Source: a bacterium | GTDB taxonomy: Bacteria > Patescibacteriota > Patescibacteriia > Patescibacteriales > UBA12465 | Length of the DNA stretch: 64,000 bases | NCBI GenBank assembly: GCA_021806615.1 | Contig: JAJZRB010000001.1 | Coordinates: forward strand, 207,201-271,200 | Reading direction: 5' to 3' | Shown: positions 1-64,000 of the stretch, in pieces | Layout: each line of letters begins with the position of its first letter | How positions within the stretch are numbered: the first letter of the stretch is position 1 | Translations under genes and position numbers: made by a program | The notes under the pieces: generated by a model | What the model saw: only the letters and a program-made list of their open reading frames with translations | Databases searched by the model: none | What the model was told of the DNA's origin: nothing

Positions 1-2
1 TA

Positions 3-848
3 GAAGATAAGGAATTGAACCATTTGCCCGATAATAAAGTTTTGATTATCGGTTCCGGTGCGCAGGGAGAAAGCAACGCCTTTCTAACCCGCGTGGTCAA
101 TCATGAACACCGGACGGTCAGTTTGAAAAAAGGCGACACCGTTCTCTTCTCTTCATCGGTTATCCCTGGAAACGAGCGTAGTATCCAGAATTTGATGGAT
201 ATGATCGTCCGTCAGGGAGCTAAAGTCATAAATTATCGGATGTTTGATATCCATGCCGGCGGGCACGCCAAACAGGAGGACCTGAAATTAGTAATGCGCC
301 TCTTAAAGCCAGAATATTTTATGCCCATCGAGGCTAATCACTATATGTTGCAAGCCAATGCTGATTTAGCGGAAGCGGTCGGCATTCCCCGTGAGAAGAT
401 TTTCGTGGCCGATAACGGCCAGGTCATAGATTTCCATCGGATAAGCGGCGGGAAGGTTGTTGGTAATTTGACCAAGGAAAAAGTGCCCTCTGACTATGTT
501 ATGGTTGACGGCTTAGGTGTTGGTGATGTTTCTGAAATTGTTCTGCGGGATCGCCGTATGATGGCAGAAGATGGGATGATTGTTATTATTGCTACGATTG
601 ATAACAAAACAGGTGCGATTATTGGTAATCCAGACTTGATTTCCCGCGGTTTTATCTATATGAAAGAGAATCGCGATTTGATAGAAAAGACCAGGATGAA
701 AGTCAAGAAGATAGTTAAGGATAAAAATCCGATGACTCCAGCCGATGACGATTATATCAAGAATAAGATTAGGAATGACATTGGGCAGTTCTTGTTTAAT
801 GCCACTAAGCGCCGCCCCATGGTTCTGCCAGTCGTTATTAAGGTTTAG
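3..848 (+). CDS. rnj: Ribonuclease J, C-terminal part (5' end lies upstream of the window)
   Basis: The reading frame is open to the window edge, and the track ORF 15..848 starts at an internal TTG. The motif HAGGHAKQEDLKLVMRLLKPEYFMPIEANH matches the RNase J beta-CASP/MBL His motif region. A typical RNase J C-terminal domain follows. Confidence 0.8.
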   Translation, partial: EDKELNHLPDNKVLIIGSGAQGESNAFLTRVVNHEHRTVSLKKGDTVLFSSSVIPGNERSIQNLMDMIVRQGAKVINYRMFDIHAGGHAKQEDLKLVMRLLKPEYFMPIEANHYMLQANADLAEAVGIPREKIFVADNGQVIDFHRISGGKVVGNLTKEKVPSDYVMVDGLGVGDVSEIVLRDRRMMAEDGMIVIIATIDNKTGAIIGNPDLISRGFIYMKENRDLIEKTRMKVKKIVKDKNPMTPADDDYIKNKIRNDIGQFLFNATKRRPMVLPVVIKV

Positions 849-874
849 AAGATAAATATTGTTTAATATTAAAT

Positions 875-905
875 AAAAAATACTGTTTTAAACAGTATTT
901 TTTTA
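875..905. terminator. Bidirectional rho-independent terminator after rnj
   Basis: The palindrome AAAAATACTG-ttttaaa-CAGTATTTTT is flanked by an A-run and a T-run. Confidence 0.6.
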
Positions 906-918
906 TTTGTGCTTAAAT

Positions 919-927
919 TGTGGATAA
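919..927 (-). promoter_or_regulatory. Perfect DnaA-box 9-mer (TGTGGATAA, the complement of TTATCCACA)
   Basis: Exact match to the E. coli-type DnaA box consensus TTATCCACA. It is an isolated copy in an intergenic region, next to a promoter-like element. Confidence 0.3.
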
Positions 928-932
928 ATCTA

Positions 933-961
933 TTGACAAAGTATATTTACTATGATATAGT
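933..961 (+). promoter_or_regulatory. Sigma70-like promoter (TTGACA-17 nt-TATAGT)
   Basis: The -35 TTGACA lies at 933-938 and the -10 TATAGT at 956-961, with 17-nt spacing. No protein gene lies downstream on this strand. Confidence 0.45.
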
Positions 962-967
962 AATTAG

Positions 968-1119
968 TCGTTCGTAAATTATTTGGTTATATAAAAGACC
1001 GCTTTAAACGGGTCAGGCACGACAAGCATGGGGATTTTCTTGTTAGGATTTTTCCGGCTTCACGCTCGAAAGTGCCTAAAAGAAATTTTCTTGCCTACCC
1101 GTTTAAGTCGGTCTTTTTT
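968..1119 (+). ncRNA. Candidate structured small RNA of unknown class
   Basis: It lies downstream of the 933-961 promoter. Positions 994-1019 pair with 1092-1116, giving about 25 bp with one mismatch and one bulge. The stem encloses about 70 nt with further small hairpins and ends in a T-run. The element abuts the stop codon of the convergent gene, so it may simply be an oversized bidirectional terminator. Confidence 0.3.
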
Positions 1120-1855
1120 ATTCGAATATTCTTTCTTTGCCGACGATGATATTCACTCTGTCTCTCATGATGCCGATTTCCGCCGGAGTTTCAATTTCCA
1201 TTACCCCGTCGATAATCAGCTTGTCGTCCGGATTGCTTATTTTTAATCTGTCAGTCGTTAAACGGCTGATATCTTTTTTCCTAGTTTTGATATATAGGTC
1301 TAGCCGGCCGTCATGCGGGCTTGATTTTATATCCGTATCTTTGTCGCTGAGTAGATTAATGATTTTAATTTCGCCCTTTTCCGCTACCGTAATAGAATAG
1401 TCGGCTATTTCTACATTCGTTCCTCGGCTCTGGATAGAAGCTTGATTGAGAAAATAATGGCTGCCAACGAGTCCGAGATCTATTTTTTCTATGCGTCTGG
1501 CCAGTAAGATATTGCAAGCCTCCATTTCGTTTTTAATGCCGAAAGAGGTAGCGATAGAATTATCGTCACCGATCGGGATTATACCTAGCAGAGTGTGTTT
1601 TTGAAAATCGCCGTAAAGGTCAGTATCAATGATCGCTCCGATTATTTTATTGACCGTCTGGTTATTTCCGACGGCGATAATCGTCTTCGCGCCTAATTTT
1701 ATTTCATTTTGGATGCTGCCTTTTATGTTCTTAATCCCGCTGAGACGGATTATTTTTCCGTTTAAGCCCAAATCCGTCAGCCGGATTTCCAGGCGGTTGA
1801 TAATTTTGTGGTACTTCCCTTTATTTAAATAATCATCGTAAATATAAACGTGCAT
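1118..1855 (-). CDS. Diacylglycerol/lipid kinase family protein (YegS/BmrU-like)
   Basis: DAGK catalytic-domain pattern: KTIIAVGNNQTVNKIIGAII ... LGIIPIGDDNSIATSFGI. Confidence 0.55.
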   Translation of the reverse strand: MHVYIYDDYLNKGKYHKIINRLEIRLTDLGLNGKIIRLSGIKNIKGSIQNEIKLGAKTIIAVGNNQTVNKIIGAIIDTDLYGDFQKHTLLGIIPIGDDNSIATSFGIKNEMEACNILLARRIEKIDLGLVGSHYFLNQASIQSRGTNVEIADYSITVAEKGEIKIINLLSDKDTDIKSSPHDGRLDLYIKTRKKDISRLTTDRLKISNPDDKLIIDGVMEIETPAEIGIMRDRVNIIVGKERIFE

Positions 1856-1874
1856 AAGATTCGATTAGACACGC

Positions 1875-2315
1875 TTATTTTTCATTCAGATTTTCTTTGC
1901 CGTCAACTTTTATTTTTTCGTTACGCTTATGCTCATCCGATAACATTAGAAGCTGGCCATTGATAACCGCCCCTTTTTCAATAGAAATTTCACCATATTG
2001 AATATCCCCGTATATTTTAGCGGTGCCGCCGATGGCTAAATAGTTTTTAGCTTTGATATTCCCGCGTACTTCGCCATTTATGATAATATCTTTAGATTCG
2101 GTGTTGGCTACGATTTTAGCCTGGTTGCCGACATAGATGCTCGCGTCCGTCTTAAGAGATCCCTCTAAAGATCCTTCGATTATAATATCTCCCTGGCCCT
2201 GGAAATTACCTTTTACTTTTATGGAGGAACCGATGATAGTTTCCGCGTCTTTGAATTTTTCTAACTTGCTGTCTTTGCTAAACATATATTTAATATTAAA
2301 TTTAGGCAGAACCAA
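1875..2315 (-). CDS. Bactofilin family cytoskeletal protein
   Basis: Beta-helical repeat pattern: IIGSSIKVKGNFQGQGDIIIEGSLEGSL...INGEVRGNIKAKNYLAIGGTAKIYGDIQYGEISIEKGAVINGQL. An alternative start is the ATG at 2285. Confidence 0.85.
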   Translation of the reverse strand: MVLPKFNIKYMFSKDSKLEKFKDAETIIGSSIKVKGNFQGQGDIIIEGSLEGSLKTDASIYVGNQAKIVANTESKDIIINGEVRGNIKAKNYLAIGGTAKIYGDIQYGEISIEKGAVINGQLLMLSDEHKRNEKIKVDGKENLNEK

Positions 2316-2458
2316 TATGAGATAGTTTATGTTTTTATTTTAGGCTAATAGTAGTGCTTTGTCAAAATTATATTAGTTGGTTTTGAGTTGTAAATGATGT
2401 AATATTATTATAAGATTAATCCATGGGTTAAAGGTTTGATTAAGTTTATAATTTAATT

Positions 2459-2530
2459 GTCCTCGTAGTTCAACGGATAGAACGAGAATCTCCTAAGTTC
2501 TAAATCCAGGTTCAATTCCTGGCGAGGACA
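2459..2530 (+). tRNA. tRNA-Arg(CCT)
   Basis: Hand-folded 72-nt cloverleaf with acceptor GTCCTCG/CGAGGAC, anticodon loop CTCCTAA and T-loop TTCAATT. No CCA is encoded. Confidence 0.9.
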
Positions 2531-2592
2531 CATCATGTACATTTTGTCAAATAATATTGACAAATTTAAACTATTGTTTTAATAATTCCCTC

Positions 2593-2620
2593 TTGACTTT
2601 TATTTTTATTCTAGTATTAT
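2593..2620 (+). promoter_or_regulatory. Sigma70-like promoter upstream of tRNA-Ala (TTGACT-16 nt-TATTAT)
   Basis: The -35 lies at 2593-2598 and the -10 at 2615-2620. Confidence 0.4.
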
Positions 2621-2685
2621 ATAAATGTAATTTGCACGTATTTTTAGCTATAAAATAAATATTGTTCCTTAAGGAACAATTTAAT

Positions 2686-2759
2686 GGGCCATTAGCTCAG
2701 TTGGCTAGAGCGCTTCCATGGCATGGAAGAGGTCAAGGGTTCAAGTCCCTTATGGTCCA
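2686..2759 (+). tRNA. tRNA-Ala(GGC)
   Basis: Cloverleaf with the G3:U70 identity pair (GGGCCAT/ATGGTCC) and anticodon loop ATGGCAT. Confidence 0.9.
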
Positions 2760-2768
2760 CTAATTAAA

Positions 2769-2797
2769 ATAATCCGTTTGAATGCGGATTATTTTTT
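2769..2797 (+). terminator. Rho-independent terminator after tRNA-Ala
   Basis: Stem ATAATCCG/CGGATTAT with an 8-nt loop, followed by TTTTTT. Confidence 0.7.
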
Positions 2798-2857
2798 GTA
2801 GTTTTATTTTTTTTATTTCTACAAATTTATGATATAATTTTGGTATAACAAATTTAT

Positions 2858-3409
2858 ATGAAGAATGCCATAATTTGTCATGGTAGCGGATCTTCCCCGG
2901 AATCATTTTGGTTTCCCAATATAAAAGTATTTTTAGAGGATAAAGGTTATCAAGTATGGGTGCCGCAATTGCCAGATGCTGATCAACCAGATTTAAGAAA
3001 GTGGTTACATTTCGTATTAAATAATGGAGAATTTAACAGCGAAACGATTATGATCGGTCATTCCTCCGGATGTCCTCTTATTTTAAGTATTCTAGAGAAG
3101 AGTAACACCATAATTGATAAAATTGTTTTAGTATCAGGATACGCCAGGGTTAGAGGCGGTCAGCAAGAAAGGGAAGCTATTCTTCAGATTAAATATGACT
3201 GGAATAAAATTAAAAATATGGTTAGAAGTATCGTCTTTATAAATTCTAATGACGATCCTTGGGGCTGTAATCATGAAGAGGGGCTATATATGTGGAATAA
3301 TTTAGGCGGCACTCTTGTGTTAAGGACAGGCGAAGGCCATATGGGTTCCGATCATTTTAAACAGCCGTATAAAGATTTTCCTTTATTGAAAAAAATATTA
3401 GAAATTTAG
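2858..3409 (+). CDS. Alpha/beta serine hydrolase, YdeN/RBBP9 family
   Basis: The N-terminal IICHGSGSSPESFWFP, the nucleophile elbow GHSSGC and the NDDPWG motif are characteristic of this family. Confidence 0.7.
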   Translation: MKNAIICHGSGSSPESFWFPNIKVFLEDKGYQVWVPQLPDADQPDLRKWLHFVLNNGEFNSETIMIGHSSGCPLILSILEKSNTIIDKIVLVSGYARVRGGQQEREAILQIKYDWNKIKNMVRSIVFINSNDDPWGCNHEEGLYMWNNLGGTLVLRTGEGHMGSDHFKQPYKDFPLLKKILEI

Positions 3410-3494
3410 AATAATATAAAATAGTTTATAATAAAATAGTTTATAAAAAATTATTGTTCCGCGTAGAACATTTTAATTAACAGGAGGTTGAGAT

Positions 3495-3516
3495 AAGTCC
3501 ACAAAAATGTAGACTT
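3495..3516. repeat. Imperfect palindrome AAGTCCACA-aaaa-TGTAGACTT (DnaA-box-like core TCCACA)
   Basis: A 9-bp inverted repeat with one mismatch. The exact 9-mer AAGTCCACA recurs at 41812-41820, and as its complement at 41730-41738. Confidence 0.4.
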
Positions 3517-3737
3517 TTTTTATAATTTGGCTAATATTAAATAAATAACACATTTAGACAAATTGTGGAAAACCTGTTATTATTACAATTTTTTTTGGCT
3601 AAAATTAAATTTATTTTTTTGTAAAAATAATATTTCTTGTATTTGCTTAAAATCAAAATACAAATTATAATTGGTGTATATAATTATTTATTTTTTTGTC
3701 CTATTAATACTAATATTAGGATTCAATAAAAAATACT

Positions 3738-4676
3738 ATGTATGATGTCATTATAATTGGTTCTGGTCCGGCAGGCATGACTGCTGGAATTTTTGCCGCT
3801 CGCCGTGAGATGAAAACTCTGATTATAGGTAAGGAAGTTGGCGGCCAAGTAGTTTGGGCCAGCGAAATTGAAAATTATCCCGGTTTTTCTAAAATAAGCA
3901 GTTTTGAGTTGATTGATAGAATGCGACAACAGACCTTAGGCTGCGGCGTAGAAATGAAAGAAGATGAGATCCAAAAGATTGAAAAGACAGCTGACGGTAA
4001 TTTTTTATTATATACTGGCCGTGAAACTTTTGAATCAAAGACTGTTATTGTCGCCATGGGTTTATCCCCGCGGCGTTTAGCTGTCCCCGGTGAAGTGGAA
4101 TTTAATGGGAAGGGTGTTTCTTATTGTGCTAATTGTGACGGACCGTTTTTCCGTGGGAAAAAGGTGGCGGTGATTGGCGGCGGCAACTCGGCGCTTGATG
4201 CGGCGGAAGTGCTATCTAAAATAGCGAGCCAGGTATATTTAATCCATCACAGCGACAAGTTCAGAGCTTTTGAAATTTTATTGGACGAGGTCAAGTCACG
4301 CTCTAATATTGAAATGCTCACCAATACCGAAATTAAGGAAATACTCGGTTCTACTAAGGTTGAAAAAATCAAGGTATATAACAATAAAACTAAAATTGAT
4401 CAAGATGTGTTGTTAGATGGGGTATTTATAGAGGTCGGCAGGATAGCCAGCACCGATTTGGTGGCCGATATGGTTGAAAGGAACGATAAGAATCAGATTG
4501 TTATAAATAGCAAGGGAGAAACCAAGACGCCTGGACTATTTGCCGGCGGAGATGTCACTGCTTGCGAATTTAAACAGATTACCGTGGCTATCGGCCAAGC
4601 GACCGTTGCCGCCTTAAGCGCTTACCAATATTTGCAAATGACTTATGGCCATAAAGCGGCTACTAAAGATTACTAA
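3738..4676 (+). CDS. trxB: Thioredoxin-disulfide reductase
   Basis: FAD motif IIGSGPAGMTAG, redox centre CANCDG and NADPH motif VIGGGNSALDAA. Confidence 0.9.
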   Translation: MYDVIIIGSGPAGMTAGIFAARREMKTLIIGKEVGGQVVWASEIENYPGFSKISSFELIDRMRQQTLGCGVEMKEDEIQKIEKTADGNFLLYTGRETFESKTVIVAMGLSPRRLAVPGEVEFNGKGVSYCANCDGPFFRGKKVAVIGGGNSALDAAEVLSKIASQVYLIHHSDKFRAFEILLDEVKSRSNIEMLTNTEIKEILGSTKVEKIKVYNNKTKIDQDVLLDGVFIEVGRIASTDLVADMVERNDKNQIVINSKGETKTPGLFAGGDVTACEFKQITVAIGQATVAALSAYQYLQMTYGHKAATKDY

Positions 4677-4755
4677 TTATTTGCTATAATAGATAGAGGG
4701 GTTAGAGCATCGTAACATGGCCGAAAAATGCGTGGTTAAAGACCAAATTTAATCT

Positions 4756-6039
4756 ATGATGCCGAAAAAAATAAATTTAGTAACGGCCGATATGGGTTAT
4801 GGCCATCAGCGAGCAGCTTATCCTCTGCTTGATTTGAGCGCCGGAGAAATAATTACAGTTAATGATTATGAGGGTATTCCAGGCTGGGAGAAAAATTATT
4901 GGATAAAAATTCTGCACTCATATGAAAGCGTTTCTCGGCTAAAGAATATCCCTATTTTTGGCAAGGCGATATTCGCTGTTATGGATGCTTTCCAAAAGAT
5001 TCCTCCTCTTTATCCTTTCCGAGATCTTTCTCGATCGACTACGCAACAGAAATATTTTTATAAGTTCGTCAGGAAAGGGGTTGGGCGCCATTTAATCGAT
5101 AAGCTAAATGACAATGGTTTGCCTTTTGTTACCACCTTTTTTGTTGCCGCCTATATCGCGGAATATTATGATTATCAAGGCGATATTTATTGTATAATTT
5201 GCGATACGGATGCATCACGTGCCTGGGCTCCGTTAGATCCTAAAAATAGTCGGACTAAATTCTTAGTGCCTAGCGAAAAAGTCAGAGAGCGTCTCTTAAT
5301 GTACGGTGTCAAATCTAAAAATATAATTATTTCAGGGTTTCCTCTGCCGAAAGAAAATGTCGGCGCTGACCGGCGGATTCTGATAGACGACCTGGCTTGT
5401 CGAGTCGGCGTTCTTGACCCCCAAGGTTTTTATCAAGAACATTACGAAGCCCTCTTGAAAAAAATAACGCCAGGTTTTTCCCGCCAGCATAATCTTCCGT
5501 TGACTGTCACTTATGCTGTCGGCGGCGCCGGAGCGCAGAAAGAAATCGGCGCCACCTTGCTTAAACAATTAGCTGCTAAAATAAAGAATCAGGAGATTAA
5601 CCTCAATTTAGTAGCCGGTAGCCGTTCAGAGGTCAGAGATTATTTTTTAGAAGCGGCTAAAGATTCTGGTTTGAATATAGGCCGCGGCTTAGAAATCATC
5701 TACGATCCGGTAAAAGTAGAATATTTTCGTAAATTCGATGAGTGTCTTCATGATACCGATATATTATGGACTAAACCATCGGAACTTTCTTTCTATTGCG
5801 CGCTCGGCTTGCCAATAATTATTAGTGATCCCGTCGGCAGCCAAGAGGAATTCAATCGAGAGTGGCTGATCAGTATCGGTGCTGGCATTGATAGCTTAGC
5901 CCCCGAGTATGTGTCCGAATGGTTGCCAGACCTTCTAGCGTCCGGACGCTTAGCGCGCGCTGCTATGGACGGGTTTTTAAATGCCGAGCAGATGGGAGCT
6001 TATAATATAGAAAATTTAATTATAAAAAGACCTAGTTAA
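4756..6039 (+). CDS. Putative GT28-type glycosyltransferase (UgtP/MGDG-synthase-like)
   Basis: The N-terminal ADMGYGHQRAAYPL resembles the G-x-GH-x-x-AA motif. The C-terminal KPSELSFYCALGLPIIISDPVGSQEEFNREWLISIGAG resembles the ...PGQEE.N...L...GAG motif of diacylglycerol glycosyltransferases. Confidence 0.5.
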   Translation: MMPKKINLVTADMGYGHQRAAYPLLDLSAGEIITVNDYEGIPGWEKNYWIKILHSYESVSRLKNIPIFGKAIFAVMDAFQKIPPLYPFRDLSRSTTQQKYFYKFVRKGVGRHLIDKLNDNGLPFVTTFFVAAYIAEYYDYQGDIYCIICDTDASRAWAPLDPKNSRTKFLVPSEKVRERLLMYGVKSKNIIISGFPLPKENVGADRRILIDDLACRVGVLDPQGFYQEHYEALLKKITPGFSRQHNLPLTVTYAVGGAGAQKEIGATLLKQLAAKIKNQEINLNLVAGSRSEVRDYFLEAAKDSGLNIGRGLEIIYDPVKVEYFRKFDECLHDTDILWTKPSELSFYCALGLPIIISDPVGSQEEFNREWLISIGAGIDSLAPEYVSEWLPDLLASGRLARAAMDGFLNAEQMGAYNIENLIIKRPS

Positions 6040-6051
6040 TCAATGTGAATT

Positions 6052-6987
6052 ATGCTTTGGCTGATGGTGGCGGTTATCGCCTATTTGATTTTGGCAATTG
6101 TAAATTTATTAGATAAGTTTTTGGTAGAAACTGTTTTAAAAAACGGCCGGGCTTATGCTTTCATCGCTTGCTCTCTGGGACTATTAGTTTTTATAGCTGC
6201 TCCATGGTTTTTATCCTGGCCGGGTTGGCCTCTTTTGGCCTGGAATTTAATCAACGGCGCTATTTTTGCCGTTGCCCTATGGCTTTTATATGAGGCTTTA
6301 CGACGCGGTGAAGCTTCCAGAATCCTAGTTTTAGTCGGAGGACTGACTCCTGTTTTTTCCCTTTTCTTTTCCGTCGTGTTTTTCAAGGAACGCTTCAGTT
6401 TGAGTCAGTGGGCAGGAATAAGCGCTCTTTTGGTCGGCGTCTTTATGATCGCTTTTTTGCCGGCGACACGCAGCTATTTGGCTAGAGTATTTAATAAATT
6501 AAGGCTGACCCAGGAGTTTAAAGAAGATGGATTATGGTTGGCCGTATTTTCCGCATTAGCCTATTCGCTTTATTTTTTAAGTACCAAGCAAGCTTATATC
6601 GGCCAGCCTTTTGTGAGTGCTTTTATGTGGAATCGCTTAGGTGCGGCCCTTTTTGTACTTTTGTTTTTATTTAATGAAGATGATCGGCGGACTATAGTTA
6701 ACACTTTCCATAAATCTAGTCCAAAGAAAAATAAAATCTTGGTTATTTTTAATCAAGCTTTCGGATCCCTCGGGTTCGTTATGCAAAATTATGCCATCTT
6801 TCTGGGTTCGGTGGTTTTGGTCAATGCTTTACAGGGGGTCCAATATGCTTTTTTATTGATTATCAGCGCTATTTTAGCGCTCATGGCCCCGCGTTTGTTG
6901 AAAGAAACTTTTTCATGGCGGATTTTAATCCATAAAAGCGCCGCCGTGGCGGCAATAGCCATCGGTCTTTACTTTATCGCTTTTTAA
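6052..6987 (+). CDS. EamA/DMT-family transporter
   Basis: About 10 hydrophobic helices arranged as two EamA-like halves. Confidence 0.6.
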   Translation: MLWLMVAVIAYLILAIVNLLDKFLVETVLKNGRAYAFIACSLGLLVFIAAPWFLSWPGWPLLAWNLINGAIFAVALWLLYEALRRGEASRILVLVGGLTPVFSLFFSVVFFKERFSLSQWAGISALLVGVFMIAFLPATRSYLARVFNKLRLTQEFKEDGLWLAVFSALAYSLYFLSTKQAYIGQPFVSAFMWNRLGAALFVLLFLFNEDDRRTIVNTFHKSSPKKNKILVIFNQAFGSLGFVMQNYAIFLGSVVLVNALQGVQYAFLLIISAILALMAPRLLKETFSWRILIHKSAAVAAIAIGLYFIAF

Positions 6988-7001
6988 GGTATCTTAACAT
7001 C

Positions 7002-8042
7002 ATGTCTAATAAATTAAAAAATTGGCTAGGGAAGAATAAAATTAAGGTCGGTTGGCTGATATTGGCGGCTGTTATCGTATTAGCTATGTTTTTTTTATAT
7101 TTAGTTAAATTAGCCCGTAATTATCCGTCACCTTTGACCCTTAAATATCGTCCCGGGTTTTTTGGCGTTACTTTTTCCACTAAATACTGTTCAGAAATCG
7201 GGCTGGATTGGCGTGAAGTGTACGCGGCAATTTTAGATGATCTGCAGGTTAAGGAAATTCGGCTGCCTATTTATTGGGATGAAATTGAAAAGACGCCTGG
7301 TGTTTATGATTTTTCCCAGTATGATTACATCATTCGGGAGGGAGAAAAAAACAATGTTAAGTTTATTGCTAACATCGGTTGGCGGCTCCCTCGTTGGCCG
7401 GAATGCCACGCGCCAGAGTGGGCCGCTAAAGAAAAATTACCTCAGACGCATGATTTGGTTATTAGCATGCTAAAAACGACCGTCCAGCATTATAAGGATA
7501 ATCCCTCTATCGTGGCTTGGCAGCTAGAGAATGAACCATTTTTTGACGCTTTCGGCGTCTGTCCGCCCAGCGATGAGAATTTTTTTAAACAAGAACTGGC
7601 GACTGTTAAGAACCTGGATAAACGGCCGGTCATTGTATCTGCCACTGGCGAACTAAGCGCTTGGTGGGAAGAGGCTAAATATGCCGACATTTTTGGCAGT
7701 ACCGTTTATCGCGTCGTTTGGGGACCTCATATTGGTTATTGGCGCTATCCGCTACCAGCCTGGTTTTATCGTCTGAAAGCCTACTTGGCCGGTATTGATT
7801 ATCGGAAAAGCTTGATCGTAGAATTGCAGGCCGAGCCTTGGGTGCCACATGGCAATATTATTTATTTGCCAACCGAAGAAATCGATAAATCTTTCAGCCT
7901 AGAGCAATTTAGAGCTAATTTACAGTATGCGATAAATATTAATTTTCAGAAGACTTATCTTTGGGGCGTAGAGTGGTGGTATTATCAGTATAAGAATGGC
8001 AACAAAAATTACTGGGAATTAGCTCGGACCTTATTTCATTAA
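7002..8042 (+). CDS. Membrane-anchored glycoside hydrolase, clan GH-A TIM barrel (GH42/GH5-like)
   Basis: An N-terminal TM anchor is followed by LPIYWDEIEKTPGVYDFSQYD and the WQLENEP acid/base motif. Confidence 0.5.
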   Translation: MSNKLKNWLGKNKIKVGWLILAAVIVLAMFFLYLVKLARNYPSPLTLKYRPGFFGVTFSTKYCSEIGLDWREVYAAILDDLQVKEIRLPIYWDEIEKTPGVYDFSQYDYIIREGEKNNVKFIANIGWRLPRWPECHAPEWAAKEKLPQTHDLVISMLKTTVQHYKDNPSIVAWQLENEPFFDAFGVCPPSDENFFKQELATVKNLDKRPVIVSATGELSAWWEEAKYADIFGSTVYRVVWGPHIGYWRYPLPAWFYRLKAYLAGIDYRKSLIVELQAEPWVPHGNIIYLPTEEIDKSFSLEQFRANLQYAININFQKTYLWGVEWWYYQYKNGNKNYWELARTLFH

Positions 8043-8048
8043 TCATTT

Positions 8049-8756
8049 ATGCTGCTATCAATCGTTATCCCAACCCTCAATGAAGAAAAATATTTGCCGC
8101 GTCTTTTAGAATCTATTCGCAGGCAGAACTTTTCTGACTATGAGATTATCGTTTCTGATGGGGGGTCGTCAGATCGCACTAAGCAGATCGCCCTAGATGG
8201 AGCCTGCCGCTTTGTAGTTGATAATGACCACCATCACCCTTCCTGGCAGAGGAATAATGGAGCAGCGGTGGCTACCGGTGATATTCTTTTATTCCTGGAT
8301 GCAGACACTGTCTTGTTGGATAATTTTTTATCAGTCGTCACTAATGAATTCCTGTCTAGAAAATTAAGCGGCGCCGGGTTCTATATCCGCTTTAATCCCA
8401 ATAAAGCCAGTTATAATATTTATTCCGGTTTGTATAATTTTTTCTGTTTCTGCCGCCAGTATTTCGCGCCCGCCTCCATCGGGGCAGGCATACTGGCGCG
8501 GCGGGATATTCATGAAAGTATCGGCGGGTTTGACCCAGAGATTTATGTCGCCGAAGACTATGACTATTGTTATCGTTTGTCTCGCCGCGGCCGGTTCCGG
8601 ATGATCACTTCCCGTCGTTTAGAATACTCTTCCCGGCGCTTGGCAAAAGAAGGTGGGTTGGTCGTCGGCCTAAAATGGGGCTGTATGGCTTTATATACCA
8701 TGTTTAATTTTAGGATCAAACGGAAAATCGTCAAATATGATTTTGGGAAATATTAA
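8049..8756 (+). CDS. Family 2 glycosyltransferase
   Basis: The N-terminus LSIVIPTLNEEKYLPRLLESI and the DxD motif FLDADT. Confidence 0.8.
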   Translation: MLLSIVIPTLNEEKYLPRLLESIRRQNFSDYEIIVSDGGSSDRTKQIALDGACRFVVDNDHHHPSWQRNNGAAVATGDILLFLDADTVLLDNFLSVVTNEFLSRKLSGAGFYIRFNPNKASYNIYSGLYNFFCFCRQYFAPASIGAGILARRDIHESIGGFDPEIYVAEDYDYCYRLSRRGRFRMITSRRLEYSSRRLAKEGGLVVGLKWGCMALYTMFNFRIKRKIVKYDFGKY

Positions 8757-9156
8757 AGAAATAAAGAAAACTTACGCACCAAAGGCCTTATTAAGATTTT
8801 TGTTGGCGGTTATTTTTTTGTCAGCCGGCATTTTCAGGATTCTTAATTTCAGCGTTGCCGAATTAGAGATGAAAAATTTGCAATTGCCGCACTTTTTATC
8901 TTATTTGCTTATTATTTTTGAAATAATTATCGGCATTTTCTTATTTTTAGGCCGATATTTAAAAAATGTTTATAGTTTATTGATAGGATTTTTGTCATTA
9001 GCTCTGCTTTGGGGACTGATTATTGACGGCGACCACATCGCTAGGCAAGCAGGAGAATTGTTTATATTCAAGACTACAGCTTTAGACTTTTTCATGCACC
9101 TGGTTTTTTTGGTAATTTTAATATCCCTCTATCTGGATGCCGAGGCGGAGGAGTGA
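8737..9156 (+). CDS. Small 4-TM membrane protein, DoxX-like
   Basis: Four hydrophobic helices. The family assignment is tentative. Confidence 0.4.
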   Translation: MILGNIKEIKKTYAPKALLRFLLAVIFLSAGIFRILNFSVAELEMKNLQLPHFLSYLLIIFEIIIGIFLFLGRYLKNVYSLLIGFLSLALLWGLIIDGDHIARQAGELFIFKTTALDFFMHLVFLVILISLYLDAEAEE

Positions 9157-9185
9157 CTACCAGCTTAAGCCCTCGTCGCTCTATT

Positions 9186-9216
9186 AAAAATCAACCCCAT
9201 AACGGAGTTGATTTTT
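9186..9216. terminator. Bidirectional terminator hairpin
   Basis: AAAAATCAAC-ccccataacgga-GTTGATTTTT lies between the convergent DoxX-like gene and tRNA-Gly. Confidence 0.6.
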
Positions 9217-9225
9217 ATTCTATAG

Positions 9226-9297
9226 AGCGGGCAAGCGGAATCGAACCGCCATCTTCAGCTTGGAAGGCTGACATAATAACCACTATACGATACCCGC
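9226..9297 (-). tRNA. tRNA-Gly(TCC)
   Basis: The reverse complement folds as GCGGGTA...TGCCCGC-T, with anticodon loop CTTCCAA and T-loop TTCGATT. The track ORF 9153..9341 is spurious. Confidence 0.9.
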
Positions 9298-9382
9298 AAA
9301 AATTAGATCAAGTTATATTTAAGCGTAAAAACAATATTTAGTCAATCGGATCATTATTTTGATAATGTTTTATTTTGCTTTG

Positions 9383-10564
9383 TTATTTAGTATCTTTTAA
9401 GCTGGCCACAAAAGCAAAGCCGGATAGCATGATAAAGGCGAAGAAAAGAAAGAGGTAAGGGAGCGGAAAAAAAGCCAGGATAAGGATAGCCAACGCCGGG
9501 CCTAAAGTATAGGCGAGCGGCGTAGTCGCTCGGAAAACATTGATGTAGGCGACTTCCTCTACATCGACGATCTTAAAGAAATAAGTTTCTCTCATCGCCT
9601 CTACCAAAGCGGCCCCCATGCGGCTGAAGAATAAGACGGAGGTCCAGAGCCAGAAATTGCCCGTGTTCAAGTAGTAGAATAAGAATAAGGCGATAGTCAA
9701 GATCGTAAATCCGACGAATAACATTTCTTTCTCTCCAATGTATCTGTCGGCGATCAAGCCGGCCGGGAATTCTATCAATACGAAAGGCACAAGCATAATA
9801 GAGAACATGATACCGAGGGAATCCCAGCTTAAGCCGAGATCGTGGAAAAGATGGAAGGGAATATAGATGACCGCGGAACTGTAAAACAACTGCAATAAGA
9901 GAGCGACAAAAAAGATCCCGCGCAAATTTTTATTAAGCCACATCTTTTTTATAGTCGTGGCCAATTTTTCTTCTTGGTATTTTATCTTGTCCTTTAGTTT
10001 CCGGCTGTGATAGACAAAGACACCATAAAAAGGGATGAGCACGGCCGCTGCTATTAAGAAAGACAGGGTATAACTGCCTCGGCTGATTAGACAAGCGCTT
10101 AGGAACGGGGAGATTATCCATCCGGCATTGATCAATGTCAAATAAGTGGTACGAGTTTTGCCGGTAGTGCTATTGCTGCTGAAACTTTCCACTAAAACAT
10201 CCATGTTTATCCAGACTAAGTTGGTGGTAATAGTCAGAAGGATAAGAGATACCAGGGCGACGACGGGACCGGTAGCCAGAGTCAAGCCAAGCAACGAAGC
10301 AAAGTAAACCGCCAAGACCGTCTTAGTCAAGAAATAATTAGTCAGACTTTTAATGAAAGAGGGAAAAATCAGAATCGCAATGATGCTCAAAAAATTGGCA
10401 ATGACAAAAAACAAGCTGATATATTGGACGTCTACGAATTGGCCGAGAAAATTAGATTGGATATAAGCTGGCAAAGCTGAAGAAATCGCCAGCAGCAGGC
10501 CTAAGAAATAGAGAATCGCTAAACGGGAGCGATTTTTTTTAAGAAGTTTTTTGCGGACGGGCAT
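9383..10564 (-). CDS. MFS transporter
   Basis: About 12 TM helices with a central loop (HSRKLKDKIKYQEEK). Confidence 0.7.
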   Translation of the reverse strand: MPVRKKLLKKNRSRLAILYFLGLLLAISSALPAYIQSNFLGQFVDVQYISLFFVIANFLSIIAILIFPSFIKSLTNYFLTKTVLAVYFASLLGLTLATGPVVALVSLILLTITTNLVWINMDVLVESFSSNSTTGKTRTTYLTLINAGWIISPFLSACLISRGSYTLSFLIAAAVLIPFYGVFVYHSRKLKDKIKYQEEKLATTIKKMWLNKNLRGIFFVALLLQLFYSSAVIYIPFHLFHDLGLSWDSLGIMFSIMLVPFVLIEFPAGLIADRYIGEKEMLFVGFTILTIALFLFYYLNTGNFWLWTSVLFFSRMGAALVEAMRETYFFKIVDVEEVAYINVFRATTPLAYTLGPALAILILAFFPLPYLFLFFAFIMLSGFAFVASLKDTK

Positions 10565-11360
10565 GGGGGCGTAAAAATATGAATAAAAAAATAATGATAA
10601 TGGCTAGGCTTATTACCTGCGGCCAGCGTAGGCCCAGCCAGTTCGGCGCTTCGTCTAAACGGATAAATTCTAGGCCGAATCTCAATATAGAATATAATAT
10701 CATATAAAGGGCTACGGCCCAAATATAATATCGGTCATTGAGACGTCTAGTTCTTATAATATAGGCATTGAAGAGAACGAGTATCAAGCTAATAGTTAAA
10801 CAACCTAAACTTTCATATAAAAAGGTAGGATGGAAGTAAGAGTTAGCCGCATATTGGGTTGGACGGTTTATTGCGTCAATCGGAATCCCCCACGGTAAAG
10901 AGGTCGGGAGGCCGAATATTTCTTGATTAAAATAATTTCCCCAGCGTCCAATGGCTTGGGCTAAAGCGAGGCCCGGCGTCAATAGAGCGCTTAGTTTCCA
11001 GAAATTCAGCTTATGGCGTTCAGCAAATCCCCAGATGATTAATAAACCGGCGATGATCGCGCCGTGAATCGCTAGCCCTCCGCGCCAGATTTCCAAGCTT
11101 TGTAAAGGATGTTGTATATAATAAGGGAGCTGTAATAGATCGTCATAGATCCGGGCGCCGGCCAGCCCGCCGATGATCAGCCAGAACGATAGGTCGAAGA
11201 TGGCGTCAGTGGGCACCTGGTAATATTTAGCCAATATGAAGGTAACGTCTAAAGCGGCTAAGATGGCTGCCACCATTAGTAAGCCATACCAATAGATATG
11301 AACCGGCCCATAAGAGGCTAGAATAGCTTGAGGGTGAAAAGCGTGTAAAAAGGCAATCAT
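10539..11360 (-). CDS. lgt: Prolipoprotein diacylglyceryl transferase
   Basis: The motifs GRWGNYFNQEIFG and HPTFLYESL. I moved the start to the ATG at 11358-11360 because the longer track ORF runs into tRNA-Leu. Confidence 0.9.
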   Translation of the reverse strand: MIAFLHAFHPQAILASYGPVHIYWYGLLMVAAILAALDVTFILAKYYQVPTDAIFDLSFWLIIGGLAGARIYDDLLQLPYYIQHPLQSLEIWRGGLAIHGAIIAGLLIIWGFAERHKLNFWKLSALLTPGLALAQAIGRWGNYFNQEIFGLPTSLPWGIPIDAINRPTQYAANSYFHPTFLYESLGCLTISLILVLFNAYIIRTRRLNDRYYIWAVALYMILYSILRFGLEFIRLDEAPNWLGLRWPQVISLAIIIIFLFIFLRPHARPQKTS

Positions 11361-11363
11361 ATG

Positions 11364-11445
11364 TGCGGACGGAGAGACTCGAACTCTCAAGGGTCGCCCC
11401 GCTTGGTCCTAAGCCAAGTGCGTCTACCAATTTCGCCACGTCCGC
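11364..11445 (-). tRNA. tRNA-Leu(TAG)
   Basis: The reverse complement is GCGGACG...CCGTCCGC-A, with anticodon loop CTTAGGA and a long variable arm. Confidence 0.9.
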
Positions 11446-11527
11446 CTGGCTTTTATATTAGACAATTATTTTTATAAAGTAAAGTTTGTGTTATAATGGA
11501 AGCATAAATTTAAAATAAGATTTTTTT

Positions 11528-13939
11528 ATGCTCAAAAATAAATTCGTTCATTTTTTTAAAGAGTTATCCATCAAGAATGTCCCGCAGGTTGGCGGGAAAA
11601 ACGCTTCGCTCGGAGAAATGTATAGCCAATTGACTAAGAAGGGGTTAAGAATCCCTAACGGTTTTGCTACTACCGCCGAATCCTATAATTATTTTTTAGA
11701 GTCAACCGGGCTGAAAGATAAAATTCGAGGCATTTTGAAAGATCTAGATACTAAGAACGTCAGTGATTTGATGAAACGGGGGGCAGCTATCCGCAAACTG
11801 ATCATCGCGACGGAAATGCCGCGCGATTTTCAAGCCGCCATCGTTAAAGCTTATCGCGAATTATCCCGTGAATATCGGGTAAAAGCTGTAGATGTAGCCG
11901 TGCGTTCAAGCGCTACGGCCGAAGATTTGCCAGACGCTTCATTCGCCGGACAGCAAGAGACATATCTTAATGTAAGCGGCGACAAGGATCTATTGCTGGC
12001 GGTCAGAAAATGTATTGCCTCCCTGTTTACTGATCGGGCCATTTCTTATAGAGTAGATAAAAAATTTGATCACTTTTCTATCGCTCTTTCAGTGGGTGTA
12101 CAGAAGATGGTCCGCTCAGACCTAGGCTCATCCGGAGTCATGTTTACCATTGATACCGAGTCCGGATTTCGCAATACCGTTCTAATCAATTCTATATTCG
12201 GTTTGGGAGAAAATATAGTCCAGGGACATGTCACTCCAGACGAATTTTATGTTTTTAAACCGACTAAGGCCATTATTTCTAAATCTTTAAGCCGGAAAAA
12301 TATTAAGATGGTCTATAATCTAAAGGGGAAGAACCCGGTCAAAAATATTCCTGTGTCTCCGGCCGACCAGCTGAAGGCCTCACTTACGGATAAACAGGTC
12401 TTGCAGTTAGCTAAATGGGGGATTCTCATAGAAGAGCACTATAATCGGCCGATGGATATCGAATTCGCCGTAGATGGTCGGACTCAAGAAATTTATATTA
12501 CGCAAGCCCGACCGGAGACAGTCCAAAGCCTAAAAGACTGGAAAATTATAGAAACCTATAAATTAGCTAAAAAAGGTAAAATTCTAGTATCCGGGCAAAG
12601 CGTAGGCAGTCGGATCGGCGCCGGCGTTGTTAATCGGATAATGGATGTGAAAGACATTAATAATTTTAAGCCCGGGCAAGTCTTAGTTACTGACATGACC
12701 GATCCAGATTGGGAGCCGATCATGAAAATAGCCGCTGCGATAGTGACTGATAAGGGGGGCAGAACTTGCCACGCCGCCATCGTTTCCAGAGAGTTAGGCA
12801 TTCCTTGCGTGGTAGGCACCGAGAAAGCCTCTGTGAAGATAAAAAGCGGCCAGGCGGTCACCGTTGATTGCGCCTCCGGCGAAGAAGGCTTTGTTTATGA
12901 AGGTAAATTGCCTTTTAAGCTAGAGAAGACTGATATTAAAGATTTAAAAAGGCCAAAAACCAAGATTATGATGAATATAGGTGAGCCTGACTTAGCTTTT
13001 AGCCATTCCTTCATCCCTAATGACGGCGTAGGTTTAGCGCGGTTGGAGTTCATTATTAATAATTATATTAAAATACATCCTTCAGCCCTGATAAATTATA
13101 ATAAATTGACCGACTTGGCGGTCAAGAAGAAAATTACAGATTTGACCATTGGCTATAAAAACAAAGCGCAATATTTCGTAGACCGCTTAGCCCAAGGCGT
13201 CGCGACAATCGCCGCCGCTTATTACCCGAAAGACGTCATCGTCCGTTTGAGCGATTTCAAGACTAATGAGTATGCCAACCTTATTGGTGGCCGAGAATAT
13301 GAGCCGCATGAGTCTAACCCTATGATCGGCTTTCGTGGCGCGAGCCGTTATTATTCGCCGCAATTTTTACCGGCCTTCAGATTAGAGTGTCAAGCCATAA
13401 AGAAGGTCAGAGAGACTATGGGTCTAAAGAATTTGAAAGTCATGGTTCCTTTTTGCCGTACCGTAGAAGAGGGCAAGAAAGTCCAGGAAATAATGGCTGA
13501 AAATGGCTTGAAGCGAGGTCAGGACGGCTTAGAGATATATGTTATGGCCGAGATTCCCGCTAATATCATTCTGGCCGAAAAATTCTGTCATATCTTTGAT
13601 GGATTTTCTATCGGTTCTAACGATTTGACCCAGCTTACCTTAGGAATAGATCGTGATTCCGGTGGCACTTTGGAGATAGCTGGAGTATCTAATGAAAAAA
13701 ACGAAGCGGTCAAAGACTTAATCAAACAGTTAATCAAAGTGGCGAAGAAATATCGTCGTAAGGTCGGTATCTGCGGCCAAGGACCGAGCGATTTTCCTGA
13801 TTTCGCCGAATTTTTAGTAGAAGAAGGCATTGATAGCATTTCTCTCAATCCTGATACGGTCGTCGCTACGACTATCGCTATAAATAAGAAAGAGAAGGAG
13901 GTCAGAAGAAGCAAAGGAATTTTAAGTTTATTCTTTTAG
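11528..13939 (+). CDS. ppsA: Phosphoenolpyruvate synthase (pyruvate, water dikinase)
   Basis: The motif GGKNASLGEM, the phosphohistidine motif GGRTCHAAIVSRELGIPCVVG and a C-terminal PEP-utilising TIM domain. Confidence 0.9.
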   Translation: MLKNKFVHFFKELSIKNVPQVGGKNASLGEMYSQLTKKGLRIPNGFATTAESYNYFLESTGLKDKIRGILKDLDTKNVSDLMKRGAAIRKLIIATEMPRDFQAAIVKAYRELSREYRVKAVDVAVRSSATAEDLPDASFAGQQETYLNVSGDKDLLLAVRKCIASLFTDRAISYRVDKKFDHFSIALSVGVQKMVRSDLGSSGVMFTIDTESGFRNTVLINSIFGLGENIVQGHVTPDEFYVFKPTKAIISKSLSRKNIKMVYNLKGKNPVKNIPVSPADQLKASLTDKQVLQLAKWGILIEEHYNRPMDIEFAVDGRTQEIYITQARPETVQSLKDWKIIETYKLAKKGKILVSGQSVGSRIGAGVVNRIMDVKDINNFKPGQVLVTDMTDPDWEPIMKIAAAIVTDKGGRTCHAAIVSRELGIPCVVGTEKASVKIKSGQAVTVDCASGEEGFVYEGKLPFKLEKTDIKDLKRPKTKIMMNIGEPDLAFSHSFIPNDGVGLARLEFIINNYIKIHPSALINYNKLTDLAVKKKITDLTIGYKNKAQYFVDRLAQGVATIAAAYYPKDVIVRLSDFKTNEYANLIGGREYEPHESNPMIGFRGASRYYSPQFLPAFRLECQAIKKVRETMGLKNLKVMVPFCRTVEEGKKVQEIMAENGLKRGQDGLEIYVMAEIPANIILAEKFCHIFDGFSIGSNDLTQLTLGIDRDSGGTLEIAGVSNEKNEAVKDLIKQLIKVAKKYRRKVGICGQGPSDFPDFAEFLVEEGIDSISLNPDTVVATTIAINKKEKEVRRSKGILSLFF

Positions 13940-13954
13940 TATTATGCCCTATTG

Positions 13955-13988
13955 TAAAAAACGTTCCCTTTACTAGGGGACGTTTTTT
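13955..13988. terminator. Bidirectional terminator between ppsA and the 3D-domain gene
   Basis: AAAAAACGTTCCC-tttacta-GGGGACGTTTTTT. Confidence 0.7.
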
Positions 13989-14011
13989 AATACGATTTTA
14001 GCGAAATGGAT

Positions 14012-14644
14012 CTATTCTACTACTTGGATTTTAGCGATTTTTATGCCGAATTGCAGGGCATCATGCCTATCTTTCATCCAGACATCAATGCGATTAGGGT
14101 GCTTCACGTTCATCCGATCGCGGACGATGAAGACCCGATCCCCGAATAATTCAGGAATTTTTACTTTCGTCCCAAATTTTAAGAAGTTAGCCGCTATGGT
14201 ATCTTCTACTCCGTGGACGCAGACATTGAAACCATTGGCGGTCGTACAAGGGTCGTCGTCGGTTTGGGCTACTTCGGAATTATAAGCCGTTATGACATGA
14301 GTGCTGGTATTTATGACTTTAACTTCAGGGCTGGAGCCAGCTTTTTCCTGCGAGCCTGTTTCTGGGCTAGAGGTTGCTGTTTCTGGGCTAGAAATAGCCG
14401 TAAGCACCGGTTGAGCTAATTTAGCCGCTTCTTGGTTCATTGTTGGTTCTTTAGAGACAGAATCGTTAACGAGCATCTCCTGGCTGTCAGACGAGGCCTG
14501 AGCTTGATTTACAGCTTCATCGGCTAATGCGGGGGCATAAAATAGGATAAATTGGAAAACACAGGCGGTAATTACTAATAAAACAATATTCTGCTTTCTA
14601 CTCCAAGGAACAATTTCTTCGCTGATTTTTTGTAGTATAGACAT
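14012..14644 (-). CDS. Secreted or anchored 3D-domain protein (MltA/YuiC-like cell-wall hydrolase fold)
   Basis: An N-terminal TM/signal segment and a Ser/Pro/Glu/Thr-rich linker with SSPET repeats. The C-terminal ITAYNSEVAQTDDDPCTTANG...FGTKVKIP...FIVRDRM...RIDVWM matches the 3D-domain pattern. Confidence 0.6.
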   Translation of the reverse strand: MSILQKISEEIVPWSRKQNIVLLVITACVFQFILFYAPALADEAVNQAQASSDSQEMLVNDSVSKEPTMNQEAAKLAQPVLTAISSPETATSSPETGSQEKAGSSPEVKVINTSTHVITAYNSEVAQTDDDPCTTANGFNVCVHGVEDTIAANFLKFGTKVKIPELFGDRVFIVRDRMNVKHPNRIDVWMKDRHDALQFGIKIAKIQVVE

Positions 14645-14764
14645 AATTATTTAATATTAGCTAAATTTAAAAATCCCTACTATATCATATCCAAGATATT
14701 AAAGCAGGGATTTTCTTGACCAATAATCTTAGCACTTGTCTATAAAAAAGTCAATAGATATATA

Positions 14765-14793
14765 TTGACGTATTATAAAAAAAATGATATTAT
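14765..14793 (+). promoter_or_regulatory. Sigma70-like promoter (TTGACG-17 nt-TATTAT) for the lipoprotein gene
   Basis: The -35 lies at 14765-14770 and the -10 at 14788-14793. It is followed by a 5' UTR of about 100 nt and a GAGG ribosome-binding site. Confidence 0.45.
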
Positions 14794-14900
14794 CTTTTGA
14801 TCGTTATATAAAAAGATTATCATCAAAATAGCGGTCGTTCCGTTCGTTAATAATAGAAATTAAACAAAAATAAAAAATCAAACAAAATACGAGGTTTACC

Positions 14901-15635
14901 ATGAAGAATTTATTGAATTTATTGTTATTAGCGCCTTTATCCGTTGTATTTATTGGCTGTTCTCAGACTTCGTTCATATCCGGGGACAAAAGCTTGAATG
15001 ATGTCAAAACGTCGCAGGCGATGTTTTCCGAGCAAATTGAGAGATATGAAGATCAAATTTCCAACTTGCGTAGCGAAAATAGCCAGTTGATGGATGAATT
15101 AAGCCAGGACAAACCGGATCAAAAGACGTCGGATCTGTATTGCCGGAAAATTTCCAACAATGATTCCTTGATTGCTGTATATCAGAAAAGATCTGATTTA
15201 TTAAGGGGCCAGATCGACGACCTATTGATCAGGTCGGCGGGCAGCGACCAGCAGCACCAATTGAAATTAACCGGACATGATGTAAGCGAAATGGCCAATG
15301 CTTATGTCCAGATATCTTGGGCAAATGTTATTACTAAGGCTGACGCAACCAATGTCGCAGGAGCGAGCTTGGTATCCAGTCCATTAGTCGGCATAGTTGA
15401 AAATCTTGGTTATTCCAAGGTAAATGTCAAGATTTCCGGACAGAATTTTATCCGGGAATATACCCTTGATCCTAAAGGGAAGAGTCCTATTTTCAACCTT
15501 CCTGGCCAGGGGAACTATACTGCAACGTTCACAAACGGTTATGAAATAAGGACTGTTACTAAGCCGGTTGGTCCGAATATCGTTTATTTTGACGGTGGTA
15601 AGCCGTATGATTTTAAAGCGACACTCCTACCGTAG
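14901..15635 (+). CDS. Lipoprotein of unknown function
   Basis: A signal peptide with lipobox VFIG-C, a coiled-coil-like N-terminal half and a beta-rich C-terminal half. I recognise no family. Confidence 0.6.
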   Translation: MKNLLNLLLLAPLSVVFIGCSQTSFISGDKSLNDVKTSQAMFSEQIERYEDQISNLRSENSQLMDELSQDKPDQKTSDLYCRKISNNDSLIAVYQKRSDLLRGQIDDLLIRSAGSDQQHQLKLTGHDVSEMANAYVQISWANVITKADATNVAGASLVSSPLVGIVENLGYSKVNVKISGQNFIREYTLDPKGKSPIFNLPGQGNYTATFTNGYEIRTVTKPVGPNIVYFDGGKPYDFKATLLP

Positions 15636-15648
15636 TCGCTGAAAAATC

Positions 15649-15677
15649 AAAAGAGGTCTGGTCAGACCTCTTTTTTA
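15649..15677. terminator. Bidirectional terminator (end of the pilin-like operon and of the lipoprotein gene)
   Basis: AAAAGAGGTC-tggtca-GACCTCTTTTTT. Confidence 0.7.
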
Positions 15678-15701
15678 TTACCTATAGATTTAGCATGATG
15701 C

Positions 15702-16109
15702 CTATACGGCCGGACCCATCGTGCTTCCCCCGCTGAATGGCACATATTTAAAGACGAAATAAGTTATAGCATAAGCTGCAAGGACGACAATCAGCCCGAT
15801 TATCGCCGCCCGGATCGTATCTTGAGCTTGAGTCACCAGCTCTTCGTTTCCTTGAGCCGTCATCCAGCGGAAGCCAGCGGTAATCATCAGGATGATAAAA
15901 GTGATTCCTAGGAAACTCAAGACAATCTGGATGACTCGCGCGATTATCACTTCTATTGTAATATCGCTGAAATTAGCCGTTTTAGCGACCGTATCGGTCA
16001 TAGGCGCTAACCCTTGGTCAGTGTTAGTCAGGAGTTGGGCAGAGGCTGATGATAAAAATAAAGTTAAAGATAGAGACAGGGTTAAGCAGAGAGCAAGGAA
16101 AGTTTTCAT
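15702..16109 (-). CDS. VirB2/TrbC-type pilin-like small membrane protein, paralog P1
   Basis: A signal peptide (...SSASA|Q), a variable segment, TM1, the loop GFRWMTAQGNEE and TM2 (IIGLIVVLAAYAITYF). Confidence 0.7.
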   Translation of the reverse strand: MKTFLALCLTLSLSLTLFLSSASAQLLTNTDQGLAPMTDTVAKTANFSDITIEVIIARVIQIVLSFLGITFIILMITAGFRWMTAQGNEELVTQAQDTIRAAIIGLIVVLAAYAITYFVFKYVPFSGGSTMGPAV

Positions 16110-16113
16110 ATGA

Positions 16114-16524
16114 TTATTTAACTATTATGTTGCGGAAAATAAAATTCCAAATCGCGTAAGAAGACATGGCTATAACCAGGCCGATCAAAGCTTCCCGTAT
16201 TGTATCCCTGGCTTTGCCGATCTCTTCTTCGTTGCCCCGCGCTCTCATCCAGGCAAATCCGGCAATTATCATCAATACTATGAAAGTCACCCCCAAGAAG
16301 CCTAAAAAGGCTCCGATAATCGTACCGATTATGATCGCGGTAGATGCTTTAGTCTCGTCAGTCTGATATCCGCCCTGGCTAGCAACATTAGTTAATCTGT
16401 CTAAGAGTTTATTCGGTTGTGGCGTAGGCGTCGGAGTTGGAGTCTGAGCCAAAGCCATTGCCGGGGCTGCCAGGAAACCCGCTAGTAACAGGGAACAGAT
16501 AGTAGATTGAATGATTTTTTTCAT
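16114..16524 (-). CDS. VirB2/TrbC-type pilin-like small membrane protein, paralog P2
   Basis: A signal peptide (...AMALA|Q) and a (TP)4 repeat directly after the predicted cleavage site. The loop is GFAWMRARGNEEE, followed by TM2. Confidence 0.7.
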   Translation of the reverse strand: MKKIIQSTICSLLLAGFLAAPAMALAQTPTPTPTPQPNKLLDRLTNVASQGGYQTDETKASTAIIIGTIIGAFLGFLGVTFIVLMIIAGFAWMRARGNEEEIGKARDTIREALIGLVIAMSSYAIWNFIFRNIIVK

Positions 16525-16534
16525 ATCTTTTCCA

Positions 16535-16954
16535 TTATTTAGTGAGCAGGACAGATGAGACTATCCTGCCGAATCCGGCGCTCAGCGCGTAAGCAATAAG
16601 GACAATAGCTAGGCCTATTGCCAGATGGCGGATAGTATCTTTAGATTTTCTGACCTTTTCTTCATTACCGGCCGCTTGTACCCAATCGTTAGCCGCTAAG
16701 AACATCAAAGTTATAAAAATAGTGCCCAATACCGATAGAAAGACTCGAACGACTATACTAATCATATCTTCTAGACTGGTTGTTGTATTATAGTCGCTGG
16801 TTGACGCTACCTTCCCTACATTGTTGTTGAATTCATCTACTTTTTGGCTGTTTATCAGGGCAGCGCTCGCTGGGCTGATGATAAGTAGAGATAAGAAAAA
16901 TGATAAAAGTAACTTTTTAGATATATTCGCAAAGATTATCCATTCGCGGGGCAT
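16535..16954 (-). CDS. VirB2/TrbC-type pilin-like small membrane protein, paralog P3
   Basis: A signal peptide (...SPASA|A) and the loop ANDWVQAAGNEEK. I placed the start at the first ATG (16954); the track ORF uses an upstream TTG that overlaps P4. Confidence 0.65.
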   Translation of the reverse strand: MPREWIIFANISKKLLLSFFLSLLIISPASAALINSQKVDEFNNNVGKVASTSDYNTTTSLEDMISIVVRVFLSVLGTIFITLMFLAANDWVQAAGNEEKVRKSKDTIRHLAIGLAIVLIAYALSAGFGRIVSSVLLTK

Positions 16955-16971
16955 AAATGTAAGATATTTGA

Positions 16972-17382
16972 TTAAGGCCAAAAATATTTGACGACGAAAT
17001 AAGTTATAACATATGCGCCCAATGTCACGATTAATCCGATAATGGCGTTAATTAAGGTATTAGTGGCTTCTTTGATTTTTTGATCATTGCCACGGGAAGT
17101 CATCCAAGTATAAGCGCCGTAAAGCAAATAAGCAAAGAAAGCTATGCCTACCAAACTTAAGCCCGTATATAAAACCGTACTTATCACTGAATTTAAGGGG
17201 GTGGCATTAGCCCCGGTTTCAAAACCAGCTTTTTGACCGGAAGCATCTAGGCCACTTTGTTTTTGAAAGTCGTAAGTGCCGCCGTCGCTCGGGTTAGCCG
17301 CCAAGGAAACTTGATAAGAGGCTAAAGGTAAGATTAGCATCACTCCGCCGATTATTAGATTTTTTAGTTTATTCCCGCTCAT
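16972..17382 (-). CDS. VirB2/TrbC-type pilin-like small membrane protein, paralog P4
   Basis: A signal peptide (...VSLA|A) and the loop GAYTWMTSRGNDQK, followed by TM2 (IIGLIVTLGAYVITYF). Confidence 0.7.
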   Translation of the reverse strand: MSGNKLKNLIIGGVMLILPLASYQVSLAANPSDGGTYDFQKQSGLDASGQKAGFETGANATPLNSVISTVLYTGLSLVGIAFFAYLLYGAYTWMTSRGNDQKIKEATNTLINAIIGLIVTLGAYVITYFVVKYFWP

Positions 17383-17795
17383 TATTTTAGAAGTTCTGTC
17401 CCCAAGAAAGCAGTGATAGCGTAAGCTGCAAATACGATGATTATCCCGATGGCAGCGTTAATAATCATGTTTTTAGCGTTAGCGACCGTTTGCTCGTTGC
17501 CACTCGCCGTCATCCAGCTTATACCAGCATAGATCATAAGTCCTAGAAATAAGACGCCTACGAAGGAAAGGACCAGCCCGATAATCTGGCCGACTTTAGT
17601 AGCTAAAAAATTCGTTCCATAGGAAGAACTGTCGCTTGCCGGGACGGTTTGTGCTTTGAATGCCCCGACGCTATTAGCCGTCTGATTTAGACCATCTATA
17701 GTAGTGCTGGCCGTATCTTGGGCTCCAGCCGCCGTAATCATTCCGGATAAAACCAAAATACATAGGACGAGGATAAAGATTATCTTTTTTTTCAT
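17382..17795 (-). CDS. VirB2/TrbC-type pilin-like small membrane protein, paralog P5
   Basis: A signal peptide (MKKKIIFILV...AAGA|Q) and the loop AGISWMTASGNEQ. I prefer the start at the second ATG (17795) because the first ATG lies inside an intercistronic stem-loop. Confidence 0.65.
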   Translation of the reverse strand: MKKKIIFILVLCILVLSGMITAAGAQDTASTTIDGLNQTANSVGAFKAQTVPASDSSSYGTNFLATKVGQIIGLVLSFVGVLFLGLMIYAGISWMTASGNEQTVANAKNMIINAAIGIIIVFAAYAITAFLGTELLK

Positions 17796-17880
17796 ATTTG
17801 AAAAATTAACCACTGCTCTAAATACGAAATTTTTCATATTCAGAGCAGTGTCCCCATAATCATGGGAACACTAAATTTTA

Positions 17881-18267
17881 TTAATTACCGCTTACAGCCG
17901 TATTAAGAGAATTGATAACAAAGTTAGCTATTCCCCAAGACGCCAAGATAATTATCAAGCCGATGACACCTGCACCCAATAATTTTCTTGCCTCAGCCGT
18001 TTTTTCCTCATTACCGGCCGCTGTCATCCATTTGAAGCCGCCCAGTAAGATGATGCCTACCGCAATGACGCCCAAGAAACCCAAAGCTACATTTATGACC
18101 CGGCCGATGATAGTTCTCGGGTCATTGTTTGCTAAGGAATTGTTTAATCCAGCATTTACTTCATTCAAGCCCGGATCAAATTGAGCCATGGCTGGTAAAG
18201 CCAAAAAAGGCAAAACCAAAAAAGAAATAATCGCTAGAGAAACTAAGTGTTTGGAAATTTTATTCAT
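17881..18267 (-). CDS. VirB2/TrbC-type pilin-like small membrane protein, paralog P6 (first gene of the operon)
   Basis: A strong SD (AAAGGTGGTG), a signal peptide (...LPAMA|Q) and the loop GGFKWMTAAGNEEK, followed by TM2 (VIGLIIILASWGIANF). Confidence 0.75.
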   Translation of the reverse strand: MNKISKHLVSLAIISFLVLPFLALPAMAQFDPGLNEVNAGLNNSLANNDPRTIIGRVINVALGFLGVIAVGIILLGGFKWMTAAGNEEKTAEARKLLGAGVIGLIIILASWGIANFVINSLNTAVSGN

Positions 18268-18317
18268 ATTTCACCACCTTTCTAGTTTTTTAATATTTTT
18301 TAAATTTTATATATTTA

Positions 18318-18346
18318 ATTTTAGCATATTATTTTAAACAAGACAA
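18318..18346 (-). promoter_or_regulatory. Sigma70-like promoter of the pilin-like operon (TTGTCT-17 nt-TAAAAT on the minus strand)
   Basis: The -35 complement lies at 18341-18346 and the -10 complement at 18318-18323, about 45 nt upstream of the P6 start. Confidence 0.45.
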
Positions 18347-18400
18347 ATAAATCGGCCTATGTTAGAATAAAGATATACGGGCTGGTATTAGCCAATTTTT

Positions 18401-20020
18401 ATGCTTAAATTATTTAAACGTGTCAATTTTAAACAAGTTTTTTGGTTTTTTTTCTATTTTTTCCTTTTTTCCCTCCTTCTCAGGCATTCCTTTGCTTATT
18501 TAGACCCGGATTTCGGCTGGCATTTACAGGTCGGGCAGGAGATAGCACAAACGCGATCAGTCCCTAGCTTGAATAATTATGATTATACATTTAATGGCTC
18601 TTGGGTTGACCATGAATGGTTGAGCAACCTTTTGATTTATGTGATTTACAGCCGGACGGGCTATATAATGTTATCTATTATTTTTTCCTTGTTGATTATT
18701 TTAGTGCTTATTTTACTGAGTAGGGCGGCACGACGTCTTAGGCCGCAAGCATTCTTGTCCATTGTTATTTTGCAGATTGCGGGCGTTATGGCGGCGTTAC
18801 CTCATTTTGGGGTACGAATACAAGAACTTGGGTTATTATTTGTTTTTTTATTACTAGTTATTATAGATGATTATCAGAAGCGGCAGGATTGGCGGATTCT
18901 GATTTTTTTACCGCCGCTTATGTATATCTGGGCTTGCCTGCATGCCAGCTTTTTGATCGGTTTTTTTCTTTTATTCTCTTGGTTGGGCGTTAAAGTCATC
19001 GAACGGTTATTAAAGATTTTTTATTTTAAGACCAATTCGTCAGCGGAATATCTAGATCTCTCCTCTCTGTTAAGCATTAAAAAAATGGCAGTTTATGCCG
19101 GGATCGCTGGGGCATCCTTTATTTTTACCTTATTTACCCCCTATAAATCAGGATTATATTCTTTTTTGGAAGGTTATCGGAATACTTTTTATCTCTCGCA
19201 TATTCAAGAGTGGCTATCACAATTTTCCTTTCCTTTCCAATATTGGCAGCTTTTTTATCTGGCTCTTGTAGCTTTAGCCCTATTGTTTTATATTTACTAC
19301 TCCTTCAGCCAAGAAAAATATTTCAAATTAAACCTCTGGGCCGTGTTCTTAGCCGGTTTATTCATTATCCTGAGCTTTAAATCGCGTCGCCACTTTCCAT
19401 TATTATTTGTGGCGACTTTTATATTCTCGGTCGGCGTTTATAATCAGATTTTTATAACTTATGCTGTTAAAACAGGGAGGAAATGGCTGAATGTTTGGTT
19501 AGAGGCGGATCTTTTAATCTGTTTGTTTCTTCTGTCTATATTGAATTTTTCCCAAACGCAGTTTACCGCTACCCCATTTGATGACTATTGTCAAGATTAT
19601 CCCTGCCACGCAGTTTCTTATTTGCGTCGTCACCCCGAATTAGATATTTTAAGGATTCTAAATAATTACAGCTGGGGAGGATATCTGATCAGGCAGTTGC
19701 CCGAAAGACAGCTGTTTATCGACGGGCGTTTGCCGCAAGTGGAGTTCGCCGGACATACTTTTTTAGAAGAATATTTAGACTTTTTTAAAGCTGGCACTCG
19801 CCTAGAAGATAAGCTGAATCAATATCAAATAAAATTGATCCTAATGCCGGCTATTGATCCGCCGATCGTCGTTAGAAATTGGGAGAAGGTTGTCTTTGGT
19901 ATCAAAGAAAATGAGCTTGATAAGCCGAATTATCTAAGACTTTACTTAAACGGGTCGTCAGATTGGCGGGCGGTTTACGGCGATAGCGCGGCCGTTATTT
20001 ATCAAAAAATCAAAGAATAG
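18401..20020 (+). CDS. Large polytopic membrane protein, possibly a GT-C-fold glycosyltransferase
   Basis: About 12-13 TM helices, an acidic motif YLDPDFGWH in the first extracytoplasmic loop, and a soluble C-terminal domain of about 150 aa. The family is not firmly recognised. Confidence 0.4.
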   Translation: MLKLFKRVNFKQVFWFFFYFFLFSLLLRHSFAYLDPDFGWHLQVGQEIAQTRSVPSLNNYDYTFNGSWVDHEWLSNLLIYVIYSRTGYIMLSIIFSLLIILVLILLSRAARRLRPQAFLSIVILQIAGVMAALPHFGVRIQELGLLFVFLLLVIIDDYQKRQDWRILIFLPPLMYIWACLHASFLIGFFLLFSWLGVKVIERLLKIFYFKTNSSAEYLDLSSLLSIKKMAVYAGIAGASFIFTLFTPYKSGLYSFLEGYRNTFYLSHIQEWLSQFSFPFQYWQLFYLALVALALLFYIYYSFSQEKYFKLNLWAVFLAGLFIILSFKSRRHFPLLFVATFIFSVGVYNQIFITYAVKTGRKWLNVWLEADLLICLFLLSILNFSQTQFTATPFDDYCQDYPCHAVSYLRRHPELDILRILNNYSWGGYLIRQLPERQLFIDGRLPQVEFAGHTFLEEYLDFFKAGTRLEDKLNQYQIKLILMPAIDPPIVVRNWEKVVFGIKENELDKPNYLRLYLNGSSDWRAVYGDSAAVIYQKIKE

Positions 20021-20021
20021 C

Positions 20022-20387
20022 CTAAAAAATATCACGGTAATGCTTAAGCGTGGCGTTAATCCAATGGCGGTCAACTAAGATGATAATCAGATCAAAGCGT
20101 ATCAGATCTAAATTAAAGCGGTTCTTAAGGCAGTATGTCACAATAGCTTTTTTTAAACCCTTATTTTGTCTCGGAGTCAGCGGATTTTCCCGCTGACTGT
20201 CAGCAGTCTTAATCCGCGTCTTTACTTCGATGAAGACCACCCGATTCTTTAGGCGGGCGATTAGATCTATTTCCTGTCGACCAAGACGGTAATTTCTATC
20301 GATTATACGATAACCACTCCGGCATAGATATTTTCGGGCTAAGCTTTCACCGCGCATCCCTAAAATTTTATTGGTATTTATCGTCAT
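20022..20387 (-). CDS. YraN-family endonuclease (UPF0102)
   Basis: GESLARKYLCRSGYRIIDRNYR..GEIDLIA...VFIEVKTR. Confidence 0.8.
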   Translation of the reverse strand: MTINTNKILGMRGESLARKYLCRSGYRIIDRNYRLGRQEIDLIARLKNRVVFIEVKTRIKTADSQRENPLTPRQNKGLKKAIVTYCLKNRFNLDLIRFDLIIILVDRHWINATLKHYRDIF

Positions 20388-20395
20388 AAGAAATA

Positions 20396-20421
20396 AAAAG
20401 CCCCTGTTGGCAGGGGCTTTT
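20396..20421 (-). terminator. Rho-independent terminator
   Basis: AAAAGCCCCTG-ttgg-CAGGGGCTTTT. The T-run lies on the minus strand after gene 20448..20831. Confidence 0.65.
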
Positions 20422-20447
20422 CGGTCAAAAAGAAACCTGGCCCGAGG

Positions 20448-20831
20448 TTAGGGCAAATATTTTTTTAATTCTTTTTCCTGCTCCACCTGTTTTTTCCTGG
20501 CAGGGATAACTTTTAACTTGAGTAGGATGAATATTAACCAGCCGACCATGATTAACGCCCACAACCCCAGCCAAAAACGGGCCGAGAAGAACGGGACAGC
20601 TTCGTAATTGAAAAATAATAAAATTGAGCCGATAATCGCGTTAGCCAGACAGAAAGAGTAAAGACGGTTAAAAAATCCTCGGTAAATTCCGCCGCGGCTT
20701 TTAATGAGAGCCACGGTTATGGCTAGGATGGCTAAGAAGACGATGAAACCGACAAAGGCGCCTTCGGCATAAGGAACTAGCATTTCCGGGCGTAAGTCTA
20801 GCCAATAGCTAAGAGTTAGAAATTTGGTCAT
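20448..20831 (-). CDS. Small membrane protein of unknown function
   Basis: Three to four hydrophobic helices. I recognise no family. Confidence 0.5.
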   Translation of the reverse strand: MTKFLTLSYWLDLRPEMLVPYAEGAFVGFIVFLAILAITVALIKSRGGIYRGFFNRLYSFCLANAIIGSILLFFNYEAVPFFSARFWLGLWALIMVGWLIFILLKLKVIPARKKQVEQEKELKKYLP

Positions 20832-20854
20832 ACTTTGCGTAGTTTAGATATGGT

Positions 20855-21406
20855 TTATAGTTTAGTTAAAATTAAGCCGTAATGGTAAGGGCCGGCTTCG
20901 AATTCCTCTTTAATATTCAGGCCTATTTTTGGGATAGCAGACTTTAAAGCGTCCGGCTTGACCCGCCGGCCAGGTTCTGGACCAAAAGGCAAGTCAATAT
21001 TTTTCCACTCCACGATGAGCAGTTTACCGCCCCTTTTTAAGAGTCGGATGGCTTCGCGCAATATTTCTAACCTTTTCTCTGATTGATGCAAAACGTTAAC
21101 GAGCAGGGCATTATCCAGGCTTCCGAGAGGAATGTCCGTCGCTTTGAAGATTTCTAAGTTGCTCCAAACGGCGGTTATCTGGGATAAATTTTCTTTTTTG
21201 GCTTCTCGGGTAATTTCTTCTAGAGTCGCTTTCATTATATCTACGGCGTATACTCGCCCATAGCGCCCGACTAGCCGGGCCAGAGGAAAGACAAAAAATC
21301 CGAAATTGCCGCAGCCTAATTCCGCGACGTGCTGCCTTTCTTCTATGCTCATTTTACTCAGAATTTTAGCGATGTCAAACAGGGCTGTTTTATTTATAGC
21401 TGGCAT
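20855..21406 (-). CDS. Class I SAM-dependent methyltransferase
   Basis: Motif I VAELGCGNFGF and a Rossmann-like pattern. Confidence 0.75.
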   Translation of the reverse strand: MPAINKTALFDIAKILSKMSIEERQHVAELGCGNFGFFVFPLARLVGRYGRVYAVDIMKATLEEITREAKKENLSQITAVWSNLEIFKATDIPLGSLDNALLVNVLHQSEKRLEILREAIRLLKRGGKLLIVEWKNIDLPFGPEPGRRVKPDALKSAIPKIGLNIKEEFEAGPYHYGLILTKL

Positions 21407-21410
21407 ATTT

Positions 21411-22070
21411 TTATTCTACTAATATTTGGCGATTAATGATATTTTCTCGGCTATATTTCTTTTTGGCGGTAATGATGATATTATTCATGCCTTTTTTTAA
21501 ATTTATATCTTGAGAAAAATATCCGTTATGATTATTGAGGACTATTTCTCCATTGATTTTAACCTCAGCTTCCGGCTCAGTTTGGCCGCTGACCGTAATG
21601 GTGTCGCTTTGGATGAGCAGATTTTTACTAGGTTGGCTGATAATCAGCTCCGGTGGCAGGATTATCTTTTTGAAATAAACGACTAGGTATAAGAAACAGA
21701 CTATGATGATGGCCAGAATAAGCAGGTTTTTGATGATTTTCGGGAAAATGATAAATTTATTTTTTTTGACCACTTTTTGGGAAAAGGGGTTATTTTTTTC
21801 CTCCCCCGCTGACTCTTCTTGCCAGCCGCGTAAAATTTCCCGAGGCTTCAGGCCTAGAAATTTAGCGTATTTTTTTAAGAAATTTTTGCCATAGAGTCCG
21901 GCAGGAAGCTTCTCGAAATTTTCTTCTTCTAGGGCGTTCAGGTATTCAACGCGGATATTGATTTGTTTGGCCGCTTCCTCTATTTTTAAATTTTTGTAGT
22001 GCCTGGCCTGGCGTAATTTTTCCCCCGTGGTTTCTTCTAGCGGCAGTTTTTTAGGTATGAAAGCGGTCAT
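21411..22070 (-). CDS. RodZ-like HTH membrane protein
   Basis: The N-terminal XRE-type HTH GEKLRQARHYKNLKIEEAAKQINIRVEYLNALEEENFEKLP, a single TM helix and an extracytoplasmic beta domain. Confidence 0.6.
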   Translation of the reverse strand: MTAFIPKKLPLEETTGEKLRQARHYKNLKIEEAAKQINIRVEYLNALEEENFEKLPAGLYGKNFLKKYAKFLGLKPREILRGWQEESAGEEKNNPFSQKVVKKNKFIIFPKIIKNLLILAIIIVCFLYLVVYFKKIILPPELIISQPSKNLLIQSDTITVSGQTEPEAEVKINGEIVLNNHNGYFSQDINLKKGMNNIIITAKKKYSRENIINRQILVE

Positions 22071-22522
22071 GAATTTATAACGACGCCATCAAGCATGGAT
22101 TGGGGCTTGGGTTGCACTGGCTCATTATTAGCGTTTATAGCTTCGCCATTCCAAGTCAACCCCATAGATGATAAGACGAATTTAACGATCAGGAAACTGG
22201 AAAATACGATTACCAGGCCAATCACGGCTGCCACGATTATCTTTTTAGCTTTACCGACCGCGTCCGCCGAACCGGCAGAAATCAAGAACATGAATCCCCC
22301 GTAGATGAACATTACCAGCGATAGGGAACCGACTAGACCTAATACTATTTTAGATACGCGTATAGCTAGGATTAAAAAATCGTTTACACCATAATTGCCT
22401 TGAGCATATCCTGAAGCGCTCGTGTCTACGATGGAGCTCGGTACTTGCGCGTGAGCGGCGCTTATATAGAATAAGCAACCAGCCATTAGGATGAAAGCTG
22501 CCAGATAAATTTTTTTATTCAT
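22067..22522 (-). CDS. Divergent VirB2/TrbC-type pilin-like protein, paralog P7
   Basis: A signal peptide (MNKKIYLAAF...SAAHA|Q), TM1, the degenerate loop GGFMFLISAGSADAVGKAKK, TM2 (VIGLVIVFSSFLIV) and a C-terminal tail of about 35 aa. The stop codon overlaps the RodZ-like start (ATGA). Confidence 0.55.
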   Translation of the reverse strand: MNKKIYLAAFILMAGCLFYISAAHAQVPSSIVDTSASGYAQGNYGVNDFLILAIRVSKIVLGLVGSLSLVMFIYGGFMFLISAGSADAVGKAKKIIVAAVIGLVIVFSSFLIVKFVLSSMGLTWNGEAINANNEPVQPKPQSMLDGVVINS

Positions 22523-22547
22523 AAAATGATATTTAAGTCGGTTGAAT

Positions 22548-23927
22548 TCAATTGACGGTTTGTTGGACCTTGGCCGCAGCTGTATCAATTATACCTTGTA
22601 CCTTGTCGCTGATATTTTTAACCATCGTATCGATCATCTCTTTGACCGCATCTTCGGCGGCCTGAGCATTTTTCCCTTTATACCAGCTTTTAGCAGTGAG
22701 AACCTGGCTCGCGAAAACTCCGATTTCATTATCATTTTCTTGCGTGGCGACTAAAGAGCGCAAAGCGGTAGGATGTTTCGTTTTTTCTAAATAACTCTTA
22801 ACCTGAGCCTCCTTGGTCATAAATTGTATGAAGTCCCAAGCGACATCAGGGTGGGCGCTCTTTTTAGAGACCACCTCTACCCAATAATTAGCGAAATTTA
22901 CATTAGTCGGCGGATTGCCCTCTATCTGAGGCAATTTAGCGACGGAGAAGTTCAATTTCGGAGCTTGAGCTTTTATAGTCGGGAGATCGTACGAATAACT
23001 GAACATAATAGCCAGGTTTCCAGAAATGAACATATCCAGGGAGTTCGGCAAGGAATTATTCCAAGCGTAAGATTCTTTGACCGGATTAGAGAAATCAGTA
23101 TAGAACCGCAAAGCTTCAAGCCCAGGATTATAGTTGCTGTCTTTCCCGCTCGGAGGCACCTTATTGAACGTCACTTGGCCGTTGTCGTCCATCATGACCG
23201 CTCCGTTCTGCATCATAAGGACAGATAAAATATCGCTAAAACGATTAATGTTGGAACTGCCCCCTAAGGCTACCCCGGACTGGATAATGCCCTGTTTTTG
23301 GTCCTGTTTAGTTAGTTTTTTAACATCTTGTAAGAACTCTTTATTCCAGTATTGAGGAACCTGGCTGATGCCGGCATTATTGAATAAGTCTTTATTATAG
23401 TACATAGCCAAGGTGTCTACAGATAAAGGTAATCCGTATATTTGCCCGTCGCCGAGTATTACGTCATGGCTGACAGCATCCACGAAATTATCTTTGAGCT
23501 CTTTAAGAGTCAAGCTGTTAGTCGTACGTAATTCGGGGATGACCTCTTTTTTAAGCGTGCCTTGGACGACCGGATAAGCCATGGTTATAGTGGCGGGCAT
23601 CGGCGCTAATTTTGATCGGTATTTTTCCATCCAGGTATTATGAATAGAGAAGATATCCGGACCGCGATCTTCGGCTAAGGCGTTGAGCAAAGCATTTTCA
23701 TATTCTTCATAACGAAGCTTGCGATACTCAATATTGACGAAAGGATGAAGGGCCTTATATTTAGTGATGATGTCCTGGAAAGCGTCTTGGCCGTCAAACA
23801 CGCGCCAATAGGTTAAAGTTATCGGTTGCATAGCGTCTTGAGTCGCTTGGTTGGTTATCTTGCAACCGAAACCGGAACTTATTAATAAAATAGCTAGAAG
23901 AGATAAGACCGTTATTTTCTTAGACAT
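22548..23927 (-). CDS. ABC-transporter substrate-binding lipoprotein (sugar-type, family 1)
   Basis: Lipobox SGFG-C and a typical extracellular solute-binding domain pattern. No permease or ATPase gene is adjacent. Confidence 0.75.
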   Translation of the reverse strand: MSKKITVLSLLAILLISSGFGCKITNQATQDAMQPITLTYWRVFDGQDAFQDIITKYKALHPFVNIEYRKLRYEEYENALLNALAEDRGPDIFSIHNTWMEKYRSKLAPMPATITMAYPVVQGTLKKEVIPELRTTNSLTLKELKDNFVDAVSHDVILGDGQIYGLPLSVDTLAMYYNKDLFNNAGISQVPQYWNKEFLQDVKKLTKQDQKQGIIQSGVALGGSSNINRFSDILSVLMMQNGAVMMDDNGQVTFNKVPPSGKDSNYNPGLEALRFYTDFSNPVKESYAWNNSLPNSLDMFISGNLAIMFSYSYDLPTIKAQAPKLNFSVAKLPQIEGNPPTNVNFANYWVEVVSKKSAHPDVAWDFIQFMTKEAQVKSYLEKTKHPTALRSLVATQENDNEIGVFASQVLTAKSWYKGKNAQAAEDAVKEMIDTMVKNISDKVQGIIDTAAAKVQQTVN

Positions 23928-24003
23928 AGAACTTATTCCCCCGCATTTTATGCGGAACGGAAAAACAAATTATTTCCTTTTTATTATAGCAAAACTTTCC
24001 GGA

Positions 24004-25533
24004 TTATTCCAATTTAGGACGATACTGTAAAGCTTCGGCAATGTGATACGGTTGTATGTCGGCCGTTGGTTCCAGGTCAGCTATGGTGCGAGCTAGTTTT
24101 AAGATGCGGAAGTAAGAACGAGCCGATAAATTTAGCTTTTCGGCCGCCGCGATCATCAGCCGTTGTCCGTCAAGGCTTAGCTGACAATAATTTCTAGCTA
24201 TTGGGCTATCCATCTCGCCGTTTGTCATTATTGCTTGTCCTTTAAAGCGTGCTAGCTGCCTTTGCCGCGCTATTTCTACGCGTTTACGGACCATGGCTGA
24301 GCCGTCGCTATTATTTTTTTCGGTTAATTTATTTATTTCAATTCGCGACATCTCTACGTGCAGATCGATGCGGTCAATGATCGGGCCAGATAGGCGTCGG
24401 CGGTAATCATTTATGTGTCTTGGTTCGCAACGGCAATTTTGTTTCCGGTCGCCCAGATAGCCACAAGGGCAAGGATTCATGGCGGCTAGTAGAATGAATT
24501 TCGCTGGGAAATAATAATTGCCTGATGCGCGATTGATTTTTATTCCCCCGTCTTCCAGCGGTTGTCTCAGGTTCTCTAAGACGCTACGGTGGAATTCCGG
24601 AAATTCGTCTAAAAATAAGACTCCGCGATGAGCTAAGGAAATTTCCCCCGGTTGCGGCCAGGCGCCGCCGCCGATAAGCGCTGTACTGGAAGCAGAATGG
24701 TGCGGCGCCCTGAAAGGACGTTTGCTTATCAATGATTGAGCATTTTTTAAACCCCCGGCTATGCTATAAATTTTGGTTATTTCCAGTTTTTCTTCCAGAT
24801 TTAATTCCGGCAGGATGCCCGGCATGGATCTGGCTAATAGAGTTTTTCCCGATCCAGGCGGGCCATAAAGCAGGAGATTATGGCCGCCGCCAGCCGCAAT
24901 CTCTAAGGCGCGTTTGGCTTTTTCTTGGCCGATTACATGAGCCAGATCAAATGAGCTGATCTGTTGGCCTGATAAACTTGGGCCAGAGTCGGTGCTGATT
25001 GTAATAGTTGTCTTTATGATTTCTTTCTTTTGGAGATGTGAAATCAGTTGTCTTAAATTTTTGGTCGGGTATATTGTCAGCCCCTCGATTAATCGTGCTT
25101 CAGCCGCATTGTCTTCCGGCAAGAACAAAGCTTTCAGGCCATAGTCACGGGCGGCGATAGCTATAGCCAGCGCTCCGGGTATCGGCCTGAGATCGCCGTC
25201 TAAGGAGAGCTCCCCGATTAGTAGACAATCAGAAAAATTGATATGGAAATTATTTTTTAGAGCCAGAATCGCGATCGCTATAGGCAGGTCATAGGCTGGG
25301 CCGTGTTTTTTTAGGTCAGCGGGAGCTAAATTTACCGTAATTTTCCGGCTGGGGAAAGCAGAGCCGCAGTTGCGCAAGGCGCTTTTTACTCTTTCTTTCG
25401 CTTCAGATACTGCCGTGTCTGGCAAGCCGACGATGCTTATTTGCCCGAAATCGCCTCCGCCCGAGTCAGCCTCTACGGCGATAATTGTTGCTTCCAAGCC
25501 CTTTAAAGCGGCGGACATAATCTTAGTAGGCAT
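24004..25533 (-). CDS. comM: YifB/ComM-family Mg-chelatase-like ATPase
   Basis: A Lon-like N-terminal domain, Walker A GPPGSGKT, and the motifs LFLDEFPEF and RILKLARTIADL. Confidence 0.9.
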   Translation of the reverse strand: MPTKIMSAALKGLEATIIAVEADSGGGDFGQISIVGLPDTAVSEAKERVKSALRNCGSAFPSRKITVNLAPADLKKHGPAYDLPIAIAILALKNNFHINFSDCLLIGELSLDGDLRPIPGALAIAIAARDYGLKALFLPEDNAAEARLIEGLTIYPTKNLRQLISHLQKKEIIKTTITISTDSGPSLSGQQISSFDLAHVIGQEKAKRALEIAAGGGHNLLLYGPPGSGKTLLARSMPGILPELNLEEKLEITKIYSIAGGLKNAQSLISKRPFRAPHHSASSTALIGGGAWPQPGEISLAHRGVLFLDEFPEFHRSVLENLRQPLEDGGIKINRASGNYYFPAKFILLAAMNPCPCGYLGDRKQNCRCEPRHINDYRRRLSGPIIDRIDLHVEMSRIEINKLTEKNNSDGSAMVRKRVEIARQRQLARFKGQAIMTNGEMDSPIARNYCQLSLDGQRLMIAAAEKLNLSARSYFRILKLARTIADLEPTADIQPYHIAEALQYRPKLE

Positions 25534-25625
25534 ATTACAAAAATGAAACTGCCTGGTTAAGGCAGTCTCATGATAGCTGGATGATACTTAAGAAAATCTT
25601 AATTTTTTCTGAAGATTATTTTTAT

Positions 25626-28600
25626 CTATTTTTTCAAGTTGAGATCATCAAGCTTGACGCTCAGGAGTTTGCTTACCCCGTCAGTTTCCATGGTCACTCC
25701 GTATAGTATGCTCGCCTTACGCATGCAGGCGCGATTATGCGTAATGACTATGAATTGGGTCTTATTTGATAGATCGTCTAAAATTTGTGCTAGACGTTCG
25801 GAATTAGCTTCATCTAAAGCTGCGTCCACTTCGTCTAAAACTACGAAAGGCGAAGGGTTGGCGCTGATGATCGCGGAAATCAAAGCGATAGCAGTCAAGG
25901 CGCGTTCGCCGCCGGAGAGCATAGTGACGGTTTGGATTTTCTTGCCGGGAGGAATAGCCTGGATTTCGATTCCGGCCAGGCCGACAGCATTGTGTTTTTT
26001 CAAGAATTTTATTCTTTTTAATTTTTCATCCATTTCTTTCTTAATGCCCATTTCGGCCGGAGTCAAGCCCGATATTTCGCCTCCTGCCTCGCCGTTAGGC
26101 ATACTTGCGCCAGCATTGTTTTTAGCCTCTTCTTTTTCCAGGTCTTCAATCATGACTTTGAAAATTTTAGCGCTGCCGCCGTTAAAAAGGATTTTAAAAT
26201 AGTCGTTGAATTTTTCTGATATCACTTTGAATTCAGAATCAAAACGATTTTTTATATTTAGATCTAATTCGTAAATTATTTCCTCTAAGGATTTGATGGC
26301 TTTATTCAGGTCGGCCGTCTGGCCGCTTAAGAAATCATACCGCTCTTTAGTCTCCTGATATTCTTTTTCGGCTTCGGGGTCAATGCCGCCGATTTGTTCT
26401 AACTGCGATTTATAAGAATTAATGTTTTTTTGCCAGCGTTCGATATCGATAACTTCCTCGGTTACGGGGTAGTTTTTTAGGTCGGCCAAGCTTATTTCTT
26501 CATTGCGGATATTCGCTTCCAGATCTTCGAGCTTGGTTTCTTGGCGCGCGGCTTCGATACGCAATCTATTCATTTCTCCTAGGATATCGGCGATTTCTTG
26601 CTGTAGGGATTGGATATTCTTTTGGCATTCGAACATCTGCCCCTTTTCCTTTTCTTTCGCTTGGTTTAGCTCTTCCCATTTATCGGATAGTTTCCGTATC
26701 TCTTGGTTTAATAGGTTGACAGCTTGGTTGATAGCGGCCTTTTCCGTTTCAATTTTAGAGGCATCAAATTTTATTTGGCTTTTGGACAATTTATTTTTGA
26801 TGTCGATAATCTCTTTTTCTAAATGTGATTTTTGATCTTGTAGCAAGCGTCGCCGCTCTTCCAATGATGAAGATTTAAAGCGGCAATCTTGGATTTTTTC
26901 TGAAATAGATTGTTTCTTGTCCTGCAATTCATTGAGGCGGTCGTTCTTGCCTATCTCATCCAGTTTTTGGTCTAATTGGGAAATTTTTTGTTTGATAGCT
27001 GTTTTTTCTTCTTCAATCCGGGAAGCATCAAATTTTATCTGAACCTTAGATAATTTTGCTTCGATATCCTGAGCCTCTCTGGTTAGTTGGTATTTTTTGT
27101 CTTCTAAGAGCTTGATTCTTTCCGCCGACAACGATAGTCTAAGCCTTTCTTCGTTGAGCTGGCTGCTTATTTCCTGTTTTTCTTCGGTGGCCGAGATAAT
27201 CTCTTTTTGTATTTTTTGGATCCTTTCCAGGCTATCATTATTGTCGCCCTTTAAGAATACTTCGATCTTGCTGGTAAAATCCTTTTTAGCGGCCGCAATC
27301 CGGGTCTTGACTTGATTAATATCGGTTTCCTGCCCGATAGAATCTAATGTCTTTAAAAATTCTTCTATCAATTTTGTCAGCCCCCTGCTTTTATCAGGGT
27401 CGGTGCTCGTTTTTTTTATAGACTGATTAAGCGTCATCATCTCTTGGTTCAGGCGCTCAAGCTTTTGTTGAACAGACTTTAATCGATTGTCCAGACTATT
27501 TTTTTCGGCTTGGCCACTGTCTGATCGCAGAGCAGCAATTTCGGATTGGATATTTTTCAGTTCGGATTTTAATTCTTCGTTTTTGTTATTCAGCCAAGAA
27601 ACATCAAACTGCCCTTGTACTTCTAAGTTCGCCTCCAATACGGCGTCCAGCCTTGATAGTTGTTTCAAATTATGGCTTCTTTCCTCTTCTAGTGCTTTAG
27701 CTCCCTGTCTCGACTGATTAGTTCGGTCAATCTCCCTATTAACGGCTTGCAGGGCTTCGCGCCAACTCAGTTCTTCATTTATCTGGCTATTTTTAACTAA
27801 AGCGTCTATTTCTGAGTTGATATTCTCTAAAGAAGCGTTTAATTCCCCCTGTTTGTTATTCAGCCAAGAAACATCAAATTGTCCCTGGGATTCCAGCTGT
27901 ATCTCTAACTCCGCCTGTAGCTTGGCTAATTGTTTTAAATATTGGTTTTTTTGATTTTCTAAATCTTTTAAACGCGGCTGTAGTTCGTTCATTTCTCGGA
28001 AGTTGTCAGTCGCCCGGATCTTATTTAATTCTTCATTAAGCTTGTCTAATTTTTTTTCTCGTTCTATTTTTATTTTCTCATTTTCTAAAAAGCGCTGGTT
28101 AAAAGAATCTAGCTTCTTATTGATATCCCATGAGAGCCAACCATAGTAGGCTAATTGTTTGTCTCGAAGTTCATTTTCAATTTCGCCGCGACGTTTTAAT
28201 TTTTCTACTTGCCTGGTCAGGCTTTTAAGGCGCGGCTTTATCTCCGAGAGCAACATGTCTACTTGCTGCAAGTTTTCATAACTATTTTCTAGCTTATTTA
28301 AGGCGGAATCGCGTTTAATTTGAAACTGTTTGACGCCCGTGGCTTCGTCAAAAAAATCCTTACGTTCAGCCGCTGAGGTAGTCAGGAAATTTTCTACCAT
28401 GCCCTGGCCAATAACGCTATAGGTTTTTTGCCCGAAGTTAGCCTTAGCTAGAAGCATCTGGATGTCAGCTAGGCGGACGCGGTTGTTATTCAATAAATAC
28501 TCGCTTTCCCCACTACGGTATAAGCGTCGAGTGATAATGATTTCCGGGCAGCCGGAGATTATTTGATCCAGATCGCTTTCTTTCTCGATTAGTTCGGGGA

Positions 28601-28907
28601 CGATCGTCCTATTTTTAGCTGCCGCTGCATTATTCAAATACAATGATACTTCAGCCAAGCTCAATTGATTTTTCTGGTCTGAACCGGAGAAGATGACATC
28701 CTCGCTTTTTTTGCCGCGCAACGTCTTTAAGCTTTGTTCTCCGAGCGCCCAACGGATAGCATCCGCAACGTTAGATTTACCTGAGCCATTCGGACCGACG
28801 ATAGAAGTCAAGCCGCGTTTCTTATCGTCAATTAAACCGGAGAAAATAAGTTTATTTTTGTTAGCAAAGGATTTAAAGCCCTGGATTTCCAGCTTTTCTA
28901 GATACAT
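25626..28907 (-). CDS. smc: SMC-family chromosome segregation ATPase, atypical (no recognisable hinge)
   Basis: N-terminal head MYLEKLEIQGFKSF...GPNGSGKSNVADAIRWALGEQS. C-terminal head LSGGERALTAIALISAI...FVVLDEVDAALD...FIVITHN. The roughly 720 aa between them is almost entirely coiled-coil-like. Confidence 0.85.
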   Translation of the reverse strand: MYLEKLEIQGFKSFANKNKLIFSGLIDDKKRGLTSIVGPNGSGKSNVADAIRWALGEQSLKTLRGKKSEDVIFSGSDQKNQLSLAEVSLYLNNAAAAKNRTIVPELIEKESDLDQIISGCPEIIITRRLYRSGESEYLLNNNRVRLADIQMLLAKANFGQKTYSVIGQGMVENFLTTSAAERKDFFDEATGVKQFQIKRDSALNKLENSYENLQQVDMLLSEIKPRLKSLTRQVEKLKRRGEIENELRDKQLAYYGWLSWDINKKLDSFNQRFLENEKIKIEREKKLDKLNEELNKIRATDNFREMNELQPRLKDLENQKNQYLKQLAKLQAELEIQLESQGQFDVSWLNNKQGELNASLENINSEIDALVKNSQINEELSWREALQAVNREIDRTNQSRQGAKALEEERSHNLKQLSRLDAVLEANLEVQGQFDVSWLNNKNEELKSELKNIQSEIAALRSDSGQAEKNSLDNRLKSVQQKLERLNQEMMTLNQSIKKTSTDPDKSRGLTKLIEEFLKTLDSIGQETDINQVKTRIAAAKKDFTSKIEVFLKGDNNDSLERIQKIQKEIISATEEKQEISSQLNEERLRLSLSAERIKLLEDKKYQLTREAQDIEAKLSKVQIKFDASRIEEEKTAIKQKISQLDQKLDEIGKNDRLNELQDKKQSISEKIQDCRFKSSSLEERRRLLQDQKSHLEKEIIDIKNKLSKSQIKFDASKIETEKAAINQAVNLLNQEIRKLSDKWEELNQAKEKEKGQMFECQKNIQSLQQEIADILGEMNRLRIEAARQETKLEDLEANIRNEEISLADLKNYPVTEEVIDIERWQKNINSYKSQLEQIGGIDPEAEKEYQETKERYDFLSGQTADLNKAIKSLEEIIYELDLNIKNRFDSEFKVISEKFNDYFKILFNGGSAKIFKVMIEDLEKEEAKNNAGASMPNGEAGGEISGLTPAEMGIKKEMDEKLKRIKFLKKHNAVGLAGIEIQAIPPGKKIQTVTMLSGGERALTAIALISAIISANPSPFVVLDEVDAALDEANSERLAQILDDLSNKTQFIVITHNRACMRKASILYGVTMETDGVSKLLSVKLDDLNLKK
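26682..27110 (-). repeat. Internal coding duplication B in smc (aa ~600-652 and ~688-742)
   Basis: LSKVQIKFDASRIEEEKTAIKQKISQLDQ matches LSKSQIKFDASKIETEKAAINQAVNLLNQ at an 88-aa offset. The similarity is visible in the DNA (catcaaattttat... at ~26763 and ~27026). Confidence 0.8.
27510..27935 (-). repeat. Internal coding duplication A in smc (aa ~325-375 and ~415-466)
   Basis: QLESQGQFDVSWLNNKQGELNASLENINSEIDAL matches NLEVQGQFDVSWLNNKNEELKSELKNIQSEIAAL at a 90-aa offset. The DNA string ttgttattcagccaagaaacatcaaa occurs at ~27586 and ~27854. Confidence 0.85.
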
Positions 28908-28988
28908 AATGAATTACTTTAGTATTTGAGACATTTAAGATATAATAATATCATAATAAACTTTTATTTATAAAAAAACAACAGTTAT

Positions 28989-29558
28989 ATGATTATCTCC
29001 TTAAATGGCCGGATCGGCTCAGGCAAAAGCACTATTGCCCAAATGTTGGCTGATAAACTAGCTTGGCCGCGCTATTATATGGGGGGGCTGCGTCGTGAAG
29101 CGGCTCAGAAAAGAGGGCTGACTCTAGCTGAATATAATCGATTAGGAGAGACCGACATTAGCACCGACCAAGAAGTTGACTTGTATCAGAAAGAATTAGG
29201 AAGGATTGAAGACAACTTTATTATTGAGGGGCGGACTTCCTGGTATTTTATTCCCCATTCTTTTAAAATTTACCTGGATGTCAGCCCGGATGAAGGAGCC
29301 CGTCGCGTTTTTGGCAGCTTGCAGAAGAATGATGATCGTAATGAAGACAGGGATCTTTTGAGCGTTAGAAAAGTTAAAGAGAGTACGGAAAAACGTTTGG
29401 CTAGCGACAGCCTGCGATATAAGAAATACTATAATATTGACGTTAACGATTTGCGCCACTATGATTTTTATTTAAATACGACCGATTTGACGCCAGAGCA
29501 AGCATTCCAAGCTGTTTATGAACGTGTTAAATTAGAACTTGACAATAAGAAAAAATAG
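28989..29558 (+). CDS. Cytidylate-kinase-like P-loop kinase
   Basis: The P-loop NGRIGSGKST and a (d)CMP kinase-like family pattern. Confidence 0.6.
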   Translation: MIISLNGRIGSGKSTIAQMLADKLAWPRYYMGGLRREAAQKRGLTLAEYNRLGETDISTDQEVDLYQKELGRIEDNFIIEGRTSWYFIPHSFKIYLDVSPDEGARRVFGSLQKNDDRNEDRDLLSVRKVKESTEKRLASDSLRYKKYYNIDVNDLRHYDFYLNTTDLTPEQAFQAVYERVKLELDNKKK

Positions 29559-29597
29559 TTATAACATTAGACAAGATTTGCCTTATTAAATAGGTAT

Positions 29598-29625
29598 AAA
29601 ACGAGACTGGAGCAGTCTCGTTTAT
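29598..29625 (+). terminator. Rho-independent terminator
   Basis: AAAACGAGACTG-gag-CAGTCTCGTTT. Confidence 0.65.
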
Positions 29626-29694
29626 TAACAGGCGGATCAATAGGAAATTTATTTTTTCATGTGCGCCGTTAATTTAATATATAATTTTAACCAT

Positions 29695-30021
29695 ATGGTT
29701 GAGACCAAATTAGAATTGAAACCCGGAATGACCGTCAGGGTTTATCAGAAAATTAAGGAACTGAATTCTAAAGGAGAGGAAAAAGAGAGAATTCAGTATT
29801 TTGAAGGGATGATTATCGCTCGCAAGCATAATAAAGAGACTGGAGCGACGATAACTATCCGCAAGAATTCTGAGGGCGTCGGAGTTGAAAAGATATTCCC
29901 CCTTAATTTACCTACCATCACGAAAATTGAAATTAAAAAAGAAGCTAAGGTAAAGCGAGCTAAGCTTTATTATTTGCGTGGTGATTATAAGAAGAAATTG
30001 AAGGAGAGGGTCGTTAAGTAA
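29695..30021 (+). CDS. rplS: 50S ribosomal protein L19
   Basis: [12 protein letters not shown]...[14 protein letters not shown]...ATITIRK...[14 protein letters not shown] placed the start at the internal ATG (MVETK). Confidence 0.9.
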
Positions 30022-30039
30022 TCAGCGATTTTTTCCGTT

Positions 30040-30126
30040 GGGCGAATGGTGAAATTGGTAGACACGCAAGCTTGAGGGGCTTGTGGCCGCAAGGCTGTGG
30101 AGGTTCGAGTCCTCTTTCGCCCACCA
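30040..30126 (+). tRNA. tRNA-Leu(GAG), 3' CCA encoded
   Basis: GGGCGAA...TTCGCCC-A-CCA, with anticodon loop TTGAGGG and a long variable arm. Confidence 0.9.
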
Positions 30127-30136
30127 TTTGCTATAA

Positions 30137-30210
30137 GGGCGCATAGCTCAGCTGGTTAGAGCACTTCGTTTACACCGAAGGGGTCCAGGGTTCGAATCCT
30201 TGTGCGCCCA
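30137..30210 (+). tRNA. tRNA-Val(TAC)
   Basis: GGGCGCA...TGCGCCC-A, with anticodon loop TTTACAC. Confidence 0.9.
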
Positions 30211-30223
30211 CTAGACATCGTAG

Positions 30224-30248
30224 AAACAGGCTGTTAGGCCTGTTTTTG
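30224..30248 (+). terminator. Rho-independent terminator after the tRNA pair
   Basis: AAACAGGC-tgttag-GCCTGTTTTT. Confidence 0.7.
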
Positions 30249-30295
30249 TATTTTAAAAACCCTTTCTTAATTTAGAAAGGGTTTATATTGTAAGC

Positions 30296-31027
30296 TTATT
30301 TTCTTCTTACGCTCATCAGATATCCCCTGATGCTACCTAAGCCGAAAGGGACAGATGACCAGAAGAGAATGTTGGCCACTATAGTCAGCGGAGCGAAGGG
30401 ACATAAGAACAGAAAGCCCCCGGCTATTAGTTCTAGAGTATTTTTTACCTTCCCGGCGAGATTCGCTTGGCTGGCCATAGTGAAAGGCAACCTGCTCGCT
30501 ATCTTTTTTAAAATGCTGATGGCTATAAGAAAGCTTTCTTGGCTGATAATAATCCAATAAATTGGCGATGCCAGATAGCTATAGCCCATGATAATGAAAA
30601 CGGATGCTAGCAAGGTTTTATCAGCTACAGGATCCAGAATCTTTCCGTTATCGCTGACTTGATTAAGGGCGCGAGCAGCCGGGCCATCTAGAAGATCTAG
30701 GATGCCGGCCGTAATGAATAGCATGAGGGCCGTCGCCATTATTATCAAGGACAGAGCACCTTCAATCTGGTAGTGTATTATCAACAGCAAAGCGACGATG
30801 ACTGCCAATAGGATACGGATTACCGATATCAGATTAGCCACTGTTCCTGTTATATTCCGGACGATTAGTATAGCGAAGGCTTTTTCCCACCAGGTTAAAT
30901 GTTCAGGGTATCGTTGGCGTACATCTTCGGCATATAATTTGATCCTGGACTCTAACCAGCGATCTTTTAATTTCAATGTATCGTCGAACCAAGATCCGAC
31001 TAATATCCAGTATTGTGTCATGGCCAC
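30296..31027 (-). CDS. CDP-alcohol phosphatidyltransferase family protein
   Basis: The signature DLLDGPAARALNQVSDNGKILDPVADK, which fits D-x2-DG-x2-AR...G-x3-D-x3-D. Confidence 0.8.
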   Translation of the reverse strand: MAMTQYWILVGSWFDDTLKLKDRWLESRIKLYAEDVRQRYPEHLTWWEKAFAILIVRNITGTVANLISVIRILLAVIVALLLIIHYQIEGALSLIIMATALMLFITAGILDLLDGPAARALNQVSDNGKILDPVADKTLLASVFIIMGYSYLASPIYWIIISQESFLIAISILKKIASRLPFTMASQANLAGKVKNTLELIAGGFLFLCPFAPLTIVANILFWSSVPFGLGSIRGYLMSVRRK

Positions 31028-31097
31028 CTCTCTATTTGTATTAAAGGACTATTAATTAATTTTAGCTTAAATTACCTTATTTTTTTTATTTTGTCAA

Positions 31098-31976
31098 CTA
31101 TTTATCATCATCATCAAAGAATTCGTAATAAGACAAGATGCCGATAGCCCCCAATATCATCCAGAAGAAAAGCTCCTCTAACGGGAAAAAGATCGGTCCG
31201 ATAAAGACCCTTCCCACGATTCCTTGTCCCGGGAAAATCCATTGGTTCAAATGTAAAGCGGTAATTTCATAGGTTAACGACAGATAGAAAAAATAAATGC
31301 CGGTTTTTATCAATTTGATAAATAGTTTCGGGTAATTAAATAGAGTCAATAGAATTGGGAGCACGACTAAAACTAGTCCGAATTTTAAATAAAAATATTG
31401 GATATACAGCCAATCTTTATTGATCAAATAAATGACCAAGAAGATGGCAAGCAAAGAAGAAAAAATCAGATATAAATATTTCAAGCGCGGCTTATATAAG
31501 ACATCCCGGTCGGTTAATTCAAAGAAATATTCATAATACATGATAATGAATAAAGTCCAGAGTGGAAACCAGATGATATTTTCTATAGTGACCTGCCCTA
31601 GCAGGCGGTATTCTATAATAGAGTCAGTGACTAGCCAAATTCCGGTAATGTCGCAAATATAATCTAAAACGACTACGATGATCAAAGCCGACAGAGAAAA
31701 TAGAAGCGCTTTCTTCAGTTTTTCTTTATTGCGATAAGATAGGAACAGAGTCGGCAATCCGAAGAATAGAAAAAGAGAAGTAAAGAAATTCGCCCGCATC
31801 ATTAGGGATATGGCGCCGGCAGCTAGGGGCCAGGCGTAAAACAAGATACGGTCCTTATTCAATCTTTTTTGCCAAACCAGCCGTTTAATAATATTCATAT
31901 CTTTGATTATTTGGGTTAATACTGATATTTTATTATTTTTAACGTTAAACCACAAGATTATGCCGACGATTGACAA
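31098..31976 (-). CDS. Polytopic membrane protein of unknown function (possible lycopene-cyclase-domain-like PLEE motif)
   Basis: About 8 TM helices with FFPLEELFFW near the C-terminus. The assignment is weak. Confidence 0.35.
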   Translation of the reverse strand: MSIVGIILWFNVKNNKISVLTQIIKDMNIIKRLVWQKRLNKDRILFYAWPLAAGAISLMMRANFFTSLFLFFGLPTLFLSYRNKEKLKKALLFSLSALIIVVVLDYICDITGIWLVTDSIIEYRLLGQVTIENIIWFPLWTLFIIMYYEYFFELTDRDVLYKPRLKYLYLIFSSLLAIFLVIYLINKDWLYIQYFYLKFGLVLVVLPILLTLFNYPKLFIKLIKTGIYFFYLSLTYEITALHLNQWIFPGQGIVGRVFIGPIFFPLEELFFWMILGAIGILSYYEFFDDDDK

Positions 31977-32050
31977 AATAGCCGCTAATTGTTAAAGTAT
32001 TTTTACTTAATTTTTTTACAGTTCATTTTAAAAATCGGAAAGGAATCGCC

Positions 32051-32446
32051 ATGAAAGCAAAACAGAAAAAAATAGCTCTTATTGCTCTTATGATTTTTTT
32101 GAAGGCGATGTTCGCCGCTAGCCTGGTTTATTGTTCTGGCTTGGTCTCAGGCTCTTCTTTCGGCGCGCGGTTTTCGGCCGGTTTAATCGTCGGCGTGTTA
32201 GCCATTGTCGGTTTTACGACTTCAACGGTACATGGTAGCCGTTTATCGTATAATCATATTTTTGGCTTGGCAATCGGCGTGATCTCTGGTCTGATAACAG
32301 GGCTTATTTTCAATTTCATGTTAGGCGCAGCTTTGGGCATAGTGGTCTGCTTAGTATTTTCTGCTGAATACTTAGGCAATAAACTAAGCGAAGTTCGCCT
32401 GGATATAAAAGATTTTTTATATCAAATTCGCGAATCGCTCTTTTGA
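32051..32446 (+). CDS. Small Gly-rich membrane protein of unknown function
   Basis: Four hydrophobic helices. A terminator follows immediately. Confidence 0.5.
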   Translation: MKAKQKKIALIALMIFLKAMFAASLVYCSGLVSGSSFGARFSAGLIVGVLAIVGFTTSTVHGSRLSYNHIFGLAIGVISGLITGLIFNFMLGAALGIVVCLVFSAEYLGNKLSEVRLDIKDFLYQIRESLF

Positions 32447-32478
32447 AAAAGAAGAGCTAGCCCGTCTAGCTCTTTTTA
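32447..32478 (+). terminator. Rho-independent terminator
   Basis: AAGAGCTAG-cccgt-CTAGCTCTTTTT. Confidence 0.7.
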
Positions 32479-32532
32479 TTTTTATACCGGTCGCGCCTTT
32501 ATTTTTAGCATGAAATCATTTAGACTTTAAAT

Positions 32533-32955
32533 ATGCAGAGGATAATCACTAATAACGAAAAAGAAACTTTTGATTTTGGTTTAAAGTTAGGCAGAAATTG
32601 TTCGGGAGGCGAAGTTTTCGCGCTTATCGGCGATTTGGGTGCCGGAAAAACCAAATTAGTACAGGGCTTGGCATACGGACTCGGAATAAGGCAGCGAGTT
32701 AATAGCCCGACTTTTAATATTTTGAAAATATATAACTCCGGAAGTAAAATAAAAAATTTTTGCCATATTGACGCTTATCGCCTTGAGTCAGCACGGGATT
32801 TGACGCTCCTTGGTGTCCAGGAATTTTTTGATTCGTCAACGATGGTGGTGGCGATCGAATGGGCGGATAAGGTAAGAAAAATCTGGCCGAAAAGCGCCAG
32901 ACGGATAAGGATCAGATCACTGTCGGAAGACCGCAGAGAAATTATTTTTTCTTGA
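32533..32955 (+). CDS. tsaE: tRNA t6A biosynthesis ATPase TsaE
   Basis: GDLGAGKTKLVQGL and SPTFNI motifs. Confidence 0.85.
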   Translation: MQRIITNNEKETFDFGLKLGRNCSGGEVFALIGDLGAGKTKLVQGLAYGLGIRQRVNSPTFNILKIYNSGSKIKNFCHIDAYRLESARDLTLLGVQEFFDSSTMVVAIEWADKVRKIWPKSARRIRIRSLSEDRREIIFS

Positions 32956-33412
32956 AGCTATTGAGTATTAGGATCAAGGCGCCGCTACTTATCATGACAT
33001 CGGCGAGATTGAAGATAGTAAAATTTTTTAAGTAAAAATAATCGATTACATAGCCGTATATTAGCCGATCGGCCAAGTTACTTATCGCGCCCAATAGGAT
33101 GAGCGCTAGGCCGGAGATTTCTAATCGGTGTTGATTTTTAGATAAAATAAAGAGAGTGATTGTGGCGATCAAAACAATGACTAAGATTAAAATTGCGCCA
33201 TTGAGGAGCGGACCGCCTAGCGGTAGAGAAAAGGCGATATAATAATTGCTTTTAAATGTATAAGTAAAAATATCGCCGGCTAATCTGATCGGCGCCGCCG
33301 TCGTTAAATTGATCGCCCGCAGTTTCAAATAACGGTCGCCGATAAAAAATATAGCTATCACGGCCGCGATAACTATATTGATAAACCCGATTTTTTTGAT
33401 TAACTTATTCAT
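32942..33412 (-). CDS. lspA: Lipoprotein signal peptidase II
   Basis: The motifs NLADRLIYGYVIDYF and FNLADVMISSG. Confidence 0.9.
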   Translation of the reverse strand: MNKLIKKIGFINIVIAAVIAIFFIGDRYLKLRAINLTTAAPIRLAGDIFTYTFKSNYYIAFSLPLGGPLLNGAILILVIVLIATITLFILSKNQHRLEISGLALILLGAISNLADRLIYGYVIDYFYLKNFTIFNLADVMISSGALILILNSFKKK

Positions 33413-33788
33413 TCTCTTGCAGCTCAGTTTTGCAGCTAATACAGGAGTTAGCGGTCGGCCTGGCTAACAGGCGTCTTTCGGCGATAGGTTTCCCGCAATA
33501 TTTGCAGATACCATAAGTTTTGGCCTTGATCCTGTTTAAAGCGCCATCAATATCCGCCAAGCTTTTTTCTAAGACCTTCTCCGTAACGACATTAGTCGAA
33601 TAGTCGCTTATTTCCTGAGCGTTTTCGTCCGGTTTATCTCCGTATTCTGGGAATGAAACGCCTCGATCGTCAGATTCATGCTCATCCTTGTGCGACAAAT
33701 CAGAAAGATCGTCTAAAATTTGCTTCTTTTGCGATAAAAGCTGTTTTTCTATCTCTTTGATTGTTTCTTGTTTTAATCCCTGGTCCAT
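33405..33788 (-). CDS. DksA/TraR-family C4 zinc-finger protein
   Basis: An acidic coiled-coil N-terminal part followed by CKYCGKPI...CISC. Confidence 0.8.
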   Translation of the reverse strand: MDQGLKQETIKEIEKQLLSQKKQILDDLSDLSHKDEHESDDRGVSFPEYGDKPDENAQEISDYSTNVVTEKVLEKSLADIDGALNRIKAKTYGICKYCGKPIAERRLLARPTANSCISCKTELQENE

Positions 33789-33908
33789 ATTGGTACAAAT
33801 TAAAAAAACTATATAATGACTAGTTTTAGTACTTAAATTATAGCTTATTGGCTTATTTTTGGCAAGGCTATTAATTATTTTTTACATGGTTGCGGACGAC
33901 ACCCCCTT

Positions 33909-33937
33909 TTGACAAGCCCCGATCTTTTTGCTATGAT
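33909..33937 (+). promoter_or_regulatory. Sigma70-like promoter (TTGACA-17 nt-TATGAT) upstream of tRNA-Asp
   Basis: The -35 lies at 33909-33914 and the -10 at 33932-33937. Confidence 0.45.
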
Positions 33938-34032
33938 TTTTTTGTGGCTGCTGGAAAAATAGCCATTTTTTAAGACCATCAAAGTAACAGTCAAGCCATT
34001 TAGAATAATGAAGCTCGTTGCTTTTAATTGTT

Positions 34033-34106
34033 GGAGTGGTAGCTCAGTTGGTTAGAGCGCCTGCCTGTCACGCAGGAGGTCGCGGGTTCGAGCCCCGTCC
34101 ATTCCG
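34033..34106 (+). tRNA. tRNA-Asp(GTC)
   Basis: GGAGTGG...CCATTCC-G, with anticodon loop CTGTCAC. Confidence 0.9.
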
Positions 34107-34115
34107 CAAGCAAAA

Positions 34116-34150
34116 AAACAACCCGACACAGTTTGGGTTGTTTTTATTTT
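34116..34150. terminator. Bidirectional terminator between convergent tRNA genes
   Basis: AAACAACCC-gacacagttt-GGGTTGTTTTT. Confidence 0.65.
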
Positions 34151-34152
34151 AG

Positions 34153-34227
34153 TGGTGCCTCCAGGGGGAATCGAACCCTCATCTTAAGATCCGGAATCTC
34201 ACGTTCTATCCATTGAACTATGGAGGC
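34153..34227 (-). tRNA. tRNA-Arg(CCG), 3' CCA encoded
   Basis: The reverse complement is GCCTCCA...TGGAGGC-A-CCA, with anticodon loop TTCCGGA. Confidence 0.9.
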
Positions 34228-34230
34228 TAA

Positions 34231-34322
<92 letters not shown>

Positions 34323-34341
34323 TTTATTTTATCTGGTCGTC

Positions 34342-34659
34342 TTATCTTAGCCAGAAGAGAATCAGAAATATTAACAATAGTAAAATGAATAAGCTGATTC
34401 CGGTATAAATGAATAGTTTAAGCCCCTCTTTTTTTAATCCGTCCAAATATAGCATTATAGGTTTGCCGAGAATAAGACCGCCGGTTAGTAAAGCGGAAAA
34501 GACAAAAAGCAACAGAAAGGCTACTGGGCCGAGCAGTCCCTTATTCATCGTGCCGAAAATTTGCGAGGCATTATTTAGAATTAAGGAAACTAAGGCGATG
34601 TAGGCTAGTACGCCCAGCGAGCTGATAGTAGCCCGGGCGATTAATTTAGATTGGCTCAT
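34342..34659 (-). CDS. Small 3-TM membrane protein of unknown function
   Basis: A hydrophobic ORF packed tightly downstream of the pseudouridine synthase gene. Confidence 0.5.
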   Translation of the reverse strand: MSQSKLIARATISSLGVLAYIALVSLILNNASQIFGTMNKGLLGPVAFLLLFVFSALLTGGLILGKPIMLYLDGLKKEGLKLFIYTGISLFILLLLIFLILFWLR

Positions 34660-34663
34660 ATGT

Positions 34664-35374
34664 TTATTTATTATTTTGCAGTTGCTTAATTTCCTGTTGG
34701 CTTAAATAGGCCCATTTTCCTTCTGATAAATTTCCGAGGTCAAGGCTAGCTATGGTTCTCCTTTTTAAATCCGCCACCCTTAGATTTAGAGCCCGGAACA
34801 TTCGACGTATCTGGCGTTTCTTGCCCTCGCTTAAGGTTATTACAAAAGTATTATTTTGTAAATATTGGATATCGTTAGCGTAAGCCAGGCCATCCCCTTC
34901 CCCCATATCTATCCCCCTAAGGAATGCGGCAATAATCGAGTCGGGGTTTCTTATTTCCTCTTTTACAGATACTTCATATGTTTTTTTATGCTGGAATCTA
35001 GGGTGGCTCAGCCGTTGAGCGAGGCCGCCGTCATTGGTTAATAGTACTAAGCCGCGGCTATCCTTGTCTAACCGGCCGACAGCGAATAAACGTTCTGGCG
35101 TATCGACTAGATTAAAGATGTTTTTTTCTCCCGGGAAGCTTCTATTCGTACAAGTATAGCCTGCCGGCTTATTTAATTTGATATAAATCGGTGAGATGGC
35201 GGCCGCTAAATGGCGCTCATCTATAGTAATATTGTCGCGCTGTTGGTCAGCTTTCTGCCCTATAATAGCTATTTGGCCGTTGATTTTCACTCGGCCGGCC
35301 CTGATAAGCGCTTCAGCTTTTCGCCGCGACCAAGGGCCAGATTTGGCAATAATTTTTTGTAAAATCGTGTCCAT
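34664..35374 (-). CDS. Pseudouridine synthase, RsuA/RluB family
   Basis: An N-terminal S4 domain and the catalytic motif GRLDKDSRGLVLLTNDG. Confidence 0.85.
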   Translation of the reverse strand: MDTILQKIIAKSGPWSRRKAEALIRAGRVKINGQIAIIGQKADQQRDNITIDERHLAAAISPIYIKLNKPAGYTCTNRSFPGEKNIFNLVDTPERLFAVGRLDKDSRGLVLLTNDGGLAQRLSHPRFQHKKTYEVSVKEEIRNPDSIIAAFLRGIDMGEGDGLAYANDIQYLQNNTFVITLSEGKKRQIRRMFRALNLRVADLKRRTIASLDLGNLSEGKWAYLSQQEIKQLQNNK

Positions 35375-35385
35375 AGCTATCTCGT

Positions 35386-36786
35386 TTATTTATGGCTAGA
35401 TATGATGCGCTGATTGTCTAAATTTAGAAAGCCCAGTAAAGCTATTAGCAGCCAGAACATAACCGCCAGATCATTCTTGAAATAAGGGACATCGACCGCT
35501 CCATGGACGATTATAGCTATCATTGCCGCCATTAGACCTAGAACCAGATATTTTTCCTGACTTTGTCGGCGCCCCAGGTTAGCGGCCAGCTTCCAAGATA
35601 TAATAAGATATTTGATGATAATCCAGAGGAAGACTAAAAGGCCGCCTAAGCCCAACTCGCTCCAGAAATTAAGAATAATATTGTGCGGATATAAATAAAT
35701 TTCCACGGGCTGCCAATATTTGGCCCGTAAAGTAGAGCTCGCCCAGACTACAGCGTCAAAGTTAGGCCGATTATCGCTGTTAAAAAAGATACCCTCCTGG
35801 TGGTATGGTTTGATGGATTTTTGATAGTTGTCGAGCCCAGCACCGGTTATAGCCCGCCAGCCCTTCAGCATTTCAACAGTTTCTTTCCATTGTTGACGTC
35901 TGATTTGTCCCGACAGATCATGCAAGGACAGCTTGGTCACGACGAAACCGCTAGCAGGAGCGAACCAGAAGACACCGCCGATAATCGTTATCAGTAAGAA
36001 CATAGTGGCTATTCTTTGTTTCCCGCCGGCAAATAGTCCGAAAACAAATAAAGACACAGCGATGCCGATGAGAGCTCCTTCGGAACGAGCTGCATATATA
36101 GCGAGTAATGAACTGACAATCGTCAAGCTGATTATTATTTTTTTGATTAGCCCCTTAAGAATATCCTTCTCATTTAATGAGAAGAGCCAGCCGATAAAGA
36201 TGAGTATTAGCGGTCCGAGGTATAAACCGACGGCATTAGGGTAGCCGAAGAAGGAAACGGCCCGCCTGGTTTCCGCCGCCGCCCACATCGGATTAGCGAT
36301 AAAAAGGCCGGTAATCTTCTGGAAGAGCGCAAATAAAGAAACAGCTATGGCCGAAATAAGCAGGGCCCAGATGATCCTAGATAGCTCAGCCTTATTCTTA
36401 AAGATATTAAAGATAAGCAGATATACGAGGATCGGTTCAAAAAAATAAGCTTTCCAAACGCCTAGGGCGCCATTGCTAAAACTGGAAATTCCGGCCGCGA
36501 TGAATGAAAAAATAATAAGCAGGATTATTTCATGGGCGAATGGGTAGACCCAACGATTTTTTAGATTTTTAATGATATTCGGCGCATCCGGCCAGAAAAA
36601 CTTGAAGAACCAGACAGCGAAACTGATTAAGATCATCGTTTCTAATAAGGTGAAGGGCAGCCCGAAAATCTTAAAGCGGATAAGATACGCTGGCAAAGAA
36701 GCAACCAGCAATAAGACAGCCCAGTCTAAACGGATTAGAGCTAAGGCCGTGAAAGCAGAGATGATAATTATTAGCCAGATAGGCAT
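35386..36786 (-). CDS. O-antigen ligase / Wzy_C-domain membrane protein
   Basis: Polytopic, with the Wzy_C-like motif YPHNIILNFWSELGLGGL. Confidence 0.65.
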   Translation of the reverse strand: MPIWLIIIISAFTALALIRLDWAVLLLVASLPAYLIRFKIFGLPFTLLETMILISFAVWFFKFFWPDAPNIIKNLKNRWVYPFAHEIILLIIFSFIAAGISSFSNGALGVWKAYFFEPILVYLLIFNIFKNKAELSRIIWALLISAIAVSLFALFQKITGLFIANPMWAAAETRRAVSFFGYPNAVGLYLGPLILIFIGWLFSLNEKDILKGLIKKIIISLTIVSSLLAIYAARSEGALIGIAVSLFVFGLFAGGKQRIATMFLLITIIGGVFWFAPASGFVVTKLSLHDLSGQIRRQQWKETVEMLKGWRAITGAGLDNYQKSIKPYHQEGIFFNSDNRPNFDAVVWASSTLRAKYWQPVEIYLYPHNIILNFWSELGLGGLLVFLWIIIKYLIISWKLAANLGRRQSQEKYLVLGLMAAMIAIIVHGAVDVPYFKNDLAVMFWLLIALLGFLNLDNQRIISSHK

Positions 36787-36862
36787 ACGGTATTATTTTA
36801 TTGATATTATATCATTAAATGAAATAAAAAACCGCCCCGCTTAATGCGGAGCGGCTCCTGGT

Positions 36863-37423
36863 TTAGTTGGCTCTTTCTACATATTCGCCGGTATCAGTGT
36901 TTATCCTGATGATGTCGCCTTCATCTATAAATAAAGGAACATTGATTAAGGCGCCCGTTTCTATTTCTATTTGTTTGTTAACGTTTCCAGCCGAGTTTCC
37001 TTTAACGCTTGGCGGGGCGCTTACAACTTTGAATTCCATCTTAATCGGCAGACTGATAGAAACCGGACGATTCTCAAAATATAAGACATCAACGTCCACC
37101 CCTTCCTTCAGGAATTTAGCTGGTTCTCCGATTTCTTCTAAGGGTAAGCTGAATTGTTCATAATTAGTATTATCCATGAAGTAGGCTTCGTCCTTATCTT
37201 TGTACATGAAATTAGCTTTTTTGGTTTCAGTTTCCGCCTCTTCCGCCTTGTCAGCCCCCTGGTAGGTTCGTTCCAGGATATTGCCATTGATCAAATTCCG
37301 GCATTTGATCTTTAAGACGGCTCCACCCCGTCCCATTTTATGATGATCGGTTTTTATAATGATAAATGGCTCACCATTGACTTTGATGACGCGGCCGGTT
37401 TTTATCTCGTTGATATTTAGCAT
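36863..37423 (-). CDS. efp: Elongation factor P
   Basis: Typical EF-P sequence (GRVIKVNGEPFIII...HHKMGRGGAVLKIK). Confidence 0.95.
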   Translation of the reverse strand: MLNINEIKTGRVIKVNGEPFIIIKTDHHKMGRGGAVLKIKCRNLINGNILERTYQGADKAEEAETETKKANFMYKDKDEAYFMDNTNYEQFSLPLEEIGEPAKFLKEGVDVDVLYFENRPVSISLPIKMEFKVVSAPPSVKGNSAGNVNKQIEIETGALINVPLFIDEGDIIRINTDTGEYVERAN

Positions 37424-37454
37424 AATGTGATGCTCTTAGGTTATAGAACATTTA

Positions 37455-37667
37455 TTATTTATGGGTCGCTCCAAGGAGTGCCATAATCCGGGCTCTTTTG
37501 ATAGCCGTGGCTAATTTTCGTTGATGCCAGGCGCAAACTCCGGTCCGGGCGCTCGGCAGTATTTTCATATAGAAATTGACGAAGCGGCGTAAATTGCGCG
37601 TATCTTTATAATCAACTTCCAGATTATTAACGCAAAAATAGCATTCTTTAGTTTTTTTGTTAGTCAT
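37455..37667 (-). CDS. rpsR: 30S ribosomal protein S18
   Basis: CYFC...DYKD...LRRF...ILPSARTG...QRKLATAIKRAR. Confidence 0.9.
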   Translation of the reverse strand: MTNKKTKECYFCVNNLEVDYKDTRNLRRFVNFYMKILPSARTGVCAWHQRKLATAIKRARIMALLGATHK

Positions 37668-37682
37668 AGTTTTATTACTTTA

Positions 37683-38135
<453 letters not shown>

Positions 38136-38166
38136 CTAACCCGGTTTCCTGGCCGGGTTAAGTTAA

Positions 38167-38688
38167 TTAAATTAAATCATCAGCATTGAGGATGCCCTCC
38201 AACTTTTCGTCCAGATCTTTTAAGTCCACGCGACTATCCTTATTTTCTTTAGTTTTAGAAACGTTCGTGGATGTGGACGGAATTTTATTTTTTATCTCTT
38301 GTTTTTTATCCGCTTCGGCTTTTTTAGAATCGATTTTTGCCCGGATTTTATTTTCCCGAGCGATGTCTTCTTCGCTCTTTGTCTTTTTAACTACGATCTG
38401 ATGGCGTAAGACGTTAGCGAATAAGCGCAGGTTAGAATCAATCTTGGCCAAATTAGCTCCTTCTAGATCAAATTCAAATAAACCATAATACCCAAAAGCG
38501 TTATGTTTTATTTCATAGGCCAGACGTTTTTTCCCCCAGTATTCACGGCCGGTTATTTTCCCGCCGCCGTCTGTCAGCATTTTTTCTACCTGGCCTACTA
38601 CGGTTTTAGCTTCGTCGTCCGTAAATTTATTAGGGACGATAAATAAAATTTCGTAATGGGTTGTTCCGGTTGTTTTGGTTTTTGACAT
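38167..38688 (-). CDS. rpsF: 30S ribosomal protein S6 with a long basic/acidic C-terminal extension
   Basis: YEILFIV...GREYWGKKRLAYEI, followed by a low-complexity tail of about 70 aa. Confidence 0.9.
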   Translation of the reverse strand: MSKTKTTGTTHYEILFIVPNKFTDDEAKTVVGQVEKMLTDGGGKITGREYWGKKRLAYEIKHNAFGYYGLFEFDLEGANLAKIDSNLRLFANVLRHQIVVKKTKSEEDIARENKIRAKIDSKKAEADKKQEIKNKIPSTSTNVSKTKENKDSRVDLKDLDEKLEGILNADDLI

Positions 38689-38917
38689 ATTTATTTTAGA
38701 TTATAGGGCTTAAAGAATATTTAAAAAATTTCTAAAAAATTTCTTTATTTCCCGGTTAATTAAACAAAAATCCCCAAGTATTCCTCTCTTTGGGGATGAA
38801 GAATACCTTTAATTTCGCCCTGATATTAACGAAATTATCTTGAAAATAGTCAAGATATGGGAAAGATATTGTGAAATATTTAATTTGTAAATTTAATTTA
38901 GCACAAAGATTAAAAAA

Positions 38918-38946
38918 TTGCAATGCTTAAGATATTGAGATATGAT
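38918..38946 (+). promoter_or_regulatory. Sigma70-like promoter (TTGCAA-17 nt-TATGAT)
   Basis: The -35 lies at 38918-38923 and the -10 at 38941-38946, 29 nt upstream of the methyltransferase start. Confidence 0.45.
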
Positions 38947-38974
38947 TAAGGCCAGACAGGTTTAAATTATCGTT

Positions 38975-40159
38975 ATGTCATATTTTTTCGTCTTAGGAAC
39001 TAACCCGGCCTTATCAGTCGCCGAACTGGCCTCGGTTTTAGATTTAAAGAATATACATTTATTATCTCCGGATTTTCTCATAGCTGATAGTAACCAGGAA
39101 ATAGCGCCGGAAAATCTTATTAAATGTTTGGGTGGTACCATTAAGATCGGCCGCATCGTCTCCGAGGTAAAAGCGGGCGGCTCCTATGATTTGGAACAAC
39201 GTGTTGAGAGGTTAGCCGCGGAGAAACAGGCCATTTCAGTCGGCGGTAAATTTAACTTCGGTTTCTCCGATTATGGCCCCCAATTATTTGATAAGAAAGA
39301 TTTAGGGCTGAAATTAAAACAGTATTTTGCACAGCGTAAAATAAGTTCACGTTTCGTTATTAGCAGAGAAAAGACCTTGTCCAGCGTCGTTGTTACTCAG
39401 AATAAGCTCCTGCGTCGTGGTTTAGAAATAGTCCTAGCGGCCGCTGATGACATAGTGCTGATTGGCGAAACTTTGGCTGTCCAGCCTTTTAAAGATTTGT
39501 CTCTTCGTGATTATGGCCGGCCGGCCCGCGATGATCTGTCTGGGATGTTACCCCCGAAATTAGCCCAGATTATGATAAATTTAGCCCAGTTACCAAGCAA
39601 AAATGCTTTGGTTATTGATCCCTTTTGCGGTTCAGGTACGATTTTGAGCGAAGCCGCTATCTTAGGATATAAGAATTTATTCGGTTCTGATGTTTCGTCA
39701 AAAGCCGTAGATGATACTCGGAAAAATATGAGTTGGCTCAAAGAATTATATAAGATTGATGATATCAAGCTGAAATTATTTGTTAAGAAGGTTGAAAACT
39801 TATCTAAGTTCGTAAAAGGCGAAACGGTAGACGCAATAATTACCGAACCATATTTAGGCCCGCAACGCGGTCGTCTAGATTTTAAATCTATTATTAGCAG
39901 TTTAGAGTCATTGTATTCCTTGGCCTTGCATGAATTTTTTAAAGTTTTAAAACCGGGCGGCCGAGTAGTGATGATCTGGCCTCTTTATTACGGCGAACGA
40001 CCTATTAACCCTCGTTATGATGGTTTCCGCGTCTTGAATATGATTCCGGAAACCTTGAAAGACAGTAAATTTATTAAAAAAAATAGTCGAGACTCGATTA
40101 TTTACGGGCGCCCCGGCCAGAAAGTTTATAGGGAAGTAGTGGTTTTAGAAAAGATTTAA
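38975..40159 (+). CDS. Putative RNA (or DNA) N-methyltransferase, UPF0020/Trm11-RlmL-like
   Basis: SAM motif I IDPFCGSGTILSEAA, a motif IV-like ITEPYLG and an N-terminal domain of unknown type. Confidence 0.6.
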   Translation: MSYFFVLGTNPALSVAELASVLDLKNIHLLSPDFLIADSNQEIAPENLIKCLGGTIKIGRIVSEVKAGGSYDLEQRVERLAAEKQAISVGGKFNFGFSDYGPQLFDKKDLGLKLKQYFAQRKISSRFVISREKTLSSVVVTQNKLLRRGLEIVLAAADDIVLIGETLAVQPFKDLSLRDYGRPARDDLSGMLPPKLAQIMINLAQLPSKNALVIDPFCGSGTILSEAAILGYKNLFGSDVSSKAVDDTRKNMSWLKELYKIDDIKLKLFVKKVENLSKFVKGETVDAIITEPYLGPQRGRLDFKSIISSLESLYSLALHEFFKVLKPGGRVVMIWPLYYGERPINPRYDGFRVLNMIPETLKDSKFIKKNSRDSIIYGRPGQKVYREVVVLEKI

Positions 40160-40214
40160 ATCTTGGTCTGAATATTCATAGTAAAAGAGGCTGGTTAGCC
40201 TCTTTTTTTGTAGA

Positions 40215-41279
40215 TCATTTATTGATTAGGAAATTGGCGACATCACCATCCTGGAAAACATAGTCCTTTCCTTCAGTGCGGATCCAGCCCAATTCTTTAG
40301 CTTTAGCCTCGCTGCCCGCTTCAACAAATTTTTGCCAGTTTATTACTTCGGCTCGGATAAACGCTTTAATGAAATCAGTGTGTATCTCACCGGCCGCTTG
40401 CGGCGCTTTCGAGCCTTTCTTGATGGTCCAGGCGCGCGTTTCATCAGATCCGGTCGTGAAGAATGTTTCTAGCCCTAGCGTCTGATAAGCGCTTTGTATA
40501 AGCTTATCTAGTCCGCTTTGTTCTAACCCAAGCTCTTTTATATATTCAGCCTGTTCCTCTTCTGGCAAATTAGCGATTTCTTCTTCTAATTTTACATTAA
40601 TTTTAATGATTACATCTCTGGTTCCAGGTAGAACATCACCGCTATGCCTATCGTCAATATTAAGTAAATAAATAATCGGTTTGATGGTTAGTAAGTTTAA
40701 AGTTTTAACGAATATTAGTTCTTCGTCGTCAAATATTAAGTCTCTTATCGCCACTCCTTTAACTAGGTTATCATATATTTTCTCTAATATTTGATTATTA
40801 TATATTATATCCTTATTACCGCTTTTAGCCTCCCGTCGGGTTTTATCTAATCGTTTTTCCACTGTTGCCAGATCAGCAAATATAAGTTCCATGTTTATGG
40901 TCTCCTTATCGCTGGCGGGGTTTACCGCTCCGCCTACATGAATAACATTAGGATCTTTGAAATCCCTGATAACCTCACAAATAGCATTACATTCTCTAAT
41001 ATGAGCCAAAAATTGGTTTCCTAGCCCCTCGCCCTTGTGTGCGCCCTCAACCAAGCCGGCAATATCTACAAATTCGATCGTTGTTGGGATGATTTTTAAT
41101 GGTTTGGAAATAGCTGCCAATTTTTCTAAGCGAAAATCAGGGACTTTTACTACCCCTACGTTAGGATCAATAGTGCAGAAAGGATAGTTTGCCGCTTCTA
41201 CCCCTTTTTTAGTCAGAACGTTAAATAAGCTTGATTTGCCGACATTCGGCAAACCAACAATTCCGATTGATAACGACAT
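40215..41279 (-). CDS. ychF: Ribosome-binding ATPase YchF
   Basis: G1 motif [15 protein letters not shown] and a C-terminal TGS-like domain. Confidence 0.95.
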
Positions 41280-41729
41280 ATATTTATGCTCCGAGTATAG
41301 CGAATAATTATATTTTTGCCAAATTATCTAATATTAGTAAATAAATTAGGAATAAAAAAGAGGCCCAGAACGGGCCCCTCTTTATTAAATAAAGATAAAA
41401 ATAAATAATGGCCGTGCCTGAGCCTCATTCCCAATAACATATTATTCTTCCGATGTGTTATCGAGAAAAGAAGCGCTTTGCTGACTTAAAGAGCTTGTTC
41501 TACCAACTCTTTGCAAATTAATTAGGTATTTTTATTATTTTTGCTAATTTCTAATAAAATTTAGTAAGAGTTTCTTTTTGATTCTTATTAAATTTCATTT
41601 TTTAGTATTAGCACGATGATTAATTTGCTCAAGATTAATTCTTTGCCACGTCAGCGTTGGCAATGGAATCAAGAGTTAGTTAATGAACTTAAATTCATTA
41701 TAGCATTTTTAAATATTAGGGTCAAATAA

Positions 41730-41820
41730 TGTGGACTTAAATCTATGTTTTAATATAATTTTATTTAATATTAAATAAAATAATAATATTATAGTAATAT
41801 TTTTAATATTTAAGTCCACA
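41730..41820. repeat. 13-bp perfect inverted repeat TGTGGACTTAAAT / ATTTAAGTCCACA flanking a 65-bp stretch that is ~95% AT
   Basis: The left arm is 41730-41742 and the right arm 41808-41820. The arms carry the DnaA-box-like core TCCACA. The spacer contains only 3 G/C bases. Confidence 0.7.
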
Positions 41821-41864
41821 ATATTTTAGACTTAAAATCGTATTTTATACACATAAAACACAAG

Positions 41865-41873
41865 TTATCCACA
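41865..41873 (+). promoter_or_regulatory. Perfect DnaA box TTATCCACA
   Basis: Exact consensus 9-mer, 45 bp from the inverted-repeat arm and inside a 660-bp non-coding region. Confidence 0.45.
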
Positions 41874-41904
41874 GATTTAGACTAATTTTTTGTAAATATA
41901 TTTT

Positions 41905-41929
41905 AAAAAGCTCTATGAAAGAGCTTTTT
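41905..41929. terminator. Bidirectional terminator downstream of tRNA-Cys
   Basis: AAAAAGCTC-tatgaaa-GAGCTTTTT. Confidence 0.65.
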
Positions 41930-41937
41930 AATTTAAG

Positions 41938-42011
41938 AGGCTCGAGTGGGAGTCGAACCCACGAATGGCAGTTTTGCAAACTGCAGCGTTAGACCACTTC
42001 GCCATCGAGCC
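41938..42011 (-). tRNA. tRNA-Cys(GCA)
   Basis: The reverse complement is GGCTCGA...TCGAGCC-T (U73 discriminator), with anticodon loop TTGCAAA. Confidence 0.9.
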
Positions 42012-42036
42012 TTTATTATCTGAATATTAGCTTATC

Positions 42037-43104
42037 CTATTTAAGTTGTAAACTAGCGTCTACTCGCAAATGCTTAAAAGACACTATTTTCCCTTTGTGT
42101 AATTTATAAGCGGCGGCGACTGCGATCATTGCAGCGTTATCCGTCGTATATTCCTGTTTCGGGATGAGTAATGGGATCATTTTCAGTTTAGAGTTAACTT
42201 GGCCAGCTAGTCGTAAGCGCAATTCTTTATTAGCGCTGACCCCGCCAGAAAGCATTACTGTGCGGGCCCGGAATATTTGAGCCGCCTTGATAGTTTTTGC
42301 TATCAAGATATCAATAATCGCTTGTTGATATTCATAACAATACTCGGGTATTTTTTTTCGCCATTTATTATCTTTTTGAAGCTGGTAAAGAAGAGCGGTT
42401 TTGAGGCCAGAAAATGAAAAATCAAAGCCGGAAGAATTGATCATCGGGCGAGGTAGCCTAATGATGTCGGTTTTCAGGCTGTTTTTAATTTTTTTTTCTC
42501 TATTTATTCTTTCTTTATATTTCTCGGCCTGGTAAGAGATGATCGGTCCGCCGGGATATCCTAAATCCAGCATTTTTGCGGCTTTATCGTAAGCTTCTCC
42601 GGCTGCGTCGTCTCGTGTTTCTCCGATGATTTGTATTTTTTTATTTTTATCCATCTTGATTAGGGCGGTGTGTCCGCCGGACACAGTCAGAATGACAGCT
42701 GGGAATCTGACTATCAGCGCGGAGTCTATAAAATTAGAGTAAATATGGCCTTCAATATGGTTTATCTCTATTATTGGCTTGTTCCAGGCGTAAGCCAAAG
42801 TACGCGCCGTCTCTACTCCGGTTATAAGAGAAGTAATTAATCCCGGGCCTTTAGTCACGCCGATGGCATCCAATTTTTTTTGGTTAATGCCGGCTCTATT
42901 CAAAGATTCATAAATTACTGGCAATATATTTAAAACATGTTCGCGCGCAGCCACCTCGGGAACGACGCCCCCATATTTTTTATGGATTTCTATTTGCGAG
43001 GAAATGACATTGGACAGCACTTTTATCCGGCCGGCTTTAAAGTCGGCATAGATTACCGATGCGGCGGTTTCATCGCAGCTAGTTTCTATTCCTAGTATAT
43101 ACAT
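42037..43104 (-). CDS. tsaD: tRNA N6-adenosine threonylcarbamoyltransferase TsaD
   Basis: ILGIETSCDETAASV, HIEGHIYS and GGVSAN motifs. Confidence 0.95.
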   Translation of the reverse strand: MYILGIETSCDETAASVIYADFKAGRIKVLSNVISSQIEIHKKYGGVVPEVAAREHVLNILPVIYESLNRAGINQKKLDAIGVTKGPGLITSLITGVETARTLAYAWNKPIIEINHIEGHIYSNFIDSALIVRFPAVILTVSGGHTALIKMDKNKKIQIIGETRDDAAGEAYDKAAKMLDLGYPGGPIISYQAEKYKERINREKKIKNSLKTDIIRLPRPMINSSGFDFSFSGLKTALLYQLQKDNKWRKKIPEYCYEYQQAIIDILIAKTIKAAQIFRARTVMLSGGVSANKELRLRLAGQVNSKLKMIPLLIPKQEYTTDNAAMIAVAAAYKLHKGKIVSFKHLRVDASLQLK

Positions 43105-43144
43105 ATATAGTATTGTAGGTTATTTTAAGAAAAAGACAAATTTC

Positions 43145-43173
43145 TTGACAGAAAGTCGTTTTATTTATAGAAT
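43145..43173 (+). promoter_or_regulatory. Sigma70-like promoter (TTGACA-17 nt-TAGAAT) upstream of tRNA-Glu
   Basis: The -35 lies at 43145-43150 and the -10 at 43168-43173. Confidence 0.45.
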
Positions 43174-43230
43174 AAAGCTGAATCTACTGCTTTAGATTTT
43201 TATTTTTTACCTTTTTTGATTTTTTTAAAT

Positions 43231-43302
43231 GGTCCCTTCGTCTAGTGGTTAGGACATCAGGTTTTCATCCTGGTAACAGGGGTTCGATTCCCCTAGGGAC
43301 TA
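43231..43302 (+). tRNA. tRNA-Glu(TTC)
   Basis: GGTCCCT...AGGGACT-A, with anticodon loop TTTTCAT. Confidence 0.9.
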
Positions 43303-43370
43303 CATCTGGCAATATTTGACGTTCATTGTGATGGATATCCATCGGCTTAAGATCTAAACATATAAATCAT

Positions 43371-44105
43371 ATGTTAGTTGAGTTCTGTTTGCCCGTAAAA
43401 AATGAGGAGTCAATATTGCAAAATAACGCTCTAAAAATCAAGGATTTTTTATCTCAGCATCGCCCATCTTATGATTGGCGGATAATCATTCTAGTCAATG
43501 GTTCTGATGACAGTTCTCTAACTATCGCTCAAGAGTTAGCCGCCTCCGACCCCATCCATTTTCAGGCTAGATTCTTGGCGAAAGGCGGCAAGGGGCTCGC
43601 TTTAAAAAGCTATTTTAAAGATAGCTCGGCCGAGCTATTGGTTTTTATAGATATAGATATGGCCGTGCCTCTATCTAATCTTGACCCGCTTTTATATCCG
43701 TTGCTGACAGACCAAGCGGATCTGGTGGTTGGTTCGCGGCTATTGCCAGGAGCCAGAGTAAATCGTCCTTGGTTGCGGGGACTTAGCTCTCATATCTATA
43801 ACTATCTGGCCCGTTTATTCTTTGATTATCAAATCAGCGATCTACAATGCGGGTTTAAGGCTTTGAAGCGCAGTCTTTTCAACCGTTTGCAGCCGTATCT
43901 TTTAGATGATCAATGGTTTTTGGACACGGAATTGATTATATTTGCCCATTACTTTGGTTATCGGCTCGCAGAAATCCCGGTAGACTGGGAAGAGCGCCGC
44001 TATAAGAGCAGACAGAGTAAGATCAAAGTTTTTTCCGACAGTTTTATTTTTTTTAGAAATTTATTAAATTTAAAAAAACGTTTGCACGCGCTCGAACATG
44101 ATTAA
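43371..44105 (+). CDS. Family 2 glycosyltransferase (polyprenol-phosphate glycosyltransferase-like)
   Basis: The DxD motif FIDIDMAV, and DLQCGFKAL typical of the DPM1/GtrB-like group. Confidence 0.75.
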   Translation: MLVEFCLPVKNEESILQNNALKIKDFLSQHRPSYDWRIIILVNGSDDSSLTIAQELAASDPIHFQARFLAKGGKGLALKSYFKDSSAELLVFIDIDMAVPLSNLDPLLYPLLTDQADLVVGSRLLPGARVNRPWLRGLSSHIYNYLARLFFDYQISDLQCGFKALKRSLFNRLQPYLLDDQWFLDTELIIFAHYFGYRLAEIPVDWEERRYKSRQSKIKVFSDSFIFFRNLLNLKKRLHALEHD

Positions 44106-44237
44106 GAATTTCGGCTTAGTCATCCGGATTTCCTCTCCAGAATCTAATTATTTGAGGCCGTAGTCTGATGATTATAATTTTTCCAGGCGTAATATATAAA
44201 AGGATCAAATTATCAAGCTAACTCATTCAATAAGTTT

Positions 44238-45038
44238 ATGAAAGCCCGAAAAACTATCGGTTTAGCTCTTGGCTCCGGTGCTTATCGCGGTTTTGCCCAT
44301 ATCGGCGTTATCCGATCCTTGGAAAAAAATAATATCCCCATTGATTATTTAAGCGGCGCCAGTATAGGCGCTTGGGCTGCCGCCTATTATGCCAGATTTA
44401 AAGATATCGGCACCCTAGAAAAAGATTTGATTGATAACCAAAAAGAGAATATGTCCCTTCTTTTTGATTTCGGTTGGAACAAGGGGCTCATCAGCGGGGA
44501 AAAATTCTTGTTTTATTTAAATCAAAAATTACAAAATTGTAACTTTGTAGATTTGCAGATTCCGCTACGGATTGTCGCCACTGACTTGGCGAGCGGCCGC
44601 CCCTATATCTTCGATAGCGGTTCGGTCGCCAGCGCCGTACGGGCCAGTTGCGCCGTACCTATAATCTTCAAAGCCCCTGAGCATGATGACAAGTTATTAG
44701 TAGATGGCGGTCTGAGCGACCCCGTTCCCGTCGATCTATTAGTAAAAATGGGTGCCGATATCACCATCGGCGTCAATTTATATAATCAACAAGAATTTGT
44801 AACCCAAAAATATACCAGTTCCAATATCGTTGTGCGTAGCACCATGGTTATGCTGGCTAGCTTATCGCAAGCAGCGATGCATCAGGCCGATATCGTTATC
44901 GAGCCCGATCTGTCTCGGTTCGTCAAGAAAAACAGCTTAGCGAAATATTTTAGCAAGCAGAGCGCCGATGAAATGATCCATAGCGGCGAAGAGGCGACTG
45001 ACAGGATCATTCCCGAGTTAAGAAAATTATTGGATTAA
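44238..45038 (+). CDS. Patatin-like phospholipase
   Basis: The oxyanion motif GLALGSGAYRG, the nucleophile GASIGAW and the catalytic DGG. Confidence 0.85.
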   Translation: MKARKTIGLALGSGAYRGFAHIGVIRSLEKNNIPIDYLSGASIGAWAAAYYARFKDIGTLEKDLIDNQKENMSLLFDFGWNKGLISGEKFLFYLNQKLQNCNFVDLQIPLRIVATDLASGRPYIFDSGSVASAVRASCAVPIIFKAPEHDDKLLVDGGLSDPVPVDLLVKMGADITIGVNLYNQQEFVTQKYTSSNIVVRSTMVMLASLSQAAMHQADIVIEPDLSRFVKKNSLAKYFSKQSADEMIHSGEEATDRIIPELRKLLD

Positions 45039-45041
45039 AAA

Positions 45042-46085
45042 TTGGATATGAGATATCGTCTTTATACTACATCGCAGAAGGCTTGGGACGGGATGTTCAA
45101 AGCCATGGCTTCCGCCGAGAGATCCATTTATCTAGAAATGTATACTTTTTTAGACGATACTTTAGCAACCCATAATTTCTTGCAATTATTGAAAGATAAA
45201 GCGCAGGCCGGGATAGAGGTGGTTATGATTGCCGATGCTTTTGGCAGCTCTTCTCTGCGGAGCGGCGCCGCCGATGAGCTGCGAGCCGCTGGCGTGGAAT
45301 TCATATTTTTTAGCCATTTATTCAGACGTACCCACCGCAAGATTTTAATCATTGATAATCAGATCGCTTTTATCGGCGGAGTGAATATCATCGAGGAAAC
45401 TAGAAATTGGCTGGATTTACAAATTAAGCTCCAGGGGAGCATCATCAGGCCGATTCTGAAATCTTTTGCTTATGCCTATGAAATGGCTGGCGGCAAAAAG
45501 GAATCTATTCTACGTTACAGCCATCTGCCTTTAGTCCAGAAGATAAAATCCTGGATTACCGATAATCTCGCCGGAACTCCGTCGCGTTATTTATTATCTG
45601 ACTATTATAAGAAGAAGATCGTCGAAGCTAAGCATTCCATCATTATCGTTACGCCCTATTTGTTGCCGCCGCGTTGGTTCCTAGCTCTTTTGGACGATGC
45701 CTGCCGTCGCGGCGTACGGGTAGAAATGCTTATCCCTAATGATACTGACGTTAAGCCTCTCAATAAGATCAATTATCTGAACGCTTGCCGGTTAGCAGCC
45801 TTAGGCGTAAAATTCTATTTGCTGCCGATGATGAACCATGCCAAGATCATGTTGATTGACGGCGAAGAAGGGGTGATCGGCTCACAAAATATGGATGTCC
45901 TGTCTTTTAATTGGAATATTGAAGTGGGAGTATTTTTTCGTCAGAAAAAGCTGGTTAACGATTTAGAAAAAATTATTTATCATTGGAAGGCGGGGGCGGT
46001 AGCCCTGGAAATATCTCACCGGAAAATGGGCTATCTGGATCGTCTGCTCACCGCTATTTTGAAAATTTTTTATCAGATATTTTAA
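45042..46085 (+). CDS. Phospholipase D / cardiolipin synthase-like protein (two HKD motifs, no TM segment)
   Basis: HRKILIIDNQIAFIGGVNI and HAKIMLIDGEEGVIGSQNM. Confidence 0.8.
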   Translation: MDMRYRLYTTSQKAWDGMFKAMASAERSIYLEMYTFLDDTLATHNFLQLLKDKAQAGIEVVMIADAFGSSSLRSGAADELRAAGVEFIFFSHLFRRTHRKILIIDNQIAFIGGVNIIEETRNWLDLQIKLQGSIIRPILKSFAYAYEMAGGKKESILRYSHLPLVQKIKSWITDNLAGTPSRYLLSDYYKKKIVEAKHSIIIVTPYLLPPRWFLALLDDACRRGVRVEMLIPNDTDVKPLNKINYLNACRLAALGVKFYLLPMMNHAKIMLIDGEEGVIGSQNMDVLSFNWNIEVGVFFRQKKLVNDLEKIIYHWKAGAVALEISHRKMGYLDRLLTAILKIFYQIF

Positions 46086-46212
46086 ATCAGATTATATTTT
46101 TATTATCGTTCGGAGCCTATTTTTGCGATAGGCTTGTTTTTTTTGTGGTTTTCCCTTATAATATACCTAATTATTTTAAATCAAGAGCCTAAGCTCTTTT
46201 CTTCTTCTCACT

Positions 46213-48711
46213 ATGGCTGGAAAATTCATTAAGATCAGGGGGGCGCGAACTAATAACTTAAAAGATATCGGTCTAGATATCCCTCGCGATCAGCTGGTAG
46301 TCGTTACTGGCTTGTCTGGTTCCGGCAAATCATCTCTTGCCTTCGATACTATTTATGCTGAAGGACAGCGCCGTTATGTCGAATCCCTGTCTTCTTATGC
46401 GCGGCAGTTCGTCGGTTTGATGGATAAGCCGGATGTTGATTTGATTGAGGGCCTGTCACCAGCGATTTCTATTGATCAGCGTACGACTCAGCATAATCCT
46501 CGATCTACCGTCGGCACCATTACGGAAATTTATGATTATTTGAGGCTTTTATATGCTCGCGCCGGTTGGCCGTATTGTCCGCAATGCGGCGAGAAATTGA
46601 AAAAATCGTCTGAGGAGAAAAAAAAGGCTAAAACCGTGCGCGGCCGGGAAATAAAATCTAATGTCGTAGAAAGATCGTATGTTTGCCCGTCTTGCAGTTA
46701 TCGCCGTCCAGAATTAGAGCCTCGCGATTTTTCTTTTAATTCCGGCCATGGCGCTTGTCCATCCTGCGGCGGGTTGGGGACTAAGTCGGAAATTGATGCC
46801 AGCTTGGTTTTTAATGTTAATTTAAGCATCGTGGAAGGAGCTATCAAGCCCCTATCCCATGCCAATCTCAACGGTAACGGCCTGTTGGCCGCATTGGAAG
46901 ATTTAGCCGCTCGCCATAATTTCAGTTTGCGCCCAGCGATTAAAGATCTCCATCCGGATCATAGGAAACTGCTGGTATCCGGCGACGGGCAGTTCGGCGG
47001 GATTTTAAAGCATCTAGAAGAAAAATATCAAGAGACTAAATCTAGCTTCGTCAAACAAGAGATTGAAAAAGTAATGAGAGTCTCCTTATGCCCGTCTTGT
47101 AGGGGCGCACGTCTTAAGCCGGAATCGCTGGCTGTTACGGTAAACGGCTTATCGATCATCGAAGTGACCGATAAAAGCATCAAGGAATTATCTGATTTAT
47201 TGGGTTCCTGGATAAAAAATAGTGCGGCTTTAAACGGTAACGCTAAGATAATAGAGCCTATTTTACGAGAAGTGATTAGTAATTTAGGTTTTTTGTCTGA
47301 TGTCGGTTTAGGATATTTGACTTTAAGCCGAGCTGCGATGACTTTATCGGGCGGCGAAGCGCAGCGCATCCGCTTAGCTTCTCAGGTCGGATCAACCTTG
47401 AGCGGCGTCCTTTATGTTTTAGATGAGCCCTCTATCGGTTTACATCAGCGGGATAATGATAAATTAATCGCTACTTTGAAAAGATTACGCGATAACGGCA
47501 ATACGGTAATTGTCGTTGAGCATGACGCGGCTACTATGCTGGCGGCTGATTGGCTTGTTGATATCGGTCCTGGCGCCGGTGATTCCGGGGGACGAGTCTT
47601 ATTTACTGGAACGCCAGCCGGGATCAAGGATTGCCAAGATTCTCTGACCGGGGCTTATTTAGCCGGTCGGAAAGAAATAAAGATACCCAATAAATTCAGG
47701 CCAGGAAACGGCCGAGAAATAAAAATAATCGGAGCGACAGAGCATAATTTAAAGAATATCGACGTGGCGATACCGCTAGGCAAGCTCGTGGCTATTACTG
47801 GCGTTTCTGGATCAGGCAAGTCTACTTTGATGAGCGATATTCTGGCTAAGGCGCTGAGTCGTAAATTCTATCGGGCTAAAGTTGAACCCGGGGACCATAA
47901 AGGCCTAAGCGGTTTAGAATTTATAAATAAAGTTATTGATATTGATCAATCGCCCATCGGACGCACGCCACGCTCTAACCCCGCGACCTATACCGGATTG
48001 TTCACTTATATCCGCGATTTATTTGCGGCTTTGCCGGAGGCGCGCATCAAGGGCCTGGGGCCCGGACATTTTTCTTTTAATGTCCCTGGTGGGCGATGCG
48101 AAAACTGTTCCGGCGATGGAGTGATCAAGGTAGAAATGCAATTTTTATCCGATGTCTATTTGACTTGCGATGTCTGCGGCGGCAAGAGATTCAAATCTAA
48201 GGTCTTGGAGGTCCTATATCAAGGCAAGAATATTTTTGAGGTCTTAGAGATGACCGTTCAAGAAGCTAATGACTTTTTTAAGCATCATTCGGCTATCAGC
48301 CAGAAGCTCAAAACCCTGTCCGAAGTCGGTTTGGATTATATCAAGCTCGGGCAAAGCGCGACGACCTTCTCTGGCGGCGAAGCGCAGCGTATAAAATTAG
48401 CGACCGAGCTATCGCGGCGCGCTACCGGCAAGACTCTCTACATCCTGGACGAACCGACGACCGGCCTGCATTTCGCTGATATCGACCGTCTTTTAAAAGT
48501 GCTCAATATGTTGGTCGATCAGGGCAACACCGTTTTGATTATTGAACATAACTTGGATGTTATCAAGTCAGTGGATTGGGTAATTGATCTTGGCCCGGAT
48601 GGCGGTGAAAGCGGCGGATATCTAGTAGCTGCCGGCACGCCTCCGGAAATAGCAAAAATTAGCCGCAGCTATACCGGGCAATATTTGAAGAAAATGTCGG
48701 TTATAAAGTAA
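46213..48711 (+). CDS. uvrA: Excinuclease ABC subunit A, short form lacking the UvrB-binding domain
   Basis: [28 protein letters not shown], two ABC modules and zinc modules. Only 33 aa separate CPQC (aa 122) from CPSC (aa 158). Confidence 0.9.
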
Positions 48712-48717
48712 ATAATT

Positions 48718-48740
48718 AAAAACCCGGGAACCGGGTTTTT
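48718..48740. terminator. Bidirectional terminator between uvrA and the ATPase operon
   Basis: AAAAACCCGG-gaa-CCGGGTTTTT. Confidence 0.75.
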
Positions 48741-48744
48741 ATAA

Positions 48745-49239
48745 TTATAGTTCCGCCAGCAGCTTCAATTCTATCCGCCGGCTACCAGTGTCCAGCGTAG
48801 CAAAAGTAGCTTGATGCCATACCCCCGCTAAGTTGCCGGGGTTCGCTATAATGGTAGAGCCCCGCCGTTCTAACCATGGCTTATGGGTGTGGCCATAGAA
48901 TATATAATCTATTATTTCGGCCGTTGATTCTAATAATATTTTTATTTTGGCTGGTTCGTGGACTAGCCCGATATGCAATCCCGCTAATTCTAAGAGCCCA
49001 GTTTCACCGTAATAGCGGATATTACGATAGGCACCCAATTCCGTTTCTGAAAAAAGCTCAATATTGCCTCTAACCATAAAAATCTCGCCGGAGAATGCCG
49101 CGAGATTTTTAATAGTTTCGCTAGTTGTCGTATCGCCGCAAAAAATTATTTGTTTAATCTCATTAGTGCGGCACCAGCCTAGGCATTTTTTCAGGTTTTC
49201 TAGATTATCATGGATATCCGAAAGAACGGCAATCAACAT
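48745..49239 (-). CDS. YfcE/MJ0936-family metallophosphoesterase
   Basis: The motifs LSDIHDN, GDTT, GN and GHTH, in the canonical order. Confidence 0.85.
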   Translation of the reverse strand: MLIAVLSDIHDNLENLKKCLGWCRTNEIKQIIFCGDTTTSETIKNLAAFSGEIFMVRGNIELFSETELGAYRNIRYYGETGLLELAGLHIGLVHEPAKIKILLESTAEIIDYIFYGHTHKPWLERRGSTIIANPGNLAGVWHQATFATLDTGSRRIELKLLAEL

Positions 49240-49240
49240 A

Positions 49241-49816
49241 TTATTTTTTCCCGCGCAATCTTATCTCGTAAGACATTTGTTCTAACTTCCTCAAATGTCC
49301 TCGTGCTTGGTCATATTTAGTACGCAGATAACCGGTCAGGTCGAAATCGACTAATTGGACCATGATATCATCGGCCGTCTTTTTAATTTTGGCTACCTCG
49401 GAGAATTGGCCGGCCGCGGCCTGGTTGGTCGCATAGCGCACCAGTTCGCCTATGAGGTCGCAGATACCGCCCAGATAGCCTTCATAGTCTAAGTTTAATC
49501 CCGCGGTAGAATCAATTTTTTTATTTTTAATGATTATCTGGAAAGTTTTTCCCTCTAAATATTCCTCCACGGCCGCCTTATAAGCTCCTTCGCGGTGCAA
49601 GCGCTCGGATCCGAAACGATCTTCCAGGTCCTTTAAAGATTTTTCCATTTCATTTATTTTTCTTTCGGCCGATTTCAAGTCTTGGCGGTGCAGAGCAAAG
49701 ATAGTTTTTTTCGCCTCAAAGAGAATATTGTTAGACGCGCTTATTATCTGGCGGCGCTGAGACTCGTTAGCCTGATAATCATTTTTTAATTTTTTTAGGA
49801 ATTTATCATTAATCAT
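49241..49816 (-). CDS. Translin-family protein (COG2178-like)
   Basis: An all-helical ORF with the motif YEGYLGGICDLIGELVRYA (Y..G..D..GEL.R) and N-terminal ALHRQDLKSAE, as in translin/TRAX-like proteins. Confidence 0.55.
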   Translation of the reverse strand: MINDKFLKKLKNDYQANESQRRQIISASNNILFEAKKTIFALHRQDLKSAERKINEMEKSLKDLEDRFGSERLHREGAYKAAVEEYLEGKTFQIIIKNKKIDSTAGLNLDYEGYLGGICDLIGELVRYATNQAAAGQFSEVAKIKKTADDIMVQLVDFDLTGYLRTKYDQARGHLRKLEQMSYEIRLRGKK

Positions 49817-49818
49817 AT

Positions 49819-52800
49819 TTATTCAATTACTTTAAATACCTCTTCTAAGCTGGTTTCTCCTTGGAGAGCCTTGATAATTCCGTCTTGTAGCATGGTAATC
49901 ATGCCCTCTTTTATGGCCTCATTTTCAATGTCAAAATCGGTGACGTTGTCGGTCTGGATTAATTTCTGGATAGCTGGCGTCATAGTTATGGTTTCGTAGA
50001 GCCCCAGACGTCCCTTATAACCGATATTCTGGCATTTTTCGCAGCCGGTTCCTTCGTAGAATACTAATTTTTCTGGAATTTTAATTAAAGAATTATGAAT
50101 TTGGCTGAGACTTTTCTGGACTTGTTCCAGCCGTTCAGAAGAGGGGGGCGTTATTTTTTTGCAATAAGGACAGAGGCGGCGGACTAGACGCTGCCCGATA
50201 GTGAAGTCAATAGAATTGGCTAGTGTTTGTCGGTCTAATCCTAGTCCGGCAAAACGGGAAATAGCCCCAGCCGCGCTATTAGCATGGATGGTTGATAAGA
50301 CTAGGTGCCCGGTCAAGGAGGCCTCAATGGCTATCTTGGCAGTTTCTGAGTCGCGGATTTCTCCGATCATCATGATATTCGGATTTTGACGCAGCAAGGA
50401 GCGCATCGCTGAAGCAAAAGTATAACCATGTTCTTCGTCTATTTGAGTTTGCATGATGCCTGGCAGCTGGTATTCGATCGGATCTTCTACGGTAATTATT
50501 TTAACGTCAGGCTTGTTTAATTTATTCAAAATACTGTAGAGGGTGGTAGTTTTTCCTGACCCAGTCGGACCGGTCGTCAAGATTATGCCGCGGGTTTTCT
50601 TCATGGCCAACTGTAGAGAATCAAACGCTACCGAGGTGATCCCCAGCTTATTCATATCTAAATTAGCGGCCGTAGAAGAGAGCAGACGGACGACGATGGT
50701 TTCACCGTAACCGCCGGCGATAATGGATAAACGGCAGTCAATTTTATGATCGGGTAGATAGATCGTAAAGCGTCCATCAAAAGTAGCTCTTTTAATATTA
50801 GTCGGCGTTCCGGCCAAGATTTTTATTTCCGATAAAATCGGCAAATAGCTGGTTTTCGGTAAATTTAGGATATCGTGTAAAACGCCATCAATACGAAAAC
50901 GAACTTTGACGTTATTCTCCGTAGGTTCAATATGGATATCGCCGGCCTCCGCCACTGCCGCAAGGGCCATGATCATATTGATTAAATCTCCGGTAGGGAT
51001 TTCTTTGGCGGCCTCGGCTATTTTGGTTATGTCTTGGCTTAGTTTCTTCGCCTGTTCCATTTCCGTCGTCTTAATTTTTACGCCGCGGCCGATAGTTTGG
51101 GAAATGACGATGTCATATAGTTCGTTGACATAATCAAAATTGCCAATGACGCGATAGATTTCTTCTAAGGAAGTCAGTCCTTCTAAAACTTTTAAAATTC
51201 CGTCTTGCAGCATGGTAATCATGCCGTCCTCAACAGCTTGTTGGAGAATTTTAAAAGAAGGCGCATTATCAACTGTCAGCTGTTTGATCTTATCGTTCAT
51301 CGTGAAAATTTCATAGATACCGCTGCGGCCTTTATAACCGATGAAATTGCAAGCCGAGCAGCCTGGTCCTGTCTGGTAGATTGTCGGCAGTTCAGCCGGA
51401 ACGTCAATGCCGGCCTTAGGAGAAATAACCGCCAAGATTTTATCTACCTGTTCTTTTTCTTCCGCTGATAATATCTTTTTTTGCCGGCATTCCGGGCAGA
51501 GGCAACGGACTAGTCGCTGCCCGATGACGGCGTTAATTGAAGGCACTAGGAAATAAGGCTTGACGCCGATATCGATAAGTCGCGGGATAACGCCAGCGGC
51601 ATCATTGGTATGAAGGGTGGATAAGACGAGGTGCCCGGTCAGAGAAGCTTGGACGGCTATTTCGGCCGTTTCTAAGTCTCGGATTTCTCCGACCATAACG
51701 ACGTTCGGGTCTTGGCGCAGTATAGAGCGCAAGCCGTCGGAAAAAGTATAGCCGCGCTTATTATCTACCTGGCTTTGATTTATGCCTTTGAGCTGATATT
51801 CAATCGGATCTTCCAGGGTAATGATCTTAGTACCTGGTTGATTGAGTTGGTTCAGAACGGCATATAGGGTCGTAGTTTTTCCTGAACCGGTCGGTCCGGT
51901 TGTCAGGACGAGGCCGTTGGGTTTAGCGATCTCATGTTTTAAGATTGGCAGTATTTCCGGCCGGATACCCAGCTTTTCGAATTCTAGAGAAGCGGCCGAT
52001 GAATCCAGAAGACGCATCACCACGCTTTCTCCATAGGCGGTAGGCAAGAAGGAACAGCGGACGTCTATTTTTTTGTCTTTTAAGTAAATGGTATAGCGGC
52101 CGTCCTGCGGTCGGTCATTGATATTTATCTTGACGCGAGCCAGGATCTTTAAGCGGGCGACGATTTTATTCCATTTTTCCCGGCTGATAACGGCTGCTTC
52201 CTGGAGGACTCCGTCGATTCTGATCCTAATGACCACGCCGTTTTCCTCCGCTTCTATATGGACATCGCTCCCGCCGACTTTTAAGGCCGTAGCTAACATC
52301 AGCGTAACGACATCGGTGATATTAACCTCATTGATTTTTTCATTTAGGCTTTTATAGCTGCTGATAGCTTCTTTGAATTTTTCCAAGCTTTCCTCGTTTA
52401 TTTCTACGCCGCTTTCATATTTTTTGACTTTGGGGAGGGACTTATAAGCTTCCAAGCCCACTTCCAAGCTGTTAGGAGAAATAAGATATAGCCGCGTGCT
52501 GGCGAAATACTGTTCGCCGAGACGCGCTAATTCGTCTTCCACTTCCCGCGTCGGTTCTAAGCAGCCTAGACGGATATTCTTCCCGTCGTAATAGAAACAG
52601 ATCGCTTTCATTTCTCGAGCTCGGCCTTCTTGGACCAGAGCTAAGGCTTCCGGACTTATAGAGAAGCCGTATAGATTAACATAATCTAAGCCTAATTGTT
52701 GGGAATTTTGTTGTGTCTGTTTTTCAATCCGCTTCAGTTTTATCTCGTCTTGCTTTTTAGCAAAACGACCGGCGACGCTTTCTTCGTCATCGGTCGGATT

Positions 52801-52833
52801 GATCAAGTTTTCAATGGATGCAAAATCACTCAT
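49819..52833 (-). CDS. Tandem-duplicated PilB/GspE-type secretion ATPase (two complete N2+CTD modules in one polypeptide)
   Basis: Module 1 is aa 1-564. It has a GspE-N-like domain, Walker A GPTGSGKTTT (aa 313), VVMVGEIRD, GHLVLSTLHTN and CPEC...CSAC. Module 2 is aa ~565-1004. It has Walker A GPTGSGKTTT (aa 755), IMMIGEIRD, GHLVLSTIHAN and CPYC...CEKC. Confidence 0.9.
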   Translation of the reverse strand: MSDFASIENLINPTDDEESVAGRFAKKQDEIKLKRIEKQTQQNSQQLGLDYVNLYGFSISPEALALVQEGRAREMKAICFYYDGKNIRLGCLEPTREVEDELARLGEQYFASTRLYLISPNSLEVGLEAYKSLPKVKKYESGVEINEESLEKFKEAISSYKSLNEKINEVNITDVVTLMLATALKVGGSDVHIEAEENGVVIRIRIDGVLQEAAVISREKWNKIVARLKILARVKININDRPQDGRYTIYLKDKKIDVRCSFLPTAYGESVVMRLLDSSAASLEFEKLGIRPEILPILKHEIAKPNGLVLTTGPTGSGKTTTLYAVLNQLNQPGTKIITLEDPIEYQLKGINQSQVDNKRGYTFSDGLRSILRQDPNVVMVGEIRDLETAEIAVQASLTGHLVLSTLHTNDAAGVIPRLIDIGVKPYFLVPSINAVIGQRLVRCLCPECRQKKILSAEEKEQVDKILAVISPKAGIDVPAELPTIYQTGPGCSACNFIGYKGRSGIYEIFTMNDKIKQLTVDNAPSFKILQQAVEDGMITMLQDGILKVLEGLTSLEEIYRVIGNFDYVNELYDIVISQTIGRGVKIKTTEMEQAKKLSQDITKIAEAAKEIPTGDLINMIMALAAVAEAGDIHIEPTENNVKVRFRIDGVLHDILNLPKTSYLPILSEIKILAGTPTNIKRATFDGRFTIYLPDHKIDCRLSIIAGGYGETIVVRLLSSTAANLDMNKLGITSVAFDSLQLAMKKTRGIILTTGPTGSGKTTTLYSILNKLNKPDVKIITVEDPIEYQLPGIMQTQIDEEHGYTFASAMRSLLRQNPNIMMIGEIRDSETAKIAIEASLTGHLVLSTIHANSAAGAISRFAGLGLDRQTLANSIDFTIGQRLVRRLCPYCKKITPPSSERLEQVQKSLSQIHNSLIKIPEKLVFYEGTGCEKCQNIGYKGRLGLYETITMTPAIQKLIQTDNVTDFDIENEAIKEGMITMLQDGIIKALQGETSLEEVFKVIE

Positions 52834-52865
52834 AGTTTAAAAGATACCGCCCTTGAGATAATGAA

Positions 52866-53846
52866 TTAAGATTTTCGGCCGAAGACTCTCTCTAGCTTCG
52901 CGACGGCGCCCCGGTCTTTTAGTTGTAAGAATAAATTGGTCCAAGTGGCGATTTGGAAGGTAGTTAATACTGAGCCGACCAGGATAATGATGACTATGGC
53001 TAGGATTATCATGAGAATAACCAGCCAGCTTATTTTAAACATTAATCCGAGTAATAATAAGGGAAGCAGGAAAATAGCTAATGCCGCCAGGATTAAGCCG
53101 CTGACTAGGAAGTTGATTATAAACAGGATGATGGCCATTTCCAGGCTGACCAACCAATTTTTATTAAATAGTCTTTTGCCATTTTCTAGGGAAGCTACGA
53201 ATGATTTATTATCTAGAACACGGTAGGCAATAGCGTATTTGAGCATGAGGGACAGGCCGACCGCTATCGGCACGAAAATGACGAAGAAGATAGTGTACAT
53301 TACGGCTAAAGCCGTGGCATCGCTGATTACCATGAATAAAAGGGGCAGGCTGATGATGAAAAAGACGAAACTTACGATGATTTTGATCATTAGATTCAAG
53401 CCTAATACCGACCAAAAATGGTAATGGCCGGCCGTCAAGCTGTCGCGGAGGCTCAATTGCAGGTCTTTTTTCTTATTCTCGTTAATTTTTTTGACATCGC
53501 TGACCAAGGCTGCTTGGCAGGTTATCGCTAGCCAAACGAAAGAAGCTAGTAGCACGAAAGAAATCAAAAGCAGAGACAAGACATTCATTATCGTCAACAC
53601 GTCATAATGGAACAGGTTAATAAGGCCAGTTAAAAAGTTTTTAGCCAGATCAGCTAGAGCCAAGATCCCATCCAGACGATAATAAGAACCGTCTACCATT
53701 CCCTGATTTAAATTCTGGGACATCAATTGATATTCCCAGGAGCCGCCAGCCGCCGTTAAAGAGGCAAATAAGCCAAGAAACCATAAATATTTATGTTTCC
53801 AGGAGACGGCCCACGCCTGTTTTAATAAAGAGCGATAAGAAAACAT
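52866..53846 (-). CDS. Polytopic membrane protein of unknown function (first gene of the ATPase operon)
   Basis: About 6-7 TM helices. It lies 32 nt upstream of the tandem ATPase gene. I recognise no family. Confidence 0.5.
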   Translation of the reverse strand: MFSYRSLLKQAWAVSWKHKYLWFLGLFASLTAAGGSWEYQLMSQNLNQGMVDGSYYRLDGILALADLAKNFLTGLINLFHYDVLTIMNVLSLLLISFVLLASFVWLAITCQAALVSDVKKINENKKKDLQLSLRDSLTAGHYHFWSVLGLNLMIKIIVSFVFFIISLPLLFMVISDATALAVMYTIFFVIFVPIAVGLSLMLKYAIAYRVLDNKSFVASLENGKRLFNKNWLVSLEMAIILFIINFLVSGLILAALAIFLLPLLLLGLMFKISWLVILMIILAIVIIILVGSVLTTFQIATWTNLFLQLKDRGAVAKLERVFGRKS

Positions 53847-53901
53847 AGGATTTAAAATTATTTTTAAATTTAGCTTGCCTAATTTAATTATTATAAATTC
53901 A

Positions 53902-53930
53902 TTGAAAATTTAAGAAAAGTCTGATAATAT
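53902..53930 (+). promoter_or_regulatory. Sigma70-like promoter (TTGAAA-17 nt-TAATAT) upstream of tyrS
   Basis: The -35 lies at 53902-53907 and the -10 at 53925-53930. Confidence 0.4.
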
Positions 53931-53987
53931 TATAACATAATTTGCTAATTAATACCAAGCCGAACAGCCGGCTTTCTTGAGCTATAT

Positions 53988-55217
53988 ATGCCTAAGGTTA
54001 TTACTGATAAAAAACGTATCGCCGAACTTTTAACGCGGGGGGTAGAAAAAATCTATCCTGGTTATCAAGAGCTAGAAAAAAAGATGCTTAGCGGAGAACG
54101 GCTCCGCCTATATTGCGGCTATGATCCGACGGCGCCAGCTTTGCATATTGGTAATGCTATTTCTATCAATAAATTAGGTCAATTCCAAGCCTTGGGCCAC
54201 GAAGTTATCTTCTTAATCGGAGATTTCACCGGGCTGATTGGCGATCCTACTGATAAAAAAGCGGCTCGCAAGCAGATGACGCGAGAAGAAGTGTTGGCGA
54301 ATGCGCGCGATTATCAGAAGCAAGCCTCGGCATATTTACGTTTTGATGGCGATAATCCCGCTAAGATAATGTATAATAGCGCTTGGAACGATAAGCTTAA
54401 TTTTAAAGATTTAATTGGTCTAGCTTCTAATTTTACGGTGCAGAAGATGATCCAGCGCGATATGTTCCAAGAGAGGCTAAAAGAAGAAAAGCCAATTTAT
54501 CTTCATGAATTCTTATATCCCTTGACCCAGGCTTATGATAGCGTCGTTATGGATGTCGACTTAGAAATCGGCGGTAACGATCAGATGTTTAATATGATGT
54601 GCGGGCGCGACTTGCTGAAATCTATCAAGAGCAAAGAGAAGTTCGTCCTGACTTTGAAGCTCTTGGCCGATGAGAGCGGGAAAAAAATGGGCAAGACCGA
54701 GGGCAATGTCGTTTTTTTGGATAAAGAGCCAGAGGAAATGTACGGTCAGATCATGGCGTGGCCTGATGGCGTGCTTATACCCGCTTTTGAGCTATGTACT
54801 AATATCCCTCTTTCCGAAGTAGCGGAGATGTCCATCGCTTTGAAAGAAGAAAAAATCAATCCGCGAGATTTAAAGATGAAACTCGCCTGGGAAGTGACGA
54901 ATATGAATCATGGCGAGAAAAAGGCTGATAAAGCTCAGGAGTATTTTATCAAGACGATCCAGCAAAAGGAGCTGCCGGTGGACATGCCGACTTGGGCGGC
55001 CCTACAGGATAAATATAAGCTCCTCGACTTGTTAGTGGTTACAAAATTGGTCAGCAGTAAAAGCGAGGCGCGGCGCCTGATTGAACAGGGAGCGATCAAG
55101 GTCCAAGAAAAAGGCGGGAAGTTTATGGTCATTAAAGATGCCACGGCGGAAGTTTCGGTAAAATCCGGAGCGGTCATCCAACGGGGCAAGCTGCATTTTT
55201 TGCAAGTTACACGATAA
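53988..55217 (+). CDS. tyrS: Tyrosine--tRNA ligase
   Basis: HIGN motif (LHIGNAI), a KMSKS-type motif (KMGKT) and a C-terminal S4 domain. Confidence 0.95.
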   Translation: MPKVITDKKRIAELLTRGVEKIYPGYQELEKKMLSGERLRLYCGYDPTAPALHIGNAISINKLGQFQALGHEVIFLIGDFTGLIGDPTDKKAARKQMTREEVLANARDYQKQASAYLRFDGDNPAKIMYNSAWNDKLNFKDLIGLASNFTVQKMIQRDMFQERLKEEKPIYLHEFLYPLTQAYDSVVMDVDLEIGGNDQMFNMMCGRDLLKSIKSKEKFVLTLKLLADESGKKMGKTEGNVVFLDKEPEEMYGQIMAWPDGVLIPAFELCTNIPLSEVAEMSIALKEEKINPRDLKMKLAWEVTNMNHGEKKADKAQEYFIKTIQQKELPVDMPTWAALQDKYKLLDLLVVTKLVSSKSEARRLIEQGAIKVQEKGGKFMVIKDATAEVSVKSGAVIQRGKLHFLQVTR

Positions 55218-55236
55218 TCAAATCTTATTTTTATTT

Positions 55237-56928
55237 ATGATTCTCGCGGACCTAAAAAATAAAATAAAGGCAGCTCTAAATTTAGAGTCGGCAATTTTTG
55301 CATATCCTACTGATTCCGAATTGGGAGACTTAAGCTTGGCTTGTTTCGAATTAGCTAAGAGCCGTCATGAGAGTCCGGCTAAATTGGCTGAAGAGTTAGC
55401 TGATGCCGCCCGAAATAGTCAGGAAATAATGAACTATTTCCAGGCGGTGAAGGCCGTCGGTCCTTATCTTAATTTTTTTATTTCTCCATTTTTCTTGGCT
55501 GATAATGTTTTAATGACTGTTGGAAAAGAAGCGGAAAAATATGGTTTCAATACTCTGGGAGGAAGCAAGAGAGTGATGATTGAATACTCAAATGGCAATA
55601 CTCACAAGGAATATCATGTCGGGCACCTACGGAATATTTCTTATGGTGATACGGTCAGCCGTTTATTACACGCTAATGGCTATGAAGTCATACCAGTTTC
55701 ATATATCAATGATTTCGGCATACATGTGGCAAAAACTATTTGGCGCTGGAAACAAGATAGTAGCTATCAATCTAGTACGGAAGATAAAGGGTATTTATTG
55801 GGTAAATGTTATGCCGTCGCTAGCCAATTATTGAAGGATGACCCGGCCGGGAAGGAAGAAGTTTCTGATATTATGAAGGAGATCGAGAGCCGTTCCGGTG
55901 ATAATTACAAGCTGTGGACGGAAACCAGAGAGTGGAGCATCAAGTATTTTGACTCTATTTATCAAGAATTACATATTAAGTTCGCGCATATTTTTTATGA
56001 GAGCGAAGTTATTGACGCTGGTTTGGCTTTGGTCGAGGGAATGAAGAAACAAGGCATTTTACGGCTCAGCGAAGGGGCAATCATCGCTGATTTGGAGAAA
56101 TACGGTTTAGGCGTCCTGCCGGTCATCCGCTCCGACGGCACGGCCCTTTATCCGGTGGCCGATTTAGCCTTAGCTTCAGAAAAATTCCAGAAATATAATC
56201 TAGATGAGTCTATCTATGTGGTTGATGTCCGACAAAGCTTATATTTTGAACAACTATTTAAAATTTTGGGATTGATGGGTTATCGGCAGTCCTTAGTGCA
56301 TCTGACTTACGATTTTGTAACTCTGCCCGGAGGCATGATGTCTTCTCGAACCGGGAATGTGGTTACTTACCAGGAATTAAAAGAGCAGGTCCTTACAAAA
56401 TTCTTAGCAGAAACCGCTCAGCGGCATAGCGATTGGAAGCCGGATCGTATCCATGAAGTCGCTTTGAACCTGACTATTTCCACGATAAAATTTGAAATGC
56501 TTAAAGTCGGCGCGGACAAGATCATTACTTTTAATATTGATGAAGCGGCTAGATTTGACGGTTATACCGCTTGTTACTTACAATATGGATACGCTCGCCT
56601 GAAAAGCATCATGCGTAAGGACCCGCCAGATGATCATCTCTCGGTGGATGCGACTTTGCTACGGGAACCGGCAGAGAAAAAAATATTGATCGCTTTGGCC
56701 CGTTATCAGGAAATAGTTGTTAGCGCTGGAGAGAAATACAGTTCTAGCGAGATAACTAAATATCTTTTTGAGCTCGTCCAGCTCAGTAACGATTATTATC
56801 ATGAAATAAATATACTTAAAGCCGAATCCGGAATAAAGCGGGCGCGGCTCGCCTTGATCAAGGCCGTGGCCCAGGTGCTTAAAAACGGGTTTACTATCCT
56901 CGGGATGGAAGCTTTAGAAGAAATGTAA
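55237..56928 (+). CDS. argS: Arginine--tRNA ligase
   Basis: NGNTHKEYHVGHLRN and a DALR anticodon-binding C-terminal domain. Confidence 0.95.
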   Translation: MILADLKNKIKAALNLESAIFAYPTDSELGDLSLACFELAKSRHESPAKLAEELADAARNSQEIMNYFQAVKAVGPYLNFFISPFFLADNVLMTVGKEAEKYGFNTLGGSKRVMIEYSNGNTHKEYHVGHLRNISYGDTVSRLLHANGYEVIPVSYINDFGIHVAKTIWRWKQDSSYQSSTEDKGYLLGKCYAVASQLLKDDPAGKEEVSDIMKEIESRSGDNYKLWTETREWSIKYFDSIYQELHIKFAHIFYESEVIDAGLALVEGMKKQGILRLSEGAIIADLEKYGLGVLPVIRSDGTALYPVADLALASEKFQKYNLDESIYVVDVRQSLYFEQLFKILGLMGYRQSLVHLTYDFVTLPGGMMSSRTGNVVTYQELKEQVLTKFLAETAQRHSDWKPDRIHEVALNLTISTIKFEMLKVGADKIITFNIDEAARFDGYTACYLQYGYARLKSIMRKDPPDDHLSVDATLLREPAEKKILIALARYQEIVVSAGEKYSSSEITKYLFELVQLSNDYYHEINILKAESGIKRARLALIKAVAQVLKNGFTILGMEALEEM

Positions 56929-56937
56929 ATAAAATAT

Positions 56938-58326
56938 ATGCCCCAGATAAATAATAGTAATTCTTTAGATAAGATTGTCGCATTATGTAAACGCCGCGGT
57001 TTTGTCTTTCCTTCCTCGGAGATTTATGACGGTTTTACCGCCGTGTACGATTTCGGGCCATATGGCGTGGAGCTGGCTAATAATATCAAGAAAGAATGGT
57101 GGCGGACTATGACACAATTGCGAGACGATGTCGTCGGTCTGGATTCGGCCATTTTCATGAGTCCCAAAATCTGGGAGGCCTCCGGCCATGTGAAGGGGTT
57201 TTCCGATCCTTTGACCGAATGCAAGAAATGCCATACTCGGCTGCGTTTAGACGCTCTTTTGGAAGAAGCGGGCATCTTTGCGGACGAAAAAATGTCCGAA
57301 GAAAAAATCAATCAGATTTTTTCTGAGAATAAGAATAAAATAAAATGTCCGATCTGCGGCGCCAGCGACTTTACTCCCGGCAAGAAATTCAATCTGCTGG
57401 TCCAGTCTAACCTAGGGAATTTCACTAACGATTGGGCTAAAGAGCCGACTTATTTGCGCGGCGAGACCTGCCAGGGGATTTATGTCAATTTTAAGAATGT
57501 CTTAGACAGCGCTCGCGTGAAGATTCCTTTCGGCATAGCTCAGATCGGCAAAGCTTTCCGCAATGAGATAACGGCGCGGCAGTTTATCTTTCGGACGCGC
57601 GAATTCGAGCAGATGGAAATGCAATATTTCGTAAAACCGGGCGACGACCTTAAGTATTATGAAGAATGGAAAGCGGCGCGTTGGAAATTTTATCTCGATT
57701 TAGGCATTGAAGAAAAAAATCTGAAGTGGCACAAGCATGAAAATCTGGTTTTTTATGCCCGGGAGGCATATGACATTGAATATAATTTCCCCTTTGGTTT
57801 TAAAGAACTGGAAGGCGTCCATGCGCGCGGCGATTACGACCTAACTCAGCATAGCAAGTTTTCCGGGCAGGATCTGCAGTATCTCGATCCAGCGACGAAT
57901 GAAAAATTTATACCCCATATCGTGGAAACTTCCGCCGGCGTCGGCCGGATTTTCCTGGCAATTTTGACGGAAGCCTACCAGGAGGAAACAATAGAGAGCG
58001 AAACCAGGATCGTACTGAGATTATCTCCCAAATTAGCGCCCATAAAAATAGCCGTTTTCCCGCTCCTCAAGAATAAGCCGGAATTAGTTAATAAAGCGCG
58101 AGAGATTTTTAACGTTTTAAAGATATCGTGGCGGTGCGAATTCGATGATAATGGCAATATCGGCAAGCGCTATCGTCGCCAAGATGAGATCGGCACCCCG
58201 TATTGCGTTACTGTCGATTTTGACAGCCTGGAAAATGAGGAAGTTACGGTGCGGGACCGGGACTCTATGAAGCAAGAGCGAATTCATATATCAGAGTTAG
58301 AAAGATTCTTTCGAGAGAAGATCTAA
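56938..58326 (+). CDS. glyQS: Glycine--tRNA ligase (alpha2 type)
   Basis: RGFVFPSSEIYDG, FRNEITARQFIFRTREFEQMEMQYF and an anticodon-binding C-terminal domain. Confidence 0.95.
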   Translation: MPQINNSNSLDKIVALCKRRGFVFPSSEIYDGFTAVYDFGPYGVELANNIKKEWWRTMTQLRDDVVGLDSAIFMSPKIWEASGHVKGFSDPLTECKKCHTRLRLDALLEEAGIFADEKMSEEKINQIFSENKNKIKCPICGASDFTPGKKFNLLVQSNLGNFTNDWAKEPTYLRGETCQGIYVNFKNVLDSARVKIPFGIAQIGKAFRNEITARQFIFRTREFEQMEMQYFVKPGDDLKYYEEWKAARWKFYLDLGIEEKNLKWHKHENLVFYAREAYDIEYNFPFGFKELEGVHARGDYDLTQHSKFSGQDLQYLDPATNEKFIPHIVETSAGVGRIFLAILTEAYQEETIESETRIVLRLSPKLAPIKIAVFPLLKNKPELVNKAREIFNVLKISWRCEFDDNGNIGKRYRRQDEIGTPYCVTVDFDSLENEEVTVRDRDSMKQERIHISELERFFREKI

Positions 58327-58361
58327 TCGCTCGTGAGAACTCTCTTGCGCGAGAAAAAAAT

Positions 58362-58405
58362 AAAAATTCCTCGGCTCACGGAATCGGGCGGAGGAATTTT
58401 TTTTG
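58362..58405 (+). terminator. Rho-independent terminator after glyQS
   Basis: AAAAATTCCTC-18 nt loop-GAGGAATTTTTTTT. Confidence 0.7.
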
Positions 58406-58423
58406 TAAAAACAAGAAAAACTA

Positions 58424-58452
58424 TTGCCACTTATTTTAATTAGTTATATAAT
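58424..58452 (+). promoter_or_regulatory. Sigma70-like promoter (TTGCCA-17 nt-TATAAT)
   Basis: The -35 lies at 58424-58429 and the consensus -10 at 58447-58452, upstream of the small basic ORF. Confidence 0.5.
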
Positions 58453-58528
58453 ATAGATAAGGAATAAGAAATCTATTGGTTAGAAGTTACAATGAAATCT
58501 AAATTCATTTAAGAAAGGGGGTGAGATT

Positions 58529-58639
58529 ATGAAAAAGAAAGCTGCAAAAAAGGTGGTGAAAAAAACCGCTAAGAAGAAAGTCGCTAAGAAAGCGGTCAAG
58601 AAAGTTGCTAAGAAAAAAGCCGCCAAGAAGAGAAAATAA
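58529..58639 (+). CDS. 36-aa lysine/alanine-rich basic protein (histone H1/Hc1-like composition); not in the ORF track
   Basis: A strong SD (AAAGGGGGTGA) lies 7 nt before the ATG. The translation is MKKKAAKKVVKKTAKKKVAKKAVKKVAKKKAAKKRK. The gene has its own promoter and terminator. Confidence 0.6.
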   Translation: MKKKAAKKVVKKTAKKKVAKKAVKKVAKKKAAKKRK

Positions 58640-58685
58640 TTTTTAAAATTTACTAGATCTTTTTGATTTAAAAATTATACAGAGG

Positions 58686-58713
58686 CCGTTCCGCCTAATA
58701 CGGAGCGGTTTTT
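58686..58713 (+). terminator. Rho-independent terminator after the small basic ORF
   Basis: CCGTTCCG-cctaata-CGGAGCGGTTTTT. Confidence 0.65.
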
Positions 58714-58818
58714 GTGTCTATGGCGATTGCTTCTAATCGAGTATTTATTAGGCGACAAGCGGTTTTTTAGGAAAGTAAAAAAGATAAGAAGACACTCGAT
58801 TGCTGAATTTATGGAAGG

Positions 58819-58852
58819 AAAAAGCCGATCATGAAAATAGATCGGCTTTTTT
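58819..58852. terminator. Bidirectional terminator
   Basis: AAAAAGCCGATC-atgaaaata-GATCGGCTTTTTT, located 32 nt past the stop of the minus-strand gene 58884..59327. Confidence 0.7.
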
Positions 58853-58883
58853 ATTGAATGGCTAGGAGGCGGGAATCTGCGAT

Positions 58884-59327
58884 TTAAGAGATTGGCTCAA
58901 GATTGATAAATTTTTTTGTATCCGGGATTGGAAAAGAGTTACTTTCCAATTTTTTATCAGTTCCGACCTTTAAGCGCCAGGTCGGGCGCACTGTTGATGT
59001 GTTAGGAGTGATGTTTAGCAATAATGTCGTTTCGCCGTTTTTAGATAAATCAGTTTTTTCAACTACTTCTACTGCAGCTACGATATTATTATTAAAGTGA
59101 CTGTTATCGACAAAAAAATGTTTAGTAATCATTTTTCCGTCTATAAAATCGCCACGGCGGTAGTGAGCTTTAATTGCGATTGTCGCGCCGTCAACGCTTA
59201 TGGAGTGCGCCGGTATTGATTTAAAGTGCTTATCGTTTAGCCCCGGACATTTGAGCAGTACATTTTCGAATTTAGCTAAAGTTTCAAATTTAGCATTTAC
59301 TTTCGTCACCGCTGTTTTTTCTGACAT
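58884..59327 (-). CDS. Hypothetical soluble protein (no family recognised)
   Basis: A GGAGG SD lies 8 nt upstream of the ATG. It is a monocistronic unit bracketed by a terminator and an AT-rich promoter region. Confidence 0.6.
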   Translation of the reverse strand: MSEKTAVTKVNAKFETLAKFENVLLKCPGLNDKHFKSIPAHSISVDGATIAIKAHYRRGDFIDGKMITKHFFVDNSHFNNNIVAAVEVVEKTDLSKNGETTLLLNITPNTSTVRPTWRLKVGTDKKLESNSFPIPDTKKFINLEPIS

Positions 59328-59472
59328 TATTTTTAGGCCTCCAGACCTAGTTTGTTTTTGTGAAATGAACTTTTGTTTGACTTAAGACTATATCATATTT
59401 AATTATATTTGTCAATAGTTTAGTATTCTAGTCTTTATCTCTTTTTAAGGCCCGATTGTCTATAATTATTAA

Positions 59473-60321
59473 ATGTATAATTTATGGCTAAAAATAAAGA
59501 AAAAAATTTTAAGATATTCACTCGCCTGTTTCATCTTAATTTTATTAATAACGTTTTTTATACATTTATATAATATTCGCTCAGTATTAGAAGTAGATTT
59601 CCTAGATGTCGGCCAGGGCGATGCTATCCTGATCAAGACGCCCAGCAATGAGGCTATCTTAATCGATGGTGGGCCTGATAATAAGGTGCTGTGGCGGCTA
59701 GGAGAGAATCTGTCTTTTTATCAACGGCGGATTGATTATTTAATCTTAAGCCATTATCATGACGACCATGCGGTCGGTTTGATAGAAATTCTTAAGAGAT
59801 ATCGAGTCGGTCATTTGATTTATGCCGGAGGCATCTCTTCCTCGCCCGTTATAACAGAATTATTGGATATAGCTCAGAGCCGCAAAGTGGAGTTGATTCC
59901 CCTAGATGGAGAGTTCCAAGTATCATATGGTAATGATTGTCGGCTGGATTTATTAAATCCTTTTGTTTTAGGCGTTAAAGATGATCCCAATAATTCTTTA
60001 GTCGCTCGTTTGAGTTGCGTCGGTCGCACCTTTTTATTTTCCGGCGATAACAGCCAGTCAGTTGAAAAAATACTCATTAATTCTGATTGGGATATCAGGG
60101 CCGATATTTTAAAATCTTCGCATCATGGCTCTAATAGCGCTAACAGCGAGTTATTTTTACGGGCGGTTAACCCGCAATTTATGGTTATATCGGTCGGGGC
60201 TGATAATAGATTCGGGCATCCTAGTCCTAGAATAATAGAATTGGCATCTGTTCTCGGGATTGATGTTAAAAGGACGGATGAGTCGGGCAGTGTAAAATTT
60301 TTGGCCAATAAAAGCCTTTAA
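59473..60321 (+). CDS. ComEC/Rec2-type metallo-beta-lactamase domain protein (standalone, TM-anchored)
   Basis: An N-terminal TM helix, then VDFLDVGQGDAILIKTP, HYHDDH and SSHHGS, as in the C-terminal nuclease domain of ComEC. The competence channel domain is absent. Confidence 0.8.
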   Translation: MYNLWLKIKKKILRYSLACFILILLITFFIHLYNIRSVLEVDFLDVGQGDAILIKTPSNEAILIDGGPDNKVLWRLGENLSFYQRRIDYLILSHYHDDHAVGLIEILKRYRVGHLIYAGGISSSPVITELLDIAQSRKVELIPLDGEFQVSYGNDCRLDLLNPFVLGVKDDPNNSLVARLSCVGRTFLFSGDNSQSVEKILINSDWDIRADILKSSHHGSNSANSELFLRAVNPQFMVISVGADNRFGHPSPRIIELASVLGIDVKRTDESGSVKFLANKSL

Positions 60322-60428
60322 TCAAGCTTATGACAATAGTGGAAATTGCCTAATCTTAGTTGACCGGAGGTCTATCATTTGTTATACTATTTATAAGGTT
60401 TCTAGACCTATTTTTATTGTTTATTCAT

Positions 60429-61073
60429 ATGATTATCACTTGGCAGGGACAGGCCTGTTTTAAACTTCAAGACAAGATCGGCCCGGATGGCGTGACGGTG
60501 GTTACCGATCCTTTTAATAAAGACATAGGCTTGAAAGTACCGAACTTCGAGGCCGATATTATCACTGTTTCCCACGATCATCATGACCACAATAATGTCA
60601 GCGCTTTGCGCGGCACGCCCTTCGTAGTTGATTGTGCCGGCGAGTATGATTTTAAGGGAGTATTAATTGAGGGCATTGATTCATTCCATGATGATAGGGA
60701 GGGGGCGGAAAGAGGCGGCAATATAATCTATCGATTGGAAATAGATGATATTTCTATTACTCATCTAGGCGACTTAGGCCACTCTTTGAACGACGCTCAA
60801 TTAGAAAAAGTGGCTGGCACCGACATCCTTCTAATTCCCGTCGGCGGCAAATACACTATAGACGCCAAGAAAGCCGTAGAAGTTATTTCGCAGATCGAAC
60901 CACGCATAGTTATCCCGATGCACTATAAGGTTAAGGATCTAAAGGTAGATATCGATGGCGTGGATAAATTCATTAAGGAAATCGGCTTGACTCCTACCTA
61001 TGAAGAAAAATTAAAGATTTCTAAAAAAGATCTGCCGCAAGAAGATATGGAATTAGTTATTTTAAGTATTTAA
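60429..61073 (+). CDS. MBL-fold metal-dependent hydrolase (UPF0173-like)
   Basis: MIITWQGQACFKL, VSHDHHDH and a HLGDLGH pattern. I placed the start at the internal ATG. Confidence 0.8.
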   Translation: MIITWQGQACFKLQDKIGPDGVTVVTDPFNKDIGLKVPNFEADIITVSHDHHDHNNVSALRGTPFVVDCAGEYDFKGVLIEGIDSFHDDREGAERGGNIIYRLEIDDISITHLGDLGHSLNDAQLEKVAGTDILLIPVGGKYTIDAKKAVEVISQIEPRIVIPMHYKVKDLKVDIDGVDKFIKEIGLTPTYEEKLKISKKDLPQEDMELVILSI

Positions 61074-61078
61074 ATAAT

Positions 61079-61681
61079 ATGATTAACCCGAAAAAAGAAA
61101 GAACTTTAGTTATTCTTAAGCCCGATGCTGTCCAGCGCGGTTTGGTCGGTGAAATAATCAGGCGGATTGAGAATACCGGTTTGAAGCTAGTCGCCTTGAA
61201 ACTCGCTACCGCGACAGAAGATCAATTATGGAAGCATTACAATAAGGACGATGAATGGTATACGAAAAAGGGGCAAAGGACCGTAGAAGAACGCCAGGCA
61301 GCCGGTCTGCCGGTAGAGAAAGAAGCCATTGAATATGGCAAAGATATCGTGCGGGCTCTAGTTAAATTTATGAGTTGCGGTCCCGTGGTCCCGATGATTT
61401 GGGAGGGCAACCAGGCGGTCGGGATTGTTAAAAAAATAGTCGGTTCAACCGAACCCTTGACTTCTGATGGCGGTACTATACGCGGTGACTATACTCTGGA
61501 CTCTTATGAATTATCTAGCATTGATAATCGCGCCGTGCGCAATCTTGTCCATTGCTCCGATCCGGTAGCTGATGCGGCGAGAGAGATACCGCTTTGGTTT
61601 ACAGATGAAGAAATCATTAAATATCGTCTGGTCGCCGAGCAGATACTCTACGATGTCAATCTGGACGGCTTTAAGGAATAA
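61079..61681 (+). CDS. ndk: Nucleoside-diphosphate kinase with internal insertions
   Basis: ERTLVILKPDAVQRGLVGEII, GPVVPMIWEG, GTIRGD and the active-site NLVHCSD. An extra ~35 aa lies between HY and the FM..GPVV region. Confidence 0.85.
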   Translation: MINPKKERTLVILKPDAVQRGLVGEIIRRIENTGLKLVALKLATATEDQLWKHYNKDDEWYTKKGQRTVEERQAAGLPVEKEAIEYGKDIVRALVKFMSCGPVVPMIWEGNQAVGIVKKIVGSTEPLTSDGGTIRGDYTLDSYELSSIDNRAVRNLVHCSDPVADAAREIPLWFTDEEIIKYRLVAEQILYDVNLDGFKE

Positions 61682-61699
61682 TATCAAATATAGAATAGT

Positions 61700-62197
61700 A
61701 TGGCCGGAGAGCGTGATAAAAATTTTTTTGTCAGAATAAGCGTCGCTGTTTTAGCTATCCTCATCTTAGCGCTCTGGGTCTTCAACCTGCAGAATGTCTG
61801 GCGGCAAGAGAAAAAGATGTCCGGTCCGGATGATAGCCAGGAATGGGCAAGCTTAAAAAACGATCTAGATAAGACTCTGGCCGGCCTGAAAGATAAATTG
61901 AGCCAGTTTGATAAAGCCAATAAAGATAATGTCAAGAATCAAGAATTTTTAAATAATTTGGTAAACGAAACGAAAAGATTAGCTTCTAGCACATCCGCTT
62001 CCAGCGCGACTGAAGGAAGCGTCGGCAGTCCGATCGCGACCCAGCCGGAAGCCACCACTACGCCAAGCTCAACCGCGCAGTTTGCGCCCAAGGGTCAAAA
62101 TTGCCCGGCCTATATAGACTGCATGCCGACTATCGGCGCAGCCCGTCCTTGCCAGATTCCGGCTGGTTGCGAAGGCATAACTCAAATCGCTTATTAA
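61700..62197 (+). CDS. Membrane-anchored hypothetical protein with a Cys-rich C-terminus
   Basis: An N-terminal TM helix, a low-complexity S/T/A linker and the C-terminal CPAYIDCMP...CQIPAGC. Confidence 0.5.
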   Translation: MAGERDKNFFVRISVAVLAILILALWVFNLQNVWRQEKKMSGPDDSQEWASLKNDLDKTLAGLKDKLSQFDKANKDNVKNQEFLNNLVNETKRLASSTSASSATEGSVGSPIATQPEATTTPSSTAQFAPKGQNCPAYIDCMPTIGAARPCQIPAGCEGITQIAY

Positions 62198-62220
62198 TAC
62201 GTGATATCCCTTTTTAATCT

Positions 62221-64000
62221 ATGTCAAAATCAGACAAAAATAATCTTGAAGATAAAAAAGAGGCGCATTCTTTGCCGGCTGATAATGCTGTTAATTTAAG
62301 GAAGCAAACGGTTTATGGAACAGTAGAGGAGCAGCCGATCAATAATGAGATGAGCCGATCATATTTAGAGTATGCGATGAGCGTCATTGTTTCCCGCGCC
62401 TTGCCGGACGTTCGAGATGGGTTGAAGCCGGTCCATCGCCGGATCTTGTACGCCATGTGGGATATCGGCTTGAAAGCGAATGCTAAATTCCGTAAATCGG
62501 CTACGGTCGTCGGCGAAGTCTTGGGTAAATATCATCCGCACGGCGACAGCGCTGTCTACGAATCAATGGTCCGGATGGCTCAGGATTTTTCTATGCGCTA
62601 TCCTCTGGTGCGCGGCCAGGGGAATTTCGGCTCCATGGATGGGGATAACGCGGCCGCTATGCGTTATACGGAAGCGAAATTATCAGCGGTTGCCGAAGAG
62701 ATGCTTTTTGATATCGATAAGGATACGGTTGATTTTATTCCGAATTACGATGGCAGCCATAAAGAACCTCGGCTATTGCCTTCTAAGCTGCCGAACCTGC
62801 TATTAAACGGGACAATGGGCATCGCGGTCGGCATGTCCACGAATATCCCCCCGCATAATTTAAAGGAATTGGCCGGCGCCATTGATCATCTGATCGCTAA
62901 TCCGGAGGCGAGCGTTGAAGATCTGATGCAGTTTGTTAAAGGACCAGATTTCCCGACAGGCGGCATCATTTATGATAAGAAGGAAATTACCGCCGCGTAT
63001 GCGACGGGAAAAGGCGGTATCGTCGTCCGCGGACAAGCGGAAATAGAAGAAGAAAAGAGCGGCGGATTCCGCATAATCGTCTCGGAAATTCCTTATCAAG
63101 TCAATAAAGCTGACTTAGTAGAGAAGATTGCGGATTTGGTTAAGGATAAAAAGATAGAGGGCATTAAGGCCTTGCGCGACGAGTCGGATAAAGACGGCGT
63201 ACGTATCGTGATCGAACTTAAGAAGGATTCTTATCCTAAGAAAATTCTGAACAGTTTATATAAGCATACCGCGCTGCAGACCACCTTCCATCTTAATATG
63301 CTAGCTCTGGTCGACGGCATCCAGCCTAAGGTTTTGACCTTGAAGATGATTCTAGAAGAGTATATCAAACACCGCCAAGAAGTCGTCAAACGCCGCACGC
63401 AATTTGATTTGAACAAAGCGAAAGATCGAGCCCATATCCTAGAAGGCCTGATGATCGCCCTTAAACATATCGATGAGGTTATTAAGACTATTAAAGCCTC
63501 TAAAGATAAAGAAGTCGCTAAAGTCAATTTAATAAAGAAGTTTAAACTGTCAGAACGACAGGCCGTGGCCATACTGGAGATGCGCCTGCAGAACTTAGCT
63601 AACCTTGAGCAATTAAAAATAGAAGAAGAACTGAAAGAAAAGCAAAGGCTCATCAAGGAATTGGAAGCGATATTGAAATCAGTCGCTAAGATGCGCGGCA
63701 TTGTTAGGGATGAACTTAAAGCCTTGGCTGACAAATACGGCGATGACCGCCGTACGCAAGTCGTTTCTCACGGTGTGAAAGAATTCAGTATGGAAGATCT
63801 GGTCCCGAATGAAGAAACGGTCGTTATGATGACTCGGGACGGCTATATAAAGAGACTAGAACCAGACACCTTTAAAGTCCAAGCCCGCGGCGGAAAGGGC
63901 GTGGTGGGCCTGACTACCAAAGAGGAGGATATGGTTGAATTTATGTTCACCTCCCAGACGCACAATGATGTGCTATTCTTTACGACTAAAGGCCGGGTTT
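62221..64000 (+). CDS. gyrA: DNA gyrase subunit A (3' end beyond the window)
   Basis: My translation from the ATG at 62221 gives ...[34 protein letters not shown]...[20 protein letters not shown]. The frame is open to the window end. It is not listed in the track because it is truncated. Confidence 0.95.

Follow-up and report, generated by a model that had tools for sequence, protein, structure and literature searches.

A probable chromosomal Smc of a Falkowbacteria-like Patescibacterium with a predicted helical cap in place of the hinge and paired module duplications in its arm

We describe a 1093-aa protein, encoded in a 64,000-nucleotide stretch of patescibacterial DNA (hereafter the window), that is probably the chromosomal smc product of a Falkowbacteria-like Patescibacterium and probably belongs to a large family with a short all-helical cap instead of the hinge and an arm lengthened by paired module duplication. 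In this protein the hinge, itself a domain of ~165 aa, appears from sequence comparison and structure prediction to be replaced by a conserved and unrelated two-helix cap at aa ~504-552, at which the polypeptide very probably turns back (~aa 528) into a long antiparallel coiled coil. The features discussed below are collected in Table 1.

Table 1. Features of the smc locus, with positions counted from the first nucleotide of the window
Feature	Position	Strand	Basis and remarks
smc gene, hinge-less Smc	25626..28907	minus	1093 codons and stop; ORF listing, SMC_N 3e-49, TIGR02168 612 bits
N-terminal half of ATPase head, aa 1-178, Walker A GPNGSGKS at aa 38	28374..28907	minus	Pfam, motif positions, PDB Smc head chains at E ~1e-93
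Arm module A1, aa 307-396, N-terminal strand; core QGQFDVSWLNNK aa 341-352 at 27852-27887	27720..27989	minus	Self-similarity 198, core conservation 0.96, helix break at aa 340-345
Arm module A2, aa 397-488, tandem copy of A1; core aa 431-442 at 27582-27617	27444..27719	minus	Self-similarity, AlphaFold; missing from aligned one-unit relatives
Predicted helical cap in hinge position, aa 501-556: loop, helix 504-525, turn 526-529, helix 530-552, loop	27240..27407	minus	AlphaFold of aa 471-588; no hinge-profile similarity; no Cys
Arm module B1, aa 575-662, C-terminal strand; core LSKVQIKFDAS aa 619-629 at 27021-27053; putative partner A2	26922..27185	minus	Self-similarity 168, helix break at aa 622-628, co-degeneration with A2
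Arm module B2, aa 663-750, tandem copy of B1; core aa 707-717 at 26757-26789; putative partner A1	26658..26921	minus	Self-similarity, AlphaFold; ~88-aa block missing in aligned one-unit relatives
C-terminal half of ATPase head, aa 908-1093: LSGGE aa 997, Walker B VLDEVD aa 1023, variable insert aa 926-948	25629..26186	minus	Pfam, motifs, PDB, relatives, AlphaFold
Promoter-like site (extended -10), upstream of smc	28945..28974	minus	Consensus scan only
Terminator-like hairpin, 12-bp stem then T run, just 3' of the smc stop codon	25543..25571	minus	Consensus scan only

The predicted cap at the apex

AlphaFold predicted aa ~180-900 as all helix and placed no strands in the apex region. Modelled as a fragment, aa 471-588 formed four helices with a pLDDT of 90.7 and a pTM of 0.77, and the top TM-score matches of this fragment in Foldseek were up-down four-helix bundles; with nothing at E<=0.001, these matches give a hint of a four-helix bundle and carry no homology information. 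The same holds for the comparison of the apex profile with PDB, which yielded little besides designed helical bundles and other generic helical or coiled-coil chains, together with one weak match to an Smc5 arm fragment (E 0.04). On the model, the apex may be a compact four-helix cap rather than a bare hairpin. A preliminary description of this DNA had placed a very small apex at the fold-back; the predicted cap spans ~50 aa with its tip at aa 526-529, and the picture is amended by the possible four-helix form. Its statement that STDPDKSRG (aa 501) and KGDNNDS (aa 553) are the only helix-breaking stretches proved wrong, as the repeat cores of the arm also break the helix and further breaks lie at aa 372-374, 464-466, 655-657 and 803-821.

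The cap could be aligned between members of all three length classes of hinge-less relatives (~745, ~885 and ~1090 aa), and an iterated apex HMM recognised it in 39 of 151 representatives. Even between very diverged members, hydrophobic positions in both cap helices are conserved, some of them outside a plain a/d heptad pattern. We infer that the cap would provide the apex dimerisation normally given by the hinge, for example through the packing of two caps into a helical bundle. It is unlikely that the protein is derived from Smc but carries a non-dimerising cap, such that nothing but the heads and kleisin, or contacts along the arms, would join the complex, unlike the closed Smc ring. This arrangement is favoured by the prediction of the isolated cap as a self-contained four-helix bundle for which a partner is unnecessary, and by the absence of net positive charge from the cap, as counted from the sequence. 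To our knowledge, however, every characterised SMC-family protein (SMC, Rad50, MukB, RecN) dimerises at its apex, which we count against a non-dimerising cap. The conserved hydrophobic positions in both helices argue in the same direction, as does the observation that an unrelated dimerisation module suffices for function in B. subtilis (PMC5344682).

Identity as Smc and the search for a hinge

The protein carries an ABC-type head split between its termini, with Walker A, the signature LSGGE and Walker B/D-loop. The heads had been called canonical at the outset, and all quoted motifs were indeed located where they had been described (GPNGSGKSN at aa 38, LSGGERALTAIAL at aa 997 and VLDEVDAALD at aa 1023). 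SMC_N matched at 3e-49 over aa 2-1079 (Pfam), and TIGR02168 (NCBIfam) reached 612.1 bits against a cutoff of 567.35, with a match in three stretches of which the best covers aa 2-527. A phmmer search of PDB matched Smc heads at E ~1e-93, while a few full-length eukaryotic SMC chains matched the arm plus head. According to a Pfam scan of the window ORFs, rplS adjoins the gene; a relative with a hinge (P0143) has rpsP and rplS nearby, and a hinge-less one (P0142) has a KH-domain gene and trmD nearby. We take smc ... rpsP-KH-trmD-rplS to be the classical neighbourhood in bacterial genomes, which is supportive rather than defining. We regard the protein as Smc because TIGR02168 exceeds its cutoff, because the heads match solved Smc heads and because rplS adjoins the gene.

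We considered it improbable that a normal Smc is encoded elsewhere and that the present protein is a distinct SMC-like one, for instance a repair factor resembling Rad50/SbcC or RecN or a defence-system ATPase. Several observations speak for such a protein: the known hinge-less SMC relatives are repair proteins, the NCBI name for many members of the hinge-less family is just 'AAA family ATPase', and Pfam scans of ~50 window ORFs revealed neither ScpA (PF02616) nor ScpB (PF04079), nor a second SMC or other partner. Paralogy was also raised for a hinge-less clade from the ocean, where the authors judged it rather unlikely (PMC12153180). Rad50/SbcC and RecN do share ABC-type heads on an antiparallel coiled coil with a non-hinge apex. 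However, their models score far below cutoffs here, at 25-50 bits against cutoffs of ~400-1087. Rad50/SbcC dimerises through a CXXC zinc hook, which is absent from this protein: its only Cys residues are at aa 120, 675, 761 and 1061, leaving none in aa 121-674, and with Rad50 models at 25-50 bits (cutoffs 700-1087) and sbcC at 25 (cutoff 478) we rejected this identity. We likewise rejected RecN, which is about half the size (~550 aa, with a short coiled coil, against 1093 aa) and whose model TIGR00634 gave 25.6 bits against a cutoff of 407.85. None of the ten ORFs that flank smc encodes an Mre11/SbcD-type nuclease (Pfam Metallophos), and the sole Metallophos-family ORF scanned (48745-49239) lies ~20 kb from smc. 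A separate SMC-like protein is further opposed by the housekeeping rplS neighbourhood, with likewise placed hinge-bearing and hinge-less relatives, and by the closest relatives of some hinge-less members, which are hinge-bearing Smc proteins with 50-59% identity over aligned N- and C-terminal segments; this looks like in-place replacement of the hinge in an Smc.

Searches for the hinge itself were uniformly silent. Pfam gave no match to SMC_hinge (PF06470) in the 1093-aa Smc even at E<=10, no hinge match appeared among its PDB phmmer results, and a local hinge HMM, built from nine close hinge-bearing proteins, picked out of 271 sequences only the nine it came from. When the apex was compared with the hinge profile to profile (hhalign), the probability was 0.04. 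Together with the all-helical apex, these results uphold the original claim that no hinge is recognisable; a hinge match within aa 480-620 had been set as its refutation, and neither Pfam nor the local HMM found one there. A true hinge that has diverged too far for recognition is very improbable. Patescibacterial proteins are often highly diverged and Pfam can miss remote domains, but the repeat blocks stand only ~88 aa apart and the flanking loops only ~50 aa, where ~165 aa would be needed, and this stretch is confidently predicted as helix without strands. Moreover, the hinges of relatives with 40-56% identity over the rest of the protein were detected at E 1e-26 to 1e-31, yet their profile is silent here.

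Paired modules in the two strands of the arm

Two pairs of repeats, A in the N-terminal strand and B in the C-terminal strand, had been noticed from short cores at 90- and 88-aa offsets. Both are real, and they are far longer than first noticed. In an ungapped BLOSUM62 diagonal scan, aa 307-398 aligned with aa 397-488 (repeat A, offset 90) at a score of 198, and aa 575-652 aligned with aa 663-740 (repeat B, offset 88) at a score of 168, whereas 100 shuffled sequences averaged 47.6 and never exceeded 63. The cores themselves read QGQFDVSWLNNK at aa 341 and 431 in repeat A, and LSKVQIKFDAS at aa 619 and LSKSQIKFDAS at aa 707 in repeat B. The duplication is seen at the DNA level as well, with 71% identity over 124 nt for A and 76% over 54 nt for B; a blastp self-comparison of the 1093-aa Smc gave no off-diagonal matches. 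Across 137 related Smc proteins, the best internal score had class medians of 47-92, or 47-62 when only the short, mid and hinge-bearing classes are counted, and no protein outside the long class exceeded 107. Although coiled coils are biased in composition and deletions at repeats occur in some database entries, an assembly artefact or chance coiled-coil similarity is refuted, and has next to no probability, given scores 3 times the shuffle maximum and well above other Smc arms, copies that differ at 24-29% of DNA positions, and the same architecture in no fewer than 80 independent species representatives, among them two records titled as chromosomes.

The arm, aa ~180-907, is predicted as helix with mirror-placed breaks, from which the strand pairing is proposed; the full-length AlphaFold model reached a pTM of only 0.30, and its heads (pLDDT <50) were left out of use. 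Helix breaks at aa 340-345 and 708-716 have positions summing to ~1055, while those at aa 431-433 and 622-628, and likewise those at aa 502-503 and 553-555, sum to ~1057. With the arm tip at aa 526-529 and the mirror centre at ~aa 528, the mirror-image placement of the repeats described earlier is confirmed. Among 120 long-class orthologues, lineage clusters that had lost the A1 core had preferentially lost B2 in four cases of six (two ties, none contrary), and those that had lost the A2 core had preferentially lost B1 in all six, again with none contrary. The mirrored breaks and the reciprocal degeneration of the cores support contacts in which A1 would lie opposite B2 and A2 opposite B1, and thus lend indirect support to the pairing that had been proposed for a fold-back at ~530.

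Evolution of arm length and comparison with known systems

The arrangement of two A and two B modules is common to the at least 80 GTDB species representatives, which where named are mostly Cand. Falkowbacteria or Patescibacteria; the two records titled as chromosomes are ~0.9-1.0 Mb in length. Relatives of ~885 aa have one unit per strand, and the A core is absent from the ~745-aa proteins. Only long-class proteins thus have the core twice; the short class lacks it, and proteins of the mid class and of the hinge-bearing class (close relatives of ~1000-1035 aa) have no more than one copy. It was found at ~aa 324-341 in five of eight hinge-bearing relatives and at ~aa 332-341 in aligned one-unit hinge-less ones. 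In aligned one-unit proteins, the ~90-aa block of the N strand and the ~88-aa block of the C strand are missing together. Strand lengths, measured between conserved anchors in the 14 proteins in which both strands were measurable, change together in the same way, at ~175/142, ~238/208 and ~324/293 aa for the N and C strands. Comparison of arm length and repeat number in orthologues thus yields three length classes with unit numbers correlated between strands, as the positional correlation expected of the repeats in the preliminary description had it.

Orthologous units share 53-60% identity, compared with 40-44% for paralogous units within one protein; since orthologous units are more alike than paralogous ones, the duplication predates the family and is old and not peculiar to the source genome. 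The proposal that ~90 residues of both strands were duplicated in register, lengthening the arm, therefore stands on the paired units of relatives, and is amended in that the event is old and shared and brings the arm up to the canonical ~340-aa length, not to an unusual one. Because hinge-bearing and one-unit hinge-less relatives carry at most one A core, the two-module state very probably arose by one tandem duplication on each strand. The gain was ~86-90 aa per strand, or ~13 nm by our own calculation (taking ~0.148 nm for each coiled-coil residue), which comes close to one functional period of the Smc arm. An arm of the ~238-aa class thereby very probably became one of the canonical ~340-aa class, with the head and apex kept in phase.

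By a parsimony argument, hinge loss would have preceded the duplication. The neighbour-joining tree of head domains was poorly resolved and star-like, and for hinge losses we relied on close pairs only; the cap-bearing P0142 and P0250 both have hinge-bearing Smc proteins as their closest relatives among 150 representatives. Three proteins (P0099, P0101 and P0108) lack only one A unit or only one B unit, which, if real, would give unbalanced arms. P0099 and P0101 are 99.5% identical at the DNA level and were assembled from different samples of a single JGI sample series; their breaks fall exactly inside 43-53-nt exact repeats. We weighed the three as evidence against paired modules and have provisionally set them aside.

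The hinge-less protein shares with B. subtilis-type Smc (Smc-ScpAB) the head motifs and overall head sequence, a TIGR02168 score above cutoff, the neighbourhood, an arm of ~320-350 aa per strand and the conserved head-proximal region GGIDP (aa 840-844); it differs in its ~50-aa two-helix cap and in the two recognisable tandem modules per strand. In the study of Bürmann et al. (2017, PMC5344682), the arms of natural Smc proteins fall into length clusters of 163, 238 and 341 aa, and B. subtilis Smc with resized arms functions with a periodicity of 91 aa; the strand lengths of ~175, ~238 and ~324 aa found here parallel these natural modes. In the same study a Rad50 zinc hook could stand in for the hinge in B. 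subtilis Smc, giving Smc(Zh). Smc(Zh), Mini-Smc and the extended-arm constructs resemble the present proteins in their small unrelated apex and steps near 91 aa, whereas the proteins described here are natural, have a Cys-free helical cap rather than a zinc hook, and reach the length step through module duplication in each strand. A 'hinge-less' SMC clade, branching near Actinomycetes, has been reported once before, from ocean metagenomes (Sussfeld et al. 2025, PMC12153180). It shares SMC-type heads, an antiparallel coiled coil and the lack of both hinge and CXXC with the Patescibacteria Smc. The two differ in host lineage, and the patescibacterial samples include groundwater and lakes. Arm modules, length classes and hinge-bearing sister proteins were not reported for that clade, and our literature search found no report of a Patescibacteria hinge-less Smc family or of paired module duplication.

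Our mechanistic model is that the hinge-less protein would still act as the Smc of a Smc-ScpAB-type DNA-organising motor. As a broader and more tentative proposal, for which we put the chances at slightly below even, a naturally hinge-less Smc may organise the chromosomes of Patescibacteria, the hinge having been exchanged for the cap more than once and the arm growing or shrinking by whole periods in evolution as a ~90-aa module is tandemly duplicated or lost on both strands. The 'AAA family ATPase' labels may also mean that Smc is annotated in Patescibacteria genomes less often than it occurs. The roles of the hinge and arm in DNA loading and loop extrusion are still debated, and the family offers many natural sequences that lack the hinge yet retain the heads, the head-proximal arm and the arm phasing. 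Its three discrete arm-length classes, linked by a recognisable module, provide a natural test of the 91-aa periodicity rule, while its minimal apex lends itself to studying hinge-free dimerisation and the ~745-aa proteins to compact constructs for structural work. If the proposal is true, these proteins would be the natural counterpart of the B. subtilis Mini-Smc and zinc-hook experiments, and the hinge, including its DNA-binding and gate functions, would be dispensable for a working Smc motor, whereas arm phase would not.

Identity and surroundings of the Smc protein

The window Smc combines Smc heads with an all-helical arm of canonical length, carrying two modules per strand, and a small helical cap, and the number of modules is coordinated across both strands. 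These results confirm the observation made in the preliminary description and support, in amended form, its reading of a paired arm duplication with a small apex. Pfam SMC_N covers the entire protein (aa 2-1079, 3e-49), the bacterial Smc equivalog model NCBIfam TIGR02168 was passed with 612 bits (cutoff 567), and every motif previously quoted from the ORF was found at its assigned residues. Rad50, SbcC and RecN were rejected as identities, with NCBIfam models scoring far under their own cutoffs. A PDB sequence search gave strong matches to constructs of the Smc head, and matches via arm and head to a few eukaryotic SMC chains of full length; no hinge chain or hinge stretch was matched.

In a consensus scan, smc is preceded by a promoter-like site and followed by a strong hairpin resembling a terminator. 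Its neighbours are housekeeping genes: upstream lie a cytidylate-kinase-like gene and rplS, downstream a gene for a ComM/Mg-chelatase-like ATPase. The window gene adjoins rplS, the gene for P0143, a hinge-bearing database protein, lies near rpsP and rplS, and that for hinge-less P0142 adjoins a KH-domain gene and trmD; we take these rpsP/KH/trmD/rplS surroundings to be the classical bacterial smc neighbourhood. Pfam scans of ~50 window ORFs gave no match to ScpA or ScpB.

Several further features were observed. The C-terminal head of Smc holds a Gly/Ala/Glu-rich variable insert (pLDDT <50) that is 7-10 aa shorter in all 7 relatives examined that cover the region. Six small ORFs, alike by eye, have hydrophobic N- and C-terminal stretches, and a seventh near smc gave a weak T4SS_pilin match (E 1.9e-05, narrowly missing the Pfam cutoff). 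One protein matches T2SSE, the type II/IV secretion ATPase family (E 8e-233), in two stretches and therefore looks like two ATPase units fused in tandem. Another ORF has its match in Translin (PF01997, 5.7e-21), a mainly eukaryotic and archaeal family, and a UvrA-like ABC ATPase is shorter than the usual ~940 aa. Eleven tRNA genes were found, two of them directly downstream of rplS; a short 'ORF' antisense to tRNA-Gly, which it overlaps, is unlikely to be a gene.

Coordinates of the smc ORF, its repeats and other features (window positions unless given as aa or gene positions)
Feature	Position	Strand	Length
smc ORF	25626-28907	minus	1093 aa
Smc C-terminal head	25629-26186		
Variable head insert	aa 926-948		
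A repeat, ungapped diagonal scan (offset 90)	aa 307-398 vs 397-488		
B repeat, ungapped diagonal scan (offset 88)	aa 575-652 vs 663-740		
Local module match, locus L081	gene positions 1549-1637 vs 1813-1901		
Local module match, locus L083	gene positions 1012-1071 vs 1282-1341		
tRNA genes (eleven)	2459-43303		
62-aa 'ORF' overlapping tRNA-Gly	9153-9341		62 aa
Six small ORFs in a row	15702-18267		128-151 aa
Seventh small ORF	22067-22588		
tRNA Leu-GAG and Val-TAC	30040-30211		
UvrA-like ABC ATPase	46213-48711		832 aa
Translin-family ORF	49241-49816	minus	
T2SSE protein	49819-52833	minus	1004 aa

The apex and the hinge-to-cap change

The preliminary description had recognised no hinge in the window Smc, and each search agreed with it: no Pfam SMC_hinge match was obtained even at E<=10, the PDB search was negative, and profile-profile comparison of the apex with the hinge of close relatives returned a probability of 0.04. 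The full-length AlphaFold model (mean pLDDT 70.7, pTM 0.30, 92-sequence alignment; heads weak, arms confident) is helical from ~aa 180 to 907, with predicted breaks at 340-345, 431-433, 502-503, 526-529, 553-555, 622-628 and 708-716. The fragment aa 471-588, modelled from a diverse 32-sequence alignment, reached pLDDT 90.7 and pTM 0.77 and forms four helices (472-500, 504-525, 530-552 and 557-587). Its best TM-scores against the PDB were to up-down four-helix bundles, none of them statistically significant, and the profile of the apex region matched little there besides designed helical bundles and generic chains of helical or coiled-coil type. The hinge is thus absent from the window Smc and not hidden. 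The two-helix cap is alignable across members of all three hinge-less length classes, and an iterated cap profile picked it up in just 39 of the 151 representatives.

Cap and hinge occur in closely related proteins. Cap-bearing P0142 (919 aa, found on more than 24 contigs) and hinge-bearing P0143 (1035 aa) share 59% and 52% identity in the parts flanking the apex, and ~60 aa in the former stand where the latter has ~180 aa of hinge. The nearest relative of cap-bearing P0250 is likewise hinge-bearing, P0208, and across both pairs (loci L085-L087) identity outside the apex is 50-59%. Since cap-bearing proteins are here nearest to hinge-bearing ones, the hinge-to-cap change seems, from these sequences, to have taken place, or to have spread by transfer, on more than one occasion; the neighbour-joining tree proved too weak for counting the events. 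The two pairs point to repeated hinge loss or to cassette exchange. P0250 may retain a weak trace of hinge entry ('EAEQRFG' aligned to 'EARQRFGG').

Arm modules and their probable pairing across strands

The two duplicated pairs noticed earlier in the arms are real, and larger than first described. Their scores in an ungapped diagonal scan were 198 (A) and 168 (B), against a maximum of 63 in 100 shuffles. A second, more realistic null was the best internal score in 137 related Smc proteins, for which medians by class ran from 47 to 92 (47-62 for short, mid-length and hinge-bearing proteins), with no score above 107 outside the long class. Judged from sequence, each arm strand has two tandem modules, A1 and A2 and then B1 and B2. 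The copies are only 71% (A) and 76% (B) identical at the DNA level, indicating that the duplications are old and not assembly artefacts. Orthologous modules (53-60% identity) are more alike than the two modules inside one protein (40-44%); the duplication is therefore older than the family as sampled. Nowhere is the arm better conserved than in the cores QGQFDVSWLN and KFDAS, with column conservation of 0.96 vs 0.4-0.7 around them in 110 close homologues.

The mirror-symmetric placement of the repeats had been taken to mean that A1 pairs with B2 and A2 with B1, and two indirect tests, helix-break symmetry and reciprocal core degeneration, support this. The AlphaFold helix breaks are mirror-placed about aa 527-528, with position sums of 1055-1057. 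When all four cores were scored in 120 proteins of the long class, some lineages lacked one A core. Where A2 was lost and A1 kept, B1 was more degenerate in all 6 lineage clusters; where A1 was lost and A2 kept, 4 of 6 clusters had B2 more degenerate than B1 and the other 2 had lost both, so that no lineage cluster among these proteins contradicted the pairing. Both patterns agree with the outcome expected if A1 pairs with B2 and A2 with B1.

Identity to the 120 closest database proteins is 60-75%; they are almost all 1080-1110 aa long and, where named, from Patescibacteria or Falkowbacteria, and none has a Pfam hinge. The same architecture was found in at least 80 species in a scan of species-representative genomes, down to 43% identity, including two ~0.9-1.0 Mb Falkowbacteria records titled as chromosomes (CP066698.1 and OW818634.1). 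Many such records titled 'uncultured Gammaproteobacteria bacterium' (TPA; L005, L009-L013 and others) carry a Falkowbacteria-type smc (44-71% identity), and the taxon given in these titles is probably wrong. Among 1.84 billion cluster representatives, searched exhaustively, 12,304 matched at E<=1e-30. By length the best 150 group at ~745, 885 and 1040-1090 aa, apart from nine proteins of 995-1035 aa, which alone among them carry SMC_hinge.

Module number is correlated between the strands in these relatives: blocks are missing together and strand lengths change together. Aligned to the window Smc, each one-unit protein (hinge-less P0128, P0134, P0136 and P0142; hinge-bearing P0143) lacks one ~90-aa N-strand and one ~88-aa C-strand block. 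From conserved anchors to the cap, N/C strand lengths are ~175/142, ~238/208 and ~324/293 aa (14 measurable proteins). No A core occurs in 42 of 42 short proteins, at most one in mid-length and hinge-bearing proteins (at ~aa 318-341 in the latter and in the mid-class examples listed), and two only in the long class.

Three database proteins, P0099, P0101 and P0108, speak against paired modules, being short of a single A or a single B module on one strand only. P0099 (loci L081 and L082) and P0101 (L083 and L084) are 99.5% identical in DNA and were assembled from different samples of a single JGI series (3300026153, 3300026161, 3300026162 and 3300026176). Within this one population, two assemblies are short of precisely one A module and two more of precisely one B module. 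Exact repeats of 43 nt and 53 nt contain the breakpoints, and collapse during assembly is the likely origin of these variants. P0108, from a different species, also lacks one B module; all three could be either assembly collapses or real recombinants with unbalanced arms. In the P0099/P0101 lineage the two B modules have 53 nt in common without a mismatch, and the two A modules 43 nt. Local module matches at L081 and L083 are 90% identical over just 60-89 nt, compared with 71-76% for the copies in the window gene, a pattern that suggests gene conversion between tandem modules.

Arm length and the functional period

No literature on SMC proteins without a hinge was found for Patescibacteria or the candidate phyla radiation. 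An abundant 'hinge-less' SMC clade from ocean metagenomes, branching near Actinomycetes, has been reported (Sussfeld et al. 2025, PMC12153180), and hinge-less SMC as such therefore has precedent; unlike the family of the window Smc, however, that clade is described with neither arm modules nor length classes. In the literature we found nothing that describes the window Smc family, its cap and length classes, or a paired duplication fitting the 91-aa rule.

In nature, Smc arms come in several preferred lengths, with modes of 163, 238 and 341 aa, and resized B. subtilis Smc works only at lengths on a 91-aa period, which is near the coiled-coil superhelical period (Bürmann et al. 2017, PMC5344682). 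The two arms of an SMC dimer touch periodically along the rod (Diebold-Durand et al. 2017, PMC5526789). We propose that duplication of one ~88-90-aa module per strand would lengthen the arm by one functional period (~13 nm, calculated at ~0.148 nm per coiled-coil residue), shifting it from the 238-aa to the 341-aa class with the angular phase between head and apex unchanged, and that the modelled cap may be the source of apex dimerisation. The two-module state would then be viable and conserved because a whole-period gain keeps the phase between head and apex.

Follow-up and report, generated by a model that had tools for sequence, protein, structure and literature searches.

Motors of the PilB, PilT and GspE type have a central part in how bacteria adhere, move, take up DNA and secrete. 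In the ring formed by such T2SSE ATPases, the N2 domain packs on the C-terminal ATPase domain (CTD) of the neighbouring subunit, and one face of the ring engages the platform protein (e.g. 10.1101/082750). An N1 domain and a zinc site typify PilB and GspE, not PilT. C2 symmetry is presumed for the working motor of the family, although many crystals are C3 or C6 (PMC6858323). The coordination of the six sites, C2 sequential firing versus C3/C6 states, is still debated (PMC6858323, 10.1101/082750). The episymbiotic life of the ultrasmall Patescibacteria depends on filaments at their surface and on taking up DNA (PMC6744442, PMC12206443). PilB, PilC, PilM, PilN and PilO are generally carried by CPR bacteria (PMC6744442), Falkowbacteria encode type IV pilins (PMC8179133), and the characterised CPR pilB genes sit inside pilus loci (PMC12206443, PMC6744442). 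Here, the analysis of a gene of a Falkowbacteria-like patescibacterium in which two motor modules are joined in one polypeptide was described.

Domain organization of the tandem ATPase

The stretch of DNA analysed (the window, 64 kb) contained an ORF at 49819-52833 which, in both the ORF listing and a separate translation, had an ATG start, 1004 aa and zero internal stops. Its features were as follows.

49819..52833, minus strand: full ORF with N1-like domain, module 1, linker and module 2 (1004 aa, stop codon included in the coordinates)
52411..52833, minus strand: N-terminal helix and N1 (T2SSE_N/MshEN-like) domain, aa 1-141, single copy
51145..52410, minus strand: module 1, aa 142-563, with pre-N2, N2 (172-300), ATPase CTD (301-563) and CPEC/CSAC zinc site
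51868..51897, minus strand: Walker A GPTGSGKTTT of module 1, aa 313-322, conserved family-wide
51085..51144, minus strand: linker GNFDYVNELYDIVISQTIGR, aa 564-583, predicted helix
49825..51084, minus strand: module 2, aa 584-1003, with pre-N2, N2 (about 614-742), ATPase CTD (743-1003) and CPYC/CEKC zinc site
50542..50571, minus strand: Walker A GPTGSGKTTT of module 2, aa 755-764, offset by 442 aa from that of module 1
Asp box: LEDPIEY at aa 340 (module 1), VEDPIEY at aa 782 (module 2)
Walker B: VVMVGEIRD at aa 378 (module 1), IMMIGEIRD at aa 820 (module 2)
His box: GHLVLSTLHTN at aa 400 (module 1), GHLVLSTIHAN at aa 842 (module 2)
Tetracysteine: CPEC 446 and CSAC 492 (module 1), CPYC 888 and CEKC 931 (module 2)

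The profile searches all resolved two units. PF00437 (T2SSE) matched two stretches in Pfam (E=7.9e-233), the best spanning profile positions 7-370 of 370, the NCBIfam models GspE, PilB and ComGA gave two matching stretches apiece, and a module HMM found two full-length units at aa 142-563 and 584-1003. The profile match covered N2 and CTD and all four motifs were present in either module, as in the T2SSE superfamily, and the chain held two N2+CTD modules instead of the one that is usual for PilB/GspE. The N1 domain occurred once per chain, not once per module. Its residues 37-141 aligned to the N1 of full-length PilB structures (3jc8, aligned over residues 47-558, and 5tsg, over residues 77-584), it matched the NCBIfam PilB model from position 45, and PF05157 (MshEN) was flagged in the N1 of orthologs, mostly weakly.

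The best PDB sequence matches were GspE and PilB (about 1e-100), and in Foldseek each module matched PilB 5tsh/5zfr with a target TM-score of 0.82-0.86. The whole protein scored 889 and 924 bits against cut-offs of 675.65 for TIGR02538 (PilB) and 630.25 for TIGR02533 (GspE); these scores sum two modules and are inflated because the module is duplicated, and a lone module would reach about half and fall under both cut-offs.

In BLASTP, the two halves shared 49% identity over 423 aa (E=1e-139), with 62.8% in the ATPase core (aa 301-445 versus +442) and 41% between the N2 domains. The DNA identity of about 71% was confined to the core, and the duplication is therefore old. The homology between modules started at aa 142/584, so that the non-homologous linker was only about 20 aa long (564-583). 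AF2 placed a helix at aa 567-581 with low pLDDT, and a three-helix, 50-aa connection between the modules at aa 564-613.

The first-pass annotation had proposed two full modules in one polypeptide, and this was borne out by Pfam, NCBIfam and the module HMM, neither half being degenerate; its motif positions agreed exactly with our re-reading of the sequence. Its view of an old, non-artefactual duplication also stood, the core identity, judged by eye as 55-60%, being 62.8% by computation. Its linker of about 45 aa was too long, since about 30 aa of it belonged to a duplicated pre-N2 segment. Judged from sequence, the ORF is a genuine, old, tandem-duplicated PilB/GspE-type (T2SSE) motor ATPase in which both modules carry every nucleotide-binding, catalytic and zinc-site motif, the metal-binding role being predicted.

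Distribution, conservation and phylogeny

The best 120 database clusters were all of 1003-1007 aa with 100% coverage, and the full-length fusion was found in 80/80 of the best GTDB species-representative loci (64-88% identity), so that the suggested survey of relatives gave the fusion in at least 80 species-representative genomes. Thirteen clusters at the 50% identity level aligned end to end at 40-63% identity, and the family ranged over Falkowbacteria, Parcubacteria and Paceibacterota. The fusion is thus no one-off but the defining trait of a large and deep patescibacterial family.

Among 118 close orthologs, the linker was the most conserved segment (92%), followed by the CTD of module 1 (83%), the CTD of module 2 (80%), the N2 of module 1 (79%) and the N2 of module 2 (74%), and N1 was the least conserved folded region (66%). 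The linker motif G-D-x-x-Y-[IV]-E-x-[LM]-Y...R-G persisted in relatives at about 40% identity. Given this conservation, the linker is more than a passive tether. Walker A, Asp box, Walker B, His box, N2 arginines and tetracysteine were intact in both modules of nearly all members, and GxxxxGKT was kept in module 2 of 13/13 divergent representatives. Purifying constraint on the two modules is comparable across >80 species. Both modules appear functional, although an intact set of motifs is no proof of ATP turnover at the two sites.

When the halves were placed separately in a tree, module 1 fell together with PilB-like CPR proteins that have a single module, and the module 2 sequences made up a clade of their own (bootstrap 28, with weak support at depth). 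The nearest relatives of module 1 were the single-module proteins P0138, P0143, P0144 and P0146 (48-52% identity). Independent intragenic duplications were seen in three other proteins, so that fusions of this kind arose at least three further times.

Public databases have for years listed family members under the name 'GspE/PulE family protein', among them one from a MAG labelled GW2011. What is new is therefore that the architecture has been recognised and characterised; the sequence itself is not new. A full-text literature search found no description of such a tandem-fused ATPase, and every solved relative found in the PDB by sequence and structure searches was single-module, which agreed with the first-pass annotation, whose author was aware of no characterised member of this kind.

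Proposed ring and firing

Our best reading, for which the chances appear evenly balanced, is that three chains form an α3β3 pseudo-hexameric PilB-like ring in which both types of site hydrolyse ATP and which serves a filament; its geometry and its machine are both inferred. The trimer-of-dimers hexamer that the first-pass annotation had suggested is plausible. Three chains would make one planar six-module ring with modules 1 and 2 alternating, and a module 1 would always stand opposite a module 2. Since opposite pairs would be mixed, the two-fold-symmetric sequential firing proposed for PilB and PilT would demand that both module types bind and hydrolyse ATP, and this would account for the lack of degeneration in either. 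Such a ring would bear three N1 domains, not six. A trimeric GspF platform has been reported (PMC10790770). The ring would dock on a membrane partner and drive assembly of the type IV filament kind, serving either to extend a pilus or to take up DNA in a competence-like manner. Candidates for the partner are PilC/PilM, encoded elsewhere, and the conserved polytopic membrane protein encoded upstream. A type IV filament system in the lineage is plausible, and fusion-bearing genomes might also hold a canonical pilB.

Genomic neighbourhood and cellular role

The fusion gene lay in an apparent four-gene unit with the following elements.

53929..53958, minus strand: promoter-like TTGGTA-18-TATAAT with TG, preceding the membrane-protein gene (consensus match only)
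52866..53846, minus strand: polytopic membrane protein, 326 aa, upstream and co-directional, candidate partner
49241..49816, minus strand: translin-family protein, 191 aa, downstream and co-directional with a 2-nt gap (PF01997, E=5.7e-21)
48745..49239, minus strand: YfcE-type metallophosphoesterase, 164 aa, last gene of the unit (Metallophos_2; TIGR00040 yfcE)
48717..48741, minus strand: terminator-like hairpin with 11-bp stem and T-run, just past the phosphoesterase gene (consensus match only)

A consensus search of the unit gave no internal minus-strand terminator-like site, and the class of promoter-like site was no more numerous than in shuffled sequence. The phosphodiesterase scored 69 bits against the TIGR00040 cut-off of 56, and its gene was present in 72/80 genomes. 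The translin gene was directly downstream of the fusion in 77/80.

The first-pass annotation had noted that pilus genes were absent nearby, and the wider search agreed. About 40 ORFs of the window searched by Pfam gave no T2SSF, PilM/N/O, Peptidase_A24 or N_methyl match, and no gene for a platform protein (PilC/GspF), PilM/GspL, prepilin peptidase or pilin was found among them. No PilC, PilM, PilD or pilin gene was found within +/-10 kb of about 90 related loci from about 12 lineages, and neither the window nor any of 94 related loci showed a prepilin-like N-terminus. Loci outside pilus clusters held fused proteins (the Falkowbacteria-type lineage, P0122, P0124, P0125, P0129) as well as the single-module relatives P0138, P0143, P0144 and P0146. 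The gene is a member of an 'orphan' PilB-like subfamily, in which the single-module proteins, too, are encoded outside pilus loci.

An alternative is that the protein is not a pilus motor at all and that this orphan CPR subfamily serves another, possibly CPR-specific process with its conserved neighbours, such as the uptake or processing of DNA or nucleotides. This alternative would fit either ring geometry. We consider it unlikely, yet it is the most probable of the alternatives. In its favour, neither the fused nor the single-module relatives examined occurred in a pilus locus, and the neighbours recur. In 79/80 genomes the membrane-protein gene came directly before the fusion, at a median distance of about 10 nt, and its homologs were directly upstream of the single-module P0138 and P0144 too (E=1e-47 and 1.5e-65). 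Elsewhere the fusion followed a DHH-family gene at a tsaE/polA/ruvB locus; such a gene was directly upstream of the fused P0122, P0124 and P0125 and of the single-module P0143. Nucleic-acid-related genes (translin, polA, ruvB, ruvC) recurred as neighbours of the family loci. However, a UvrA-like gene in 68/80 loci and ArgRS in 65/80 showed that gene order is conserved over the whole region, and the adjacency may therefore be frozen synteny rather than function. The 326-aa membrane protein, moreover, gave no Pfam or NCBIfam match and had no PilC-like cytoplasmic domains, and all of the evidence from sequence and fold puts both modules firmly among pilus/T2SS assembly ATPases.

A bolder version would make the tandem ATPase and a conserved partner a Patescibacteria-specific machine unlike the type IV pilus, with an obligate α3β3 ring in which two non-equivalent kinds of site would alternate and both fire; the partner may be the polytopic membrane-protein family or the DHH-family phosphoesterase. 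This is improbable in our estimate. If true, this would be the first T2SSE motor in nature to be constrained covalently, and its membrane partner would be other than PilC.

Alternative arrangements of the two modules

AF2 folded both modules with a pTM of 0.47, and their relative placement is therefore not fixed by the model. A stacked double ring, in which six chains would set a module 1 hexamer on a module 2 hexamer as in KaiC, p97/NSF and ClpB, would be compatible with such a model, which favours no arrangement. Stacking is also a common form of tandem P-loop ATPases with both halves intact (KaiC, type II AAA+), and the 50-aa, three-helix connection is long enough for it. Against this, the second ring would be left with no obvious mechanical partner and each chain has one N1 only, and we regard stacking as a poor prospect.

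In the planar ring that we prefer, six sites would work. It is still less probable, and in our view quite doubtful, that one module is regulatory, binding nucleotide without cycling as the alpha subunit of the F1-ATPase alpha3beta3 does, with three working sites left. Several observations are in its favour. Module 2 evolved slightly faster than module 1, it carried signature substitutions near catalytic elements (LRQDP to LRQNP, and PQDGR to x-Q-E-G-R or x-F/I-D-G-R), and its zinc site was lost in some members (P0123). In the independent fusion P0136 the Walker A lysine of module 1 was lost, and degeneration therefore does occur where it is tolerated. By contrast, the main family kept the catalytic residues (Walker A lysine, Asp-box and Walker B glutamates, both His-box histidines and N2 arginines) in both modules down to about 35-40% inter-module identity.

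The idea that a missed stop, frameshift or chimeric assembly merged two genes of about 500 aa has a negligible probability, as 11 contigs, each assembled independently, encode the identical protein, orthologs of 1003-1007 aa number in the hundreds across NCBI, JGI, ENA and Logan, including the closed chromosomes CP066698.1 and OW818634.1, and the junction is conserved more strongly than any other part of the chain.

Comparison with known systems

In a natural covalent dimer the chain itself sets which subunits lie side by side and which face each other, and the two types of site can be mutated separately without engineered linkers. The retention of catalytic motifs in both modules over deep divergence argues that all six positions matter, and the wide conservation of the locus in very small genomes suggests an important role. 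At present the annotation of these genes stops at 'GspE/PulE family protein'.

PilB, the type IVa pilus extension ATPase (Geobacter metallireducens 5TSG/5TSH/6OLJ, G. sulfurreducens 5ZFR, Myxococcus xanthus 3JC8), has the same order of N1, N2 and CTD, the same Walker A, Asp box, Walker B, His box and tetracysteine, and about 44% identity to each module (E about 1e-99 to 1e-102). PilB has one N2+CTD per chain and forms a homohexamer, whereas the fusion has two modules and one N1 per chain; pilB is usually beside pilC, pilM and pilin genes, and the fusion gene was never so in the loci examined. GspE/EpsE (Vibrio 1P9R, 4KSR/4KSS, 4PHT) was comparably similar (E about 1e-101 to 1e-102) and shares the motifs, the zinc site and an N1 of the GspL-binding type. 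Unlike the fusion, GspE is single-module, and the T2SS, which includes a secretin, is a machine of diderms; PilQ-type secretins are absent from CPR bacteria (PMC6744442). The GspE-Hcp1 fusions of 4KSR/4KSS are engineered, their partner being a different protein and no second ATPase.

PilF of Thermus thermophilus (6F8L, 5IT5, 5OIU) is a long, internally duplicated PilB-type protein of about 900 aa, in which the N-terminal GSPII/N1-type domains are repeated and the ATPase module is single. Module 2 matched the PilF core with E about 1e-88 to 1e-91 in alignments that cover one core only, and it is the ATPase module itself that the fusion protein, unlike PilF, duplicates. The orphan CPR PilB-like P0138, P0143, P0144 and P0146 lie, as the fusion does, in housekeeping loci with the upstream membrane-protein family or DHH gene; they have one module in 554-584 aa, without the linker helix and module 2. 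Two linked P-loop modules, often both active, also occur in KaiC CI-CII, in p97/NSF D1-D2 and in engineered covalent ClpX multimers. All of these have other folds and belong to other families, and KaiC and p97 form stacked rings; their likeness to the fusion is an analogy.

Domain organisation and structure of the fused ATPase

The fusion gene was translated as a single ATG-initiated ORF (49819..52833, minus strand, 1004 aa) without an internal stop, and the domain mapping suggested in the first-pass annotation gave two matches to Pfam T2SSE (PF00437) with a whole-protein E value of 7.9e-233, which confirmed that two complete PilB/GspE modules are contained in one polypeptide, as proposed there. 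Two stretches were also matched by each of the NCBIfam GspE, PilB, TfpB and ComGA models, and the NCBIfam equivalog cut-offs were passed only as sums of the two module scores. In the BLASTP comparison of the halves, 423 columns of module 1 (aa 142-563) and module 2 (aa 584-1003) aligned with 49% identity (E=1e-139). The ATPase cores were 62.8% identical and the N2 domains 41%, and the DNA of the two halves was alignable only in the ATPase core, at about 71%. The N-terminal ~140 aa aligned with N1 in full-length PilB structures. The motifs were distributed as follows, and every position given in the first pass was correct.

Catalytic and cysteine motifs of the two modules
Walker A, GPTGSGKTTT: aa 313 (module 1) and aa 755 (module 2), offset 442
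Asp boxes: aa 340 (module 1) and aa 782 (module 2)
Walker B: VVMVGEIRD, aa 378 (module 1), and IMMIGEIRD, aa 820 (module 2)
His boxes: aa 400 (module 1) and aa 842 (module 2)
Tetracysteine pairs: CPEC/CSAC (module 1) and CPYC/CEKC (module 2)

The linker proper covered only about 20 aa (aa 564-583) instead of the ~45 aa estimated earlier, because the inter-module homology begins about 30 aa ahead of N2. The protein is clearly a member of the T2SSE superfamily, and the N1 domain, the zinc site and the top-scoring matches place it in the PilB/GspE assembly subgroup. This placement is qualified by the two-module chain, by the summed equivalog scores and by the missing association with pilus or T2SS genes.

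The full chain was modelled by AlphaFold2 from a shallow alignment of 60 sequences. In the model the domains folded, the mean pLDDT was 76.9 and the pTM 0.47, the secondary-structure elements followed the same order in both modules, and the linker was predicted with low confidence as a helix (aa 567-581). The model supported two complete N2+CTD folds and, at this pTM, left their mutual arrangement open. When single modules were compared with PDB by Foldseek, Geobacter PilB (5tsh and 5zfr) was matched at 44% identity with a target TM-score (TMt) of 0.82-0.86, together with Thermus PilF, GspE/EpsE, BfpD, PilT and DotB. All of these matches were single-module chains, and the PDB sequence search agreed.

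Conservation of both modules and the linker

In the main family of fused proteins, both modules kept GK[TS] of Walker A, the glutamates of the Asp box, GE[IV]RD of Walker B, the two histidines of the His box and the N2 arginines of RxRxDG and DGR, and the four cysteines were mostly kept in both. A signature of module 2 was the replacement of LRQDP by LRQNP and of PQDGR by QEGR or F/I-DGR. As far as sequence can tell, both modules are functional. Among 118 close orthologs, the identity to the window protein was 83% and 80% in the CTD of modules 1 and 2, 79% and 74% in their N2 regions, and 66% in N1, while the 20-aa linker was the most conserved stretch (92%). This conservation, together with a pattern, G-D-x-x-Y-[IV]-E-x-[LM]-Y...R-G, that persisted at about 40% overall identity, indicates that the linker is a structural element, not a passive tether.

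Distribution and origin of the tandem architecture

The identical protein was encoded by 11 contigs, which came from independent assemblies in ENA and NCBI. In a search of 5.8 billion proteins, the best 120 clusters were all 1003-1007 aa long, with 100% query coverage and 74-100% identity, and their sources named them 'GspE/PulE family protein' of Patescibacteria or Candidatus Falkowbacteria. The survey of related genomes proposed in the first pass was performed on GTDB with one genome per species; 263 relatives were found, and the best 80 were all full-length fusions (64-88% identity), including those of the closed chromosomes CP066698.1 and OW818634.1. The fusion in multiple independent assemblies and closed chromosomes ruled out an assembly artefact, and the divergence of the halves (49% in protein; ~71% in DNA, confined to the core) ruled out a recent duplication, both in line with the first-pass reading; the architecture was real and also widespread. 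Many TPA metagenome-assembled genomes with this locus (L014, L016, L023 and others) were titled 'uncultured Gammaproteobacteria bacterium', which looks like a placeholder or mislabel in view of their gene content and synteny.

The exhaustive HMMER scan, covering 1.84 billion representatives at 50% identity, gave 13 representatives of 978-1018 aa, each with two full modules and an end-to-end alignment with the query at 40-63% identity, and several contig-end fragments of such tandem proteins. The source labels of the 13 were Parcubacteria, Paceibacterota and Falkowbacteria, and included the Parcubacteria protein KKU82539.1 from a MAG labelled GW2011.

The halves were placed separately in a neighbour-joining module tree (418 columns, 100 bootstraps), and this analysis, also called for earlier, supported the shallow groupings and gave weak deep nodes. 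The second modules of the 12 main-family proteins formed one clade with a bootstrap of 28%, and the first modules were mixed among single-module CPR (Patescibacteria) PilB-like proteins. This tree, whose deep nodes are not robust, fits a single ancient duplication and fusion after which module 1 stayed 'PilB-like'. It suggests that the main family may have arisen once and that some lineages may have lost module 2 later. In the fused proteins P0128, P0129 and P0136, each protein's own two modules were mutually closest, with bootstraps of 100, 100 and 94, respectively.

Tandem proteins outside the main family
L009 3226-6213: P0129, tandem T2SSE protein
L010 9001-12144 (GCA_964384625.1): P0136, 1047 aa, N-terminal T2SSF and two T2SSE modules

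The identity between halves was 53% in P0128 and 70% in P0129, and both lacked the main-family linker motif; the data for these two point to independent duplication, or gene conversion. The N-terminal domain of P0136 was a cytoplasmic T2SSF (PilC/GspF-type), its module 1 had lost the Walker A lysine (GSGTTT) in contrast to the main family, and its genomic context (ECF sigma, sulfatase, BatA/VWA) did not look like that of CPR. The three proteins were read as three independent duplications, by which the tandem architecture would have arisen repeatedly.

Genomic context of the fusion gene

The fusion gene was apparently the second in a four-gene co-directional unit.

Genes of the unit, in order of transcription
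52866-53846, minus strand: polytopic membrane protein of 326 aa without a family match, 32 nt before the fusion gene
49819-52833, minus strand: fusion, 2 nt before the translin-family gene
49241-49816, minus strand: translin-family protein (PF01997), 1 nt before the phosphodiesterase gene
48745-49239, minus strand: YfcE-type phosphodiesterase, last in the unit

A promoter-like site upstream and a strong terminator-like hairpin downstream of the unit were both consensus matches only. The gene order was kept in most of the best 80 species genomes (membrane protein in 79, translin in 77, phosphoesterase in 72). Synteny alone is weak evidence for a functional link, since the wider neighbourhood was syntenic too. 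The translin-family gene was translationally coupled to the fused ATPase gene across the 2-nt gap; this family is best known from eukaryotes and archaea. An 832-aa UvrA-like ABC ATPase (46213-48711, plus strand), with a UvrA DNA-binding domain and two ABC modules, adjoined the unit in 68 of the best 80 genomes; canonical UvrA is longer, at about 940 aa.

The first-pass observation that pilus genes are not adjacent was borne out. No Pfam match to T2SSF, PilM/N/O, Peptidase_A24 or N_methyl was obtained in the ~40 of ~65 window ORFs scanned, and no prepilin-like N-terminus was found by regex for class III signal peptides in the window or 94 related loci. Six tandem small ORFs of 128-151 aa at 15702-18267 (minus strand), each carrying a signal peptide as well as a hydrophobic pair at the C-terminus, matched PF18895 T4SS_pilin (E from 1e-5 to 2e-10), and a seventh T4SS_pilin-like ORF was located at 22067-22588 (minus strand), 4 kb from the array. 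The array, 32 kb off, was rejected as type IV pilins and assigned to the TrbC/VirB2-like T4SS_pilin family instead; no VirB4, VirB6 or VirD4 was found among its scanned neighbours. CPR pilus genes are reported to co-localise (PMC6744442). Unlike the fusion, the CPR pilB genes that have been studied experimentally, TM7x pilB1 and pilB2, have one module each and sit within pilus loci (PMC12206443). Type IV pilins are encoded by Falkowbacteria (PMC8179133).

The neighbours of single-module relatives were more telling on function than synteny alone. The membrane protein belonged to a family without Pfam or NCBIfam match, apart from a sub-threshold DUF7544 match of one homolog, and evolved fast (mean identity 48% vs ~75% for the ATPase). 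Homologs preceded, without an intervening gene, both P0138 (E=1e-47) and P0144 (E=1.5e-65), which are among the single-module proteins nearest module 1, and the family lay directly upstream of a PilB-like ATPase in fused and single-module lineages alike; no homolog was found in L007-L010, the loci of divergent fusions. In the Parcubacteria-type branch, the locus was arranged as polA...tsaE <-> DHH -> ATPase ... ruvB-yebC-ruvC, with a DHH-family gene directly upstream of the fused P0122, P0124 and P0125 and the single-module P0143, so that the pairing at the tsaE/polA/ruvB locus covered three fused lineages and one single-module lineage.

Genes directly upstream of the ATPase gene
Window 52866-53846 (minus strand), L091 7396-8709, L093 6224-7213: membrane-protein family
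L007 7710-8879, L008 5437-6594, L092 7736-8872, L095 8823-9974: DHH-family phosphoesterase

The DHH-family proteins were 378-389 aa long, with ~36% mutual identity and a weak NrnA-like match. Fused P0129 was flanked by tsaE and polA, and single-module P0146 by ruvB. Because a membrane-protein or DHH gene lies upstream of both fused and single-module relatives, the fusion is assigned to a PilB-like 'orphan' subfamily of CPR that occurs in single- and double-module forms and keeps one of two upstream partners.

Discussion

The first-pass interpretation is supported in part: the architecture is confirmed, and the ring geometry and the machine served are proposals. For the role of the fusion, there is about an even chance that it drives the assembly of type IV filaments, either to extend pili or for DNA uptake of the competence type. 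A separate process with the conserved partner, membrane protein or DHH, is possible but less likely. For the assembly, a planar trimer is slightly more likely than not, a double ring stacked like that of KaiC or p97 seems unlikely, and other arrangements take up the remaining probability. In the planar trimer, three chains would form one six-module ring (a3b3) with alternating modules, and each position would face a module of the other type. A C2-symmetric sequential mechanism has been proposed for PilB and PilT (10.1101/082750; PMC6858323); with such firing in an a3b3 ring, both module types would have to cycle, which would explain why both have escaped decay. With its chains in three-fold symmetry, the ring would also suit a trimeric platform of the kind reported for PulF (PMC10790770).

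The first pass knew of no characterised tandem-fused member, and literature searches for tandem or fused PilB/GspE/PilT, together with the CPR pilus papers, yielded no account of a tandem T2SSE ATPase that occurs naturally. The sequences of the fused family have been public for years. A conserved natural covalent dimer of a pilus motor is useful and somewhat surprising to specialists, and such a fusion makes motor-symmetry questions directly testable; duplication of a domain within an established family does not, however, amount to something categorically new. The architecture of the PilB/GspE subgroup is defined by one module per chain, whereas the fusion has two, and pilus and T2SS components are defined by genomic association, whereas the fusion stands apart from such genes. 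In Thermus PilF, the N-terminal domains are duplicated and not the ATPase, whereas in the fusion the ATPase module itself is doubled. Finally, GspE-Hcp1 fusions were engineered, whereas the fusion in the window is natural.
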